Assembly: GCA_963831975.1 (NCBI GenBank) | Contig: CAWHSO010000025.1 | Coordinates: 1,576,120 to 1,640,119 of the forward strand | Direction: 5' to 3' | Origin: an uncultured Alphaproteobacteria bacterium | Lineage (GTDB): Bacteria > Pseudomonadota > Alphaproteobacteria > Rhizobiales > Xanthobacteraceae | Length of the DNA stretch: 64,000 bases | In this document: positions 1-64,000 of the stretch, in pieces | How the letters are laid out: the number at the start of each line of letters is the position of its first letter | Numbering within the stretch: the stretch's first letter is position 1 | Made by a program: the position numbers and the translations under genes | The notes under the pieces: model-generated | Seen by the model: only the letters and a program-made list of their open reading frames with translations | Told to the model about the DNA's origin: nothing | Database searches by the model: none

Positions 1-340
1 CCGGCCATGAGTCCCACCGGATTATAGTGAGCGACGCAAAAGGCTTGCGGCGCCGCGCCGAGCTCCTATTGGCATTGGCCAATAAAGCTCGCGCTGACAA
101 CTATACCCAATTAGCCGATTACATCCTCGACAGGGCGGATCAACTTTTCGAAGAGGCAAGGATTTGCGAACTTTGATGATCCGCGCACAGTTCTGGCTCG
201 ATCTACAAGGCAATTTCGATATCGCGACGGTCGAACGCGAAAGGAGCGCGGAGATCACCCGACGGGTGCGGCCGGCGGATCCGGCGTGAGGGTTCGGTGA
301 TATTTATCTGGGCCGAACGCCCGGCTTGTGGCGGCCATAC

Positions 341-388
341 ATGACTTGCAAAAGTCATTGTTGCAATCTGCGAGACGCTCCGTATAAT
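341..388 (+). promoter_or_regulatory. Near-consensus sigma70-type promoter (TTGCAA, 16-nt spacer, TATAAT). A perfect 7-bp-arm palindrome ATGACTT-GCAA-AAGTCAT (341-358) lies just upstream of the -35.
   Basis: TTGCAA at 361-366 and TATAAT at 383-388, 28 nt upstream of the ATG at 416. The palindrome was read directly from the sequence. Confidence 0.55.
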
Positions 389-415
389 GTTCTCTCTTTG
401 TTCTAGGTCGCAACG

Positions 416-1282
416 ATGTCACAAATGTCATTCGGAGGAATGCACACGGAGGAGAAACTCCAAGTTCTGGAGAAATATCTCGCGGCGTACCAAAAGGTCC
501 TGAAAAACACCAACTTGGCGACCGTTTTTTTCGATGCGTTTGCCGGTACTGGAGAAATTCCAATAGAAGCTGGCGGTCTTTTTCAGGACGTGGAAGAGGC
601 GGAACCATTTATCGAAGGATCAGCACGTAGAGCATTGGCCGTCGATCCGCCATTCAGTCGATACGTGTTTGTTGAAAAGAGCAAACGGAAGGCTACCCAG
701 CTTGAACGGCTCCGAGCCGATTTTCCGAGCCTCGCCGACCGGATCAAGATTGAACGCGCAGACGCGAATGTTGCGATCCAAGAATTTTGTCAGCGTACAG
801 ACTGGAAGCGAAATCGCGCGGTGCTCTTTCTCGACCCTTTTGGAAATCAAGTTGGATGGAGCACGCTTGAAGTCATTGCAAAGACGAGAGCAATAGACGT
901 TTGGTACCTTTTTCCGGCCCATTTGGGCATAAATCGTCAAATCTCGTCCGCAGCCGAATTTGATGCAGCTAAGGCTGCTTCACTCGACTTTGTGTTTGGC
1001 ACGAACGAATGGCGTGCGGAGTTCTTGGCCACAATAAAAGCCAGCGATCTGTGGGGAGAGGAACGGGAAAGATTGGTTAAGCAGGCGACGGTAGATTTAA
1101 TCACCCGCTTCATGATCGGACGCATGAAGCGGGTATTTAGGGGCGTCGTGCTCGATGAATGGCTGCCGCTCGGTCGTGGAGGCAACCACTGGTATTCGCT
1201 TTTGTTCGCGTGCTCAAATCCCAGTGCCGCAGCCACTCGAATAGCGGAACGAGTGGCCCGCGCAGTTATGAAACGGAAATGA
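416..1282 (+). CDS. Three-Cys-motif partner protein (TcmP family), possibly methyltransferase-fold
   Basis: Intact 288-aa ORF. FDAFAGTGE (SAM-binding motif-I-like) and FLDPFGN (DPPY-like) motifs. It sits immediately upstream of, and 1 nt from, a Gp37/Gp68 family ORF, which is the pairing that defines the TcmP family. Confidence 0.7.
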   Translation: MSQMSFGGMHTEEKLQVLEKYLAAYQKVLKNTNLATVFFDAFAGTGEIPIEAGGLFQDVEEAEPFIEGSARRALAVDPPFSRYVFVEKSKRKATQLERLRADFPSLADRIKIERADANVAIQEFCQRTDWKRNRAVLFLDPFGNQVGWSTLEVIAKTRAIDVWYLFPAHLGINRQISSAAEFDAAKAASLDFVFGTNEWRAEFLATIKASDLWGEERERLVKQATVDLITRFMIGRMKRVFRGVVLDEWLPLGRGGNHWYSLLFACSNPSAAATRIAERVARAVMKRK

Positions 1283-1283
1283 A

Positions 1284-2192
1284 ATGGCGGGTTTGTCAGA
1301 AATTGAGTGGACGGACGCAACCTGGAACCCGATCTCCGGTTGCGCAATAATTTCTCCTGGTTGCACCAATTGCTACGCGATGCGGATGGCAGCGCGATTA
1401 CAGGCGATGGATCATCCGGCATATCTAGGAACTGTGAGAAAGAGCGGAGGTCGACCAGTTTGGACGGGAAAAGTCCATCTGATCGAAAAAGCTTTGACAG
1501 CGCCGCTATCTTGGCGAAAGCCTCGGAAGATATTCGTCAACTCGATGTCCGATCTATTTCAAGATGGTGTCCCGACGTCGTTCATTCGGCGTGTGTGGGA
1601 CACGATGGAGGAAGCACACTGGCACACGTATCAAATTCTGACGAAACGTCCTGAAAACATGTTGAGCGTCCTAGGTGAGTTGGGACGCGATCCGTTACCA
1701 AATGTTTGGTTGGGAACGTCCGTTGAGTCCGAAAAATACAAAGGCCGAATAGGCTCGCTTCAAAAAGTTCCGGCACGTGTAAGATTTATTTCGTTTGAGC
1801 CCCTTATTGGACCAATTGGCAAAGTCAATTTGTCTGGAATCGATTGGGCTATCGTTGGGGGTGAGTTTGGGCCGCGCTCACGTCCTATGGAAGTTCGTTG
1901 GGTCGAAGAAATTCGCCAGCAATGTAAACGACAAGAAGTCAAATTTTTTTTCAAACAGTGGGGAGGAACTAATAAGAAAGCGAGAGGAAGAACCTATCGT
2001 GGGCGTACCTGGGACGCTTTTCCGGTGTCTAAATCAGATGCGAACCGAGTTCAGAGACTAGACATACTTCATAGTGATTTGCGTGACCTTGAATTGATGC
2101 GGCCCGGCTGCATCAACAAGTATGCAGGTGCGTTTGAGATTCGCGTGAGGCCACCAAAACCAATCAGAAATTATTTCGGTTTTGTGAGATAG
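1284..2192 (+). CDS. Phage Gp37/Gp68 family protein (DUF5131), three-Cys motif
   Basis: N-terminus IEWTDATWNPISGCAIISPGCTNCYA, with FFFKQWGG near the C-terminus. The last ~135 nt overlap the convergent ORF 2058-2984, so the true stop may lie earlier. Confidence 0.75.
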   Translation: MAGLSEIEWTDATWNPISGCAIISPGCTNCYAMRMAARLQAMDHPAYLGTVRKSGGRPVWTGKVHLIEKALTAPLSWRKPRKIFVNSMSDLFQDGVPTSFIRRVWDTMEEAHWHTYQILTKRPENMLSVLGELGRDPLPNVWLGTSVESEKYKGRIGSLQKVPARVRFISFEPLIGPIGKVNLSGIDWAIVGGEFGPRSRPMEVRWVEEIRQQCKRQEVKFFFKQWGGTNKKARGRTYRGRTWDAFPVSKSDANRVQRLDILHSDLRDLELMRPGCINKYAGAFEIRVRPPKPIRNYFGFVR

Positions 2193-2984
2193 ATTGATTG
2201 TAGGGCTGATGGAGTAATCTGGTGCGCCTGGACGGCTGACGAAGCTGCTCGCTATTTCGGAGAGCATGCCGGCCGCAAGGTCGGCTACGGCGACAAAGTC
2301 TTCAAAGGCTCGACCGTCGCCGTCTATGGCCGTAGAGTTCATAGCAAATACTCCCATGTGATGGGGAACAAATTGCGCACTTAACCTTGCGGCCAGTTGT
2401 TGAGCATCATCCAATCTGTTGTCATTGGCGACAATTTCGTCTTGATCGGTGATCCAAGTTACGTCCACCCATGGACGAGACCAGATACTCAACATTAGTG
2501 CAAACATCTGCGCACTACGAAACATAGCCTCAAACGATCTTTCTTTCCAAACTCCGCGAAGCCCTAAGCGTTTTGGCGTTGTCTCGTCAAACAACCCACG
2601 CCACGACAAATTAGAGAGTTTTTTCGTAACGACCAGGGCAACCAGATGGCCGTTTATCGTGTTGGCAGACTGCAAGAACGGAACGAGTGCCCGCTGGCGA
2701 TGGCTGTCGCCGAGGTTTTTAAAGGACATTCGTCTGCCATTCGGAAGGAAATGACGCCGAACTTGGCTGCGCAATCGCGGCCAGTCAGAAGAAGTGTCGG
2801 TATCCATGATCAAATAGCAGTAAGTGCGGTATCCGCTGCCCTTATGATCGCCACTATAGTCTGAGCCAAGAGCCAAGTGACTGCCCGTGAATGGGCGTGG
2901 TTGCGTATAGCGCAGGATACGTTCTACGCTCTTGGTCCAAGGCCAAAGCGTTTGGAGGTACGATCGCGGGAAGTAAAGGTTCAT
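2058..2984 (-). CDS. Hypothetical protein, weakly DUF3800-like
   Basis: Intact 308-aa ORF in the low-GC segment. The GSDYSGD and VAVADLAAGMLSE motifs are reminiscent of DUF3800. No other family was recognised. Confidence 0.4.
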   Translation of the reverse strand: MNLYFPRSYLQTLWPWTKSVERILRYTQPRPFTGSHLALGSDYSGDHKGSGYRTYCYLIMDTDTSSDWPRLRSQVRRHFLPNGRRMSFKNLGDSHRQRALVPFLQSANTINGHLVALVVTKKLSNLSWRGLFDETTPKRLGLRGVWKERSFEAMFRSAQMFALMLSIWSRPWVDVTWITDQDEIVANDNRLDDAQQLAARLSAQFVPHHMGVFAMNSTAIDGDGRAFEDFVAVADLAAGMLSEIASSFVSRPGAPDYSISPTINLSHKTEIISDWFWWPHANLKRTCILVDAAGPHQFKVTQITMKYV

Positions 2985-3008
2985 GACCTATGGATGTTTG
3001 GCGTGCCT

Positions 3009-3224
3009 TCACTCCGCCGCCTCAACCCGCTTCTTCTTCCCGCCGGCCCCACGCCGCGCCAGCACCGGCTTCAGGAACGCCCCGGTATAGCTGCGCTTCT
3101 CCCGCACGATCTCCTCCGGCGGTCCCGCAGCGACGATTTCGCCGCCGCCGTCGCTCGCGCCCGGATCAAGTCCGGGCCATGCTTCGGGGCCGAGGTCGAT
3201 GATCCAGTCGGCGGTTTTGATCAA
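3009..3224 (-). pseudogene. Orphan duplicated copy of the uvrA 3-prime end (last ~70 codons)
   Basis: Translates to [13 protein letters not shown]...[43 protein letters not shown]. It is a near-identical direct repeat of 3836-4030, with a ~27-nt extra segment holding its own small inverted repeat (cccggatcaagtccggg). Confidence 0.85.
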
Positions 3225-3436
3225 TCTCCTGCGATCTGTCTCAACTCGAATACTTGTCCGTATTTCGAGGCCTCGGCGATATCGCCGCGCTGCAGTGCGA
3301 GCCGCGCATTTTCCAGCTTGCGGACGTCGTCAGCCGACATCGTTGGCGACCAAGATTCCTCGCCGTAATATAACTCAATCGGGACTTCAGCGGCATATTT
3401 GCCTTCGTGAATGAGCTTGGTCGTTTTCCGGATCAT
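3221..3436 (-). CDS. Hypothetical 71-aa protein, second gene of a two-gene cassette
   Basis: Intact ORF. Its ATG overlaps the stop of the upstream ORF (TAATG coupling). It ends exactly at the junction with the uvrA 3-prime remnant. Confidence 0.5.
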
Positions 3437-3720
3437 TATTTCTTCTTCGACTTGACCTCGTAATCACTCAGGGCGTCGCCGACGATTTTGGGCATGTCGT
3501 TTCGCAATCCGCGAAGCCTGTGATCGAGGTGATCGAGCCGGCCGTCGATTTTATCGAAACGACCATCGACTTTGTCGAACCTTTGCTCGGTCTTTTCCTG
3601 GAACGCGAGCAGATCCTTGTGCACGCTTTTAATCTGCTGCGTCAGGAATCCGAACGAGCCTTCGATCTCGCCGACGCGGCGCTTTAGATCGCGAATCTCG
3701 GCTTCGACGTTCATGCTCAT
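3436..3720 (-). CDS. Hypothetical 94-aa coiled-coil protein
   Basis: Intact ORF with heptad-like repeats (RFDKVDGRFDKIDGRLDHLDHRL). Lower GC than the flanks. Confidence 0.5.
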   Translation of the reverse strand: MSMNVEAEIRDLKRRVGEIEGSFGFLTQQIKSVHKDLLAFQEKTEQRFDKVDGRFDKIDGRLDHLDHRLRGLRNDMPKIVGDALSDYEVKSKKK

Positions 3721-3803
3721 GGTTCGTCTCTAACATAATTTGGTCATTCTTGCAGCGAGAACACGGAGCGCTACCACGGCCCCACCCCGCCGCTTCGCGG
3801 CGA

Positions 3804-3824
3804 CCCTCCCCCTGCAGGGGAGGG
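3804..3824 (-). terminator. GC-rich palindrome (CCCTCCCC-CTGCAG-GGGGAGGG type) just downstream of the uvrA stop. REP-like, and a probable terminator.
   Basis: ccctccccctgcaggggaggg lies 12 nt past the uvrA stop. It has the same sequence flavour as the element inside uvrA at 6021-6166. Confidence 0.5.
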
Positions 3825-3835
3825 TGAAGGAAAAA

Positions 3836-6948
<3,113 letters not shown>

Positions 6949-7009
6949 AGGGAAATGGCTTCCGTTCCCACGGCCTTCAGCGGCGGGTTATCGAGCGAGA
7001 ATTTAGCCT

Positions 7010-7024
7010 GAACGTAGTGAGAAC
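7010..7024. promoter_or_regulatory. Candidate alphaproteobacterial LexA (SOS) box, GAAC-N7-GAAC, upstream of uvrA
   Basis: GAACGTAGTGAGAAC lies 62-76 nt upstream of the uvrA start. It matches the GTTC-N7-GTTC direct-repeat SOS box described for Rhizobiales and Rhodobacter. Confidence 0.6.
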
Positions 7025-7154
7025 GCGGGGCTTTTGCCAGGGCGGGTCCGGCGGTTATTCCCGCAATACTTGGCGGCCTTTTGGCCCGGTGCCAAATGAC
7101 AAGGGCCGGCATCTGGCCGGCCCTCGCTGCTCGCCGCAAAGAGGGTGGTACGCG

Positions 7155-7959
7155 CTACTTGGTGACGACTGCGCCACCTCCACCCCAATTGAAGCGGTAG
7201 TTGATGCCGACGGTGATGAGACTCGTGCTGGACCGGATCGCGACCGGCAGCACCAGCGGCGCGGGGGCCGTATTCAGGTTGGCGAAGGTGTAGGTCTTGG
7301 TGCCGAAATTGAGATAGTCGTATTCGAGCCTGGCCGAGAGATTTTCCGTCATGCCGAACTCGATGCCGCCGCCGGCGGTGAAGCCTGCAGCGCGTGTCGG
7401 TGATCGTCTGCGACGAGACGTTGCCGGTGCCGGTCGAAGTGGCCTGGGTGTAATTCACGCCCATCCATGCCGCGCCGCCTTTGGCGTAGAACAAGAAGTC
7501 GTTGGCGGCGAAGCCGAACTTGCCGGTCGCGGTGGCGTACCAGCGCGGCTTCGAAATCGACGTCTCGGAAAAGGTCGGCAGCGGTGACACCGTCGCCTGG
7601 GTGCCGGAAATGTCCGACCAGGTGAACGTGCCCTCGGCGCCGACGACGACCTGCTGGATCTGATAATTGAAGCCAGCCTGGGCGCCGGCAACGGCGGCGA
7701 AGGGGCTGAGCTTGGTCTGGACGCCTGAAGGCTGCAACGCGGTCGTCGTCGTGGTGGTGACCTGGTCTTCCAAGAGGCCGGCGCCGACATGCACGCCGCC
7801 ATAGATGCCGGTCCAGTCGTAGATCACCGGCCGGTAGGCGGGCGGATAGTAGGCTGGCGCGGGGCCGGGCACCGGCATGTCGGCAGCCGACGCCGCGGTC
7901 GCAAGCACGCTCGCGGCCACGGCAATTCCGACCAAGAGACCAGGACTATGACGCCGCAT
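7155..7959 (-). CDS. Outer-membrane beta-barrel protein (Omp25/Omp31/RopB-type porin), one frameshift
   Basis: Signal peptide MRRHSPGLLVGIAVAASVLATAASA and C-terminal beta-signal ITVGINYRFNWGGGGAVVTK. Frame change near 7385. Confidence 0.8.
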
Positions 7960-8032
7960 ACGGTACCCTTAGACGCAAGCAACAGATTGGGTTTGGGCGC
8001 CAGTACAATGCTTCCGTAAGTCGCTGAATAGT

Positions 8033-8066
8033 GCAAAAAAACAACAGCCCAGCGGAATCCGCCGGG
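8033..8066 (-). terminator. Rho-independent terminator downstream of the porin paralog at 8117-8846
   Basis: On the minus strand: cccggcggattccgctggg hairpin followed by ctgttgtttttttgc. Confidence 0.65.
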
Positions 8067-8116
8067 TGGCGATCTCGCGCCCTTTCACCCGCCGAGACGA
8101 AGCGGGCGACGGGCCG

Positions 8117-8846
8117 TCAGTAGCCGAATTTGTAGTTGATGCCGGCGCGGGCCATGCTCTCGTAGAACTTGACGCTGACCGGGGGAACGGCAAGGCAGTT
8201 GCCCAATCCGCAGGACGCGTGCTCGAAGCCGACGGCGAGATATTCGGCTTTCGCCGTCCAATTATCGGTCATGGCGACTTCGACACCGACGCCGGACGGT
8301 CCAGCCCAATTCCGTGCTGCTGGCCCATGGCAAAGTGCCCAGCGAAGCCTTGATGTTGCCGACGGCGCCGCCGCCCGTCGCGTAAAGCAGCACCCGGTCC
8401 ATGGCATAGCCGAGGCGGCCACGGAACGTGCCGACCCAATTGCTGGCGGTGTCGCAACTGGCGGGAACGCCGGGGCCAAGATTACAGCCGCCGCCGACCT
8501 GGCTGCCTCTGACATTCTGCCAGTCGAAGTCGCCCTCGGCGCCGACGACAAGCTGACCGATCTGGTAATTGCCGCCGATCGTGCCGCCGGCGAGCGCGCC
8601 GCCGACGTCGAAGTAGCCCGTCGAACCCAGCGGCGAGGTCCAATTGCTCTGGCCGAACGCGTAGCCGGTGTTCACGCCGACATAGAAGCCGGTCCAGGTG
8701 AAAGCCGGTGCGGCCGGCACATATGCGACCGGAGCCCGCGGCGGCGGCACGACAGGAGGCGGAAGGTCGGCGGCGAATGCCGGCGCCGCTGACGCGATGG
8801 CCGCAACGGTAATGGCTGCCAAGAGACCGGGACTAAGACGCTTCAT
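8117..8846 (-). CDS. Outer-membrane beta-barrel protein (Omp25/Omp31 family), one frameshift
   Basis: MKRLSPGLLAAITVAAIASAAPAFA signal peptide and C-terminus MARAGINYKFGY. About 80% identical to the paralog at 9019-9729. Frame change near 8290. Confidence 0.85.
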
Positions 8847-8917
8847 ATGGCTCACTTAGACGCAAGCAACAGATTGAGTTTGGGTAATACAGAGGTTCCG
8901 CAAGCGTCTGGATAGTG

Positions 8918-8948
8918 CAGAAAAGCAACAACGCGGCGGAATCCGCCG
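8918..8948 (-). terminator. Rho-independent terminator downstream of the porin paralog at 9019-9729
   Basis: On the minus strand: cggcgg-att-ccgccg hairpin followed by cgttgttgcttttctg. Homologous to the terminator at 8033-8066. Confidence 0.6.
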
Positions 8949-9018
8949 GCTGTGATTTCGAGACCTTTGGCCTGCCCCACTCCTAGCTGGGAACGGAGCG
9001 GCTGGCACGGCTGAACCG

Positions 9019-9729
9019 TCAGTAGCCGAATTTGTAGTTGATGCCGACCCGGACCATGCTCTCGTCGAAGCTGATGCTGGCGGGGGGAACGGCAAGGCAA
9101 TTGGCGGCGCCGCATGACGCGTGCTGGAAATCGGCGAACAGATATTCGACCTTCGCCGTCCAATTGTCGGTCATGGCGACTTCGACGCCGGCGCCCGCGG
9201 TCCAGCCCAATTCCGTGCTGCTGGCCCACGGGAAAGCGTCAAGCGAAGCCTTGATGTTGGCGTAGGCGGCGCCGCCTGTTGCGTAGAGCAGCACATGGTC
9301 CATGGCGAAGCCGGCGCGGCCCCGGAACGTGCCGACCCAGTTGCTGGCGCTGGCGCAACTGGCGGGTGCGCCAGGGCCAAGATTACAGTTGCCGCCGACC
9401 TGGCTGCCTCTGACATTCTGCCAGTCGATGTCGGTCTCGGCGCCGACGACAAACTGGCCGATCTGGTAATTGCCGCCCAGCGTGACGCCGGCCATCGGAC
9501 CGCTGACGTCGAAGTTGCCCGTCGTGCCGATCGGCGAATTCCAACTGCTCTGGCCGAAGGCGTAGCCGGCATTGGCGCCGATATAGAAGCCGGTCCAGCT
9601 GAAAACCGGTGCCGGCACATACGCGACCGGAGCCCGCGGCGGCGGCATGGCGGCAGGAGGAAGGTCGGCAGCGAATGCGGGTGCTGCGGTGGCAAGCGCC
9701 AATGCGCCGGCGATCAATATCCGCTTCAT
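9019..9729 (-). CDS. Outer-membrane beta-barrel protein (Omp25/Omp31 family), intact
   Basis: MKRILIAGALALATAAPAFA signal peptide, alternating beta-strand pattern, C-terminal VRVGINYKFGY. Confidence 0.9.
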   Translation of the reverse strand: MKRILIAGALALATAAPAFAADLPPAAMPPPRAPVAYVPAPVFSWTGFYIGANAGYAFGQSSWNSPIGTTGNFDVSGPMAGVTLGGNYQIGQFVVGAETDIDWQNVRGSQVGGNCNLGPGAPASCASASNWVGTFRGRAGFAMDHVLLYATGGAAYANIKASLDAFPWASSTELGWTAGAGVEVAMTDNWTAKVEYLFADFQHASCGAANCLAVPPASISFDESMVRVGINYKFGY

Positions 9730-9935
9730 TCGTGTCTCCTGTTCGGCCACGCCCAATAGTGAAGCGGGCCCTCAGATTTGCTTCCGGACCTCCGCCCCCG
9801 CCCAATAACTACCGGACTTTCCTGCCAAAAGGTGTTGCCCGAAAACAACAGCGCACCACTTTCTCCTTGAGGGGAACGGACGGCGCGAAGTCGATGCGAC
9901 CTCGCATCTCGCCAATGCCCTTGCATTTGAAGTGA

Positions 9936-9950
9936 GAACAAAATAAGAAC
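9936..9950. promoter_or_regulatory. Candidate LexA (SOS) box, GAAC-N7-GAAC, upstream of ssb
   Basis: GAACAAAATAAGAAC lies ~139 nt upstream of the ssb ATG in an AT-rich stretch. Confidence 0.55.
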
Positions 9951-10088
9951 ATATCCTTGGGCAGGCGGCCGCGACGCGAAGCCGTGTGGATAACGGCCAT
10001 CGCGCGCCGATCGCCCTTGCCGCGGGCCGGACCCGCACTAGGTTGGAAAGCGAACATTGGTGATATCGGGAACGAACGGAGAAGTTTC

Positions 10089-10604
10089 ATGGCGGGAAGC
10101 GTCAACAAGGTGATCTTGATCGGCAATCTGGGCGCCGATCCCGAAATTCGTCGCACCCAGGACGGCCGGCCGGTGGCGAACTTGCGGCTCGCCACCTCGG
10201 AATCCTGGAAGGACAAGACCACGGGCGAGCGCAAGGAAAAGACCGAATGGCACCGCGTCGTCATCTTCAATGAGAATCTGTGCCGGATCGCCGAGCAATA
10301 TCTCAAGAAGGGCTCAAAAGTTTTCATCGAGGGCGCGCTGCAGACGCGCAAATGGCAGGATCAATCGGGCCAGGACCGCTACTCGACCGAAGTGGTGCTG
10401 CAAGGGTTTCGCGGCGAACTGACGTTGCTCGACCGCGCCGGCGGCGCCGGTGCGGGCGGCGGTGGTGGTGGTGGCGATTTCGGCGCCGATGACGCGGGCG
10501 GCGATTTCGGCTCGCCCGGGCCGACGCGCAAAGTCGCGGCGGCGGCGGCCGGTGCGCGCGGCGGCGGCGGGCGCGGCGAAATGGACGACGAGATTCCGTT
10601 CTAA
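10089..10604 (+). CDS. ssb: Single-stranded DNA-binding protein
   Basis: [40 protein letters not shown]-fold, Gly-rich linker, acidic tail DDEIPF. Confidence 0.97.
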
Positions 10605-10607
10605 CGC

Positions 10608-10686
10608 GTCATTGCGAGGAGCGTAACGACGAAGCCATCCAGTTCGGCGCCGCAGAGCTGGATGGCTTCGCTTCGCTCGCAATGAC
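10608..10686. repeat. Palindromic REP element (gtcattgcgag...ctggatggcttcgcttcgctcgcaatgac), probable terminator of ssb
   Basis: ~79-bp imperfect hairpin starting 4 nt after the ssb stop. A second family member lies at 16532-16604. It produces spurious ORFs containing HCERSEAIQ / LAMT. Confidence 0.8.
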
Positions 10687-10717
10687 GAGGCGCTGTCGGA
10701 TCATTCCCTAAGCCGCG

Positions 10718-11197
10718 ATGATCGACCTCATCCTCGCCATCAAATTCATTCACGTGCTGTTCGCTGCGGCGATGTTCGGCACCTGGCTCGGCATTGCCGG
10801 CTTCATGCTGCTGGCCTATCGCTCCGGCAATCCGTCGGTGGTGGCGCTGGTCGCGCAATTCGCCGTCCGCATCGAGCTGTTCGTCGTCGCCCCGGCACTG
10901 GCGTTGCAGCCGATCAGCGGCTTTCCGCTCGCTTGGGCGATCGGGCTTACGCCACTCAATGAATTCTGGATCGACGTCTCGCTGGTGCTCTACGTCGCGG
11001 TCGTCGCGGTTTGGCTGGTGTCGCTGCGCGTCGAGATCCGCCTGCGCAATATGGCGCGGCAGGCGGCGCTGGGCCGCGGCACGCGCGCCGACGATTATCC
11101 GCGCCTGTTCCGCATCTGGTTCGCGCTCGCGGCCTTTCTTCTTGCCGCCATGGTCGCGATCATTCTGCTGATGGTCTGGCAGCCGCGCTTGGATTGA
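10718..11197 (+). CDS. DUF2269-type integral membrane protein
   Basis: Intact 159-aa ORF with four predicted TM helices (IKFIHVLFAAAMFGTWLGIAGF...). Confidence 0.6.
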   Translation: MIDLILAIKFIHVLFAAAMFGTWLGIAGFMLLAYRSGNPSVVALVAQFAVRIELFVVAPALALQPISGFPLAWAIGLTPLNEFWIDVSLVLYVAVVAVWLVSLRVEIRLRNMARQAALGRGTRADDYPRLFRIWFALAAFLLAAMVAIILLMVWQPRLD

Positions 11198-11236
11198 TCG
11201 CGCGCTTTGCTGCCTTGCCTGCGGCGAGGGTGGGGA

Positions 11237-11764
11237 TCAGCCGGCGAGCGCGAGCGTTTCGCTGTCTTGCTCGGCGAGCGCCGCCAGCGCCGGTCCGGCA
11301 AGGACGAAGGTCAGGCAGTGCGGCAGCGGCTGGAATCCGCTGCGCGAATAAAAATTCTGCGCCGGATTGTCGGCCCGCACCGTGAGCTCGACGATCGGGC
11401 TGCCGACGTCGCGCGCCAGCGCCGCTATTCGCGCCATCAGCGCGTTGGCGACGCCCTGCTGGCGGCAATCAGGCTCGACGAACAAATCCTGCAGGAAAAT
11501 CACCGGTCCGTTCCAGCCGGTGACGGCGCGCTCACTGCACGTCGCCATGCCGATCACGCCGGAGGAATCTTCGGCAACAAAGGCGAGGAAACCCGCGTTG
11601 GGACCAAAACCGTCGCGCAGCCAATCGGCCTCGCTGGCGCGCACCGCGTGCAGGGCATTCTCGCTCTGCGCCAACAGGCGCTTCAATCGCATCAGCGCCG
11701 GGATGTCTTTGGGCTGTGCCGAGCGCACGCGAAACGCGGCGGGCCGGCTGTCTTTTGCGTCCAT
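11237..11764 (-). CDS. GNAT family N-acetyltransferase
   Basis: Intact 175-aa ORF with a QQGVANALMARIAALARDVG acetyl-CoA-binding motif (Q/RxxGxG/A-like). Confidence 0.8.
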   Translation of the reverse strand: MDAKDSRPAAFRVRSAQPKDIPALMRLKRLLAQSENALHAVRASEADWLRDGFGPNAGFLAFVAEDSSGVIGMATCSERAVTGWNGPVIFLQDLFVEPDCRQQGVANALMARIAALARDVGSPIVELTVRADNPAQNFYSRSGFQPLPHCLTFVLAGPALAALAEQDSETLALAG

Positions 11765-11776
11765 GGCCGCGAACGC

Positions 11777-11968
11777 TTAAGCCCGGATGTCGATCTTGCT
11801 GCCGATCTTGCCGGTCTTGCTCGGCGCCGAGGCCACGCTCGAGCCTGTGGCATCGACATCGGTGAGCGATTGGCCGCGATGGCTGCCGTGCTTGTGGTGC
11901 GACAGCGATTGCATCGCCTGTTGGCTCGAGGCGTGAAAACCTGCCGAAGACATTCCGGAAATGGCCAT
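11777..11968 (-). CDS. Hypothetical small protein (63 aa)
   Basis: ORF only. Ser/His-rich, located directly upstream of the GNAT gene. No family recognised. Confidence 0.25.
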   Translation of the reverse strand: MAISGMSSAGFHASSQQAMQSLSHHKHGSHRGQSLTDVDATGSSVASAPSKTGKIGSKIDIRA

Positions 11969-12051
11969 GACACTGATCTCCAGCGATGCCCGCTTGCGTC
12001 GCGTCGCCCCTAATCAATCGTGAACGATCATGGTTAATGAAGACTTATCGC

Positions 12052-12678
12052 TCATCCGTTGAGGACCGCGCGCACGCCGTCGACCACATATTGCACGGCA
12101 AGCGCGGCAAGCAGCACGCCGAGGAGCCGCGACAGCACGATATTGCCGGTCAGGCCGATGGCGCGGCCGATCCGCTCGGCAAACAGGAAAGCGACAAAAC
12201 ACGAGGCCGCGACCAGCACCACGACCGCGATCAAGACCGCGATCAGCATCGGATTGCCGCCGGCACGTCCGGCCAACAGCACGGTGGCGGTGATCGCGCC
12301 GGGACCGGCCAGCAGCGGGATCGCCAGCGGGAAGGCGGCAATGTTGCGGACATGCTCTTCGACCGCTTCCTCGGCCTCCCGGCTCTCGCGGCGCAGCCGC
12401 ACGCCGAACACCATTTCGGAAGCGATCGAGAACAACAGCAGCCCGCCGGCGATGCGGAACGCCGGCAGCGAAATCGACAGCGTGTGCAGCAGCCAATCGC
12501 CGATCAGCGCCGTGCCGATGAGGATCGCGCCGGCGATGATGCTGGCGCGCACCGCGACGCTGCGGCGGGCCGCGCGCGGCAAGTCTTCGGTCACGGCGAG
12601 GAAGGTCGGCACCAGCCCCACCGGATCGACCACGACCAGCAGCGTCAGCAGCGCCGAAATTGCAAAGTCGAGCGGCAT
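12052..12678 (-). CDS. MarC family (UPF0056) integral membrane protein
   Basis: Intact 208-aa ORF. MPLDFAISALLTLLVVVDPVGLVPTFL N-terminus and multiple TM helices typical of MarC/YhgN. Confidence 0.8.
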   Translation of the reverse strand: MPLDFAISALLTLLVVVDPVGLVPTFLAVTEDLPRAARRSVAVRASIIAGAILIGTALIGDWLLHTLSISLPAFRIAGGLLLFSIASEMVFGVRLRRESREAEEAVEEHVRNIAAFPLAIPLLAGPGAITATVLLAGRAGGNPMLIAVLIAVVVLVAASCFVAFLFAERIGRAIGLTGNIVLSRLLGVLLAALAVQYVVDGVRAVLNG

Positions 12679-12708
12679 GACTCACACGATCAAGATCGGC
12701 CGCGCGCG

Positions 12709-13566
12709 CTAGAACCCGGCGACCATTTCCAAAGTCTTGCCGGCCTGGGCGCGGCGGACGGCGTCGAGTTGATCCGGCGAATGGCGAAGCTGGCCGATCT
12801 CCTTGGCGAATTCCGGCATGGCGCGCAGTTTCTCGGCCCAGGCGTGCACGCGCGGATGCAGCCGCGCGAACGGATAGCCGGCGAGCGATAGCCGGTGCTG
12901 GTAGATCAGCCAGGCGATGTCGAGCACGCTCAAATCGTCGCCCATCAGATAGGGCTGCTGCGCGAGCTTTTTCTCCAGCGCGTCGAACTCGGCACGGAAT
13001 TTCAATGCCGATGCGCGCGCCCGCTCGTCGGTAAAACCTTCCTTGGCGGCGCGCTGCCAGAACTCGATCTGGATCTGCTTCTCGTGGTCGTTCACGCCCT
13101 GCACGGTGCCGGAGCCGTTGGCGCGGTAGCTTTCGAGCGCGGCCACGGGTTTTGGCGGCCCGGGCGGCGCGAACACGAAGCGGAAGCTCAACGTGCGCAG
13201 ATCGAGATGCAGGTCGTCCTCGTGCTTGAGCAGCGCCGCCACCTCGTTCTCGTGGCCGGCCGGAATCAGCCGCGGCGTCGGGAATGTCCGTTCCAGATAC
13301 TGGATGATGTCGTTGCTCTCGATATGCACGGCGCCGTCGTGCACCAGCACCGGCACCAGGCCGCGCGGATTGATGCCGAGAAACCACGGCTGCATGTTCT
13401 CATAGGCCGGCAGATCGATCGGATGCGACTGCCAGGGGATGCCCTTGAGGTTGAGGAAGATGCGCAGCTTCTGCGAGCACGACGAGCCCATGAAGTGCAG
13501 CACGTGCACGCCCTTCCAGCCCAGCACCTCGCGGGTCTTGATGTCGCCGTCCGCCAACTGAACCAT
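12709..13566 (-). CDS. Glutathione S-transferase family protein
   Basis: Intact 285-aa ORF. Thioredoxin-like N-domain (SSCSQKLRIFLNLKGIPW ... NPRGLVPVLVHDGAVHIESNDIIQYLE) plus a helical C-domain. Confidence 0.8.
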   Translation of the reverse strand: MVQLADGDIKTREVLGWKGVHVLHFMGSSCSQKLRIFLNLKGIPWQSHPIDLPAYENMQPWFLGINPRGLVPVLVHDGAVHIESNDIIQYLERTFPTPRLIPAGHENEVAALLKHEDDLHLDLRTLSFRFVFAPPGPPKPVAALESYRANGSGTVQGVNDHEKQIQIEFWQRAAKEGFTDERARASALKFRAEFDALEKKLAQQPYLMGDDLSVLDIAWLIYQHRLSLAGYPFARLHPRVHAWAEKLRAMPEFAKEIGQLRHSPDQLDAVRRAQAGKTLEMVAGF

Positions 13567-13798
13567 GAAGCGCTTCTCCCTTTTTCGCGCCCATCATAGG
13601 GGCCGGGCGCGATTGTGTAAGCCTCGATGGCGCGCTTTCGAAATCGCCATCCCCGAGGCCGCCAAATTGGCGCGAAGTGTGGCAATAACGCCTTGAAATT
13701 AATATGGAAAATCCTATCTAGGAGAAGCCGATAAAGGTGGCGTAACGGCACCCGATCGGCTATGAAATTCAGCAGCAATTCGTTCAGGAATTCCAGCT

Positions 13799-16524
<2,726 letters not shown>

Positions 16525-16531
16525 CCGCTTC

Positions 16532-16604
16532 GTCATCGCGAGCGCAGCGAAGCAATCCAGCGCTGAGCTGCCGAACTGGATTGCTTCGCTTCGCTCGCAA
16601 TGAC
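16532..16604. repeat. Palindromic REP element (same family as 10608-10686), probable terminator of gyrA
   Basis: gtcatcgcgagcgcagcgaagcaatccag...ctggattgcttcgcttcgctcgcaatgac, starting 8 nt after the gyrA stop. Confidence 0.8.
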
Positions 16605-16944
16605 GGCAAAGGTTGCGCCCCGTGGAACCCACATAATTTTTCTTTTCATTGACGGATTGACAACGCCGAGAGTCGGCGCAGAATTTCTTCGCAACCTTCC
16701 GACCATGGAGGTGCCGATGGAACCACCGGGCTTTAAGGCCGCATCGATTGTTGCGTGACGCGTTCGGTACGCAGCATAGCGGCAAGCGCGAACGTCTTCG
16801 CCGGCGGCGACTTCAGCGGGTCGCATCAGTGAGGCAAGACCCCACCTTAGTCGCCCCGGCGTCAAGCTTTTGCTGGAACGCCGGTTGCAGCGCAGGCGGG
16901 AAGTTTGTCGCGATCATCCCCACCCAAGCAACCGTTCTCAAATT

Positions 16945-17670
16945 TCATGCCGCGGCGAGACGCGGCAGGAGCAGCGGCTTGCGGCCCTGATCGAGCTCGG
17001 CGACTTTCCGGGCGATCGACGGATTGGCGCGCATCAGGGCGAGGCGCTCGGCGAGCCGTTCGCCGCTGAGCACGTTGGGGAAGTTGAAGCTGTCGTGGAA
17101 CATGAAGTGCCGGGAGTTTTCCGTTGGCCGCGTGCATTCCAGCGAGAAGCGCGACGCCAAAGTCTCGGTCGGCCAGCGGAAACCGCATTGCTCGAGCGTC
17201 GGCCTGTAGATGCGGCTGATCAGATGGTCTTCCTGGCTGATGGTGAGCGGGAAGCAATCCTTGTGCTGTTGCAGGAATTTCATCAGCTTGCGCGAACGCA
17301 ACGCGCAGCCGTTGCCGACATTGAGCGCGTCGTTGTACCACCATGGCGCGCCGACATAGTCGTAAGCCAGAAATTCGTTCGACCAGCAGCCGGCATCGAC
17401 GATCCAGGAATCCCATTGGATGTTGATGGCGAATTTCGTCGTGATGTGATCGGGCAATTCGTACCACATGAAGTGCGAGCATTGGCCGATGTTCGGCCAT
17501 TTCGGCACTTTGACGAAGCGCGTGCCTTCGACCGCGATCGGTTCGTCGGCGAAGATGACGGCGTCGCCGAAGGCGATATCGCGCAGCAAATCGGCCATGG
17601 CGAGCCGCGCCAGGGCGTGACACTGGGTGTCGATCATGACCAGCGTCACGTCGGGTAGGTGCAGCTTCAT
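16945..17670 (-). CDS. DUF5672-type protein (putative glycosyltransferase-like)
   Basis: Intact ORF. MKLHLPDVTLVMIDTQCHALARLA ... DYVGAPWW ... GNGCALRSRKLM pattern characteristic of DUF5672. Confidence 0.6.
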   Translation of the reverse strand: MKLHLPDVTLVMIDTQCHALARLAMADLLRDIAFGDAVIFADEPIAVEGTRFVKVPKWPNIGQCSHFMWYELPDHITTKFAINIQWDSWIVDAGCWSNEFLAYDYVGAPWWYNDALNVGNGCALRSRKLMKFLQQHKDCFPLTISQEDHLISRIYRPTLEQCGFRWPTETLASRFSLECTRPTENSRHFMFHDSFNFPNVLSGERLAERLALMRANPSIARKVAELDQGRKPLLLPRLAAA

Positions 17671-17796
17671 CGCCAGCTCCCGGTCAAATCGGCCCAAACG
17701 GCGGCGCGTTGCGAAAACCGATGGTCGGCCGGCGTAGTTAATTTTCTGTATACGGGTGTCGGCTAAGGATGACGGCAGCCCGCAAAGATCGCCGCG

Positions 17797-19686
17797 ATGC
17801 CAGCATTGTCTCCCTTCGCCGAAGCTTTAGCGCTGCATCAGGCCGGCCGGCTCGAGGACGCCGAGAAGATCTATCAGCGCGTTCTCAAGAAAATTCCCGA
17901 TCATTTCGATGCACTGCATTTGCTCGGCGTCGTTTTCCACCAGCGCGGCAACCATGCGCAGGCGGTCCGGCAGATCGATTTGGCGCTCAAGCGCAGCCCG
18001 CAAAACCACTTCGCCCTGAACAATCGCGGCATCGCGCTGGTCGAGCTCAAACGCTTCGACGAGGCGCTGGCGACGCTGGACCGCGCCATCGCGGCGCGGC
18101 CGGATTACGCCGAGGCGCATTCCAATCGCGGCAATGTGCTCAAGGAGCTCAAGCGGTTCGATCCGGCGCTGTCGAGCTACGACCGCGCGGTTGCGCTGCG
18201 GCCGGACTTTGCCGACGCACATTCCAATCGAAGTAACGTGCTCAACGCCTTGAAACGCTTCACAGAAGCGCTCGCCGCGTCCGACCGGGCGCTGGCGCTG
18301 CGGCCGGGCTTTGCCGAGGCGCATTCCAACCGCGGCAACGCATTGAGCGGCCTCAAGCGTTTTGCCGAAGCCCTGACGGCTTGCGACCGCGCATTGGCGC
18401 TGCGGCCGGATTTTGCCGAGGCGCACTGCAATCGCGGCACTGCGCTCCAAGAGCTGGGCCGGTTCGAGGACGCGCTGGCAAGCTTCGACCGCGCCATCGC
18501 TGAGCGGCCGGATTTTGCCGAGGCGCACTGCAATCGCGGCAATGCGCTCCAGGAGCTGCAGCGCCTCGATGAGGCACTGGCCGCCCATGACCGCGCGCTT
18601 TCGCTGCGGCCGGACTTTGCCGACGCCCATTACAATCGCGCCAATGCGCTGCAGGCGCAAAAGCGCTTCGCCGAGGCGCTTTCGAGCTACGACGACGCGA
18701 TCGCGCTGCGGCCGGATTTTGCCGACGCGCATTTCAATGAGGCGCTGTGCCGGCTGGTCACCGGCGATTTTACGCGGGGCTGGGAAAAGTACGAGTGGCG
18801 CTGGCAGACCACGCAGATCGGCGACCACAAGCGCACGTTTGCCCAGCCGCTGTGGACCGGATCGGATGCCGTTGCCGGCAAGACCATTCTGCTCCACGCC
18901 GAGCAGGGTCTTGGCGATACGCTGCAGTTCTGCCGCTACGTGCCGCTGGTCGCCGCGCGCGCCGGGCGCGTCATCCTGGAAGTGCCGAAACCATTGCACG
19001 AATTGATGCGAAGCCTTGGCGGCGGCGCGCAGATTGTCGCGATGGGCGAGCCATTGCCCGATTTCGACATGCATTGCCCGCTGCTGAGCCTGCCGCTGGC
19101 ATTCGGCACCACGCTCGAAACGATCCCAGCGCGGATGCCTTATCTTGGCGCGTCCGAAGCCAAGGCGCGTGCGTGGCGCGATCGTCTCGGCGCGCACAAA
19201 AAAATGCGGATCGGTCTCGTCTGGGCCGGCAATCCGCGCAAGGAGCTGCCGGGATCGAACCGGATCGATCGTCTGCGCAGCATGGCGTTCGAGCGGCTAG
19301 AGCCGCTGTTTGGGATCGCCGGTTGCGAATTCTACAGCTTGCAAAAAGGCGACGACGCGGTGGCGCAGCTGCGCGAAAGCCCGCTGCGTCACCGCGTGAT
19401 CGACTGGACCGACGACCTGCACGATTTTTCCGATACCGCCGCGCTGGTCGATAATCTGGATCTCGTCATTGCGGTGGACACGTCGGTGGCCCACCTTGCC
19501 GGCGCGCTCGGCAAGCCGTTTTGGCTGCTCAATCGCGACGGCACCTGTTGGCGCTGGCTGCTCGGTCGCGACGACAGCCCCTGGTATCCGACCGCGCGGC
19601 AGTTTCGCCAGGACGACAGCCGTGACTGGGACGGCGTGATCGCCCGCGTTGCCTCAGCTTTGGCCGACCACGTTCGCCGGGCCTGA
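17797..19686 (+). CDS. TPR-repeat protein with a C-terminal glycosyltransferase family 9-like domain
   Basis: Intact 629-aa ORF. About nine 34-aa TPR units (RPDFAEAHSNRGNAL..L.RF.EAL...DRALALRPDFA), then GKTILLHAEQGLGDTLQFCRYVPL ... VIAVDTSVAHLAGALGKPFWLL (GT9/heptosyltransferase-like). Confidence 0.8.
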   Translation: MPALSPFAEALALHQAGRLEDAEKIYQRVLKKIPDHFDALHLLGVVFHQRGNHAQAVRQIDLALKRSPQNHFALNNRGIALVELKRFDEALATLDRAIAARPDYAEAHSNRGNVLKELKRFDPALSSYDRAVALRPDFADAHSNRSNVLNALKRFTEALAASDRALALRPGFAEAHSNRGNALSGLKRFAEALTACDRALALRPDFAEAHCNRGTALQELGRFEDALASFDRAIAERPDFAEAHCNRGNALQELQRLDEALAAHDRALSLRPDFADAHYNRANALQAQKRFAEALSSYDDAIALRPDFADAHFNEALCRLVTGDFTRGWEKYEWRWQTTQIGDHKRTFAQPLWTGSDAVAGKTILLHAEQGLGDTLQFCRYVPLVAARAGRVILEVPKPLHELMRSLGGGAQIVAMGEPLPDFDMHCPLLSLPLAFGTTLETIPARMPYLGASEAKARAWRDRLGAHKKMRIGLVWAGNPRKELPGSNRIDRLRSMAFERLEPLFGIAGCEFYSLQKGDDAVAQLRESPLRHRVIDWTDDLHDFSDTAALVDNLDLVIAVDTSVAHLAGALGKPFWLLNRDGTCWRWLLGRDDSPWYPTARQFRQDDSRDWDGVIARVASALADHVRRA

Positions 19687-19792
19687 ACACGGCGATTGGT
19701 GTACTGTTGCCACCGTAATTTCCCGGCGGCGCCATGGAACTTTTCCCAGAGCGAGGGATTACCCCGCCGGCATATCACGTGGGGAAACAGCT

Positions 19793-20095
19793 ATGAATCT
19801 TTCCAATCAAAGTCTTTTGGTCATCCTTGTGGTCGGCATCGTCGCCGGCTGGCTGGCCGGCCGGGTGATGGCCGGCGGTGGCTTTGGCCTGATCGGCGAT
19901 CTGATCGTCGGCCTGATCGGCGCCTTCATCGGCGACTGGCTGTTGCCGCAGCTCGGCGTCCATCTCGGCACCGGTATCCTTTCGCTCATATTGAACGCGT
20001 TCATCGGCGCAGTCGTGCTCTTGCTCATCCTTCGCCTGGTGAGCGGCGGCTTTCGGCCGGCGCGATGGGGCAGGCGCTGGTACGCCGCGGTCTAA
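19793..20095 (+). CDS. GlsB/YeaQ/YmgE family (transglycosylase-associated) stress membrane protein
   Basis: LVILVVGIVAGWLAGRVMAGGGFGLIGDLIVGLIGAFIGDWL is typical of the family. ATG at 19793. Confidence 0.8.
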   Translation: MNLSNQSLLVILVVGIVAGWLAGRVMAGGGFGLIGDLIVGLIGAFIGDWLLPQLGVHLGTGILSLILNAFIGAVVLLLILRLVSGGFRPARWGRRWYAAV

Positions 20096-20598
20096 TTGGC
20101 CGGCGGCCAGCCCGCCGCCGGATACGGCACGTGCATGGTCATCAGCACGATCGGCGCGCCGCCGCTCGGGATCACCTGGTGCGGGGTGTTGTAGGGGATC
20201 AGGATCATATCGCCCTTGACCACCTGGTGCGACACGCCGCCCGAGATCGATGAGCCGGTGAGATTGTTGGCGTTGACGCGCTTCTCATCGACGAGCTTGC
20301 CTTCGGTGACGATATCGCCGGTGCCTTGGAGCACGACCATCAGTTCGGCGTCGTGCTCGTGCAATGCCGCCGGCGCGTTGCCGGGGCGGTATTCGAGCTG
20401 CGCCCGGTAGGGCGCCAGCAGCAGGATGGGCTCGGCCGTCACCGGCGCGTCGCCCTTGCGGTCGGCTTTTGCCTTGTCGACCAGGGCCATGATGTCTTTA
20501 TCGCTCATGAACACCGAAGCCGGCGCCGTGGTTTGCGCCCAGGCATGAGACGCGACGGCTGTGGCAATGATCGTGAAAGCTGCGAGTTGCACACGCAT
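20092..20598 (-). CDS. Secreted cupin-domain protein
   Basis: Intact 168-aa ORF with a signal peptide (MRVQLAAFTIIATAVASHAWA) and a cupin-like HEHDAELMVVLQGTG ... GDMILIPYNTPH. Confidence 0.65.
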   Translation of the reverse strand: MRVQLAAFTIIATAVASHAWAQTTAPASVFMSDKDIMALVDKAKADRKGDAPVTAEPILLLAPYRAQLEYRPGNAPAALHEHDAELMVVLQGTGDIVTEGKLVDEKRVNANNLTGSSISGGVSHQVVKGDMILIPYNTPHQVIPSGGAPIVLMTMHVPYPAAGWPPAN

Positions 20599-20743
20599 AA
20601 AATCCTCCCGGTATTTGTTTTGTAGCGCCGCCCATGATCGGGCAGGCGGGCGCTCGACACAAGTACCGATTGTGCCGTTGCCGCTTGCGTGCGCGTCCTA
20701 GGCGACTAACATCGCCGCAGCGCCGTCCACAGAAAGTATTCCA

Positions 20744-21622
20744 ATGACCATGCCGATTACGCTCAAGGACATCACAATCCATCCCGTCATCGAGCAGCAG
20801 GGCGCGTTCTTCGACGCCATGGGATTTTTCCCGACCATAACCAAGGAGTTGCTCGACGAGAACCGCCCCTGGCTGCAGCCGGCATTCCTCGATCCGGCCG
20901 ACAAGCTGATGCTCTGCATCCAAAGCTTCGTCATCAAGACGCCGCACCACAACATCCTGGTCGATGCCTGCGTCGGCAATCACAAGCCGCGGCCGACGCG
21001 GCCGTTCTGGCACATGATGAACAGCGATCGGTTCGAGAAGGGGCTTGAGGCGGCGGGCCTCAGCGTCAACGATATCGACTACGTGATGTGCACGCACCTG
21101 CACACCGATCACGTCGGCTGGAACACCAAGCTCGAAAACGGCCGCTGGGTGCCGACCTTCCCCAAGGCGAAATACATCATGGCCGACCGCGAGCTCGAGC
21201 ACTGGACGGCGCGGCAGAAGGACAATCCCGACAGCGTGCCGTGGATCACCAACTCGGTGCTGCCGATCATCGCGGCCAAGCGCGCCCAGATCGTCAAAAG
21301 CGATTTCGTCTTCAATGAGCAGCTGCAGTTCATTCCGACGCCCGGCCACACCATCGATCATTTCTCGGTGCTGGTCGGCCGCGCCGGCGCCGACGCGCTG
21401 ATCACCGGCGATATGATTCATTCGCCGCTGCAGGGCAAATATCCCGAGCTCGGCATGATGGCCGATTACAATTCGCCGCAGGCCGGAAAAACCCGGCGCA
21501 AAGTGTTCGACCGTTTCTGCGAGGAGCCGACCATCATGTGCGCGACCCATTTTCCGGCGCCCTCGACCGGCCGGGTGCGGCGCTGGGGCGACGGCTTCAA
21601 ATTCGTCGGGGCGGCCGGTTGA
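20744..21622 (+). CDS. MBL-fold metallo-hydrolase
   Basis: Intact 292-aa ORF containing the CTHLHTDHVGW (HxHxDH) motif. Confidence 0.85.
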   Translation: MTMPITLKDITIHPVIEQQGAFFDAMGFFPTITKELLDENRPWLQPAFLDPADKLMLCIQSFVIKTPHHNILVDACVGNHKPRPTRPFWHMMNSDRFEKGLEAAGLSVNDIDYVMCTHLHTDHVGWNTKLENGRWVPTFPKAKYIMADRELEHWTARQKDNPDSVPWITNSVLPIIAAKRAQIVKSDFVFNEQLQFIPTPGHTIDHFSVLVGRAGADALITGDMIHSPLQGKYPELGMMADYNSPQAGKTRRKVFDRFCEEPTIMCATHFPAPSTGRVRRWGDGFKFVGAAG

Positions 21623-21812
21623 TATGCCGCGCGATCGTTAGCATTGGCATCGACCGGCGGTCGACGGAGCGCGTCAAGGCGTTTGCTATGTCGAGACAGC
21701 GAGGCAGAATTATTTTACGACTTTGCTCGTGGGCTGCATCAAGGATCGAGCATTGCCAGCCCCGCTATCGCGGATTTATCTTGTGGCCTGACAACCTCCG
21801 CGGGCCCACGTC

Positions 21813-24657
21813 TTGTCACGTCTCTTCATCAGCCATTCCAGCAAGGATAACGCCTCTGCAATTGCGTTCAAGCAGTGGCTGGGCAAACAACGGCTGGCCG
21901 GAAGACGATGTATTTCTCGACCTGCGAAAACATAGGCGGCAGGCGAGCGTTGGAAAGACGCGCTGCGTAAAGCGAATACGCGCTGCGAAGCTATCATTCT
22001 GCTCGTGTCGCCGGAATCGCTATCCTCGCCGGAATGTCTTGCCGAGGTGCGCAAGGCGGAGGACTACGGCAAGGAAATTATCGTCGTGCTGCTGCGCGAC
22101 ATAAAGTTCGAGGATCGGCGGCTGGATTCTACAAGGAGCGGCAGATCGTCGACCTTTCGGCGCCGCCGCAGAGCCACACTTGAGAACGGTAGACTATCGC
22201 GGGGGAGCATTTCGAAATTAAATTCAACGTCGACGCGCTCGCGAGCGTGAAGGATTATCTATTCAAGCGCGGTATCACGCCCGATCATTTTGCGTGGCCT
22301 CCCGAGGACAGGCCGGATGCAGAACCATTTCCGGGGTTGAGCGCTTTCACCGAAGGCGATGCGGGAATATTTTTTGGCCGCGACGCCGATATCGTGCGCG
22401 GTCTTGACAAGCTTCGCGTTGCTTCGCCGCGACGGCCGCCCGCGATTGCTGGTTATTCAAGCGTCCTCCGGTGCTGGCAAGTCGTCGTATCTTGCGGGCC
22501 GGCCTTTGGCCGCGGCTCGACCGCGATCCCGATTTTGCACCGCTTGCCATTGTACGGCCGGCTCAGGGCATATTGACCGGTCCGGAAGGTTTCGGCCGAA
22601 AACTCGCCGCGCGGTTGTCGCGCCCGGTTCTGCCGGTCAATGCCGGCGACATTCACGCGCAACTCATGTCCGACGACGCGGCCAAGGCCGCACGGCATCG
22701 TTCGCCAAACTGATGGCGAGCTTGCAGCCGAACAGGCGCTCGAGGAACGCCGCATCGGCGATCAAGCACGCGCGTGCGCCCGCGCTGCTTCTGGCTATCG
22801 ATCAGGCTGAGGAGCTGTTTGCGTCCGACGACGCGGAGGAAAGCCAACGCGCTCTATTTCTCCTTGCGAAGCTCATGCTGCGATCCGCCCACAGGCGTCG
22901 ATCCGTTCGCATTGCTTACGATCCGTTCTGACAACGCCGCACGGCTGTTCCAAGCCATTGCCGAAGCCGGTTTGGAGGCTCCGGAGACTTTGCCGCTATT
23001 GCCGCTGCCACAAACATCCTACCGCGATATTATCCTCAAGCCGCTCGACGTCATCGGCCGGCGCGGACAGAGTTCTGACGATTGATTCGGCGCTGACCGA
23101 GCAATTGGCTAACGGACGCGACCGGCGCGGACGCCCTGCCGTTGCTCGCGTTCACGCTTGTCGAACCTTTATCAAGAATATTCAGCGCCGGCGGCAGCAT
23201 CACGCTCGCAACAATACGATGCCATGGGCGGCGTAGCCGGCTCGATCAACATGGCGCTCAAGCGGGCGCTGAGCAAGGCCGCCGACGCTCCCGCGATTCC
23301 GGCCGCCAAGGATGACGCAGCTCGCCTGCCTGCGTGCGGCGTTTATTCCCTGGCTGGCGCGGATCGATCCCGAGAGCGGCATGCCGATGCGGCGCGTGGC
23401 ACGGCTCGAGGAATTCGCGCCGAGCGAGCGCGCCATGGTGGAGCGGTTGGTCGAGGCGCGGCTGCTCGTCGCCGACCGCCGCTCCGGAGCCGACGTCGTC
23501 GAGATTGCGCACGAAAGTCTGCTGCGCCAGTGGCCGCCGCTCACGGAATGGCTGAAGCTTGATGCCGAAAATCTCAAGTTACTTGATGCTATTGAGCGGG
23601 CCGCATCCGATTGGGTCCGGCACAGCGGCGCCGCGGCATGGCTCGACCATCGCGGCGAGCGGCTGCGTGCGGCGGAGCGATTGGCGACGCGCGCGGATTT
23701 TCGCAAGCGTCTCGGCAAACGACGGACTCGCCTATATCGAGGCCTGCCGGGCCCGGGAAGCGGCTGAGCGCAAGAGCAAGACGCTGGTGCGAATGCTGGT
23801 CGGTGGCCTCGCCGCGGCGCTGATCCTGGGCATTGCCGGCTGGAAATATCAGCGCACGCTGCAAGACGAATTTTATCGCCTGACCACCGTCGCGACACTC
23901 AGTGCGGACAAGGAAAGAGCACTCAAGCCGCACGACACGTTCCAAGAATGCGGCGATTGTCCGAAGATGACCGTGGTGCCGGCCTGGCGCGTTCAAGATG
24001 GGTTCGCCCGACAGCGATCATGTCAAGGGCGAGACGCCCCAGCACGATGTGACGATCGCGCAGCAATTCGCGGTCGGCATCTATGAAGTGACTTTCCACG
24101 AGTGGGATGCATGCGCGGCGCACGGCGGCTGCGATCCCAGTATCGGCGCCGCGGGCTGGGGACGCGACAACCGGCCGGTCATTAACGTCAGTTGGAATGA
24201 TGCTCAGATTTATGTCGCCTGGCTCAGCAAGATCACCGGTAAAACCTACCGGCTCCTGACCGAGGCACAATGGGAATACGCCGCGCGCGCGACCAAGCCG
24301 ACTTACTATTCCTTCGGCAATGACGATGGAATGCTGGACCAATTCGCCTGGTACTCCGCGAATTCACAAGCGCAGACGCATGAAGTCGGCAAAATGAAAC
24401 CCAATTTATTCGGCTTATACGACATGCATGGCAACGTCTCCGAATGGGTCGAGGATTGCCATCGCGATGGCTATCAAGGGGCCCCTACCGACGGATCGGC
24501 GTGGCGGTCGGAGGACAATTGCATTCGAAGGGTGATTCGCGGCGGTTCGTGGCTGTACGGCGCCAAGCCGCTGCGATCGGCGAGCCGCGACTGGGCGCCA
24601 CCAGACACCGGCAGAGACGATGTCGGCTTTCGCATCGCGCGGGTGCTTGCACCTTGA
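21813..24657 (+). CDS. TIR / P-loop STAND-like NTPase / TM / FGE-sulfatase (SUMF1-type) multidomain protein, heavily frame-disrupted as assembled (~948 aa reconstructed)
   Basis: TIR: (TTG)SRLFISHSSKDN ... EAIILLVSPESLSSPECLAEVRKAEDYGKEIIVVLL. Walker A LLVIQASSGAGKSSYL (~22455-22490). Walker B ALLLAIDQAEELF (~22786-22821). TM LVRMLVGGLAAALILGIAGW (~23790-23850). C-terminal FGE-sulfatase domain intact in ORF 23998-24657 (NVSWNDAQIYVAWLS ... RLLTEAQWEYAAR ... GLYDMHGNVSEWVEDC ... VIRGGSW). It requires about eight frame changes. Confidence 0.75.
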
Positions 24658-24709
24658 AGGGCCTTTTATGGCGTAGTGTTGACGTGGATTAGGGCCCCTA
24701 CATTTATCG

Positions 24710-27138
24710 CTACGATTGGCATCGAATGGGCTTGGCCAAGCGTTCCCTGGCGTAGCGGGCATGCCTGGTCAGCGGGAAACGTCGAATTAAGTCGCGCTCT
24801 ATGGTTTGCTCTTCATCGGTTTTGCACGCGGTTCGAAGAATAATCGACATCCATGAATAGGCATTATCGACCGCGTTGCCGTTCGGAAACGCGGCGAGAA
24901 GCTTTTGGAATGTTGTCCGCGCGGCCTGCGGATCCCCCATTTCTATGCCCTGCGCGTATATCTGTTCGGCCATTGCGTCGTCCAATAATTTTAAATCGGG
25001 AAATTCCCGTTGCATGGCTCCGACGACATCGACGGTCCGCTCAGGCTGGTACACCGCCATAATTCGGGCCTTCCGATAGTAAAGCAATTCGCGCAACTGG
25101 CCATGTGCCGGATTCTTTGCCGTCTTATCGAGGGTCGCGTCGATCATGTGAAGCGCCTGTCGGAGATCCCTGTGCGCAAGCACATGCGGCAGGCGATCGC
25201 CGCCGGGCCGGAAACTCGGATCGATTAACATGGAATACTTGATGATGATTGCGCGTGCGCGCTTATAAAGGACATCCGGCTGTTGCGTGCCCGCCGAGCT
25301 CAAAAAGTCCAGATACTGCGAAATTTCCTTTGAAGCCTCGTTCACATAAGGCAGTTCGACTGCATTCGAATCGACCGCTAAGTCGGGATTGAACTTCTTG
25401 ATACCCGCCGCGATACGGTCGGGATCGGTTGTCTGGGGCAGGGAGTTTGCGGGCACGTTGAGTGCATTGAGGCCGTGGGTGGCGATTTCGCCGGCCAACG
25501 CATAGTCGAAATCCCGGTACGCGGCGCGCGCTGCGACATACCAAAGCGCCGGCTGTTTGGCAAAGCCGGCGTGTGACTCACCAGCGCGTATTGCTGTCGT
25601 GCGGGATATTTGGCGAAAATTCTTATTACTTCACTTGTTGCCGCACCCGAATAGTCGCCATTGCCCACGATCATGGCCTGGGAGAAGTCCGCCATTGCTT
25701 CATCCCGCTTGCCTTGATGATGCGCCAACCAGCCCAGCATGTAGGCGGCATCATCCGCGAGTGGCATGGATAAATCCAGTGCGACAGCCTCAAAATGCGG
25801 CTTTGCGGCGGCGGCACGTGCGGCGAAATTGGGGTTGATATTGCCGAGCGGGCTATCGGCGGTAAAGATCGGGGTTGCGATTGGCGAAGCTAAGCCCCGA
25901 GGCCACGTAATATCCCGCGTCCGGAGAATTGGCCATCAGGCTTTTCAGCTCAACCACGGCGCTCGCGTCTGCACCTGGCGACAGGTGCGCGCTGATCGCG
26001 GCAACGTATTCTGGAACAGCGACCCCATGATTTTGTAACCGGCCGCATAGTGCAGGACGTTGGCGATAACCGACTTCGGATTTGCGGACAGCGCCTTTTC
26101 GAAGTCGCCGTTGATGTAGTAGGCGAATTCGATAAAGGGATCGGGCTGTTTGCTCGCTAGGAAGCTTTGGATGGCGTTGCGGACGTCCGGGTGCTCCGTC
26201 TGCGGCCCGTATTGGTCGAGGCGCGAATATATATTGGCGCCCAGCCGCAGGATCGCACCCGAAGGAATGAGCGCCCAAACGTGGGACTGCAGCTTCTTTG
26301 AAGGGAATTTTTTGAATATTGCATCCAACGCGTCGTTGGCGACTTTTGGCGACCTGTCGCGCGCCAGCACACGTGTCATGATGGCGACATCCGGCCATAG
26401 CCGGTAATCGTCCTTGGCGAGCGATTGATCTTGTTGCAGCAGCTTTTGCAGCGCGGCCTGAAATTGCCGGACGGCGAGATCGGCGGGATCGATGGCGATA
26501 TAGCGCTTGCGACCGCGACCGTTGGCGTCGAAGCTTGCCGTGTACAGGAAGCCGCGACCGCCGGTAATTCGATAGATGGGGAAGCCCTTTTTTGCCGACG
26601 TCGGCAAGTCACCGAGCGTATCGACGAGCACGCCGAGATGCGGGTCCTTGCCGTCGGCAATGTCGCTGAGGTCAGTGCCGCCAACCTCTTCGAGTTTGAC
26701 GCTGCCCCAGGTCGCAAATACGGCGTTGGGTGCTCCGTCCTGTACATTGGGCCAATTGACGTTCGCGGGCTGCTCGTTCATCTGCGACGACAAGCTCTGG
26801 ACTTCCGCCTGCACAACGCTCGTGTTCAGGGCCGCGGCCGGCGCACCCATCATGGTGTAGATTACAGTTCTGTCCTGATCATAAATGAAAGCGTTTGTGA
26901 CAGGCACGGTGGTGCCCTTGATATTCCGTTGCTGCTTCCGGTCACAACGCGTCGCATTATAAACATCGTCGGCAGGCTTGCAGCCAAACGACATATAGTT
27001 TGGGTCATCGGGAGCAACACGAGCCCCGAGCGAAAACCCATCAACGGCGTACTGAGCGGCGGTTGCGGGAGCGGGCGCCAATAGAACGACGAGCAGCGCG
27101 ATAGGTGGCAAGCAGATGTGAAATCGTGAAGCAGCCAT
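24710..27138 (-). CDS. Large (~810 aa) secreted protein of unknown function, frame-disrupted (about three shifts)
   Basis: Signal peptide MAASRFHICLPPIALLVVLLAPAPATAAQ. Contiguous coding signal runs across ORFs 25945-27138, 25853-26398 (tail), 25378-25767 and 24710-25498. Lower GC (~50-58%). No family recognised. Confidence 0.55.
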
Positions 27139-27289
27139 CGCCCAACAGCCGTCTAAAAAATAGCAAAATAATTCCTAGGAAAAATCTAGCCGAAGCGCCC
27201 GGGCCGCGGCAAGAGAATTCTTGCCACGGCGCCGGCCATCGGCCTGCCGTTCGCTGGCGACCATGGGGGTGTTCGTGGTATTGATGTTC

Positions 27290-27793
27290 ATGACTGAAAG
27301 TCACGATCACTCATCCCCAGACGAGACCGAGCGCTGGAAGCACGACGGCGTGCGCGTCATTCCGGGCAATCAGCTCGATCCCAACGTGCCGTCGACGCCG
27401 GGCATGGATCGCAAGGCCGCGATCAATTTCGCCCGCGCCGGCGCGCAAAAACTGTGGGCCGGCACGGTGACCATCAAGCCGGATGCGAAAACCGGCGCGC
27501 ACCATCACGGGCATTTGGAAAGCATCATCTATGTGGTGCGCGGCAAGGCGCGCATGCGCTGGGGCGAGCACCTGCAATTCACCGCCGAGGCCAATCCCGG
27601 CGATTTCATCTTCATCCCGCCCTATGTGCCGCATCAGGAGATCAATGCCAGCCCCGACCAGGTGCTGGAATGCGTGCTGGTGCGCAGCGACGGCGAGGCG
27701 ATCGCCATCAATCTCGACATCGAGCCGGTGGAGAAGCCGCAAACCGTGCTGTGGGTCGACCCGATTCACCGCGATGGTGCGGTGAAGACGTAA
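27290..27793 (+). CDS. Cupin-domain protein
   Basis: GAHHHGHLESIIYVVRGKARMRWGE ... GDFIFIPPYVPHQEIN, the two-motif cupin signature. An upstream alternative start at 27221 is possible. Confidence 0.75.
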   Translation: MTESHDHSSPDETERWKHDGVRVIPGNQLDPNVPSTPGMDRKAAINFARAGAQKLWAGTVTIKPDAKTGAHHHGHLESIIYVVRGKARMRWGEHLQFTAEANPGDFIFIPPYVPHQEINASPDQVLECVLVRSDGEAIAINLDIEPVEKPQTVLWVDPIHRDGAVKT

Positions 27794-27810
27794 ACGGCGC
27801 GCCGCTGCCG

Positions 27811-28668
27811 CTAAAAGCAGAGAGTGCCGACGAAGTTGCCGCGTCTGTCTTTGATGATCATGGAACATTCCAGGCGCTTGAGCGCGGCCTTGGCGTCTTC
27901 GTTGCCGAGCGCTGCGGCCTGCTCGTAATAGCCCTTGGCGGCCTTGGTGTCCTGCGGTCCGCCGCGGCCGGAGAGCACGAATGAGCCCAGCCAATCCAAC
28001 GCCTCGGCGTGGTTTTGGGCGGCGGCCTTTTCGAACATGGCCCGCGCCGCGACCTCGTCCTTCGGGCCGCCGGTGCCTTCCGCATACATCACGCCGAGCT
28101 GAAACTGCGCTTCGGCGGAATTGGCGTCCGCCGCTTTCATCAGCATCGCCCTGGCCTGGGCCGGATCCGCCGGCGGCCCGGCGGCGCCGCCGTTGGAGAG
28201 CGCGGTGAGACGGGTCACGCCGCGCGGATTGCCGGCCGCGGCGGCGCGCTCGAACAGCGTCCGCGCCTGCGCCTCGTCCTTGTCGACGCCGGAGCCCGCG
28301 GCATACAGGATGCCGAGCTCGACCATGGCCGCGGAGCTGCCTTTGTCGATCGCCTTGCGATAGGCGGCGATCGCGTCGGGCAATTGCCCGTTGGCGGCGT
28401 AGGCGCGGCCGAGCTGAAACAGCGCCCGGCGCGACGACGGCGCCGCGATCTTGCAGAATTTGATCGCGGTGGCGACGTCGGACGGCGCGATGTCGGCTGC
28501 GCCTTTGACGTCCGCCGGCTTGTCGGGATCGGTGGGATCGGCGGCGAGCCGGTCGCACAGCACCAGATCGGCCGATTGCGCGCGGGCGGGCGACTGCGCA
28601 GCCGTCAGCGCAAGCGCCGAAAGCGCGAACACGCAAGCGATCGAAGCACCGCCGGATCGTTTCGTCAT
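27811..28668 (-). CDS. Sel1-repeat (TPR-like) secreted protein
   Basis: Intact 285-aa ORF with a signal peptide and repeated units of the form A..L G.MY..G.GV..D...A..WFEKAA. Confidence 0.85.
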   Translation of the reverse strand: MTKRSGGASIACVFALSALALTAAQSPARAQSADLVLCDRLAADPTDPDKPADVKGAADIAPSDVATAIKFCKIAAPSSRRALFQLGRAYAANGQLPDAIAAYRKAIDKGSSAAMVELGILYAAGSGVDKDEAQARTLFERAAAAGNPRGVTRLTALSNGGAAGPPADPAQARAMLMKAADANSAEAQFQLGVMYAEGTGGPKDEVAARAMFEKAAAQNHAEALDWLGSFVLSGRGGPQDTKAAKGYYEQAAALGNEDAKAALKRLECSMIIKDRRGNFVGTLCF

Positions 28669-28719
28669 GGCGCCGATTTTATCACGATCCCGGCCGGGCG
28701 CGCACCGTGGGCGCGCGCA

Positions 28720-29541
28720 TCAAACCGGCTTTTCGCCGAGGATGGTCAATCGCCGCATCAGGCGGCGTTCGGCGGCGCTGAAGTCGGTCCGGGCGTGGAG
28801 CGTGCAGCGGTTGTCCCACATCAAAAGGTCGTGCGGCCGCCAGATATGCTCGTAGATGAATTGCGGCTGCTCCTGATGATCGAACAGCGCGTTGAGAAGG
28901 GCCTCGCCTTCGGCATCCGGCAGTCCTTCGATGGCGACGGTCATCAGCCGGTTGACATAGAGCGCCTTTCGCCCGGTGGCCGGATGGGTCCGCACGATGG
29001 GATGCCAGTACGACGGAATGCCGTCGCGCGGCTTGGTGCCGCGCTTCATCGAGGCGTTGTCATAGTCGTAGGCATTGAGCGCGTTGCGGCCTTCGATGCT
29101 CTTTTTCATCGCCGCGGGCAGCGTTTCGTAGGCGAGATAGGCGTTGGCGAACAGCGTGTTGCCGCCCGTGCGCGGAATTTCCAGCGCATAGAGCATCGAC
29201 GCCATCGCCGGCCGCTCCTGATGGCATTGGTCGGTGTGAAAGTGCATCTCGCCGTCGGGTAGCGCGCCGATCAGCTTGCCGTTTTCGCGGATGTTGGAAA
29301 TCAGCATCACCGCCGGGTTCTTGGTCGTGTAGCGCCGCGTGTGGCTCACCGCGGGCGGCCCAAAGCGCTCGCCGAAGCGGACCTGGTCGTCTTCGGTGAG
29401 ATGTTGATCGCGGAACAGGATCACGAGATTGCGGTGCCAACAGTCGAGCACCTTGGCGAAAGTTTCATCGCTCATCGGCGCGCTGAGATCGACGCCGATG
29501 ATTTCGGCGCCGATTGCCGGCGCCAGCGCACGCGTGCGCAA
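28720..29541 (-). CDS. TauD/TfdA family Fe(II)/2-oxoglutarate dioxygenase
   Basis: Intact 273-aa ORF. IGAEIIGVDLS ... MHFHTDQCH (HxD) ... WDNRCTLHAR. Confidence 0.85.
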   Translation of the reverse strand: MRTRALAPAIGAEIIGVDLSAPMSDETFAKVLDCWHRNLVILFRDQHLTEDDQVRFGERFGPPAVSHTRRYTTKNPAVMLISNIRENGKLIGALPDGEMHFHTDQCHQERPAMASMLYALEIPRTGGNTLFANAYLAYETLPAAMKKSIEGRNALNAYDYDNASMKRGTKPRDGIPSYWHPIVRTHPATGRKALYVNRLMTVAIEGLPDAEGEALLNALFDHQEQPQFIYEHIWRPHDLLMWDNRCTLHARTDFSAAERRLMRRLTILGEKPV

Positions 29542-29632
29542 GTTGCGATGGTCGTTGCGACACCTCGAACGCTTGCGTGCTCATGGCCATCTCCCTGTTA
29601 TTTTTCATCAGGTAGCATATCGAGCGACGCCG

Positions 29633-30660
29633 TCACTCTGTCAACTTGATGTTCGCCGCCTTGACGACTTGCGGCCACATCGCGCGCTCCTCGCGGATGG
29701 TGCGCATCATCTCGTCGGTGCCGCCATCCAATGTCGAGAGCGCCGATGTCCGGTACCAGGCGCGGATATCGGCGTCCGCCAGCGCCTGCGCGATGGCGTC
29801 GCGGAATTTCGCCACGATCGGCTCGGGCGTGCCGGCCGGCGCCATGACGCCCCAGATATTGGTCGAGGTAAAACCCGGAAAACCGGATTCGGCGATCGTC
29901 GGCACGTCCGGCAATTGCGGCAACCGGTTCGGCGAGCCGACGGCCAAAATCTTGAGCTGCCCGGCATTGGCCTGGGTCAGCGCCTGGGTCACGCCGAAGA
30001 ACATCACGTCGACCTGGCCGCTGATGAGATCGGGCGTCGCTTCGCCGGTGCCTTTGTACGGCACGTGCACCAGGTCGAAGCCGCCCTGCATCTTGAGCAT
30101 CTCCATGAACAACTGGTGCGTGCTGCCGACGCCGGTCGATGCGTAGGTGAATTTGCCGGGCTCGGCCTTGGCCAGCGCCACCAGCTCTCGCAGATTATTG
30201 GCTTTGAGATTCCGGTTGGCGACAATGACATTGATGATGCGCGCGAGCGGCGCCACCGGCGTGAAATCGCGATCCATGTCGTAGGACAAATTCGGGTAAA
30301 GCGCCGGCGAGACCGCGAACTGGATGTCGCTTGCCGACACGAACGTATAGCCGTCGGGCGCCGCATCCTTCGCCGCTTTCATGCCGATATTGCCATTGGC
30401 GCCGGGCCGGTTGTCGACAAAGAACGGGGCGCCGAGTTTCTGGCTGAGGAACAGCGCCACCTTCCGCGAGATGAGATCGCCGCTGGTGGCCGGCGGATAC
30501 GGCATGATCAGCCGCACCGGGCTGGTCGGGCCAAGATGTTGGCGCCACTGCTGTTTGCGCCAACGAGGGCGTCGGCGGCAACGAACGCCAGGATGAACCC
30601 AGCACCAGCCGGCGCCAGCTCCGCATTGCTATCTCCCAACCCATCGCGATACGCCGACAT
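29633..30660 (-). CDS. Bug family (TctC-like) tripartite tricarboxylate transporter substrate-binding protein, one frameshift
   Basis: PVRLIMPYPPATSGDLISRKVALFLSQKLGAPFFVDNRPGANGNIG. The N-terminal signal region is in another frame, with the shift near 30530. Confidence 0.8.
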
Positions 30661-30957
30661 CACGTTAGCACGTCTGGCCGCCGGCTGCGGTAGGACATTG
30701 GATAAAACTATCGGCCGATATAAACGAACCATAACCGAAGCGGCTCGCGGTGCGACATTCGAACACGGTGCCTATCGGCCGGATGCGCGATTAATAGAGC
30801 AGGGGCGGCCATGGAGGATGACAACATGGCTGTCGATATGGCGCTTTGGGCCTTCTTGCCGCAATGGCGGCATTTCTCGCTTCGGCTGCAAGGTGACGTG
30901 GGAAGATCAACGGCAGCGTGAGCGCGATATCGCGCCGCGGCGATTAGCGTGCGGCCG

Positions 30958-32475
30958 CTACTGCCCGCGCCGCACCGCGCTGGCGAAACGCTTGGCTTCT
31001 TCGGCGGCGCGGAATAGCGCCTTCGCCTTGTTGATGCATTCCTGCTGCTCGAATTGCGGATCGGAATCGGCGACGATGCCGGCGCCGGCCTGCACATACA
31101 TGGTGCCGTCCTTGATCAGCGCGGTGCGCAGCACGATGCAGGTGTCCATGTCGGCGCCGGCGGAGAAATAGCCGACGCAGCCGGCATAGAGCGAGCGCTT
31201 CTCCTTCTCCAATTCGTCGATGATCTGCATGGCGCGCACCTTTGGCGCGCCCGACACCGTGCCGGCGGGAAAGCCCGCGGCCAGCGCGTCGAGCGCGTCG
31301 CGGTCGCGGCGCAGCTTGCCCTCGACATTGGAGACGATGTGCATCACCTGGCTGTAGCGCTCGATGAAGAACTGGTCGGTGACGGTGACGGAGCCGATCT
31401 CGGCGACGCGGCCGACGTCGTTCCGGCCGAGATCGAGCAGCATGAGATGCTCGGCGCGTTCCTTCGGGTCGGCGAGCAGTTCCGCTTCGAGCGCCTGGTC
31501 TTCGTGCGGCGTGGCGCCGCGCGGCCGCGTGCCGGCGATGGGGCGGATGGTGACGATACCGTCGCGCGCCTTGACCATCAGCTCGGGGCTCGATCCGGCG
31601 ATGGCGAAGCTGCCGAATTCGAGAAAGAACAGATAGGGCGACGGATTGACCCGGCGCAGCGCGCGGTAAAGCGCGAACGGCGGCAGCGCAAACGGCGCCT
31701 CGAAACGCTGCGACAGCACCACCTGAAAAATATCGCCGGCGGCGATGTAGTCCTTGGCGCGCAGCACCATGGCTTTGAATTCGGCCGGCGTGGTGTTCGA
31801 GCGCGGCGCGACGTCGAGCGGGCCCAGGTCGATGTCCGCCGCCGATTTGTCGAGCGGCCGGTCGAGCGCATCGACCACGGCGGAGAGGCGTTCGACCGCG
31901 CGCGCGAGCGCGGCCTTCGCCGACAGGCCGGCTTGCGGCCGCACCGGCGAGACCACGGTGATGGTGTCTTTGACGGCATCGAACGCGATCACCAGCGTCG
32001 GGCGCACCAGCATGGCGTCCGGGATGCCGATCGGGTCGGGCGCCTGCGCCGGCAATTCCTCGATCAGCCGCACCATGTCGTAGCCGAGATAGCCGAACAC
32101 GCCGGCCGCCATGGGCGGCAGGTCGTCGGGCAGCGCGATGCGGCTTTCGGCGATGAAGGCGCGCAACGCCTGCAGCGGCGGCTCGGCCATCGGCGCGAAC
32201 GCCGCCGGGTCGCTCGCCGGCGCGCGGTTGAGCTCGGCGCGCTCGCCATCGACGCGGAAGATCATGTCGGGCTCGAGCCCGATGATCGAATAGCGGCCGC
32301 GCACCGCGCCGCCTTCGACCAATTCCAGCAAAAAGCTCATCGGCCGGGAGCCGGCGATTTTCAGGAAGGCGGAGACCGGCGTTTCCAGGTCCGCGACCAG
32401 CGTCGTCCACACCACCTGCGGCTCGCCGGCCTCATAGCGCGCGGCGAAATTTTCCGCCGAAGGCTCGATCTGCAT
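30958..32475 (-). CDS. trpE: Anthranilate synthase component I
   Basis: Intact 505-aa ORF. LLELVEGG ... FQVVLSQRF ... NPSPYLFFLEF ... GAPKVRAMQIIDELE ... GGAVGYF-like GCVGYFSAGADMDTCIVLRT. Confidence 0.95.
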   Translation of the reverse strand: MQIEPSAENFAARYEAGEPQVVWTTLVADLETPVSAFLKIAGSRPMSFLLELVEGGAVRGRYSIIGLEPDMIFRVDGERAELNRAPASDPAAFAPMAEPPLQALRAFIAESRIALPDDLPPMAAGVFGYLGYDMVRLIEELPAQAPDPIGIPDAMLVRPTLVIAFDAVKDTITVVSPVRPQAGLSAKAALARAVERLSAVVDALDRPLDKSAADIDLGPLDVAPRSNTTPAEFKAMVLRAKDYIAAGDIFQVVLSQRFEAPFALPPFALYRALRRVNPSPYLFFLEFGSFAIAGSSPELMVKARDGIVTIRPIAGTRPRGATPHEDQALEAELLADPKERAEHLMLLDLGRNDVGRVAEIGSVTVTDQFFIERYSQVMHIVSNVEGKLRRDRDALDALAAGFPAGTVSGAPKVRAMQIIDELEKEKRSLYAGCVGYFSAGADMDTCIVLRTALIKDGTMYVQAGAGIVADSDPQFEQQECINKAKALFRAAEEAKRFASAVRRGQ

Positions 32476-34398
32476 TCAATTGGTATCCGGCGCGCTGTTG
32501 CCCAAGGCTTGCTGGAGCGCCGACTGGTTGACGCTGGTGCCGAGATCGCTCTCCAGCCACGCCATGTACTGGCCGAACACGTCGTCGCCGATTTGGCGCG
32601 ATGACCATCTCGTCGAGCTGCTTGGCCGTTCGGTGAGTTGGCGTCGAGGCTCGGCGTTTTGACGTCGGTCACCCGGAACACGGTCCATTGCGTCGGCTTG
32701 TCGCCCTCGGCGCTGGCATAGGCATCCAAGGCGGTGTGGAAGATGGCGTCGATCATCCGCGCCGAAATCGTCTCCGGCGGCTTGCTGCGGGTGATGCCGG
32801 TCGCGGTTTCGACTTTGACGCCGTTGGCCGCGGCCATGGCCTCGAGCGTGCCGCCGTTTTTCAGCTTGTCGAGGATGTCGGCCGCCTTGGCCTTCAGCCG
32901 CGAGGCGATCTCGTCGTCGCGCCACTGCTGCCTCGACCTGGCTTTTCACCTCGTCGAGATTGCGCTCGCGCGCCGGCGTGATGCCGGTCGACGTCGTACC
33001 AGATATAGCCGCCATCGGCCTCGAGCGGATCGTTGTCGACGCCGACATCGGTCGCGAACGCGGCGTTGACCACTTCGGCGGCGTGGGGAAGGTTTTCGAT
33101 CGGCTTGCCGTCGGGGCCGCGGCCGGAGCGGTCGATGGCGTCGTAGGTGACGACCGGCAGCTTCAGTTTCTGCGCCGCTTCCTCGAGCGAGGCGCCGCCG
33201 GCGCGGGCGTCCTCGATCTTGTCGTGGATGTCCTGGACGACTTTCTTGACGCGCGCCAAGGCGATCTCGTTGCGGATCTGCGGCGCCACGTCGGCGAAGG
33301 TTTTGCCTTCCTCGGGGATGATCTGCGACACGGTGACGATGACCACGCCGAAGCTGGCCTTGCACCGGCGCGCTCACTTCGCCGTCCTTGAGCGAAAAGG
33401 CGGCATCCGCCACGGCCGGATCGATGATGGTGGATTTCGGCACCGTGCCGAGATCGAGGTCCTGCTCCTTGAGCCCGCGCTCGGCCGCGAGCGCCGAGAA
33501 CGTCAGGCCGCCCTTGATGCGCGTCGCTGGCGGCTTGCGCCTCGGCCATGGTGGGAAACGGCATCTGCTCGATGTGGCGGCGCTCCGGCGTGATGTAGCG
33601 GTTGCGGTAGGTGTCAAAAATCCGTTTGACGTCCTCGTCCGGGACCTCGGCGGTCTTGGCGAGCTCCGCCGGCGTCGCCACCACGGCCGCGATTTTGCGG
33701 AATTCCGGCGCGCGGAACAGGATTTTGCGCGCATCGAAATATTTGCTGAGCTGCTTCCGCGGTCGGCGGCGCAATGTCGCCGGCTTGCGCCGGACCGAGC
33801 GCCAAATAGGCGATGCTGCGCTGCTTGGTTCTGAAACTGATTAAGCGCGTCGAGCCAGGCGCTCGGCAGCGGGATATTGCCCGAGACCGAATCGATGATC
33901 TGCCGGCGTAAGCGTCAGGTTGCGCTGCTCGGCGACGAAGCGCTTCTCGTTGAAGCCGGCATTGCGCATCGCGTCTTCGAACCGGGCGCGGTCGAACTGG
34001 CCTTGCTGGTTCTGGAACGACGGATTGGTAACGATGCGCTGCGAGATTTCGGCATCGGAAACGCCAAGCCGCATTTGCCGCGCGCGCTCGTTCAAGCCGG
34101 CCTCGGCGACCATCTCGCTCAAGACCTGCCGCGGCACGCCGCGGGCCATGGCTTCCTCCGGCGTGACCACGTGGCCGGACTGCCGGCTGAGCATCTGCAC
34201 CGCATCGTTGTAGGTCTGCCGGAACTGCTCGATCGGGATTTCGACGCCGCCGATCTTGGCGACCGTCGAGCGGCCGAAGCCGCGAAAGATGTCGTTGATG
34301 CCCCAGACCGCGAAACTGCCGGCCAAAAGCGTCATCACCACACCCATGACGATGCGGCCGAGCCAATTCGCGGAGGCTTTGCGGATACCTCGAAGCAT
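32476..34398 (-). CDS. ppiD: Periplasmic chaperone / peptidyl-prolyl isomerase PpiD-like protein, frame-disrupted (about five shifts)
   Basis: N-terminus MLRGIRKASANWLGRIVMGVVMTLLAGSFAVWGINDIF (membrane anchor + SurA_N). Later segments are recoverable from ORFs 33163-33774, 32894-33346 and 32476-33048. The stop abuts the trpE start. Confidence 0.7.
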
Positions 34399-34593
34399 TA
34401 CGTCCCACGCTCTGGAGTGGTTTGCTTAAAGCCCATGGTCAGGCGCTTCCCTAAACCTTGGGCCAAAGGCGGCGCATCATAAGGAGCGTTGCGCTGCACC
34501 GCAACCGATGGAATTTGCAGATAAAGCGCCCCTTTTCCGCCTGCAACTGGTCTGCTAACGGCTCTTTGTCGCAGGATTTTTTAGGCCGAATCG

Positions 34594-35335
34594 ATGGCGC
34601 GCCGACCGCTGGTCGCTGGCAATTGGAAGATGAACGGGCTTGCGGCTTGCGCCGGCGAGCTTGAGGCCATCATCGCCGGCGCCCGCGGCCTGCCCAACGC
34701 CGACTTTATGATATGTCCGCCGGCGACGCTGCTGGCGCGCTTTGCGGCGCTGGCGCGCGGCTCGCGCGTCGCCATCGGCGGCCAGGACTGCCATGCCGAA
34801 CCGGCCGGCGCCTATACCGGCGATATTGCCGCCGAAATGCTCAAGGATGCCGGCGCCAGCGCCGTCATCGTCGGCCATTCCGAACGCCGCCACTATCACG
34901 GCGAGACCGACGCCATGGTGCGCGCCAAGGCGCTTGCGGCGCGGCGCGCCGGCCTCCTTGCCATCATCTGTGTCGGCGAGACGCGCGCCGAGCGCGATGC
35001 CGGCAAGGCGCACACGGTCGTGCGCGCGCAACTCGACGGCTCGCTGCCGGACGGATTGGCGGATTTCGTCGTCGCCTATGAGCCGGTCTGGGCGATCGGC
35101 ACCGGCGTGACGCCGACCAAGAACGATGTCGCCGACATGCACCGCTTCATCCGCGAGCGGCTTTGCGCGCCGTTTTGGCGACGCCGGGCAGGGCGTCCGT
35201 ATTCTCTACGGCGGCTCGGTCAAGCCGGCCAACGCCAAGGAATTGCTCGGCATCGCCAATGTCGATGGCGCGCTGATCGGCGGCGCAAGCCTCAAGGCCG
35301 ACGAGTTCCTGGCGATAGCGGCCGTTTACCGCTAA
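34594..35335 (+). CDS. tpiA: Triose-phosphate isomerase, one frameshift near 35170
   Basis: [13 protein letters not shown] ... VIVGHSERR ... [12 protein letters not shown] ... ILYGGSVKP. Confidence 0.95.
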
Positions 35336-35383
35336 CCTTCACCGTGCCGCCGGCGCTCAAGACCGGCGGCTCGGGAGGACGCC

Positions 35384-36136
35384 ATGAAAATCCATCGTGC
35401 GATTGCCGTCATTGCCTTACTGGGGCTGTCGCTGCCGACGACTGCGGCCCATGCCGCCGAGATAAAACTCCTCGAAGGCAACGCGCTCAACGCGGTGATG
35501 GAGGACCTCGGCCCGCAGTTCGAGAAAGCGACCGAGAACAAGCTTGTCGTCACGCTTGGAACATCGGCGCAACTGAAGGCCCGTATCGAGAGCGGCGAGG
35601 CGTTCGATGCCGTGCTGCTGACCAAGGCGGCGCTCGACGAGCTCGCTACCGCCGGCAAAGTCGCGGATGTGCCTCGCCTCGCGATCGCGCGCGCCGGCAT
35701 CGGCGTCGCCATCCGCAAAGGTGCGGCAAAGCCCGATCTGAGCACCACCGACGCCTTCAAGCAGGCCATGTTGAACGCAAAATCGATCGGCTTCGTCGAT
35801 CAGACGCCGACTGCGGCGGCGCTCAAAGCCATATTCGTGAAGCTTGGCATCGCCGACGAGATCAAATCCAAGATCAAGCCGCTGACGATTCAGGCCGCGG
35901 TCGCGGTCACCAACGGCGACGTCGAGATCGCGATGACCCAGATCAGCGAAATTCTGCCCTATCCCGGCGTCGAGCTGGCCGGTCCGCTGCCGCCGGACAT
36001 TCAAACCTATACGATGTTCTCCGCCGGCATCAGCGCGGCGGCGAAAAATGCCGAAGCGGCAGCTGCCTTGATCAAATTCCTGACCTCGCCCGATGCCAAG
36101 GCGGTGATCAAGGCCAAGGGAATGGAGCCGGGCTGA
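35384..36136 (+). CDS. Periplasmic substrate-binding protein (ModA-like PBP2 fold)
   Basis: Intact 250-aa ORF with a signal peptide and ModA-like segments ([25 protein letters not shown] ... [13 protein letters not shown]). Confidence 0.6.
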
Positions 36137-36174
36137 GCGCGGCCGCTTGAAAAATCGGAAAACGGGAGGGAGCC

Positions 36175-36884
36175 ATGGCCGACGACAATAATCCGATACG
36201 CCGTCGCAATTTCCTGATGGGGGCGGGCACCGCGGTCGCTGCGTCTTTGGCGCCGCCGGTTGCCGCGCAGGCGCAGACCGCGCCGAGCGCGCCAACGCGG
36301 CGCCCGACGTCGAGCCGCTGCTCACGCTGACGGCGACCGAGCACGCCTTCTTCGTCGCCGCCGCCGACACGCTGATCCCGGCCGACGACTTGTCGCCATC
36401 GGGCAGCCAATGCGGCGTCGCGACCTTCATCGACCGGCAGCTCGCCGGCGCTTATGGCGGCGGTGCGCGGCTTTATCGCGACGGGCCGTTCACCAAGGCC
36501 AAGCCCGAGCTCGGCTATCAGCTGCCGCTCAATCCGCGCGAATTTTTCCGCGCCGGCATTGCCGCGGCCAACGACTGGTCGCGCAAGACCTACGGCAAGG
36601 ATTTCGATCGCCTCGCCGATGCCGACCGCGAAACCGCGTTCAAGGCCATGGAAAGCGGCAAGGCGGAGTTCTCCGGCTTTTCCAGCCGCATGTTCTTCAA
36701 CGCGCTGCTCGACTTGAGCATGGAAGGCTTTTTCGCCGACCCGATCTATGGCGGCAACCGCGACATGGCGGCGTGGAAGATGGTCGGCTATCCGGGCCTG
36801 CCGGCGACCTATCGCGAGGACATCAAAAAATATTTCGGCAAAAAGTACGACAAGCCGCCGCGCTCGATCGCGGATTTCTCTTGA
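36175..36884 (+). CDS. Gluconate 2-dehydrogenase gamma-subunit family protein (Tat signal), copy 1, frame-disrupted
   Basis: MADDNNPIRRRNFLMGAGTAV twin-arginine signal after a GGGAGGG RBS. C-terminal part FFNALLDLSMEGFFADPIYGGNRDMAAWKMVGYPG. Confidence 0.8.
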
Positions 36885-36896
36885 GGGAGATGCGCC

Positions 36897-38675
36897 ATGA
36901 CCATCATGCTCAAGGAAACCGATGCGGTCGTCATCGGCGTCGGCTGGACCGGATCGATCCTCGCCCGCGAACTGACCAAGGCCGGCCTCAACGTTGTCGG
37001 CCTCGAACGCGGCGCCAAGCGCATGCCGGGCCAGGATTTCACTATTCCCTCGGTGCGTGACGATCTCAAATACGCGGTGCGGCAGGAATTGTTTCAGGAC
37101 ACCCAGCTTGAAACCGTATCGCTGCGCCATTCGCCGGCGGAGACCGCGCTGCCGATCCGCCGCCTCGGCTCGTTCCTGCCCGGCACCGATCTCGGCGGCG
37201 CCGGCGCCCATTGGAACGGCATGACCTGGCGCTGGCTGCCGTCCGATCACAAGCTGCGCAGCGCATATCACCGAGCGCTACGGCAAGAACGCCATTCCGG
37301 CCGAGATGACCATCGAGGACTTGCCGGTCTCCTATGACGAGCTCGAGCCGTATTACGACAAGTTCGAGAAATTGTGCGGCGTCTCCGGCAAGGCCGGCAA
37401 TCTGCGCGGCAAAATCGTCGACGGCGGCAATGTGTTCGAAGGGCCCGCGGCAGAACGAATATCCGAATCCGCCGCTGGCCAAGAGCATGGCCGGCACCAT
37501 CATGGCCGACGCGTCGAAGAGCCTCGGCTATCATCCGTTCCAGGCGCCGTCGAGCAATGCCAGCGAGGTCTACACCAATTTCGAAGGCCAGACGCTCGGC
37601 GCCTGCGAATATTGCGGCCATTGCGAGCGCTTCGGCTGCGAAGCCAATGCCAAGGCGTCGCCGAATGTCTGCATCCTGCCGGCGCTGTTGGCGGACCGAA
37701 AATTCGAGCTGCGCACCCACGCGCAGGTGAAGGAGCTCGTCTACGACAAAGCGGCGCGCAAGGTGACGGCGGTGCGCTATGTCGATACCCGCAGCGGCGA
37801 GGAATACGAGCAGCCCGCCGGCATCGTCATCCTCGGCGCCTACGTGTTCAACAACGTGCTGCTTGATGCTCACCGCCGGCATCGGCGAGCCCTACGACCA
37901 CAAGACCGGCAAAGGCGCCGTCGGCAAGAACTACTGCTATCAGGTCAGCGGCAATGCCGTGACGGTGTTCTTCCAGGACAAGGAGATCAATCCGTTCATG
38001 GCGGCCGGCGCCCACGGCGTCCTGATCGACGATTTCAACGGCGACAATTTCGATCACGGCGGCCTTGGCTTCTTCGGCGGCGCCTGGATCCAGGCCGGCC
38101 CGACCAACGGCCGCCCGATCGCGACCCGCCCGGTGCCGCCCGGCACGCCGCGCTGGGGCCGCGAATGGAAGAAGGCGACGGCGAAATGGTACAACCACGC
38201 CTTCTCGATCGGCGCATCCGGCTGCAACTACGCGCACCGCGAAAATTTCCTGGATCTCGATCCGACTTATCGCGACGCGCTCGGCCGGCCGCTGATCCGC
38301 ATGTCGTATAATTTCCGCGACAACGACTACAAGCTCGCGGACTATATCGGCGGCGTGCTCGGGCGGCTCGCCACGGCGATGAACCCGACGGTCATGAGCG
38401 CGCCGAGCGTCAAGAAGGGCGACTACAGCGTCGTGCCCTATCAATCGACGCACAATACCGGCGGCACCATGACCGGGACCGATCCGAAGACCAGCGTCGT
38501 CAACCGCTATCTGCAATCGTGGGACGCCGACAATCTGTTCGTCATGGGCGCCTCGGTATTTCCGCAGAACGCCTCATACAATCCGACCGGCGTCGTCGGC
38601 GCGCTGGCCTATTGGTCGGCGAATGCGATCACCACGCAATATCTCAAGAACCCCGGCCCACTGGTTCACGCTTGA
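36897..38675 (+). CDS. GMC family flavoprotein oxidoreductase (gluconate 2-dehydrogenase alpha-subunit-like), copy 1, frame-disrupted (about three shifts)
   Basis: DAVVIGVGWTGSILARELTKAGLNVVGLERG (FAD fold) ... C-terminal HNTGGTMTGTDPKTSVVNRYLQSWDADNLFVMGASVFPQ. Confidence 0.85.
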
Positions 38676-38718
38676 GCAGCGCCGCCCCGGCGGGCGGCGC
38701 TGGTGAATTCATGTGCTT

Positions 38719-38973
38719 TTAACGCGGCACGATGGGCGGTGACGTCACAGGATCGGTCTGTGCCGTTGGATTACTCGAATAGTTCGCTGCGGTCTGGGTC
38801 TCCGCATTGCCGGCGCGGTAGACGATGATGCCGGCGGCGATAAAGGCGAACAGCACGGCCGCCAGGAACCAATACCCGGCCGCGTCCGGCGCTGGTTCGG
38901 AGTTGAGACGATGTTCGAGTCCGTAGCTGTCATAATCGAAGTCGAGATCGGATTTCTTCAAAGGTTGGTCCAT
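38719..38973 (-). CDS. Hypothetical small membrane protein (84 aa)
   Basis: Intact ORF with one TM helix (YWFLAAVLFAFIAAGIIVY). No family recognised. Confidence 0.4.
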   Translation of the reverse strand: MDQPLKKSDLDFDYDSYGLEHRLNSEPAPDAAGYWFLAAVLFAFIAAGIIVYRAGNAETQTAANYSSNPTAQTDPVTSPPIVPR

Positions 38974-39149
38974 GGGGCCCTCCTGTGCATCGAAGGCAAT
39001 GGAACAACGCGCAACAGCCCTGCCGTGGCAGCAGCGCAGTCATGCAAAAGTCCCAAGGAACGGAAAATTTCCAAAATGCGTTTTGGCGCTGGTTGCATTT
39101 GAAATTATTTCGCCGCTACTGTGGGCCATGAAGGGCCGCGATCGTTGGG

Positions 39150-39833
39150 CGCGTATAAGGGGGTGGCTGATAATGGGTGGGTGGGCGGCTATCCGTTTTG
39201 TGCTTTTCTGAACAATGGCTTCGAGCTCGATTTCGAGGTGCGATCACGGTATCGTGGGAAAACGGCACGGGAAAGTGGACGTTGCTGAAGGGATTGCGGC
39301 ACTGCGGATACGATGAAGCGGGGGCGGCAAGGGTTATCGGCCGGTGGATCATTCGCGCGCTGGAAGTGATGGGCGGCGCGCTGGCAAAGCGTTGCGTGCG
39401 TCTGGCTGGAAGATCACCAATGGCTGGTTCTCGCGCCGAAAGCTTCTTTTCGTAGCGCGCTACCTCGACGAAGCCGCCAGGAGCCGCTCAGCGGACCGCC
39501 GCGGATTTTTGTCGCATTCGCAAGGCGAGGGATTTTTGCGGTTCTTAGAGGAGCGCTGCAGCCGGCAAGGCCTATTCATCTTAGACGAGCCGGAATAGGC
39601 GCTGTCGCCGTCGCGGCAGATCGAAGTTCCCGAAGCTGCTTCGCCATGACCCATTCCGGTGATGCCGGTAATGGACGCACGCGCCATGCTCATGGCTATC
39701 CGGCGGCGCGACTGCTGCGGCTTCCAAATACGGACTAGAGCCGATAGCGTGGAGCGAGACGGATCATTACCGGCTGATGCGCGAGTTTTGCGCCGATCCG
39801 GAAACATTCATCGACACGGTCTTGAGCGATTGA
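39150..39833 (+). pseudogene. Decayed COG3910-type AAA ATPase gene
   Basis: Fragments WENGTGKWTLLKG (Walker A region), GWFSRRKLLFVARYLDEAA, FLSHSQGEGFLRFLEERCSRQGLFILDEPE followed by an in-frame TAG where Ala is expected, and ...YRLMREFCADPETFIDTVLSD. Several frame changes. Confidence 0.6.
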
Positions 39834-39932
39834 TCGCGCGCGTCCCTGCGCTCGCGCCGCGGCCGATCCGGTCTATTGTTATTCCAATAACAATCGATAG
39901 CGGCGCGGCTTCGCGCCGGCAGGGAGGGTGCG

Positions 39933-40658
39933 ATGACCGACGAGACAATTCCACGCCGGAAATTTCTTGTGGGCGCAGGCCTCGCCGGCACTGCCGTCGC
40001 GACCGGCTTGACCCAGACCACGCCTGCGGAGGCGCAAGCACCAGCCGCGCGCCGCTGCGACCACGCCGGCCGCGCCGCAAGCGGAGCCGCTGCTTCTGCT
40101 CAACGAGACCGAGCACGCCTTCGTCGTCGCCGCGGTCGATACCATGATCCCGGCCGATGAGTTGTCGCCCTCGGGCAGCGATTGCGGCTGCGCCACCTAT
40201 CATCGACCGCCAGCTCGCCAGCGCCTGGGGCGGCGGCGCCAAAATGTATCGCTCCGGACCTTACTTCAAAGGCAAGCCGGAGCAGGGCTATCAATTGCCG
40301 CTGACGCCGGCCGAGTTCATCACCACCGGCATCGCCGCCGCCAACGCCTGGTCGCGCAAGACCTATGGCAAGGATTTCGACCGGCTCGATCCGGACAAGC
40401 GCATCGAGGCCCTCACGGCGATGCAGGAGGGCAAGGCCGCAGTTCGACAATTTCAATTCGCGCGCCTTCTTCGCCCGGCTCCTGGCGCTGACCATGGAAG
40501 GATTTTTCGGCGATCCGATCTATGGCGGCAACCGCAACAAGGCGTCGTGGCGGATGCTCGGCTTTCCCGGCCTGCCGGCAACCTACGCCAATGTCATCGA
40601 TGAATATCGCGACAAACGCTATGTCGCCGAGCCGCAGTCCATTGCGGACTTTTCTTAA
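39933..40658 (+). CDS. Gluconate 2-dehydrogenase gamma-subunit family protein (Tat signal), copy 2, frame-disrupted
   Basis: MTDETIPRRKFLVGAGLAGTAVA ... FFARLLALTMEGFFGDPIYGGNRNKASWRMLGFPG. Paralogous to 36175-36884. Confidence 0.8.
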
Positions 40659-40670
40659 GGGGAGGCGGAC

Positions 40671-42446
40671 ATGGTGACGCGATTGAAAGAAGTCGATGCG
40701 GTCACGATCGGTCTGGGCTGGACCGGCGCCATCATGGCGCGCGAATTGACCAAAGCCGGCCTGAACGTCGTTTCGCTGGAGAAGGGCCAGGACCGCATTC
40801 CCGGCGAGGATTTCATCCTGCCGGCGGTGCGCGACGAGGTGCGATATGCGCAGCGCCTCGAATTGATGTGGGACAATTCGATCGACACGCTGACCTTCCG
40901 CAATTTCCCCAACGAGCAGGCGCTGCCGATCCGCCGCATCGGCGCGTTCCTGCCGGGCGAAGGCGTCGGCGGCTCCGGCATTCATTGGGGCGGCCTGCAC
41001 TGGCGCTTCCTGCCGTCGGATTTCCGTATCCGCAGCGCGCTCACCGAGCGCTATGGCGCAAACGCGCTTCCCGACGGCATGACCATTCAGGATTGGCCGG
41101 TCAGCTACGACGAGATGGAGCCGTTCTACGACCGCTTCGACAAGATTTGCGGCGTGTCGGGCAAGGCCGGCAATCTGCGCGGCAGCAAGATCGACGGCGG
41201 CAACGTTTTCGAAGGCCCGCGCAGCGATCCAATATCCGAACGCGCCGATCAAATCGAGCAATGCCGGCCTGATGTTCGGCGAAGCGGCAAAGAGCCTCGG
41301 CTATCATCCGTTCCCGGCGCCGATTGCGATCGCGAGCGCGCCCTATACCAATGCCGACGGCGTGGCGCTGGGGGCTTGCGAATATTGCGGCTATTGCAAC
41401 CGCATCGCCTGCGAGACCAACGCCAAGGCGTCGCCGAATTCCACCATCCTGCCGGCGCTGCGCCTCGATCCGAAATTCGAGATCCGCACCCGCTGCTTCG
41501 TCACCAAGCTCAACTACGACAAGGACTGCGAAGAAAGTCGTCGAGCGTGACCTACACCGACATGCGCACCGGCGAGGAATACGAGCAGCCCGCCGGCATC
41601 GTGCTGCTGACGTCATACGTCTTCTCGAACGTGCAGCACATGCTGCTCGCCGGCATCGGCGAGCCGTACGATCACGCAACCGGCAAAGGCGTCGTCGGCA
41701 AGAACTACGCCTATCAGTTCGAAGCCGGCGCCAATGCCTTCTTCGAGGACAAGGAGCTCAATCCGTACTGGGGCTCCGCCGGCATGGGCACCGTCATCGA
41801 CGATTTCAACGGCGAGACTTTTGATCACGGCGGCCTGGGCTTCTTCGGCGGCGGCTACATCATGGGCAACACCGCGAGCGCGCCGCCGATTGCCGGCCGC
41901 ACGCGTGCCGCACGGCACGCCGGAGTGGGGCTCGGAATGGAAGCGCGCCACCGTGAAGTGGTACTACCACGCCGCCCGCTTCAACACCCAGGGCTCGGTC
42001 TATGCCAACCGCGACAATTACATGGACCTCGACCCGACCTACAAGGACGCGCTCGGCCGGCCGCTGATCCGGCTCACCTACAATCCGCCCGACAACGAAT
42101 TCAAGATGTCGCGCCTATCTGTTGCAAAAGCTCGAAGGCGTCATCAAGGCGATGAACCCGACGCATTACGAGATGCATCCGCGGCCGAAGACTTTCACCG
42201 TGGTGCCCTATCAATCGACCCACAATACCGGCGGCACCATGATGGGCGCCGACCCGAAGATCGAGCGTGGTCAATCGCTACCTGCAGGCCTGGGACGCCC
42301 ATAACCTGTTCATCCAGGGCGCCTCGGTGTTCCCGCAGCAGCACGGCTACAATCCGACCGGCACGGTCGGCGCGCTGGCCTATTGGTCGGCGCGCGCGAT
42401 CACGACGAGCTATCTCAAGAATCCGGGACCGCTGGTTCACGCTTAG
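40671..42446 (+). CDS. GMC family flavoprotein oxidoreductase, copy 2, frame-disrupted (about four shifts)
   Basis: DAVTIGLGWTGAIMARELTKAGLNVVSLEKG ... HNTGGTMMGADPK. Paralogous to 36897-38675. Confidence 0.85.
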
Positions 42447-42494
42447 AGCATGATCCCGAAAAGTGGAAACCGGTTTTCGGGAAAGATCATGCTC
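42446..42494. repeat. Palindromic intergenic element (gagcatgatcccgaaaa ... ttttcgggaaagatcatgctc)
   Basis: Imperfect hairpin between the GMC gene and the cytochrome c gene. It translates to the typical spurious DPEKWKPVFGKDHAQ peptide. Confidence 0.6.
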
Positions 42495-42521
42495 AAACAA
42501 AAAAATCTCTTGGGGGGAATC

Positions 42522-42901
42522 ATGCAAAGCAAGAAAACTGGCGCCGTCATCGGCGCCGCGGCTGCCGTTGTTCTCGTGGCCGTCGCAGCAACGCCGGCGC
42601 GGCCGCCGACGCCGCCCACGGCAAGGTGGTGTTCCAAACCTGCGCCGCCTGCCACAGCGACAAGCCGGACGCCATCGGGCCGAGCCTGCGCGGCGTCTAC
42701 GGCCGCAAATCCGCAGCGCTTCCCGATTTCCGCTATTCCAACGCCATGATGCGCGCCAACCTCACCTGGGACGACGCCAACCTGAAGGCCTACATCAAGG
42801 ACCCGCAGGCCAAGGTGAAGGGCAACCGCATGCCGTTCGGGGGTTTAAGCAGCGATGCGGACATCGACGACGTCATTGCTTATCTGAAGGATTATAAATA
42901 G
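42522..42901 (+). CDS. Class I c-type cytochrome (monohaem), one frameshift in the signal region
   Basis: MQSKKTGAVIGAAAAVVLVAVAA signal, then GKVVFQTCAACHS (CxxCH) ... GNRMPFGG ... DDVIAYLKDYK. Confidence 0.85.
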
Positions 42902-42916
42902 CGCGCGCGGGCGGTG

Positions 42917-45900
42917 TCATTTTGCCGAGGCAAACAAATTCTCGATCTCACCCATCAGCGGGTTGGTCAGCCCGGCCTTCCGCAACTGGGCAAAATCTTC
43001 AAGGATAGCCGTCTCCCAGGAATCCCCGTTCTGGTCAGCGAGCGTCTGTCCACGATATTTGAGATAGAGCGTCCGCGCCTCGTCGAGGCGCTCGAGCAAC
43101 ATGAGCGCGTGGGCGCGGTTCGCGTAGAGCCAAGTCTGGTCAGGCGCGACAGAGATGGCTTGGTCAACGGCTTCCAAGGCCGTCGTGAACTCGCCCGCGA
43201 GGACGAGATTGAAGGCCAAGCTGCCGATGTCGTTCACGCCAATTTGCAAATCGCGCTGCCAGCCGGCATTGCCGGGATCGGACTTCGCCAAGCGCTCCAT
43301 GATGACGAGGCTTGCCTGAAAGGTGGTCAACGCGGCCGACAGGTCGCCCTGCGCCATCTGCACGTTGCCGATCTTGTTGTACGAGACCGACAGATCGCGC
43401 TGCCAGCCGGCATTGCCGGGGTCGGACTTTGCCAAGCGCTCGGTGATGGCGTGGTTCGCCTGATAGGAGGTCAGCGCGGCCGAAGGGTTATCCTGCGCCA
43501 ACTGCACGTCGCCGATCTTATTGTACGCGACCGATAGGTCGCGCTGCCAGGCGGCATTGCCGGGGTCGGACTGCGCCAGGCGTTCCATGATGGCGAGGCT
43601 CGCCTGATAGGAAGCCAGCGCAGCCAAAAGGCTGCCCTGAACCATCTGGACGCTCCCGACTTTGTCGTAAAAAACCGACAGATCGTGTTGCCAGCCGGCA
43701 TTGCCGGGATCGGATTTAGCCAGGCGTTCCACGATGGCAAGGCCCGCCTGATAGGAGGTCAGCGCGGCCGGCAGGTTGTCCTGAGCCATCTGCACGTCGC
43801 CGATCTCGTTGTGCGAAACCGACAGATCGCGCTGCCAACCGGCATTGCTGGGATCGGACTTGGCTATGCGATCCCGGATGGCGAAGGCTTGCCTGATAGG
43901 AGGCCAATGCGGCCGGCAGGTTGCCCTGCGCCGCCTGCACGTTGCCGACTTTGTCGTAAGAAACCGACAATTCGCGCTGCATGCTCGGCAATGCCGGTAT
44001 CGGACCGCGCCAGCCGCTCCGCGATGGCGAGACTTCGCCTGATAGGAAGTCAGCGCGGCCGGCAGGTTGCCCTGCGCCGTCTGCACGTCGCCGATCTTGT
44101 TGTACGAAACCGACAGGTCGCCCTGCCAGCCGGCATTGCCCGGATCGGATTTCGTCAGGCGCTCCACGATGGTGAGGCTGTCCTGATAGGAAGTCAGCGC
44201 GGCCGGCAGATCGCCCTGTGCCATCTGCACGTCGCCGACCTTGTTGTGCGAAACCGATAGTTCGAGCTGCCAGCCGCCATTGTCCGGATCGGACTGCGCC
44301 AGCCGGTCTGTAATAGCGAGCGCCTCCCGATAGGAGGTCAGCGCGGCCGGCAGGTTGCCCTGCGCCACCTGCACGTCGCCAAGATCTTTGTACGCAGCCG
44401 ATAATACGTACTGCCAGCCGGCATTGCCGGGATCGGATTTGGCGAGGTGATCCCTGATGGCGAAGCTTGCCTGATAGGAGGTCAACGCGGCCGGCAGGTC
44501 GCCTTGTGCCACCTGCACGTTGCCGATCTTGTTGTACGCAACGGACCGATCGTATTGCCACATGGCGTTGCCGGGATCGGACTGCGCCAAACGGAAAATT
44601 ATTTCTCGCTTCGCTTCGTAGGACTTCAGTGCCGCGGCGAGGTCGCCCTTCGCCATCTGGATATCGCCGATCTTCTCGTTGCCGATCCCAATTTCACCTT
44701 GCCAGAGGACATTTCCGGGATCGGACTGCGCCAGGCGTTCGGCGATGGTCCGAGCCTCGTAGTTGGTCGCGAGCGCCGCGCCAAGATCGCCACGCTGCTG
44801 CGCAATGTCGGCGATGCCGAATTTTGCCAACGACAAGTTCACCGTCGTCGGCGCCCGGCTTCGCCGTTACGATCACGCGCGCGAAGGCGGCCCGCGCATC
44901 ATCGAGTTGCCCGGCTTGTTCCTGAAAAAAACCGTTCAGCAACATGCCATTGACGTTGGAGGGATCGAGGCGAGCCGCCTGCGCGAAATAATCCCGCGCC
45001 CGTGCAGGATTGGATATGCCGGCGATCGAAGCCAGGGTTCTATAGGCCGCCGCCGTAACCTTGGCGTCGTTGTCGGTGCGCTTTGCGCTGGCCTCGGCCA
45101 TTGCCTTCAACAACGGCTCCGCCTCGTCGGGCTTGCCGGCCTTGAGCAACGCCAGCGCTTGCGCATAGCGGGGGTCGGTCGCGGCGCCTTCGGCGATGGC
45201 CGTAATCGCTTCCGTCAGGTTTCGTTTGACGGCCGGAATCGCCGCCTGCGCCGGCGTGACGACATTGTATTTGTCGACCAACGCCGCGATCTGCGTTGAG
45301 CGTCTGCTTCTGCTGCTGCGATTGCCAGAACAGCCCACCTCCAAGGATAGCCAGCAACGCAATCACGGCGACAACGACGATGCGCAGCCGGGCCTGCCGC
45401 CGTCGCTCGCGCTCGGCGCGGCGATAAACGTCGTCAGCCGCAAGCCCGATGAGCCGTGCCACCACCTTGGCAAGCGCCAGCTCGAAGCCGTCGCCCGTCT
45501 CGCGCAGGTCGGCCGCCAGCACGTCGGCGGGCGTGGCGGTTATGGCGCCGTCCGGCGCAATCGCGAAGCGCAAGGCCGGCGGGAAGCATTCATTTTCGGC
45601 GTCCCCCGGCGTCCCGCCGATGATCAGCGGGATCACCGGCCGGTCGGGATGGCGCGACTTGAACAGCCGCACCTCGCCATCGACATATTTGCTGCGCGCC
45701 GCGTGCGGCGAAGCGATCAGGATCAACGCCGCTGAATTCATCGAGCGCCACACCGGTCTCCGCGCCCAGCGAAGCGCCGGCATCGAAGTCATTGCGGTCG
45801 CGAAAGATCGGCCGCAAAGCCTTCGGGATCGGTCCCGCCGGGGTGACGCGACCGACAAGCTCCTTGTCGATGTGGTAATCTTCGAGGCGACCGTGCACGC

Positions 45901-45970
45901 GTAGCGCCGTGCCGGTATCGACATGGCTGTAAGAAAGAAAGGCGCGATACTTGAGATCAGCGTTCGGCAT
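42917..45970 (-). CDS. TIR / TM / TPR-repeat protein (~1017 aa reconstructed), frame-disrupted (about five shifts)
   Basis: N-terminal TIR MPNADLKYRAFLSYSHVD ... ALILIASPHAARSKYVDGEVRLF. TM LRIVVVAVIALLAILGGGLFW. Then classic TPRs and about eleven 40-aa units LAKSDPGNAGWQRDLSVSYNKIGDVQ.AQG.L.AAL.SYQ. Confidence 0.8.
43190..44720 (-). repeat. About eleven tandem 120-bp coding repeats (40-aa TPR_10/12-like units) within the TIR-TM-TPR gene
   Basis: The recurring gccagccggcattgccgggatcggac...ctgcacgt(c/t)gccgat block has 120-nt periodicity. Confidence 0.8.
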
Positions 45971-46382
45971 GCGCGTCCTTCCCGGAACAGGCGCCGAGCC
46001 ATTGGATCCCCAAAGCAACATTAGCAGAAATTCTACCACGGCGCGAATAAAGCAACGGCGACATCTGGCAGCGGCCCGTTGGGAGCAGCGCGACCGCAGT
46101 GGATCACTGCTTCAGTTGCGCAATTCGCTTGGCAAGCTCGCCGGGTATCCACGCGTTTTCTGTCCCGCGGAGAAGCCGGCTGACGACATTTCCATCCGTG
46201 TCCACCGTGCTTTTAGTGCGCCCCGGCAGCGTGCCGGTTCAGGCCGCCGGGAGGCCACGCCGGCCGGGCTGCCGAACGGCCGATTGGCCGGGCCATTTCA
46301 GCCATAGAAAAGCCGCGCCGGATCATGTAGAGACCGCCGCGGCTGCCTATATGAAGCGCGGGCGGCGGAGCGGAAATCATCG

Positions 46383-46792
46383 ATGCTGAGTGTCATTATC
46401 GTCATCCACCTCATGCTGGTCCTCGCCTTGATCGGCGTCGTGCTGCTGCAAAAGTCCGAAGGCGGCGGACTGGTCAGCTCGACCAGCGGCTTTATGACCG
46501 GCCGCGGCACGGCGAACGTGCTGACGCGCACGACGGCGTTGCTGGCCGCAGGCTTTTTCGTCACCAGCCTGTTGCTGTCGTGGATGGCGGGTTTTGAGCG
46601 CAAGCCGACCTCGATCATCCACACCGGCGGCGCGCCGGCCCAGGAAGCGCCCTGGCGCGCCGCCGCGCAGCGCCGCTCAGTCAGCGGCGGCGGCGGCGTT
46701 CTCGACCAGATCGAGGCAAGGCGCCGGGCGGCACCACGGCGCCGGCGCCGGCTCCGGCGCCGAGCGGGCCGCAAGTGCCGCAGTCGAAATAG
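46383..46792 (+). CDS. secG: Preprotein translocase subunit SecG, C-terminal tail frame-disrupted
   Basis: MLSVIIVIHLMLVLALIGVVLLQKSEGGG ... TRTTALLAAGFFVTSLLL. Expected tail ...APSGPQVPQSK with stop at 46790-46792. Confidence 0.85.
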
Positions 46793-46986
46793 GCGACTGC
46801 GCTACCGCATTGAAGGCTGCATGAGCGGGCCGTGCGACGACTTTCGGCGTCGCCTGAGGATTTCGGTTGAAGTCCTATGAAGTCAAGCGGTTTTATGGCG
46901 TCGGCTGGGCTGATTCACGATGCGCGGCAGATATTCCGGAAAATCGCTCGTCGAATCGTGTGGCGGGCGCTAAAGCGTTAAGTCCC

Positions 46987-48615
<1,629 letters not shown>

Positions 48616-48737
48616 TAGCATCGTCACGTCCGATTGTCCCAGCTCACATCGCAGATTGACGCTTGGTAAACTTGCCAGCCGCCGGCATCAGCATCTCGGC
48701 ATGACAAGTCATCGCAGAGGAACTCCATGATCTAGAA

Positions 48738-49052
48738 ATGCGCATCTATCGCCTGCATCCCCGGCCGGCTGCCGGCGCTGCTCAAGCGTTCGAGGAGCAC
48801 ACGCTGAAAATCTGGGACAAGCACGGCATCAAGCAGGCCGGTTTCTGGACCGTGCTGGTCGGCGACGGCAGCCAGGACCTGCATTACATGCTGGCCTGGG
48901 AATCGCTCGCCGACCGCGAGAAGAAATGGAACACTTTCCAGGCCGATCCGGCTTGGCACAAGGCGCGCGACGAGAGCGAGAAGGACGGGCCGATCATCGC
49001 CAATATCAAGAGCGCGTTCCTGCGGCCGACGGCGTTCTCGTCGGTGAAATAG
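48738..49052 (+). CDS. NIPSNAP family protein
   Basis: Intact 104-aa [11 protein letters not shown] ... [20 protein letters not shown] ... [26 protein letters not shown]. Confidence 0.7.
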
Positions 49053-49105
49053 CAGGCCGGTTGACCCGACCGCCGCGGCCCTCATGGTCGCCCGCGAGGA
49101 CGCCA

Positions 49106-49943
<838 letters not shown>

Positions 49944-49957
49944 GGCATCGCCGTTCG

Positions 49958-51150
49958 GTGCGCCGCGCTTCATCGCCAACAACGAGATTTCGCCATTCCC
50001 CCCGTCCTCAAAGTCGTCAGCCTGGTGGTCTTCGCCTCGACGCTGTTTTCGCGCGCGGTCGATCCGGTGATTCCGAAAATCGCCGCCGATCTCGGCATCG
50101 ACGTGAAGACCGCGGCGCTGCTGTCGACGGCGTTCACGTTTCCCTACGCCATCATGCAGCCTGTGCTCGGCACCATCGGCGATTTCTTCGGCAAGACCCG
50201 GCTGATGAATGTCAGCCTCGCCGTCGTGGTGACGACGACGTTGGTCTGCGCTTTCGCCAGCAATTTCTCGTGCTGGTGGCCATGCGCATCATCGCCGGCA
50301 TGTGGCCGGCGGCATTTTTCCGGTCGGCATGGCGATCGTCGGCGATCTTGTGCCGGTGCAGGCGCCAAGTGGCGATCGGCCGGCTGCTTGCCGTCGGCCT
50401 CACCGGCAATCTGATCGGCGCCACGATCTCCGGCGTGATCGGCGATCTGCTCGGCTGGCGCGGCGTGTTTTTCTCCATCGGCGGCGTTCGGCCTGATCGT
50501 CGCCGTGATCGCCTTCTTCGCCTTTCGCGGGCTGCGCCCGGCAAGCCGAAGCCGTTCAATCTTGCCGCGGTGGCGCCGGCTTTCGGGCGTGTTCGCCGAT
50601 CCCCGCGCCAAGATCTGCTTCGGCTCGGTGTTCTTCGAAGGCATCGTCATCCACGGCATGTTTCCCTACGTGGCGCTGCTGCTGCTGGCGAGCGGCGAGA
50701 CGCACTCGTCCTATGCCGGCATCGTGATCGCCGCGTTCGGTCTCGGCGGCATTTTGTATTTCGCTGTCGCTGCCGTTTCTGGTCGTGCACGTGACCGAGC
50801 GGCAAATGATGCTGACCGGCGCGGCCTGCGCCGCATCGCCTTCATCCTGATCTCGTTCAACTTGGCCTGGTACATCCAGGCGGCGGTGTTCGTGCTGTTC
50901 GGCGTCGGCTTCTACATGCTGCACAATTGCATCCAGGTTCACGTCACCGATCTGACGCAGACCGCGCGCGGCGCCGCGCTGTCGATGCATTCGTGGTCGT
51001 TCTTTTCCGGCCAGGCGATCGGGCCGATCTATTACGGCTATGCCTTCAGCCATTTCGGCATCAGCGTGCCGCCGCTGCTCGGCGCCGCCGTGATCATCGT
51101 CATCGGGCTCGTCTGCGCGCGGCTGCTGCGGCACCGGCGGCCGATACCCG
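49958..51150 (+). CDS. MFS transporter, frame-disrupted (at least four shifts); the 3-prime end is uncertain
   Basis: LVVFASTLFSRAVDPVIPKIAADLGI ... FPYAIMQPVLGTIGDFFGKTRLM ... 12-TM-type hydrophobic pattern across ORFs 50025-50414, 50302-50496 and 50505-51281. Confidence 0.7.
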
Positions 51151-51189
51151 GGCCTTGCCGAAGGGCGGTAAAAGCCCCATTATATGGCT

Positions 51190-51275
51190 GCATCGGCCAG
51201 GGGTGCCGCGCAACAGAGGCGCGGCTGAGATCAAACCCATCGAACCTGTCTGGGTCATTCCAGCGAAGGGAGCCG
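51190..51275 (+). promoter_or_regulatory. TPP (THI-box) riboswitch upstream of thiO-thiS-thiG
   Basis: ccaGGGGTGCcgcgc...gcgcgGCTGAGAtcaAACCCatcGAACCTGtCTGGgTcATtCCAGCGaAGGGAg matches the conserved THI-box core (GGGGUGC / CUGAGA / ACCC / GAACCUG / CCAGCG.AGGGA). Confidence 0.85.
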
Positions 51276-51277
51276 CG

Positions 51278-52439
51278 TTGACGGACCACTCGCCCCATAT
51301 CGGCAAAAAGCCGCGCGTCGCCATCATCGGCGCGGGCGTCGTCGGGCTTGGCATCGCCTGGCGGCTCGCCGGCCGCGCGGCGGTCACGGTGTTCGATCGC
51401 GGCAAGGCCGGATCGGGCGCGAGCCATGCCGCGGCCGGCATGCTGGCGGCTTGCTGCGAAGCCGAGCCCGGCGAGGAGGCGCTGGTCGCGCTCGGCCGCG
51501 ACAGCCAGGCGCGCTGGCCGGGCTTTGCCGAAGAGCTTTTGCGCGCGAGCGGCATTGACGTCGAATTGCGGCGCGAGGGCACGCTGGTGCTCGCCTTGAC
51601 CGCGGACGATCAGGCCGAGATCGCGCATCGGCTGGAGTTTCAGCGGCGGCTCGATCTGCCGCTCGAATGGCTGTCGGCCGCGGCGACACGCGCACGAGAG
51701 AGCCGCATCTGGCCGGAAAAATCGCCGGCGCGCTGTTTTCGCCGCAGGACCATCAGGTCGACAACCGCAAGCTGGTGCGGCGCTGCGCATCGCCGCCGAA
51801 GCGGCCGGCGTGAAAATTCACGAGCATCGGCCGGTCAAGGAAATTCTCGTGCAAGGCGGCCGGGCGACGGGCGTCGTGTTCGAAGACGGCACGACCGAGC
51901 CGCGCCGATATCGTGGTGCTCGCCGCCGGCGCCTGGTCGCGCAGCATCGGCGGATTGCCGCCGGATCGGCGGCCGCCGGTGCGGCCGGTCAAGGGCCAGA
52001 TGCTGGCGCTGCGCATGGATGCCGCGGCGCCGCTGCTCAATCACGTGCTGTGGGCGCCGGGCGCCTATCTGGTGCCGCGCCGCGACGGCCGGCTGATCGT
52101 CGGCGCCACGGTCGAGGAAAAAGGTTTTGACGACACGATCACCGCCGGCGGCGTGATGGCGCTGCTCGATGCCGCGTGGCGCGCGATGCCGGCGGTCGAG
52201 GAATTGCCGATCGAGGAAATCTGGGTCGGCCATCGGCCGGGCAGCCGCGACGATGCGCCGATCCTCGGCCCGGTCCGCTCGATGGCTTGTTTTATGCCAC
52301 CGGCCATCACCGCAACGGCATTTTGCTGGCGCCGGTGACGGCGGACGCGATGGCGCGGCTCATGCTCGACGATGTCGTCGAGCCGGCGATCCGGCCGTTC
52401 GGCCTCGAACGTTTTCTGCCGGCGCGGGCGGCCGAGTAG
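51278..52439 (+). CDS. thiO: Glycine oxidase ThiO, frame-disrupted (at least four shifts)
   Basis: RVAIIGAGVVGLGIAWRLAG (FAD fold) ... VRPVKGQMLAL ... LFYATGHHRNGILLAPVTA. Putative TTG start. Confidence 0.85.
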
Positions 52440-52450
52440 GGGAGCAGGCG

Positions 52451-54447
<1,997 letters not shown>

Positions 54448-54463
54448 TCGCTGCGAAGCAGAG

Positions 54464-55483
54464 TCACTCCAGCATCTCCCGCACCAGCGGCATCACCTTG
54501 GTGCCGTAAAGCTCGATGCTGCGCATCAGCTTGTCGTGGGGCAGGGTGCCGGAGCTGTACTTCATGTCGAAGCGCGCGATGCCGAGCGCCTTTGCGGTCG
54601 CGGCGATCCGGCGCGCCACGGTCTCCGGCGCGCCGACATACAGCGAGCCGCCGTCGGCCTCTTGGTCGAAATGCGCCCGCGTCACCGGCGGCCAGCCGCG
54701 CTCGGCGCCGATGCGGTCGCGCATGCCCTTGTGGTGCGGCCAAAGCTCTTCGCGGGCCTGCGCGTCGGTGTCGGCGACATAGCCGTGGGAATGCAGGCCG
54801 ATGGGTTTTGCGGGGCGGCCGAGCTGCGCATAGGCGCGCTTGTAGAGGTCGATGAAGGGCATGAAACGCCGCGGATCGCCGCCGATAATAGCCAGCATTA
54901 ACGGCAGGTCGTAACGTGCGGCACGGACAACGGATTCCGGGCTGCCGCCGACGCCGATCCAGGTCTTGAGCGGCGGCTTTTCCAGCGGCGGGAAAACTTG
55001 CTGGTTGACGAGCGGCGGCCGCAGCCGGCCTTGCCACGTCACCGGCTCCTGCTTGAGCACGGCCGCGAACAGATCGAGCTTTTCCTCGAACAGCGCCTCG
55101 TATTGCGCGAGATCGAAGCCGAACAGCGGAAACGACTCGGTGAACGAGCCGCGCCCCAACGTCACCTCGGCGCGCCCGTTCGAGGCGGCGTCGACCGTGG
55201 CGAAGCGCTCGAACACGCGAATGGGATCGTCAGACGACAGCACCGTCACCGCCGAACCGAGCAGGATCCGCTTGGTGCGCCCGGCGATGGCCGCGAGCAC
55301 GACCTCGGGCGCCGATATGGCGAAATCCGGACGATGGTGCTCGCCGACGCCGAAGGCATCGATGCCGAGCCGGTCGGCCAGCACCGCTTGCTCGATCACC
55401 TCGCGGATGACCTGGGCGTGGCTGTTGAGTCGGCCATCGGGGCCGACGGTGATATCGCCGAATGTATCGAGCCCGAAGTCCAT
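54464..55483 (-). CDS. LLM-class (luciferase-like) flavin-dependent oxidoreductase
   Basis: Intact 339-aa ORF. MDFGLDTFGD ... LADRLGIDAFGVGEHH ... typical LLM TIM-barrel pattern. Confidence 0.85.
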   Translation of the reverse strand: MDFGLDTFGDITVGPDGRLNSHAQVIREVIEQAVLADRLGIDAFGVGEHHRPDFAISAPEVVLAAIAGRTKRILLGSAVTVLSSDDPIRVFERFATVDAASNGRAEVTLGRGSFTESFPLFGFDLAQYEALFEEKLDLFAAVLKQEPVTWQGRLRPPLVNQQVFPPLEKPPLKTWIGVGGSPESVVRAARYDLPLMLAIIGGDPRRFMPFIDLYKRAYAQLGRPAKPIGLHSHGYVADTDAQAREELWPHHKGMRDRIGAERGWPPVTRAHFDQEADGGSLYVGAPETVARRIAATAKALGIARFDMKYSSGTLPHDKLMRSIELYGTKVMPLVREMLE

Positions 55484-55597
55484 GGGTATGCGTCAACCAG
55501 GATGTTCTTCAAGAAACCAGGATTGTCGCCGAGGCGTTCAACGCAGCGCTGCGGCCGCAACGGGGCCAAATGCCGAATGCGCAAGCGAGACGGCCCC

Positions 55598-55638
55598 GCT
55601 GAAAAGCAAACGAGGCGCCGCCAACAGCAGCGCCTCGT
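55598..55638 (-). terminator. Rho-independent terminator downstream of the lanthipeptide precursor gene
   Basis: On the minus strand: perfect 9-bp stem ACGAGGCGC / GCGCCTCGT followed by TTGCTTTTCA. Confidence 0.7.
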
Positions 55639-55708
55639 GCGCGATGTCGTCAACCCGACCAGTCATCAGAGGCAAGATGATGAAGTCAGGAGCAGTCCGA
55701 TGAGCCGG

Positions 55709-55855
55709 TCAGGCCGGGCAGACGGACAAGCCCGAGCAATAGGCCAGCGTATAGCCGGCCTTCTCGCTGCCGGCCGCGGCCTCCAGGGCCTCGTCGGAGA
55801 CGTCATAGGCGGGAAGCTCTTCAATCTGGTCGAGGCCGATCGTAGCGTCGTTCAT
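55709..55855 (-). CDS. Candidate class II lanthipeptide precursor peptide (48 aa)
   Basis: MNDATIGLDQIEELPAYDVSDEALEAAAGSEKAGYTLAYCSGLSVCPA. Acidic leader and a Cys/Ser/Thr-containing C-terminal core. AAGGA RBS ~9 nt upstream of the ATG. It has its own terminator and is divergent from the LanM gene 194 nt away. Confidence 0.65.
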   Translation of the reverse strand: MNDATIGLDQIEELPAYDVSDEALEAAAGSEKAGYTLAYCSGLSVCPA

Positions 55856-56048
55856 GACATTGATCCTTTTGTTCGCTGGTGGCGTCGGCAAATAGGAGAA
55901 GAAATTGCTGTAACGCCCCCACGCGGAACTCATTTAATCATCGGCTGCGGCTGGTGTAAAGTGTAGGCGGAGATGTCGCAGGCGGTTGATCTATCGAGAT
56001 AAATCGGAAATTTTCGCAATCAATTTTCGCCTGTTGACGGCGAGTTTG

Positions 56049-59000
56049 ATGCACGACGAGAGCAATCGGATGGACGCATTTTACGAGCGGCTCGCGGTTC
56101 GGGCCGCAACGGTGGACGAAGTCCTGTCCGACGATTTCGAGCCGTTGCCCGGGCAGAAGGGCGACGCCGATTTGGCCGGGCGGCGGCTTGCCGCTTGGTG
56201 CCGCGCCTGCGCCAGCGGCGACTGGTCGCTGTTCGGCCGGCGGCTGATCGAGACGGCTTGGCGTTCGCTCAGGTGCTGGCAAGACTAGCCGCCGTCCGCC
56301 GCGTTTCTGCCGCTCTGCCAACATGGGTCGAGGACGCGGTCTGGGTCGAAGCGGCTTTGCAAGACACCTGCGGCGATGCCAAGCGGTCGCCGGCATCCGC
56401 CAATGCCGACCCTTGCGCGTTCGAGCAGCTGTTCACGTCAGTGGTCAAGAGGCCGACACGCGGCTTTGGTCGGGTCTCGATGCGCGCGTCGGCGATAACT
56501 TGAACGAATCCGCTCGCGCGTGTTGCGCTCGGCGTTGCGCAGGAGCTTTCCAGCCTCGGTACGCCGGCGCTCTATGAGCGTTTCGCCAAGGCGCGAAATG
56601 CCGATTCATCGCAACACGATGCCGCGGCTACGGCGCGGATAACGGCAGTCGCGCTACGATCGGTTCATTGCCGAAATGAAAGCTGGCGGTTTTCGGCGGC
56701 TGTTCGAAGACAAACCGGTGCTGTTGCGGTTGTTCGCGACGTCACGCGGCAGTGGATCGATACGTCGCGTGAAATCGTCTTGCGTCTCGATGCCGATCTC
56801 GCGGTGATCCGCCGCGATATCCTCCATTCCGGCGACGCCGGCCGCGTTGCCGAGATTCGAAGGCGATCTTTCCGATCCGCACAACGACGGCCGTTCGGTC
56901 CGGATCGTGAGCTTCGAGGACGGCGCGCGGGTCGTCTACAAGCCAAAGGATTTGCGGCTCGATGCCGCCTGGCACGCGGTGGTCGAGCGCTTGAACGGGT
57001 CGAGCCGCCGATCGAGCTCAAAGCCGCGCGCACGATCGCGCAAGACGGCTACGGCTGGACCGAATTCATCGATCATGCGTCGTGCGCCGATCGCGGAGGG
57101 CTGCGCGCGATTTTTCCGGCGCGCCGGCGGCTGGCTCGCGCTGTTTCACTGTTTCGCCGCAACCGACATGCATCAGGAGAACATGATCGCTGCGGCGATC
57201 ACCCGGTGCCGATCGATCTGGAAATGATTCTGCAAGCCGGCGCCGAAGAGCGCAACGGCGAAGCCCGGAGGATGCCGCCTTTGACGCCGCCACCGAAATC
57301 GTCGACAATTCGGTCACGCTGGTCGGCTTGCTTCCCGCCTATGGGCGCTCTCCCGACAACAACGTCTTTGCCATCGGCGGCATGACCGCGGACTGGATCG
57401 CCAGAACGGAAATCAGTGGGACAAAATAAACTCCGACGCGATGCGGCCGGCGAAATTGAAAGAAGCCGCCAAGACCAACCCCAATCTGCCGCACGTCGCC
57501 GGCCGTAACGCCAAATTCGGCGATCATATCGACGATTTCGTCTCGGGCTTCGAGGACTACGCGAAATTCCTGTTGCGTCATGGCTGTGGCGCAGGGCGGG
57601 CGCTGTTCGACGGCTTTGCCGGCCTTCCCGTCCGCAAGATCATGCGCCCCACCCGGTTCTACTACATGCTGCTCCAGCGCCTGAAAAACCATCGGACCAT
57701 GGACGACGGCGTGTCTGGTCGGCGCAGGCCGATTTCATCGCCAGGCTGGCGGAGTGGGAAAGGATTCCGATCCGGTTTGGCCGCTGCAGCGCGCCGAACG
57801 GTCGCTCTCGTCGCGCTGAACGTGCCGCATTTCGTGTCGCCGAGCGACAGCGACGAGATCCGCGATGCGGCCGGCGTCTCGGTGCGGACCGAGGCGACTT
57901 CGGGCATGGACCGCGCGCGGTCGCGAGTTCGAGAGTTTCGACGAGCAAGACATCGCCTGGCAGATCGAGGTCATCCGGGAGAATACGAATTCGTCCGGTT
58001 TCGCCAAGCCCAAGACGGCGGCGCGCCGGAACGCTCGACAAGAAACTCCACGCCGGTGCCGGTGTCGCGCCGACAAAAGAGATTTTCCTCGCAGAAGCCG
58101 ACAAGATCGCCGCGGAGCTGTCCGGTCGTGCGATCCGCCGCGGACCGGGCGCGGCGTGGATCGGCCTCGATTGGCTGGGCGACGCCGAGGTTTTCCAGCT
58201 CGTGTGCCTGGGTCCGGATCTGTACAACGGCTTTCCGGCATCGGGGTCTTTCTTGCCGCACATGCGGCAGTGACCGGCGCAGGGCTTCGGCCGAGCTTGC
58301 GCCGGGCTGCGCAATCTACGCAAGAATCTGAAAGGCCGGAACGCGGCGCGCATGGCCCGCTCGCTCGGCCTCGGCGGCGCCACCGGACTGGGCTCGATCG
58401 TCTATGCCTTGACGGTGATGGCGAAATACCTCCATGACGAGGACTTGCTCGCGGATGCCCACGGCGGCGGAACTGTTCACCGACGACCTGATTGCGGCGG
58501 ACAAGCAGTTGGACGTCATCGGCGGCAGCGCCGGCGCCATACTCGGCCTGCTTCGGCTTTATCGCGACACCCGATCCGGCGACGTGCTCGGCCGCGCCAC
58601 GAAGTGCGGCGAGCACTTGCTCGGCCAGCCGGCTCGGGCCGAAGGGCCGCCGAAGTTGGGTCGGGCAAGGCTCCGGCCCGCAAGCGCTCAACGGCATGTC
58701 GCACGGCGCGGCCGGCTTTGCCTATGCGCTCGCCTCGTTGGCGGCGGCGACGGGGCGCGAGGAATTTGCGCAGGCCGCGTCGGAATGCATTGCATACGAA
58801 AATTCGAGCTACGACGCGGAGCGCCACAACTGGCCCGATTTGCGCGCCGGCGGCGAGCCGTCGTGGCCGTCTCAGTGGTGTCACGGCGCGCCCGGTATCG
58901 GTCTTGCGCGCATTGCCACGACCAGACTGCGCGGCATGGATGACGCACGCTCTGACAACGGATATCCGCAACGCCGTCGAGGCGTCGAGCGAGGCTGGCC

Positions 59001-59269
59001 CGCCCGCGTCGATACGCTGTGCTGCGGCACGCTCGGCAGCATCGAGTTTTTCTGCGAGGCCGGCGACGCGCTCGGCCGCAACGATCTTCGTGAGCTGCAT
59101 CGCGGCGGCTGACGGCGGTTTTGCAAACCGCAGCCGCAACCGGCGATTACCGATGGAACAGCGGAAAAAGGCAATTCAATTGGGCTTATTCCGCGGCCTT
59201 GCCGGCGTCGGCTACACCCTGTTGCGCCAGAGTCGACGTTCGCTGCCCAACGTCCTGATCTGGGAATAG
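56049..59269 (+). CDS. Class II lanthipeptide synthetase LanM (DUF4135 dehydratase + LanC-like cyclase), ~1073 aa reconstructed, heavily frame-disrupted as assembled
   Basis: Dehydratase motifs GDLSDPHNDGRSVRIVSFEDGARVVYKPKDLRLD, FAATDMHQENMIAA and PVPIDLEMILQ. Cyclase motifs SHGAAGFAYAL, WCHGAPGIGLARI, LCCGTLGSIEFF and GLFRGLAGVGYTLL. About ten frame changes. Confidence 0.85.
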
Positions 59270-59301
59270 CCGAAGCCGGAGCGCGAAGCTTATCGCGAAC
59301 G

Positions 59302-59818
59302 CTATTGCGGCTTCGCCGCGCGCACGATGCGGTGAGCACGGCCTTGAACATATCGAACGATTGGACTGCACCTGACAGCTCGTCGAGGGATCGAGCGCAA
59401 CGTGAATGACGTCGCCCGCGGCCGCCGCTTGCTGCTTGCCGTTGATGTTGAGGTTAATCCCTCGTTCGCGGGAGAGCCGACCAATCCAATGGTCAAACGG
59501 CCGTCGGCGACGATCATCGATTGATTGGGATTGATGTTATAGATGTTCTTGCGCCGGCATGATCGCTCCAACGTGGCCTGAACACTCGTAAGATCGGCCT
59601 GCAGCGAGGTGAGATTCGCGGTTTGATCGGCTATATGCTTCGAGCGTCTGGCTTTCGGTCTGCAGTTGCTGGATCGGCTGCTCGCGCAGCGCGATATCGC
59701 GGGCGGTGAAGTTGCGGCCCCAAAAATAGCCACTGACCATGAAAAACAGGACCAGAACGATGACCAGCAGGGCTGCCAGACGGCTGCGCGGTGCTGGGTC
59801 GTTTTGTCGGATGCTCAC
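59302..59818 (-). CDS. Hypothetical membrane-anchored coiled-coil protein (~170 aa), frame-disrupted; the 3-prime end is uncertain
   Basis: MSIRQNDPAPRSRLAALLVIVLVLFFMVSGYFW (TM), coiled-coil ...QQLQTESQTLEA / IADQTANLTSLQADLTSVQATLE, then beta-rich ...IVADGRLTIGLVGSPANEG. Confidence 0.45.
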
Positions 59819-59853
59819 GGTGACCTCTGCCCGTTCGTAAAGCGCTCACGCGT

Positions 59854-61138
59854 TTACTGTTTCGGCTCGGCTCCGGCATCGGTCCGGACCGGATCCAGCC
59901 GCGGAAAGGCGGCGTAGAGCCGGGACAGGATGGCTTCGACTCGGTCATTCCGAAGGGGCTCGATGCGCCCGGCGTCGCGGTTCGGATGCGAGCGGCGTGC
60001 CGGCGATTGCGCCAACCTTGCCGGCCCGGTCGCTCCGCCGCCGGTTGGCGCCGCGCCGGGCGACGCTTTCGCTCGGGCCCGGCGGCGCTGCCGGCGGCGG
60101 TGCGCGCCGTTTGCCGGCCGGGCTGCGGCGTTGCCGGGGCCCGGCCGGCGTATCGACATTGCCGAGAATGATCGGCAGGCCATCCTTGCCGCTGCCGATG
60201 ATCACGATTTTCGCATTCGGGGATTGCGCGAGCTCCAGCGTGGCCTCGATGCCGCGCCAGCGCAGATACGAATCCGAAATCCCCTGGCTGACGGTGCGCT
60301 GGAAGGCGGCGATGCCGTCGGCCTCGATCTGCTTGCGTTTGGACTCCTCGGCTTCGCGCTCGACGCGGAATTTGTACTCCTGTATCCGTAGAATTGCTCG
60401 GTCTGGCGATTGATGGCGGCAACGATGTCGGGCGGCAATTCGATGCTGAGCACGAGCGTATCGAGAATCTGGATCGAGTTCTGCAGGAAGTCGTTGTAGT
60501 GCTTCGGGTCCGGCTGCTCCATGGCCTCGGGCTGGACCAATTTGTTGAGATTGGCGCCCAGGCTCTTTTGCGCGTTGTCGCGGATTTTCTTCTGAATCGC
60601 CTCGCGCGACGTATAGACCTCTTGGGCCGTGTACTGGGAAATGACCTGACGCGCCTGGCTGCCGATTTCGGGACCGACGACCGATCGCCAGGTATCCCGG
60701 ACCGATGAATTTGTGCAGCACGCCGATGGAGTTGTGCAGCAGTTGATACCGCACGCTGATCTGGGCGGTCACGTTCACGCCGTCCTTGGAAATGGCGTTG
60801 TATGTCTGTGTCGCGGATTGCAGCCGCAGGTCGTAAAGGAACAGCTTGTCCCACGGCCAGATGATGTGGAGACCTTCCTCCCGCAATTCGCGGGGATCGA
60901 GGACCGTGCCGCGCCCGACAAAGCACCAGCAGTAAAGATCGAAGCCGTTGAATCGCTTCCACAGCACGCCGACCTGCCCGCTCGGGACCGTAATCACCAC
61001 GTAAGGCCACAGCACGATGGCGATAGCAGCAGCCACCATCAACATGACGGAAAGGCCCGGCAGATGGCGCCCGATAAAACGCCAGAGCCCGCGCTCGCGG
61101 CGGCGGCGGCTTTTATCGAGGGATTCTCGAATATTGCC
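59854..61138 (-). CDS. SPFH/band-7 (prohibitin-HflK/C-like) membrane protein, frame-disrupted
   Basis: TM LSVMLMVAAAIAIVLWPYVV, then ITVPSGQVGVLWKRF ... LHIIWPWDKLFLYDLRLQS ... AISKDGVNVTAQISVRYQL ... and later RWRGIEATLELAQSPNAKIVIIGSGKDGLPIILG. Confidence 0.75.
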
Positions 61139-61139
61139 A

Positions 61140-62816
61140 TCAGCCGTTCTCCATCGGAACGCTATCATCAGCCCTATTCATCGAACGTTGCTCGACAATA
61201 CGGCCTTCGTCCATGCGGATCCTGCGCGCCGGCACATGGAGCTCGTCGAGATAGCGGTCATCGTGGGTGATGACCACGACGGTGGCGCCGGCTTGCATCA
61301 ATTCGGGCAGCAGTTCGTCGTAGAATTTGCGTCGAAATTCGGGATCTTGTTCGGCCGTCCATTCGTCCAGCAGGAGGATCGGACGTTTCTCGAGCAAACT
61401 GACGATCAGCGCGAGACGTTTGCGCTGGCCGTCGGAAAGATCGAGCGTGCGAAACTCGCCGTTCGATCAGCCCGGTCTTGTCGGCCAAGCGGAATTGCGT
61501 CAGCAGGCGCTCGAATTCGCCCGGCTCCGGTTCGGGAATCCCATAGAGCCGCCGGAAGAGATGATAGTCGGAGAAAATCGTCGAGATCAACGCGCGATAC
61601 TCGTCGCGCGTATCTGTCGTTGACGCGCATGCCGTCGAGCATGATTTCGCCTGAATTCGGCGGAAAAAGCCCGGCGAGCACCCTCATGAATGTCGATTTT
61701 CCCGATCCGTTGCCGCCGGTGATGAAGACCAGCTCGCCGGGCCGCAAGGTGAAGTCTATCGGCCCGATCTTGAAGGCGCTGTCGGAAAATTTGTCGACGT
61801 ATCGGAACACGATATGGCGCATCTCGATCTTGTCGAAACGCTTCGCCACCGTGACGTCTGGCGCCGCTGGGCGGGGCGGCCGTCGTGCTCAGCAATTTTT
61901 CCAACTGGTCGATCCGGTCCGCCGCGGCGTTGGCATTCAGCAGGATCGGAATCGATTGCACCAGGCCAAAGCACGCCCCGACGACGAACAACAGCGCCGT
62001 CGTGGTCTTGGCGATCGACGGACCCCCGAGCGAGTCGCTGAGATGGGGAGCACGAAGACGACGGCGCCGAGCAGGACATACATCGAGATCTGCGACGTCA
62101 CGATCATCCTGAAAGTTTCGGCCTGGGTGCGTATCTTGATGTTGGCGGCGGTTTTCGACACTTCGAAGGCGTCGTCGAACAGATCGGCGCTGCGCGCGCT
62201 GTTGAGCCTCACTTCCTTGAAGCCATCCAGAAAATCGGTCAGCCGGTCGAACAGACGGCGTTCCCAGGCCGCCGACTCCGCTTTTTGCGCGCTCAGGCGG
62301 CGGTTCTTCATATGGAATATCGTCCCGCGCCTGCCGACGATGACGAAAGTCATGACGAAGGCCGTAAACGACAAATACGCCACGTAGAGTCCGACGAAAC
62401 AGATAAGGACGGCGCCCTGCACGGTGAAGCCGAGCATATTGCTGGCTTGCGTCAGGATCGCGGTATCGCTGGTGATCGCAGCGACGATTCGGGCGCGCCC
62501 GATCTTTTCAAGCTCCAGAAGCTCGGAGCGCCTGTATTTGATCCATCAGGCGCAGGCGGAGTTTGTGGATGATGCCCTCGATCTCGGCGGTGGCCGTGAT
62601 GGTGACGTACGCTTGCGTCTTCATGAACAAAAACAGCGCAACCAGAAACAGCGTCGCCGCCCACAGGCCGGGCTTTTCCCCGGCGGTCGCGCTCTGCATG
62701 CCCGCATTGATGGCGGCGAGGATCGAAGCGTTGCTGATGCCTCCCAGGGCGGACATGAACAGCAGCTTCGGCAGCGAGCCGTGCATTTCGCGGCGAACGA
62801 GACGGAGGAAGGACAT
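61140..62816 (-). CDS. Cyclic-peptide-export-type ABC transporter (fused permease/ATPase, YojI/SyrD/PvdE-like), frame-disrupted
   Basis: N-terminal TMD MSFLRLVRREMHGSLPKLLFMSALGGISNASIL.... NBD FTLRPGELVFITGGNGSGKSTF (Walker A), ...LSDGQRKRLALI (signature, recoverable) and ILLLDEWTAEQD (Walker B). No C39 peptidase domain recognised. Confidence 0.8.
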
Positions 62817-62861
62817 GAGTGTGACGTCGTCCGTTTACGCTTCCACAAGACGCCGGCCGGC

Positions 62862-63149
62862 TCAGTGAGGATGCGCTTGCCGGCCCCAGTAAGACTTGCA
62901 CGACGGTCGGCGACGCCATTCGACGCGGCGCGATGGGCCGGTGAGCAGCAGGACGGGCAGTACCACCAACGGCGTGGTGACAAGCGCGAGGCGAAACGTC
63001 CCGAAAAAGCCCATGCGGCGGCTGATGCCGCAAAGTCCGGTGAGAACGCAGAAGACGAGGTAGACGATGGCTTCGAGCATGGGCTCGATCTCGTCGGTCA
63101 GCGGCTGTTGCGCTTCCGCGGTTGGAACCACTCCCCGATTGGCTGGCAT
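62862..63149 (-). CDS. Hypothetical small membrane protein (start at 63149 or 63080)
   Basis: MLEAIVYLVFCVLTGLCGISRRMGFFGTFRLALVTTPLVVLPVLLLTG, two TM helices. Located between the DUF697 and ABC genes on the same strand. Confidence 0.4.
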   Translation of the reverse strand: MPANRGVVPTAEAQQPLTDEIEPMLEAIVYLVFCVLTGLCGISRRMGFFGTFRLALVTTPLVVLPVLLLTGPSRRVEWRRRPSCKSYWGRQAHPH

Positions 63150-63162
63150 ACGCCCGTGCGAG

Positions 63163-63704
63163 TCAAGAGCCGGCGTCGCCCCGACGTGCTGCGCGCCGGC
63201 GCTGCGAACGCTTCGATCGGGAGTCCCACATTTCCTTTTGCGCCTTGACGAACTCGCGATAGTCCGGCGGATTGAAATCGAGCAGCGTGCCGCCCGATTC
63301 AAAGTGCTGAATGAACGCCTTGCCGATGGCATAGGTGGCGCCGGCGGACAGCACCGGCATCACAAAGGCCGACGCGAGCATGCCGAGGATCGGCACGCCT
63401 TGAGCGCGCTGGCGGCGCCCATGCCGCTGGTCGCCGGGATCATCGTGCCGGCGAGGCTGGCGATCAGCGCCTTGCCCCGATTTTCGGAGAACTCCACGTC
63501 GTAGATTTGCGAAATGCGGCGCAGCATCTGAACCTGCAATCCGCCGACTGCGAGCACGTCGAGAACCGGCATCGGGATCAAGTCCGGCGACGCCGGACCA
63601 TATGGCGAAGCGATCGACCAATTTGGAAGCCGTCTCATGGCGCTGCTCGGGCGTCGCCGCCGTGGCTTGGCCGGTCTCGGGACTTCTGTCGATTGCTGTG
63701 CCAT
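63163..63704 (-). CDS. DUF697 (YcjF-like) membrane protein, frame-disrupted
   Basis: KLVDRFAIWSGVAGLIPMPVLDVLAVGGLQVQMLRRISQIYDVEFSENRGKALIASLAGT ... GVPILGMLASAFVMPVLSAGATYAIGKAFIQHFESGG, reconstructed from two frames. Confidence 0.6.
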
Positions 63705-63893
63705 AGCAGATCCTTTCTCGCCACTTCCGCTCGTGCCCGCCACTCGATCGAGCCGATTGCAATTGAATTATGCGCTTGTTCGACGACGGATAATCAACGC
63801 TATCACGGCGGTTGGCCGGTGCCAAGCGCTTGCAATAGCTGTGAGTTTAGCCGCACTTACGACTTACATATCGATGCATCGCGTCGCTATCGT

Positions 63894-64000
63894 TTAAGAG
63901 CGCGATCCCACTTTGGCTGCTTTGTCGGCATCCCACCACCAGACCGTGGGAAACGCGGAGACGCCGTATTTCGGCATCGGGTCGGGATGGCCGAATCGAT
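63894..64000 (-). CDS. 3-prime end of an unidentified gene running off the window
   Basis: Open frame ...RFGHPDPMPKYGVSAFPTVWWWDADKAAKVGSRS-stop. Too short to classify. Confidence 0.3.
   Translation of the reverse strand, partial: RFGHPDPMPKYGVSAFPTVWWWDADKAAKVGSRS

What the first reader, a model, noticed from the sequence alone, without database searches (positions are those of the whole stretch)
21813..24657. TIR / STAND-like NTPase / TM / FGE-sulfatase fusion: a candidate single-gene conflict (anti-phage or NADase signalling) system
One long plus-strand coding signal joins four modules.
- An N-terminal TIR domain (FISHSS ... SPESLSSPECLAEV, the position of the catalytic Glu in bacterial TIR NADases).
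- A P-loop NTPase with Walker A SGAGKSS and a STAND-type Walker B LLLAIDQAEELF, followed by a helical/wHTH-like region.
- One TM helix.
- An intact C-terminal formylglycine-generating-enzyme/SUMF1-type domain.

Effector + STAND switch + ligand-binding sensor is the logic of Avs/NLR-like immunity. FGE-sulfatase (FGS) domains have been proposed in comparative-genomics work as variable ligand sensors in such systems. As far as I know, no member with this architecture has been tested experimentally.

The gene sits in a lower-GC segment (about 21.65-27.2 kb) between ordinary metabolic genes. A second TIR protein lies in the same window.
Basis: partly seen in the sequence, partly recalled or inferred. 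Interest (0 to 1): 0.8.

Follow-up and report, generated by a model that had tools for sequence, protein, structure and literature searches.

The report
Membrane TIR-STAND receptor with partner gene
The region encodes a membrane-spanning, immune-receptor-like protein (a predicted NAD-cleaving TIR domain and an ATPase switch inside the cell, a lectin-fold sensor outside) of a family known only from computer predictions; this copy is scrambled by about 21 probable sequencing errors and always sits next to a previously unremarked secreted partner gene.

Summary
Window 21813-24657 (+) carries the coding signal of a 940-aa TIR_2 / nSTAND1 / single-TM / FGE-sulfatase-fold protein. All three domains have strong Pfam support.

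There is no intact ORF. Compared with an intact syntenic orthologue, the copy has 20 small insertions and 1 deletion. The same kind of indel also breaks pyrG, kdsA, a ppiD-like gene and others in the window. Independent assemblies of close relatives are either intact or broken at other positions. Assembly error is therefore far more likely than gene decay.

The architecture is already described in silico (Kaur et al. 2021; Doré et al. 2023; a 2026 STAND survey). I found no report of an experimental test.

- The "FGE" domain is PvdO-like, has no Cys where FGE enzymes carry their catalytic pair, and is predicted to be periplasmic.
- The system is not single-gene. A conserved ~809-aa secreted alpha/beta + TPR-solenoid partner (24710-27138, -) accompanies this clade at different genomic sites and in distant phyla, and it co-varies with the sensor domain.
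- The neighbourhoods show no defence-island enrichment.

Most likely function: a trans-envelope STAND/TIR sensor that triggers NAD+ cleavage. This is inferred, not shown.

The parts
21813..24657 (+). Gene for a 940-aa TIR-nSTAND1-TM-FGS protein. In this record it is interrupted by 21 indels (20 insertions, 1 deletion).
   Evidence: The orthologue P0001/L001 is intact. TTG start at 21813.
21813..22220 (+). Cytoplasmic N-terminal TIR domain. The putative catalytic Glu (E77) is codon 22044-22046.
   Evidence: Pfam TIR_2 1.1e-13. Weak PADLOC hits to SAVED_TIR, SpbK and ThsB. E77 is invariant in 45/45 family members. The AF2 model shows a flavodoxin-like beta-alpha pattern.
22295..23630 (+). nSTAND1 P-loop NTPase with helical and winged-helix-like parts. 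Walker A is at 22467-22487 and Walker B at 22785-22820.
   Evidence: Pfam PF20703 6.4e-55. G218, G220, K221, S222, D326, Q327, E329 and E330 are invariant. Foldseek aligns the TIR plus NTPase part to plant TNL RPP1 (7dfv_B) over 639 columns, with low TM-scores.
23784..23840 (+). Single transmembrane helix (LVRMLVGGLAAALILGIAG). Predicted topology: N-terminus in the cytoplasm, C-terminus outside.
   Evidence: Kyte-Doolittle mean 2.07 over 19 aa. An equivalent segment is present in all 70 listed relatives checked, with more K/R on the N-terminal flank. It is also present in 12 further relatives, including the DGR-linked ones.
23949..24657 (+). Periplasmic PvdO-like FGE-sulfatase-fold (FGS / C-type-lectin fold) domain, starting at a CxDCP motif. 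No Cys after GGSW.
   Evidence: Pfam PF03781 4.6e-52. PvdO 5hha: E 8.5e-52, TM-score 0.83, 42% identity. Genuine FGE enzymes score only about 1e-12. C706, C709, C760 and C766 are invariant.
24710..27138 (-). Conserved convergent partner gene. Intact homologues are ~809 aa: signal peptide, a ~190-aa alpha/beta domain and a ~590-aa TPR-like alpha-solenoid. Here it is split into 3 ORFs by 3 indels (25579, 25861, 25999).
   Evidence: AF2 pLDDT 89.4, pTM 0.81. No Pfam or PADLOC family. Its divergence tracks that of the FGS domain, r=0.93.
21650..27200 (.). Two-gene cassette with lower GC (59.6% against 63.3% for the window), sitting between an MBL-fold gene and a cupin gene.
   Evidence: The same gene pair is found between unrelated flanking genes in L002, L003, L004, L085, L086 and L087.

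Best explanation
**What it is.** The locus is a two-gene cassette.

- **Gene A (21813-24657, +)** encodes a type-II single-pass membrane protein. The TIR domain and the nSTAND1 ATPase are in the cytoplasm. After one TM helix, a non-catalytic PvdO-like FGE-fold (FGS / C-type-lectin fold) domain lies in the periplasm.
- **Gene B (24710-27138, -)** encodes a secreted ~809-aa protein with an alpha/beta domain followed by a TPR-like solenoid.

**Proposed mechanism (inferred).** The periplasmic FGS domain, alone or through the TPR partner, binds an extracytoplasmic cue such as a phage- or competitor-derived molecule or an envelope-damage product. Ligand-driven clustering passes through the TM helix and licenses ATP-dependent oligomerisation of nSTAND1. 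Juxtaposed TIR domains then form NAD+-cleaving sites around Glu77. The result is NAD+ depletion or a nucleotide signal, followed by growth arrest or death.

**Shown here.** Domain identities, invariant catalytic and P-loop residues, a conserved TM segment with charge bias, conserved adjacency of the partner, and co-variation of the partner with the FGS domain.

**Inferred.** Ligand, signalling, NADase activity and biological role.

**State of the gene.** The 21 frameshifts in this record are most probably errors of a metagenome assembly, so the organism most likely has an intact gene.
For: **Architecture.**

**Family.** At least 69 intact ~940-aa proteins share the three domains. More than 578 related stretches occur in species-representative genomes, mostly alphaproteobacterial MAGs.

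**Topology.**. The closest solved relative, PvdO, is described as a periplasmic pyoverdine-maturation enzyme (PMC9305348).

**Partner.**
- It is adjacent in L001-L007, L016, L019 and L075 (convergent), in L073 (Blastopirellula, divergent) and in L074 (a deltaproteobacterium, tandem).
- All 3 look-ups that started from partner homologues again found the TIR-nSTAND1-FGE gene next door.
- Flanking genes differ between loci.
- Relatives whose N-terminal part is 62-71% identical to P0001 but which carry WD40 or a divergent FGS domain at the C-terminus lack the partner.
- Partner distances correlate with FGS-domain distances at r=0.93 and with TIR-nSTAND1 distances at r=0.72. The partial correlations are 0.885 and 0.46.
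- Between the window and L001, dS is 0.006 for the FGS part and 0.0035 for the partner, against 0.065-0.14 in the flanks.

**Frameshifts are artefacts.**
- 33 of about 37 coding indels between window 19.8 and 34.7 kb are insertions.
- There are no in-frame stops, and dN/dS is 0.29.
- All window indels are private. L089, another assembly, has different private deletions. P0001 and P0213 are intact.
- L087 and L088 show one locus fragmented differently in two assemblies.
- pyrG and kdsA, which are essential in most Gram-negative bacteria, and thiO/thiG and a ppiD-like gene are also frameshifted.

**Literature.** PMC8195603 section 7 describes TIR / nSTAND1 / FGS combinations as predicted counter-invader sensors.
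Against: - No member has been tested in any paper I found.
- PADLOC has no model for the NTPase, the sensor or the partner.
- Of 96 neighbouring ORFs at 12 partner-positive loci, only a few gave isolated, generic PADLOC hits: patatin, AAA, cyclase, OmpA/MotB. Guilt by association with defence islands is therefore absent.
- No relatives were found in IMG/VR.
- The two genes are convergent, so they are not co-transcribed.
- Co-variation of the partner with the FGS domain could come from physical linkage alone.
- The topology rests on the positive-inside rule, not on experiment.
- Real pseudogenisation cannot be excluded without the reads.
Confidence: 0.6

Rival explanations
1. The gene, and its partner, are genuine decaying pseudogenes in this organism. 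The frameshifts are real mutations and the locus is non-functional here.
For: - The public record itself carries the broken frame. P0214, a 219-aa gene call identical to window ORF 23998-24657, is on record from a 2.07-Mb contig.
- The indels cluster: 21 lie in 2.1 kb.
- The cassette looks horizontally acquired because of its low GC, and such cargo is often lost.
Against: - There are 21 indels but only about 48 substitutions, no in-frame stop, and dN/dS of 0.29.
- The 20:1 excess of insertions is the opposite of the deletion bias known for bacterial pseudogenes (established knowledge).
- The same type of indel hits pyrG, kdsA, thiG and a ppiD-like gene.
- None of the indels is shared with the close relatives L001 and L089.
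Confidence: 0.15
2. The protein is a trans-envelope signalling or housekeeping receptor rather than an immune system. Examples would be sensing a small molecule such as a siderophore, envelope state, or kin and community signals. The TIR domain would then act as a regulated NAD+-derived signal generator or as a scaffold.
For: - Flanking genes are overwhelmingly metabolic, and no defence-island enrichment is seen.
- The closest solved relative of the sensor is PvdO, a periplasmic siderophore-maturation protein (PMC9305348).
- Sister proteins carry CHASE2, a classic extracellular small-molecule sensor domain, in the same position.
- The partner resembles periplasmic TPR scaffolds such as CpoB/YbgF, below threshold.
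Against: - The combination of TIR, STAND and swappable C-terminal sensors (WD40, TPR, caspase, CHASE2, FGS) is the signature of conflict systems.
- More distant TIR-nSTAND1-FGS relatives sit next to DGR reverse transcriptase and Avd genes.
- The cassette occupies different genomic sites. It lies next to an integrase in L086 and next to patatin, ThsB_TIR and a D12 methylase in L087.
- The partner's N-terminal domain is also fused to exported caspases.
Confidence: 0.2
3. The C-terminal domain is an active FGE/PvdO-type oxidative enzyme, so the protein is primarily a periplasmic modifying enzyme.
For: There is strong similarity to PvdO, which NCBIfam names dihydropyoverdine dehydrogenase (197 bits).
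Against: - The NCBIfam PvdO score of 197 is far below the 500-bit cutoff.
- There is no Cys in the 34 residues after GGSW, where FGE enzymes have the Cu-binding Cys pair (sequence; FGE residue positions recalled from memory).
- The window holds no pyoverdine or sulfatase genes near the locus.
- Fusion to TIR and a STAND ATPase is unexplained by an enzyme role.
Confidence: 0.04
4. It is a DGR-diversified antigen receptor like the nSTAND1/NACHT-CLec targets described in Thiohalocapsa.
For: Relatives at about 44-48% identity (L013, L014, L015, L017, L022, L024, L055) have a DGR-type reverse transcriptase, and five of them also an Avd-like gene nearby. The published descriptions are in 10.1101/2023.09.22.558884 and PMC8195603.
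Against: - The window has no template-repeat-like copy of the gene's 3' end.
- No RT or Avd gene lies within about 6 kb in any partner-positive locus.
- The FGS domain is the most conserved part against the nearest relative: 1 amino-acid difference in 250.
Confidence: 0.02

Closest known systems
STAND NTPase-FGS counter-invader systems (Kaur, Iyer, Burroughs, Aravind 2021, eLife; PMC8195603)
   Same: The domain grammar is the same: an N-terminal effector (TIR is listed explicitly), a central nSTAND1 NTPase and a C-terminal FGS (PF03781) domain proposed as the invader-binding sensor.
   Different: - That work treats FGS as an intracellular sensor, often DGR-diversified and often paired with EAD adaptors.
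- Here every member checked has a TM helix before the FGS domain.
- The FGS domain here is PvdO-like and conserved.
- There is no DGR and no EAD.
- A dedicated secreted TPR-solenoid partner is present. I did not find it described in the text passages I retrieved from that paper.
DGR-targeted STAND (nSTAND1/NACHT)-CLec proteins of Thiohalocapsa and relatives (Doré et al. 2023, 10.1101/2023.09.22.558884)
   Same: The architecture is nSTAND1 plus a C-terminal FGE/CLec fold. Some have N-terminal TIR or peptidase domains. Some CLec domains are predicted to be periplasmic.
   Different: This clade shows no reverse transcriptase, no template repeat and no hypervariable C-terminus. More distant TIR-nSTAND1-FGS relatives (L013 and others) do have an RT and Avd.
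Experimentally shown anti-phage STANDs (Avs1-5, bNACHT; the 2026 STAND survey PMC13581612)
   Same: They share the tripartite effector / STAND ATPase / sensor logic. The 2026 survey lists FGE-sulfatase-like sensors among defence-associated STANDs.
   Different: - The tested systems are cytoplasmic and sense phage proteins with TPR-like sensors.
- There is no PADLOC hit to Avs or bNACHT models.
- The sensor here is on the other side of the membrane.
Plant TIR-NLRs (RPP1, ROQ1)
   Same: They have an N-terminal TIR with the catalytic Glu in the S..S.[W/E]CL.E[L/V] motif, followed by a STAND ATPase. Foldseek aligns 639 columns to the RPP1 tetramer core.
   Different: The NTPase clade differs (NB-ARC against nSTAND1). 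Plant TNLs have soluble LRR sensors, no TM helix and no lectin-fold sensor. The motif alignment to plant TIR is from memory.
PvdO (Pseudomonas, PDB 5hha)
   Same: It is the best sequence and structure match for the C-terminal domain: 42% identity and TM-score 0.83. It shares the CxDCP start motif and belongs to the periplasmic pyoverdine-maturation proteins.
   Different: PvdO is a stand-alone ~280-aa periplasmic protein in pyoverdine maturation. The NCBIfam score here is 197 against a cutoff of 500, so this domain is not an orthologue.
Animal Toll-like receptors (analogy only)
   Same: They have an extracytoplasmic ligand-binding domain, one TM helix and a cytoplasmic TIR.
   Different: The polarity is opposite (TIR at the N-terminus). 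An ATPase switch is inserted. The sensor is a lectin fold rather than LRR. Any homology is limited to the TIR domain.

Membership tests
TIR domain NADases (Pfam TIR_2, PF13676) | Match to the family HMM above the curated cutoff | tested here: met
   52.2 bits against a cutoff of 28, E 1.1e-13. Precomputed PF13676 is listed on all close homologues.
TIR domain NADases (Pfam TIR_2, PF13676) | Conserved catalytic Glu at the start of helix alphaC | tested here: met
   E77, in the motif SPECLAEV, is invariant in 45/45 family members. Its equivalence to the plant and bacterial catalytic Glu is by motif alignment from memory.
TIR domain NADases (Pfam TIR_2, PF13676) | NAD+ hydrolase or cyclase activity | not testable with these tools
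   This needs a biochemical assay of P0001 and an E77A mutant.
nSTAND1 NTPases (PF20703) | Match to the family HMM above the cutoff across its full length | tested here: met
   187.7 bits against a cutoff of 27.1. Profile positions 1-375 of 379 are covered.
nSTAND1 NTPases (PF20703) | Intact Walker A and Walker B motifs | tested here: met
   S217, G218, G220, K221, S222, S223 and D326, Q327, E329, E330 are invariant. They are present in the window at 22467-22487 and 22785-22820.
Formylglycine-generating enzymes (FGE/SUMF1) | FGE-sulfatase fold (PF03781) | tested here: met
   177.7 bits against a cutoff of 23.3. Foldseek matches FGE structures with target-normalised TM-scores of 0.61-0.67.
Formylglycine-generating enzymes (FGE/SUMF1) | Catalytic, copper-binding Cys pair just after the GGS[YW] motif | tested here: not met
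   The sequence after GGSW is LYGAKPLRSASRDWAPPDTGRDDVGFRIARVLAP, with no Cys. No Cys is conserved C-terminal to C896 in the family. The Cys positions in FGE are recalled from memory. The closest solved relatives are PvdO, TvpA and PorK, which are not FGEs.
PvdO (NCBIfam NF051459, dihydropyoverdine dehydrogenase) | Equivalog score above the cutoff | tested here: not met
   196.6 bits against a cutoff of 500. The domain is PvdO-like but not an orthologue.
STAND-FGS conflict systems (Kaur et al. 2021) | Effector (TIR) + nSTAND1/NACHT/MNS NTPase + C-terminal FGS in one polypeptide | tested here: met
   The description is in PMC8195603 section 7.
STAND-FGS conflict systems (Kaur et al. 2021) | Association with a diversity-generating retroelement (frequent, not obligatory) | tested here: not met
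   The window has no template-repeat-like sequence. No RT or Avd gene lies near the partner-positive loci. Both are present next to more distant relatives: an RT in L013, L014, L015, L017, L022, L024 and L055, and Avd in five of these.
Known anti-phage systems (PADLOC-DB v2: Avs, bNACHT, Thoeris and others) | Match to a system-specific model beyond a shared domain | tested here: not met
   Only TIR-domain-level hits were found: SAVED_TIR 3.7e-8, SpbK and ThsB. There was nothing for the NTPase, the FGS domain or the partner.
Known anti-phage systems (PADLOC-DB v2: Avs, bNACHT, Thoeris and others) | Location in defence islands | tested here: not met
   96 neighbouring ORFs at 12 loci gave only isolated generic hits. 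Two of the contexts surveyed have mobile or defence flavour (L086, and L087/L088).
Two-gene cassette proposed here (TIR-nSTAND1-TM-FGS + secreted TPR partner) | Partner homologue directly adjacent | tested here: met
   Window 24710-27138 (-) is 89-95% identical to P0124. Adjacency holds in 12 loci from the TIR-side search and in all 3 look-ups from the partner side.
Two-gene cassette proposed here (TIR-nSTAND1-TM-FGS + secreted TPR partner) | Physical or functional interaction between the partner and the FGS domain | not testable with these tools
   Only indirect evidence is available: co-variation at r=0.93, and presence that tracks the type of FGS domain.

The most novel reading that the evidence does not exclude
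The cassette is a bacterial trans-envelope NLR. A STAND/TIR immune receptor would have its sensing surface, a PvdO-like lectin-fold domain working with a dedicated secreted TPR-solenoid co-receptor, in the periplasm. It would detect an attacker such as a phage tail or ejection protein, a bacteriocin or T6SS effector, or envelope damage before or as it crosses the inner membrane. It would then trigger NAD+ cleavage inside the cell. The sensor module (FGS + partner) would be exchanged horizontally as a unit, independently of the TIR-ATPase module.
Probability: 0.3. Interest if true: 0.75.

Novelty: new variant of a known kind. Interest (0 to 1): 0.45.

Why it matters
All bacterial STAND/NLR-like immune receptors characterised so far, to my knowledge, sense their triggers in the cytoplasm. 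This family is abundant in soil Alphaproteobacteria. It would put the sensor outside the inner membrane and add a separate secreted co-factor.

If the mechanism holds, it links NLR-type switching with TLR-like trans-membrane sensing in bacteria. It also gives a defined two-gene unit (P0001 + P0124) for asking three questions:
- what FGS/lectin-fold sensors recognise;
- how a single-pass helix can license STAND oligomerisation;
- whether sensor modules are swapped as cassettes.

For genome scanning there is a practical lesson. The multi-frame signal here is a symptom of assembly quality, not of biology.

Tried and rejected
- **Look-ups by exact product** for window proteins (the MBL-fold gene at 20744-21622 and P0214) found no contig on record. 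The source record could therefore not be read. Only the cluster table shows that P0214 comes from a 2,067,418-bp NCBI/ENA contig.
- **A family-specific TIR HMM** on the six-frame translation found no second TIR. A simple motif search did.
- **A phmmer search of the TIR domain against PDB sequences** gave nothing. Only the fold search linked the TIR and NTPase part to a plant TNL.
- **Partner identification.** Pfam, NCBIfam, PADLOC and PDB sequence searches gave only sub-threshold TPR, YfiO, YbgF and CpoB hits. Foldseek gave only generic TPR solenoids with TM-scores of 0.3 or less. No enzymatic fold was recognised.
- **The promoter and terminator scan** of 21.5-27.4 kb was no better than shuffled sequence.
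- **Search for a DGR template repeat** of the 3' end within the window was negative.
- **The viral contig scan** was negative.
- **My first attempt to translate a repaired partner** was out of frame. I replaced it with BLAST to intact homologues.
- **Considered and rejected:** programmed frameshifting or phase variation (21 sites, not at homopolymers or repeats), and an active FGE enzyme (no Cys pair).
Full report

Between 21813 and 24657 on the + strand there is no long ORF. The plausible coding signal switches among the three frames about 17 times. I stitched the pieces into a 940-aa product, which matched three Pfam families far above their curated cutoffs:
- TIR_2, residues 3-112, 52 bits against 28.
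- nSTAND1 (PF20703), residues 159-597, 188 bits against 27.
- FGE-sulfatase (PF03781), residues 709-936, 178 bits against 23.

The quoted motifs are all there. In an alignment of 45 family members the TIR Glu (E77), the Walker A residues (G218, G220, K221, S222) and the Walker B residues (D326, Q327, E329, E330) are invariant.

**2. Why is the frame broken?**

A protein search found many intact ~940-aa proteins with the same three domains. The best is P0001. Its metagenome contig (L001) is syntenic with window 19837-34665 at 97.1% DNA identity.

Base-by-base alignment shows 21 indel events in the gene between 21889 and 23981. Twenty are insertions (23 bases) and one is a deletion. The net +22 matches the length difference exactly.

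After the indels are removed:
- there are no in-frame stops;
- 23 codon differences are synonymous and 21 non-synonymous;
- dN/dS is 0.29.

A gene that had drifted long enough to collect 21 real indels should show far more substitutions and some nonsense codons. Bacterial pseudogenes also accumulate deletions rather than insertions (established knowledge).

The same kind of single-base insertion breaks other genes in this stretch:
- the neighbouring partner gene (3 indels);
- a TauD-like gene (1 indel);
- a TctC-like gene (3 indels);
- a PpiD-like gene (9 insertions).

A GC3-phase segmentation shows dense phase switching in many other parts of the window: 40-43, 48-53.4, 56.9-58.9 and 59.6-63.6 kb. 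Among the affected genes are pyrG (CTP synthase), split over three frame segments, and kdsA, thiO and thiG.

In a three-way alignment with a second close assembly (L089), every window indel is private. L089 has its own 15 private deleted bases at other positions. The 90% cluster of P0001 contains two intact copies (P0001, P0213) and two fragmented ones, the window and L089. Another locus (L087/L088) is fragmented differently in two assemblies.

The 219-aa ORF at 23998-24657 is identical to P0214. That gene call is on record from a 2,067,418-bp NCBI/ENA contig, so the errors are in the public record. I conclude, at about 0.8 confidence, that the frameshifts are assembly errors of a metagenome-derived genome and that the organism has an intact gene. 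I could not read the source record. The inference that these are long-read assemblies rests only on contig and MAG naming and on my memory.

**3. What the protein is**

*Overall model.* AlphaFold2 with the family alignment gives a confident model: pLDDT 85.3. It shows, in order:
- a flavodoxin-like TIR domain;
- a P-loop NTPase with helical and winged-helix-like parts;
- a very long helix (621-671) that contains the hydrophobic segment;
- a compact C-terminal domain.

*Fold matches.* Foldseek matches the C-terminal domain best to PvdO (5hha, target TM-score 0.83, 42% identity), then to Treponema TvpA, then to FGE enzymes at TM-scores of about 0.6. The TIR and NTPase part aligns to the plant TIR-NLR RPP1 over 639 columns, with low TM-scores.

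*The C-terminal domain is not an FGE enzyme.* By sequence, PvdO scores E 8.5e-52 and genuine FGEs about 1e-12. The NCBIfam PvdO equivalog scores 197 bits against a cutoff of 500. After the GGSW motif, where FGE enzymes carry their two catalytic Cys (from memory), this family has LYGAKPLRSASRDW... with no Cys. The domain is therefore a non-catalytic, PvdO-like FGS/C-type-lectin-fold module.

*Topology.* A hydrophobic 19-mer (Kyte-Doolittle mean 1.6-2.9) lies at the same position in all 70 listed relatives checked. Its N-terminal flank has more K/R (3-8) than its C-terminal flank (0-4). The same holds in 12 further relatives, including the DGR-linked ones and those from distant phyla. By the positive-inside rule the TIR and ATPase are cytoplasmic and the FGS domain is periplasmic. 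Two further points are consistent with this:
- four invariant and two near-invariant Cys in the FGS domain, including a CxDCP motif shared with PvdO;
- PvdO's role among the periplasmic pyoverdine-maturation enzymes (PMC9305348).

**4. A conserved partner gene**

*Adjacency.* In L001-L004 the gene is followed tail-to-tail, within 20-55 bp, by a ~800-aa ORF with no Pfam family. The flanking genes differ in every locus. In the window this gene is 24710-27138 (-). It is split into 262-, 129- and 397-aa ORFs by three indels. It is 89-95% identical to the intact 809-aa P0124.

Among 80 loci from species-representative genomes, the partner is:
- adjacent in the clade closest to the window (L005-L007, L016, L019, L075);
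- divergent in a Blastopirellula MAG (L073);
- in tandem upstream in a deltaproteobacterial MAG (L074).

It is absent from two groups:
- relatives with only 39-48% overall identity to the query;
- relatives whose TIR-nSTAND1 part is close (62-71% identity) but whose C-terminus is WD40 or a divergent FGS domain (L008-L012, L018, L025, L038, L076).

*Family size.* The word-indexed search found only 91 clusters. Three look-ups that started from partner homologues all found a TIR-nSTAND1-FGE gene convergent next door.

*Co-variation.* Across 11 loci, partner divergence tracks FGS-domain divergence (r=0.93; 0.965 within Alphaproteobacteria) much better than TIR-nSTAND1 divergence (r=0.72; 0.515). 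The partial correlations are 0.885 and 0.46. Between the window and L001, dS is 0.006 in the FGS part and 0.0035 in the partner, against 0.048 in the TIR-nSTAND1 part and 0.065-0.14 in the flanks. The FGS domain and the partner thus behave as one recently exchanged module. Physical linkage alone could produce this pattern, so it is suggestive rather than conclusive.

*Partner structure.* The partner has a Sec-type signal peptide (MAASRFHI.LPPIALLVVLLAPAPATA|AQ). Its AF2 model is confident (pLDDT 89.4, pTM 0.81). It shows a ~190-aa alpha/beta domain followed by a ~590-aa TPR-like solenoid. Fold matches are only generic solenoids, some of them periplasmic scaffolds.

*The N-terminal domain elsewhere.* A profile search of 1.84 billion cluster representatives shows that the N-terminal domain recurs in many other proteins. 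In the ten I scanned it is joined to caspase domains, TPR, Sel1 or SHOCT. The two caspase fusions I read have signal-peptide-like N-termini. No Pfam model covers this domain.

**5. Context**

- The cassette has lower GC: 59.6% against 63.3% for the window.
- It sits at different genomic sites in different genomes. In L086 it is next to a phage-type integrase. In L087/L088 it is next to patatin, TPR-S, ThsB_TIR and a D12 methylase.
- Most flanks are metabolic. Of 96 neighbouring ORFs at 12 loci, only a few gave isolated, generic PADLOC hits.
- PADLOC has no model for the protein beyond weak TIR hits.
- No relatives occur in IMG/VR.
- More distant TIR-nSTAND1-TM-FGS relatives (L013, L014, L015, L017, L022, L024, L055) are flanked by a DGR-type reverse transcriptase, and five of them by an Avd-like gene. 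This matches published descriptions. The window has no template-repeat-like copy of the gene's 3' end.

**6. Comparison with what is known**

- Kaur et al. 2021 (PMC8195603, section 7) explicitly describe STAND NTPase-FGS proteins. They list TIR among the N-terminal effectors and define nSTAND1 as one of the central NTPases. They propose FGS as a directly invader-binding, often DGR-diversified sensor.
- Doré et al. 2023 describe nSTAND1/NACHT-CLec DGR targets. Some of these have N-terminal TIR and some have periplasmic CLec domains. The authors state that STAND proteins with CLec domains have not been examined experimentally.
- A 2026 survey lists FGE-sulfatase-like sensors among defence-associated STANDs.

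The architecture is therefore a known, predicted kind. What I did not find described is the sub-variant seen here: a universally TM-anchored, PvdO-like, conserved (non-DGR) sensor with a dedicated secreted TPR-solenoid partner. My literature check was limited to the held library and a few term searches.

**7. Mechanism and verdict**

*Most likely mechanism* (confidence about 0.6 for the overall picture):
1. A periplasmic cue is bound by the FGS domain, by the partner, or by both.
2. Clustering is transmitted through the TM helix.
3. nSTAND1 oligomerises in an ATP-dependent way.
4. TIR domains assemble into NAD+-cleaving sites.
5. NAD+ is depleted or a nucleotide signal is made, and the cell arrests or dies.

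Only the anatomy, the conservation, the topology prediction and the partner linkage are shown here. Ligand, activity and role are inferred.

*Rivals:*
- a true pseudogene (0.15);
- a non-immune trans-envelope signalling receptor (0.2);
- an active PvdO/FGE-type enzyme (0.04);
- a DGR-diversified receptor (0.02).

The finding is a well-observed member of a predicted but untested family, with a modestly new two-gene, periplasm-facing twist. Interest is moderate (0.45).

Noticed in passing
window 40000-43000, 46858-53800, 56900-58900, 59600-63600, 32600-34400: Many genes besides the TIR gene are frameshifted. pyrG is split over three frame segments (46858-47502, 47088-48395, 48247-48612). kdsA, thiO and thiG are fragmented. 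A PpiD-like gene carries 9 single-base insertions. This points to an error-rich assembly rather than to biology.
   Followed up: partly
It has an N-terminal TIR (KYRAFLSYSHVD...), one TM helix (IVVVAVIALLAILGGGLFW), and then hundreds of residues of ~42-aa TPR-like repeats (SDPGNAGWQRDLSVSYNKIGDVQ...). It is also frameshifted. It is another cytoplasmic-TIR / TM / extracytoplasmic-repeat design, without a STAND ATPase.
   Followed up: partly
window 1-3440: This is the lowest-GC stretch of the window (57%). By eye it holds a TcmP-like gene (416-1282) followed by a Gp37/Gp68 (DUF5131)-like gene (1284-2192), plus an unknown 308-aa ORF on the - strand (2058-2984). It is probably a small mobile island.
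   Followed up: no
window 23980-27200 vs L001 4115-7340: The FGS-coding 3' end and the whole partner gene are almost identical between the window genome and L001 (dS 0.006 and 0.0035). The flanks are at dS 0.065-0.14 and the TIR-nSTAND1 part at 0.048. This suggests recent exchange of the sensor module, or a strain-chimeric consensus.
   Followed up: partly
L013, L014, L015, L017, L022, L024, L055: TIR-nSTAND1-TM-FGS relatives at about 44-48% identity are flanked by a ~375-aa DGR-type reverse transcriptase, and five of them also by a ~196-aa Avd-like four-helix protein. Their FGS domain also follows a TM helix, so these diversified sensors would face the periplasm.
   Followed up: partly
P0341, P0293 and about 100 other proteins: The partner's N-terminal ~200-aa alpha/beta domain (motif Y.VDG..LG.R ... 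C.P ... C) has no Pfam model. It recurs in many other proteins, joined in those scanned to caspase (Peptidase_C14), TPR, Sel1 or SHOCT modules. The two caspase fusions I read have signal-peptide-like N-termini. It is an undescribed periplasmic domain of the conflict-system vocabulary.
   Followed up: partly
L087 and L088 (ERZ25039473 and ERZ25039496): The same nSTAND1-FGE gene next to an identical partner (P0182) is called as 375+488 aa in one assembly and as 499+203+155 aa in the other. This illustrates assembly-specific fragmentation. The locus also carries patatin, TPR-S, ThsB_TIR and a D12 methylase.
   Followed up: no
one search hits P0070-P0119: The same TIR-nSTAND1 core (60-69% identity) is fused to WD40 propellers, CHASE2, TPR or a caspase domain in place of TM-FGS. 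This shows modular swapping of the C-terminal sensor within one NTPase clade.
   Followed up: no

What the first reader, a model, noticed from the sequence alone, without database searches (positions are those of the whole stretch)
55598..59269. Class II lanthipeptide locus (LanM + divergent 48-aa precursor) in an alphaproteobacterium
ORF fragments on the plus strand reconstruct a ~1073-aa LanM.
- Hallmark dehydratase motifs: DPHNDGRSV, YKPKDL, TDMHQENMIA, PIDLEMIL.
- All LanC-type cyclase zinc/acid-base motifs: SHGAAG, WCHGAPG, CCGTLG.

The precursor gene lies 194 nt upstream on the other strand. It is a 48-aa ORF with a good RBS and its own strong terminator. The leader is acidic (DQIEELPAYDVSDEALEAAAG) and the core SEKAGYTLAYCSGLSVCPA holds 2 Cys and 4 Ser/Thr, enough for two (methyl)lanthionine rings.

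Characterised lanthipeptides are overwhelmingly from Firmicutes, Actinobacteria and cyanobacteria. A rhizobiales-type product with this core would probably be new chemistry.
Basis: partly seen in the sequence, partly recalled or inferred. Interest (0 to 1): 0.75.

Follow-up and report, generated by a model that had tools for sequence, protein, structure and literature searches.

The report
Soil alphaproteobacterial lanthipeptide gene pair
This is a real gene pair for a small ring-closed peptide (a class II lanthipeptide) from an uncharacterised family that is widespread in soil Xanthobacteraceae, and the many breaks in the enzyme gene in this copy look like sequencing errors rather than gene decay.

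Summary
A 48-aa ORF (55709-55855, minus strand) lies divergently upstream of a LanM gene (56070-59269, plus strand). The LanM gene is readable only in pieces.

After frame correction the LanM is 1072 aa.

The small ORF is a genuine precursor:
- Homologues sit next to the LanM homologue in 75 of 82 loci.
- T36, C40, G42 and C46 are invariant and residue 41 is always Ser or Thr. This predicts two adjacent rings, T36-C40 and S41-C46.
- More than 5,000 protein clusters match the precursor profile. Every name shown among the 120 best is "hypothetical protein".

LanM carries about 35 frameshifts, and the whole block 56.06-64 kb carries about 100. Three results argue against decay:
- There is no in-frame nonsense codon in 7.4 kb.
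- dN/dS is 0.2, the same as between intact orthologues.
- Unrelated genes elsewhere in the window are also frameshifted.

I therefore read the indels as assembly errors on a functional allele, with about 0.8 confidence.

This is a new member of a known kind. It is a good target for characterisation, but it is not new chemistry in principle and not a surprise to specialists.

The parts
55601..55638 (-). Terminator-like hairpin after lanA: 13-bp stem at 55638-55610, then TTGCTTTT.
   Evidence: One search found it in the scan. One search shows it conserved in relatives with compensatory stem changes (for example GGCGCT/GGCGCC in the window against GGCGTC/GACGCC in L001).
55709..55855 (-). lanA, a 48-aa precursor: MNDATIGLDQIEELPAYDVSDEALEAAAG | SEKAGYTLAYCSGLSVCPA. 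The leader is roughly residues 1-29 and the core roughly residues 30-48. The cleavage site is inferred.
   Evidence: locate the ORF and its L001 counterpart. Homologues are found in 75 of 82 loci. T36, C40, G42 and C46 are invariant. The motif T-x3-C-[ST]-G-x3-C holds in 118 of the 120 best database hits. The identical peptide is listed in 106 blocks of the collection. dN is 0 and dS 0.20 against L082.
55864..55868 (-). AAGGA ribosome-binding site, 8 nt before the lanA ATG.
   Evidence: Read from the sequence. AAAGGA is conserved in all eight aligned loci.
55932..55960 (-). Promoter-like element TTTACA-N17-TTAAAT upstream of lanA. It would give a 5' UTR of about 70 nt.
   Evidence: Read. CTTTACA and GATGATT.AAT are conserved across genera, including L005 and L010. 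The tool's stricter consensus scan did not call it. The role is inferred.
56070..59269 (+). lanM, a class II lanthipeptide synthetase, 1072 aa after frame correction. An alternative ATG lies at 56049. About 35 frameshifting indels interrupt it. The dehydratase (DUF4135) domain covers roughly 56.8-57.8 kb and the LanC-like cyclase roughly 58.3-59.27 kb.
   Evidence: Searches identify the pieces. One search gives the indel list, no internal stop codon and about 80% amino-acid identity to L002. One search gives dN/dS 0.21-0.23. One search gives 752.9 bits on TIGR03897. One search finds LicM2 (6st5) and CylM (5dzt) as the nearest solved structures.
59319..59818 (-). Gene for a 173-aa protein with a predicted N-terminal membrane helix and a coiled-coil-like region. 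It is frameshifted here. No family was assigned.
   Evidence: maps it by tblastn. One search gives only a sub-threshold Pfam hit. It lies near LanM in 58 of 81 loci. One search counts 10 frameshifting indels and no nonsense codon.
59857..61168 (-). SPFH/Band 7 membrane protein gene, about 430 aa, frameshifted here.
   Evidence: PF01145 at 1.5e-23 on the L001 orthologue. Position. Near LanM in 50 of 81 loci. 23 frameshifting indels and no nonsense codon.
61176..62816 (-). ABC exporter gene, 547 aa, of the cyclic peptide export type, with no C39 peptidase domain. It is frameshifted here.
   Evidence: TIGR01194 at 318.7 bits, cut-off 286.2. Position. 10 frameshifting indels, no nonsense codon, dN/dS 0.20.
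62913..63080 (-). Small hydrophobic protein of about 57 aa. Two membrane helices are judged by eye.
   Evidence: It is conserved next to the ABC gene in 26 of 81 loci.
63223..63743 (-). DUF697 protein gene, about 178 aa, frameshifted here.
   Evidence: PF05128 at 3.6e-19 on the L001 orthologue. Position. Near LanM in 50 of 81 loci.

Best explanation
The locus is a class II lanthipeptide gene cluster of a conserved, uncharacterised family from soil Xanthobacteraceae.

Proposed mechanism:
- lanA encodes a 48-aa precursor. Its leader carries the family motif (E)EILx[FY][ED]VSDEALExAAG. Its core carries the invariant pattern T36-x3-C40-[S/T]41-G42-x3-C46.
- The LanM N-terminal kinase-like domain phosphorylates Thr36 and Ser41, and possibly Ser30 and Ser44. 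It then eliminates phosphate to give Dhb and Dha.
- The Zn-dependent LanC-like domain adds Cys40 and Cys46. This gives two adjacent rings, a methyllanthionine 36-40 and a lanthionine 41-46.
- The peptide is then probably exported by the neighbouring cyclic-peptide-type ABC exporter. The leader is removed by a protease that is not encoded in the cluster.

The roughly 35 frameshifts in lanM, and about 100 in the block 56.06-64 kb, are most likely indel errors of a noisy assembly laid over a functional allele. That allele is somewhat more divergent than its flanks.

Shown: the gene identities, the conservation and the selection signature. Inferred: the ring topology, the cleavage site, export, and intactness in the living organism.
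For: Identity of the locus:
- LanM domains and motifs are present.
- The frame-corrected protein scores 752.9 bits on TIGR03897.
- Intact 1072-1090-aa orthologues occupy the same synteny.

Precursor:
- It is conserved beside LanM in 75 of 82 loci.
- The invariant residues are T36, C40, G42 and C46, and residue 41 is always Ser or Thr.
- The identical peptide occurs in many samples.

Indels as artefact:
- There are 0 internal nonsense codons in 7,377 nt of frame-corrected coding sequence. The chance that a random substitution creates a stop is 0.022. Neutral divergence of 4% or more is therefore excluded at P = 0.0015.
- dN/dS is 0.20-0.24 in the block, against 0.08-0.25 between intact orthologues.
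- ThiG has 5 frameshifts but dN/dS of only 0.05-0.07.
- The gluconate 2-dehydrogenase subunit 3 and GMC oxidoreductase genes at 40-42.4 kb are also split between frames.
- L085, a related metagenome contig, shows the same signature at lower density: frameshifts in several genes, no nonsense codons, low dN/dS.

Exporter: TIGR01194.
Against: - No read data or second assembly of this strain was available, so the intact state is not observed.
- The indels are patchy. There are none in 53456-55508 and about 100 in 56058-64000. Uniform read error would not give that pattern.
- The same block also has about twice the synonymous divergence and a moderately raised dN/dS compared with the relatives. No closer LanM allele turned up among 5.8 billion proteins. 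Some real relaxation of selection, or a chimeric consensus, cannot be excluded.
- The indels are not in homopolymers. That does not fit the commonest long-read error mode, although L085 shows the same kind of indel.
- The ring pattern and the leader cleavage site rest only on conservation.
- No leader peptidase is seen in the cluster.
Confidence: 0.75

Rival explanations
1. The cluster is truly dead in this organism. lanM and the downstream genes for the 173-aa protein, Band7, the ABC exporter, the 57-aa protein and DUF697 are pseudogenes riddled with real indels. Only lanA is still intact.
For: - LanM has 35-37 frameshifts, and the block has 100-110 gap openings against each of 11 relatives.
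- The damage is confined to one contiguous functional block, while the adjacent LLM and TctC genes are clean.
- Window-private changes at sites where five relatives agree reach 6-11% at codon positions 1 and 2, against about 1% in the flanks.
- lanA lacks this excess.
Against: - There is no nonsense codon in 7.4 kb of frame-corrected sequence. At the 5-10% neutral divergence that about 100 natural indels would imply, 8-16 would be expected.
- dN/dS is 0.2, not near 1.
- The excess substitutions are about three times denser at synonymous than at non-synonymous sites.
- Unrelated genes such as ThiG, GMC oxidoreductase and the gluconate dehydrogenase subunit also carry frameshifts without decay.
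Confidence: 0.15
2. The block 56.06-64 kb is a chimeric or collapsed consensus of two or more co-occurring strains in a metagenome assembly. Neither its extra divergence nor its indels then belong to any one real genome.
For: - The change in identity is sharp, from about 90-91.5% in the flanks to 82-83.5% in the block, against all 11 relatives.
- The relatives are about 90% identical to each other in the block.
- No closer allele exists in the protein database.
- Nearly all relatives come from metagenome assemblies, many with metaFlye-style contig names.
Against: - This cannot be told apart from natural recombination of a divergent allele combined with low coverage.
- A consensus of functional alleles would explain the selection signature, but it does not by itself explain 1.3% indels.
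- This rival is a variant of the artefact explanation, not a different biology.
Confidence: 0.07
3. The 48-aa ORF is not the LanM substrate. It is a conserved small protein of unrelated function, and the true precursor lies elsewhere.
For: The peptide has no hit in Pfam or NCBIfam. No biochemical data exist.
Against: - It is adjacent to LanM in two different gene arrangements and across genera.
- It has a leader-plus-core architecture with invariant Cys and Ser/Thr.
- In some loci the same leader is joined to different Cys-rich cores, or is present in 2-3 copies. That is typical of lanthipeptide precursors.
Confidence: 0.03

Closest known systems
Class II lanthipeptide synthetases (LanM; TIGR03897). 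The nearest solved structures are LicM2 (PDB 6st5) and CylM (PDB 5dzt).
   Same: - It is a single polypeptide of about 1070 aa with an N-terminal DUF4135 dehydratase domain and a C-terminal LanC-like cyclase domain.
- The motifs DMHxEN, DLE, SHG, WCHG and CCG are all present.
- It scores 752.9 bits, against a cut-off of 304.
   Different: - It is only distantly related to the characterised enzymes: E = 3e-67 to LicM2 and 1.9e-25 to CylM.
- It belongs to a clade found mostly in Xanthobacteraceae, among 230 species-level genomes that encode a relative.
- No member of that clade was found described in the papers searched.
Lanthipeptide precursors with double-glycine-type leaders (lacticin 481 or mersacidin-type LanA; NHLP and Nif11 leaders of ProcM-type systems).
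   Same: - It is a short acidic leader ending in a small-residue pair (…SDEALEAAAG). From my own knowledge, this resembles the ELxxBxGG consensus.
- The core is rich in Cys, Ser and Thr, and the gene lies next to lanM.
   Different: - It matches no Pfam or NCBIfam model.
- The leader ends in AG, not GG, GA or GS.
- No C39-peptidase LanT transporter is present in the cluster.
- The core is unusually conserved across the family, unlike the hypervariable prochlorosin-type cores.
- It has no mersacidin-type TxS/TxEC lipid II motif (from my own knowledge of that motif).
Cyclic peptide export ABC transporters (TIGR01194).
   Same: The 547-aa fused permease-ATPase next to the cluster scores above that family's cut-off.
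   Different: It is not a LanT/LanFEG-type lantibiotic transporter. Its link to the lanthipeptide rests on conserved neighbourhood only: 28 of 81 loci within the flanks that were fetched.

Membership tests
LanM, class II lanthipeptide synthetase (TIGR03897) | Whole-protein score above the curated cut-off on the family model | tested here: met
   The frame-corrected translation scores 752.9 bits against a cut-off of 304, matching model positions 2-929 of 932. The intact orthologue in L002 scores 764.8 bits.
LanM, class II lanthipeptide synthetase (TIGR03897) | N-terminal DUF4135 dehydratase domain with kinase-like catalytic motifs | tested here: met
   PF13575 hits on three fragments. DPHNDG, YKPKD, TDMHQEN and PIDLE are present. 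Which residue does what is taken from knowledge of CylM and was not tested here.
LanM, class II lanthipeptide synthetase (TIGR03897) | C-terminal LanC-like cyclase with Cys/Cys/His zinc ligands and an acid-base His | tested here: met
   PF05147 at 1.9e-22. SHGAAG, WCHGAPG and CCGTLG are present.
LanM, class II lanthipeptide synthetase (TIGR03897) | A single uninterrupted reading frame in this sequence | tested here: not met
   35-37 frameshifting indel runs. Judged to be a sequence artefact on the evidence, but the intact gene is not observed.
LanM, class II lanthipeptide synthetase (TIGR03897) | Dehydration and thioether cyclisation of the cognate LanA | not testable with these tools
   This needs co-expression and mass spectrometry.
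Lanthipeptide precursor (LanA) | A small gene next to the synthetase, conserved with it across genomes | tested here: met
   75 of 82 loci, nearly always divergent and immediately upstream of lanM.
Lanthipeptide precursor (LanA) | Leader-plus-core architecture with conserved Cys and Ser/Thr in the core | tested here: met
   T36, C40, G42 and C46 are invariant, and residue 41 is always Ser or Thr.
Lanthipeptide precursor (LanA) | Membership of a described precursor family (Pfam or NCBIfam lantibiotic, NHLP or Nif11 models) | tested here: not met
   No hit at E <= 0.01 in Pfam or E <= 1 in NCBIfam. The names shown for database homologues are all "hypothetical protein".
LanT-type bifunctional transporter/protease | ABC transporter with an N-terminal C39 peptidase domain in the cluster | tested here: not met
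   The only ABC protein is 547 aa, of the TIGR01194 type, and has no peptidase domain.
Pseudogene / decayed cluster | Neutral substitution pattern (dN/dS near 1, nonsense codons) accompanying the frameshifts | tested here: not met
   dN/dS is 0.20-0.24 and there are 0 internal nonsense codons in 7,377 nt.

The most novel reading that the evidence does not exclude
The LanA/LanM pair, together with the neighbouring SPFH, DUF697 and cyclic-peptide-exporter genes, is a vertically inherited, near-core system of soil Xanthobacteraceae. Its almost invariant two-ring peptide would serve a physiological or signalling role, for example a membrane- or envelope-directed function like the morphogen SapB. 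It would not be a classical, fast-diversifying antibiotic. That would make it one of the most abundant unstudied RiPPs in soil.
Probability: 0.2. Interest if true: 0.6.

Novelty: new member of a known kind. Interest (0 to 1): 0.4.

Why it matters
No lanthipeptide of this family, or from Xanthobacteraceae, was found described in the papers searched. Yet the precursor family matches more than 5,000 protein clusters in public metagenomes. Every name shown for them is "hypothetical protein", so annotation misses the substrate.

The identical 48-aa peptide recurs in several independent metagenome samples (ENA and JGI), with an invariant ring-forming pattern. That makes a concrete, cheap target. Co-expressing one peptide with one intact orthologous LanM would define the structure of a very common soil RiPP.

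For this particular window the practical message is different. The sequence quality is patchy, and the broken lanM should not be scored as a pseudogene without reads.

Tried and rejected
- Plasmid collection, megablast of 55500-59400: no match.
- Pfam and NCBIfam on the 48-aa and 74-aa ORF: no family.
- Rfam on 53-64 kb: nothing.
- A simple GC3 phase-change count per 2 kb was too coarse to locate frameshifts. A segment-wise coding-score map plus Pfam on the pieces replaced it.
- Exact look-up of the window's 339-aa LLM protein, meant to find the source contig or a second assembly: not on record. None of the six contigs carrying the identical LanA is the same strain: 82-83.5% identity in the block.
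- Homopolymer or motif explanation for the indels: rejected. 25 of 39 window-private 1-bp deletions lie in no run, and the deleted bases are evenly spread.
- Uniform random substitution noise as the cause of the block's extra divergence: rejected. The excess is about three times denser at synonymous sites, and there are no nonsense codons.
- The longer 74-aa reading of the small ORF: rejected. Its ATG sits inside the conserved -10-like element, and relatives conserve the downstream Met and RBS.
- Literature searches for lanthipeptide with Bradyrhizobium, Xanthobacteraceae, Pseudolabrys, Hyphomicrobiales, Rhizobiales or Alphaproteobacteria found no description of this family. General surveys only note LanM clusters in Proteobacteria.
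Full report
**1. What is in the sequence**

On the plus strand between 55986 and 59269 there is no long ORF. There is instead a chain of fragments in all three frames.
- The fragments hit the two LanM domains, DUF4135 and LANC_like.
- They also hit the NCBIfam model TIGR03897, "type 2 lanthipeptide synthetase LanM".

Upstream on the minus strand lies a 48-aa ORF at 55709-55855: MNDATIGLDQIEELPAYDVSDEALEAAAGSEKAGYTLAYCSGLSVCPA.
- AAGGA lies 8 nt before its ATG.
- A terminator-like hairpin lies about 70 nt after its stop.

**2. Relatives**

A search with a stitched N-terminal half of the LanM found hundreds of homologues. The sources that name them call them LanM.

One syntenic metagenome contig, L001, has this gene order: ThiS-ThiG-…-TctC-…-luciferase-like oxidoreductase (LLM)-48-aa ORF-LanM-173-aa protein-Band_7-ABC-56-aa protein-DUF697-SBP_bac_5.

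A scan of one genome per species found 230 genomes that encode a relative. The best 80 are almost all soil and peat Xanthobacteraceae MAGs (Pseudolabrys, Undibacter and unnamed lineages). They also include Bradyrhizobium neotropicale BR 10247 and a Methylocystis MAG.

Intact LanM genes of 1072-1090 aa are present in several of them.

**3. The small ORF is the precursor**

An iterated profile search of all small ORFs in the fetched loci found a homologue in 75 of 82 loci. It is nearly always divergent and immediately upstream of lanM. Most of the remaining loci lack the upstream flank.
- The leader carries a strongly conserved motif, (E)EILx[FY][ED]VSDEALExAAG.
- The core carries T36, C40, G42 and C46 as invariant residues, and residue 41 is always Ser or Thr.
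- Among the 120 best database hits, 118 have exactly [FYWM]-T-x3-C-[S/T]-G-x3-C plus a short tail. Residue 41 is Ser in 61 and Thr in 57. The Ser at position 44 is replaceable.
- Some loci have two or three copies, or the same leader fused to other Cys-rich cores. That is typical of lanthipeptide precursors.
- A profile search gave 5,189 protein clusters at E <= 0.001 among the 8,000 candidates scored. In the 120 listed, every name a source gives is "hypothetical protein" and none has a Pfam domain. Some of the weaker hits may share only the leader.
- The window's exact peptide is listed in 106 blocks of the assembly collection. It occurs in ENA and JGI metagenomes, always in the same synteny.
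- Against relatives the gene shows dN = 0 with dS about 0.2.
- Upstream there is a conserved TTTACA-N17-TTAAAT element and a conserved RBS. The terminator stem shows compensatory changes.

**4. The frameshifts: decay or artefact?**

Codon-wise alignment to intact orthologues counts 35-37 frameshifting indel runs in lanM. Most are 1-bp deletions.

The whole block 56058-64000 (lanM, the 173-aa gene, Band_7, ABC, the 57-aa gene, DUF697) has 100-110 gap openings against each of 11 close relatives. The adjacent 53456-55508 stretch (TctC, LLM) has none, and 50.5-53.4 kb has about 20.

The block is also more divergent than its flanks:
- Nucleotide identity is 82-83.5% in the block against 90-91.5% in the flanks.
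- The relatives are about 90% identical to each other in the block.

Taken alone, this looks like a dead cluster, but four results argue against that.

(a) After frame correction there is not one internal nonsense codon in 7,377 nt of coding sequence. With the observed spectrum, 2.2% of random substitutions would create a stop. Neutral divergence of 4% is therefore excluded at P = 0.0015, and 8% at P = 2e-6. About 100 natural indels would normally be accompanied by several hundred neutral substitutions. That ratio comes from established knowledge of bacterial pseudogenes, not from a tool.

(b) dN/dS of the window against relatives is 0.20-0.24. This is in the range of intact-against-intact pairs, 0.16-0.23 for LanM. 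The block's excess divergence is about three times denser at synonymous sites.

(c) Frameshifts also occur in unrelated genes.
- ThiG has five, with dN/dS of only 0.05-0.07.
- The gluconate 2-dehydrogenase subunit 3 and GMC oxidoreductase genes at 40.2-42.4 kb are split between frames.

(d) A related metagenome contig, L085, shows the same signature at lower density. It has non-homopolymer 1-bp indels in LanM, LLM and ThiG, no nonsense codons and low dN/dS.

My reading is as follows. The block is a somewhat more divergent but functional allele. It arose either by natural recombination or by a strain-specific, low-coverage or chimeric part of a metagenome assembly. The indels are consensus errors.

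What remains unexplained is the patchiness and the moderately raised dN/dS. No reads were available. I put about 0.8 on an artefact of some kind and 0.15 on real decay.

**5. How it most likely works**

This section is inference from the LanM family.
- The kinase-like domain phosphorylates and eliminates at Thr36 and Ser41, and perhaps at Ser30 and Ser44.
- The zinc cyclase domain adds Cys40 and Cys46.
- Conservation argues for two adjacent rings, 36-40 (MeLan) and 41-46 (Lan, or MeLan in the relatives that have Thr at 41).
- The leader probably ends at AAG29. The variable linker (S/T)(x)EKAG that follows could instead be part of the leader.
- There is no C39-peptidase transporter. The neighbouring ABC protein belongs to the cyclic peptide exporter family TIGR01194.
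- The SPFH/Band 7 protein, the 173-aa membrane/coiled-coil protein, the 57-aa hydrophobic protein and DUF697 accompany LanM in 50-58 of 81 loci, in two different arrangements. They may serve export or self-protection, but that is only a neighbourhood argument.

**6. Comparison with what is known, and novelty**

The enzyme is a bona fide LanM by every sequence criterion. The precursor belongs to no described family.

Surveys already record LanM clusters in Proteobacteria (PMC11251773; PMC7268733). I found no paper on this family or on lanthipeptides from Xanthobacteraceae.

It is a new member, in fact a large unannotated family, of a known kind. The chemistry predicted is standard. The unusual points are the abundance in soil data and the near-invariant core.

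Interest is moderate. It is a well-defined target for characterisation, but the copy in this window is not itself usable without sequence correction.

Noticed in passing
window 40199-42419 (+): The gluconate 2-dehydrogenase subunit 3 gene is split between two frames near 40434. The following GMC oxidoreductase gene is spread over at least five frame pieces, and a cytochrome c gene follows at 42584-42874. This shows the frameshift problem is not confined to the lanthipeptide block.
   Followed up: partly
window 52680-53445 (+) and 50486-52650: ThiG carries two pairs of +1/-1 indels (52795/52858 and 53336/53343), yet its dN/dS is only 0.05-0.07. The ThiO/MFS region also has about a dozen indels relative to L001.
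   Followed up: partly
window 56058-64000 versus 45724-56042: There is a sharp mosaic. The flanks are 90-91.5% identical to 11 relatives with dS about 0.23. The block is 82-83.5% identical with dS 0.32-0.54. This fits recombination of a divergent allele or a chimeric metagenome consensus. The cause is not resolved.
   Followed up: partly
L001 18400-18760 and beyond (outside the window): Two genes typical of lasso-peptide maturation (Transglut_core3, then an asparagine synthase-like protein) lie just beyond the SBP_bac_5 gene that follows DUF697. A second RiPP cluster may therefore adjoin this one in relatives.
   Followed up: no
window 55932-55960 (-) and 55856-55931: A TTTACA-N17-TTAAAT promoter-like element and a G-rich 5' UTR of about 70 nt upstream of lanA are conserved across genera. 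The ATG of the longer 74-aa ORF lies inside the -10-like hexamer.
   Followed up: partly
L025, L010, L044, L028, L029, L038, L068, L040, L043: Some relatives have two or three precursor copies, some of them downstream of lanM. Others join the same leader to quite different Cys-rich cores. Bradyrhizobium neotropicale (L073) has the LanM with a divergent precursor and lacks the Band_7/ABC/DUF697 neighbours.
   Followed up: no
L085 (ENA ERZ25039522 contig_92142): This metagenome contig of the same lineage has frameshifts in LanM, LLM, ThiG, DAHP synthase and CTP synthase. It has 112 gap openings against L082 over 19.6 kb. It is an independent example of indel noise in this kind of data.
   Followed up: yes
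window 56007-56054 and the lanA-lanM spacer: The lanA-lanM intergenic region is about 200 nt in the window and in L001, but about 400 nt in L002, L082, L084 and L087. The window also has 25-nt and 18-nt segments near the lanM start that L001 lacks.
   Followed up: no
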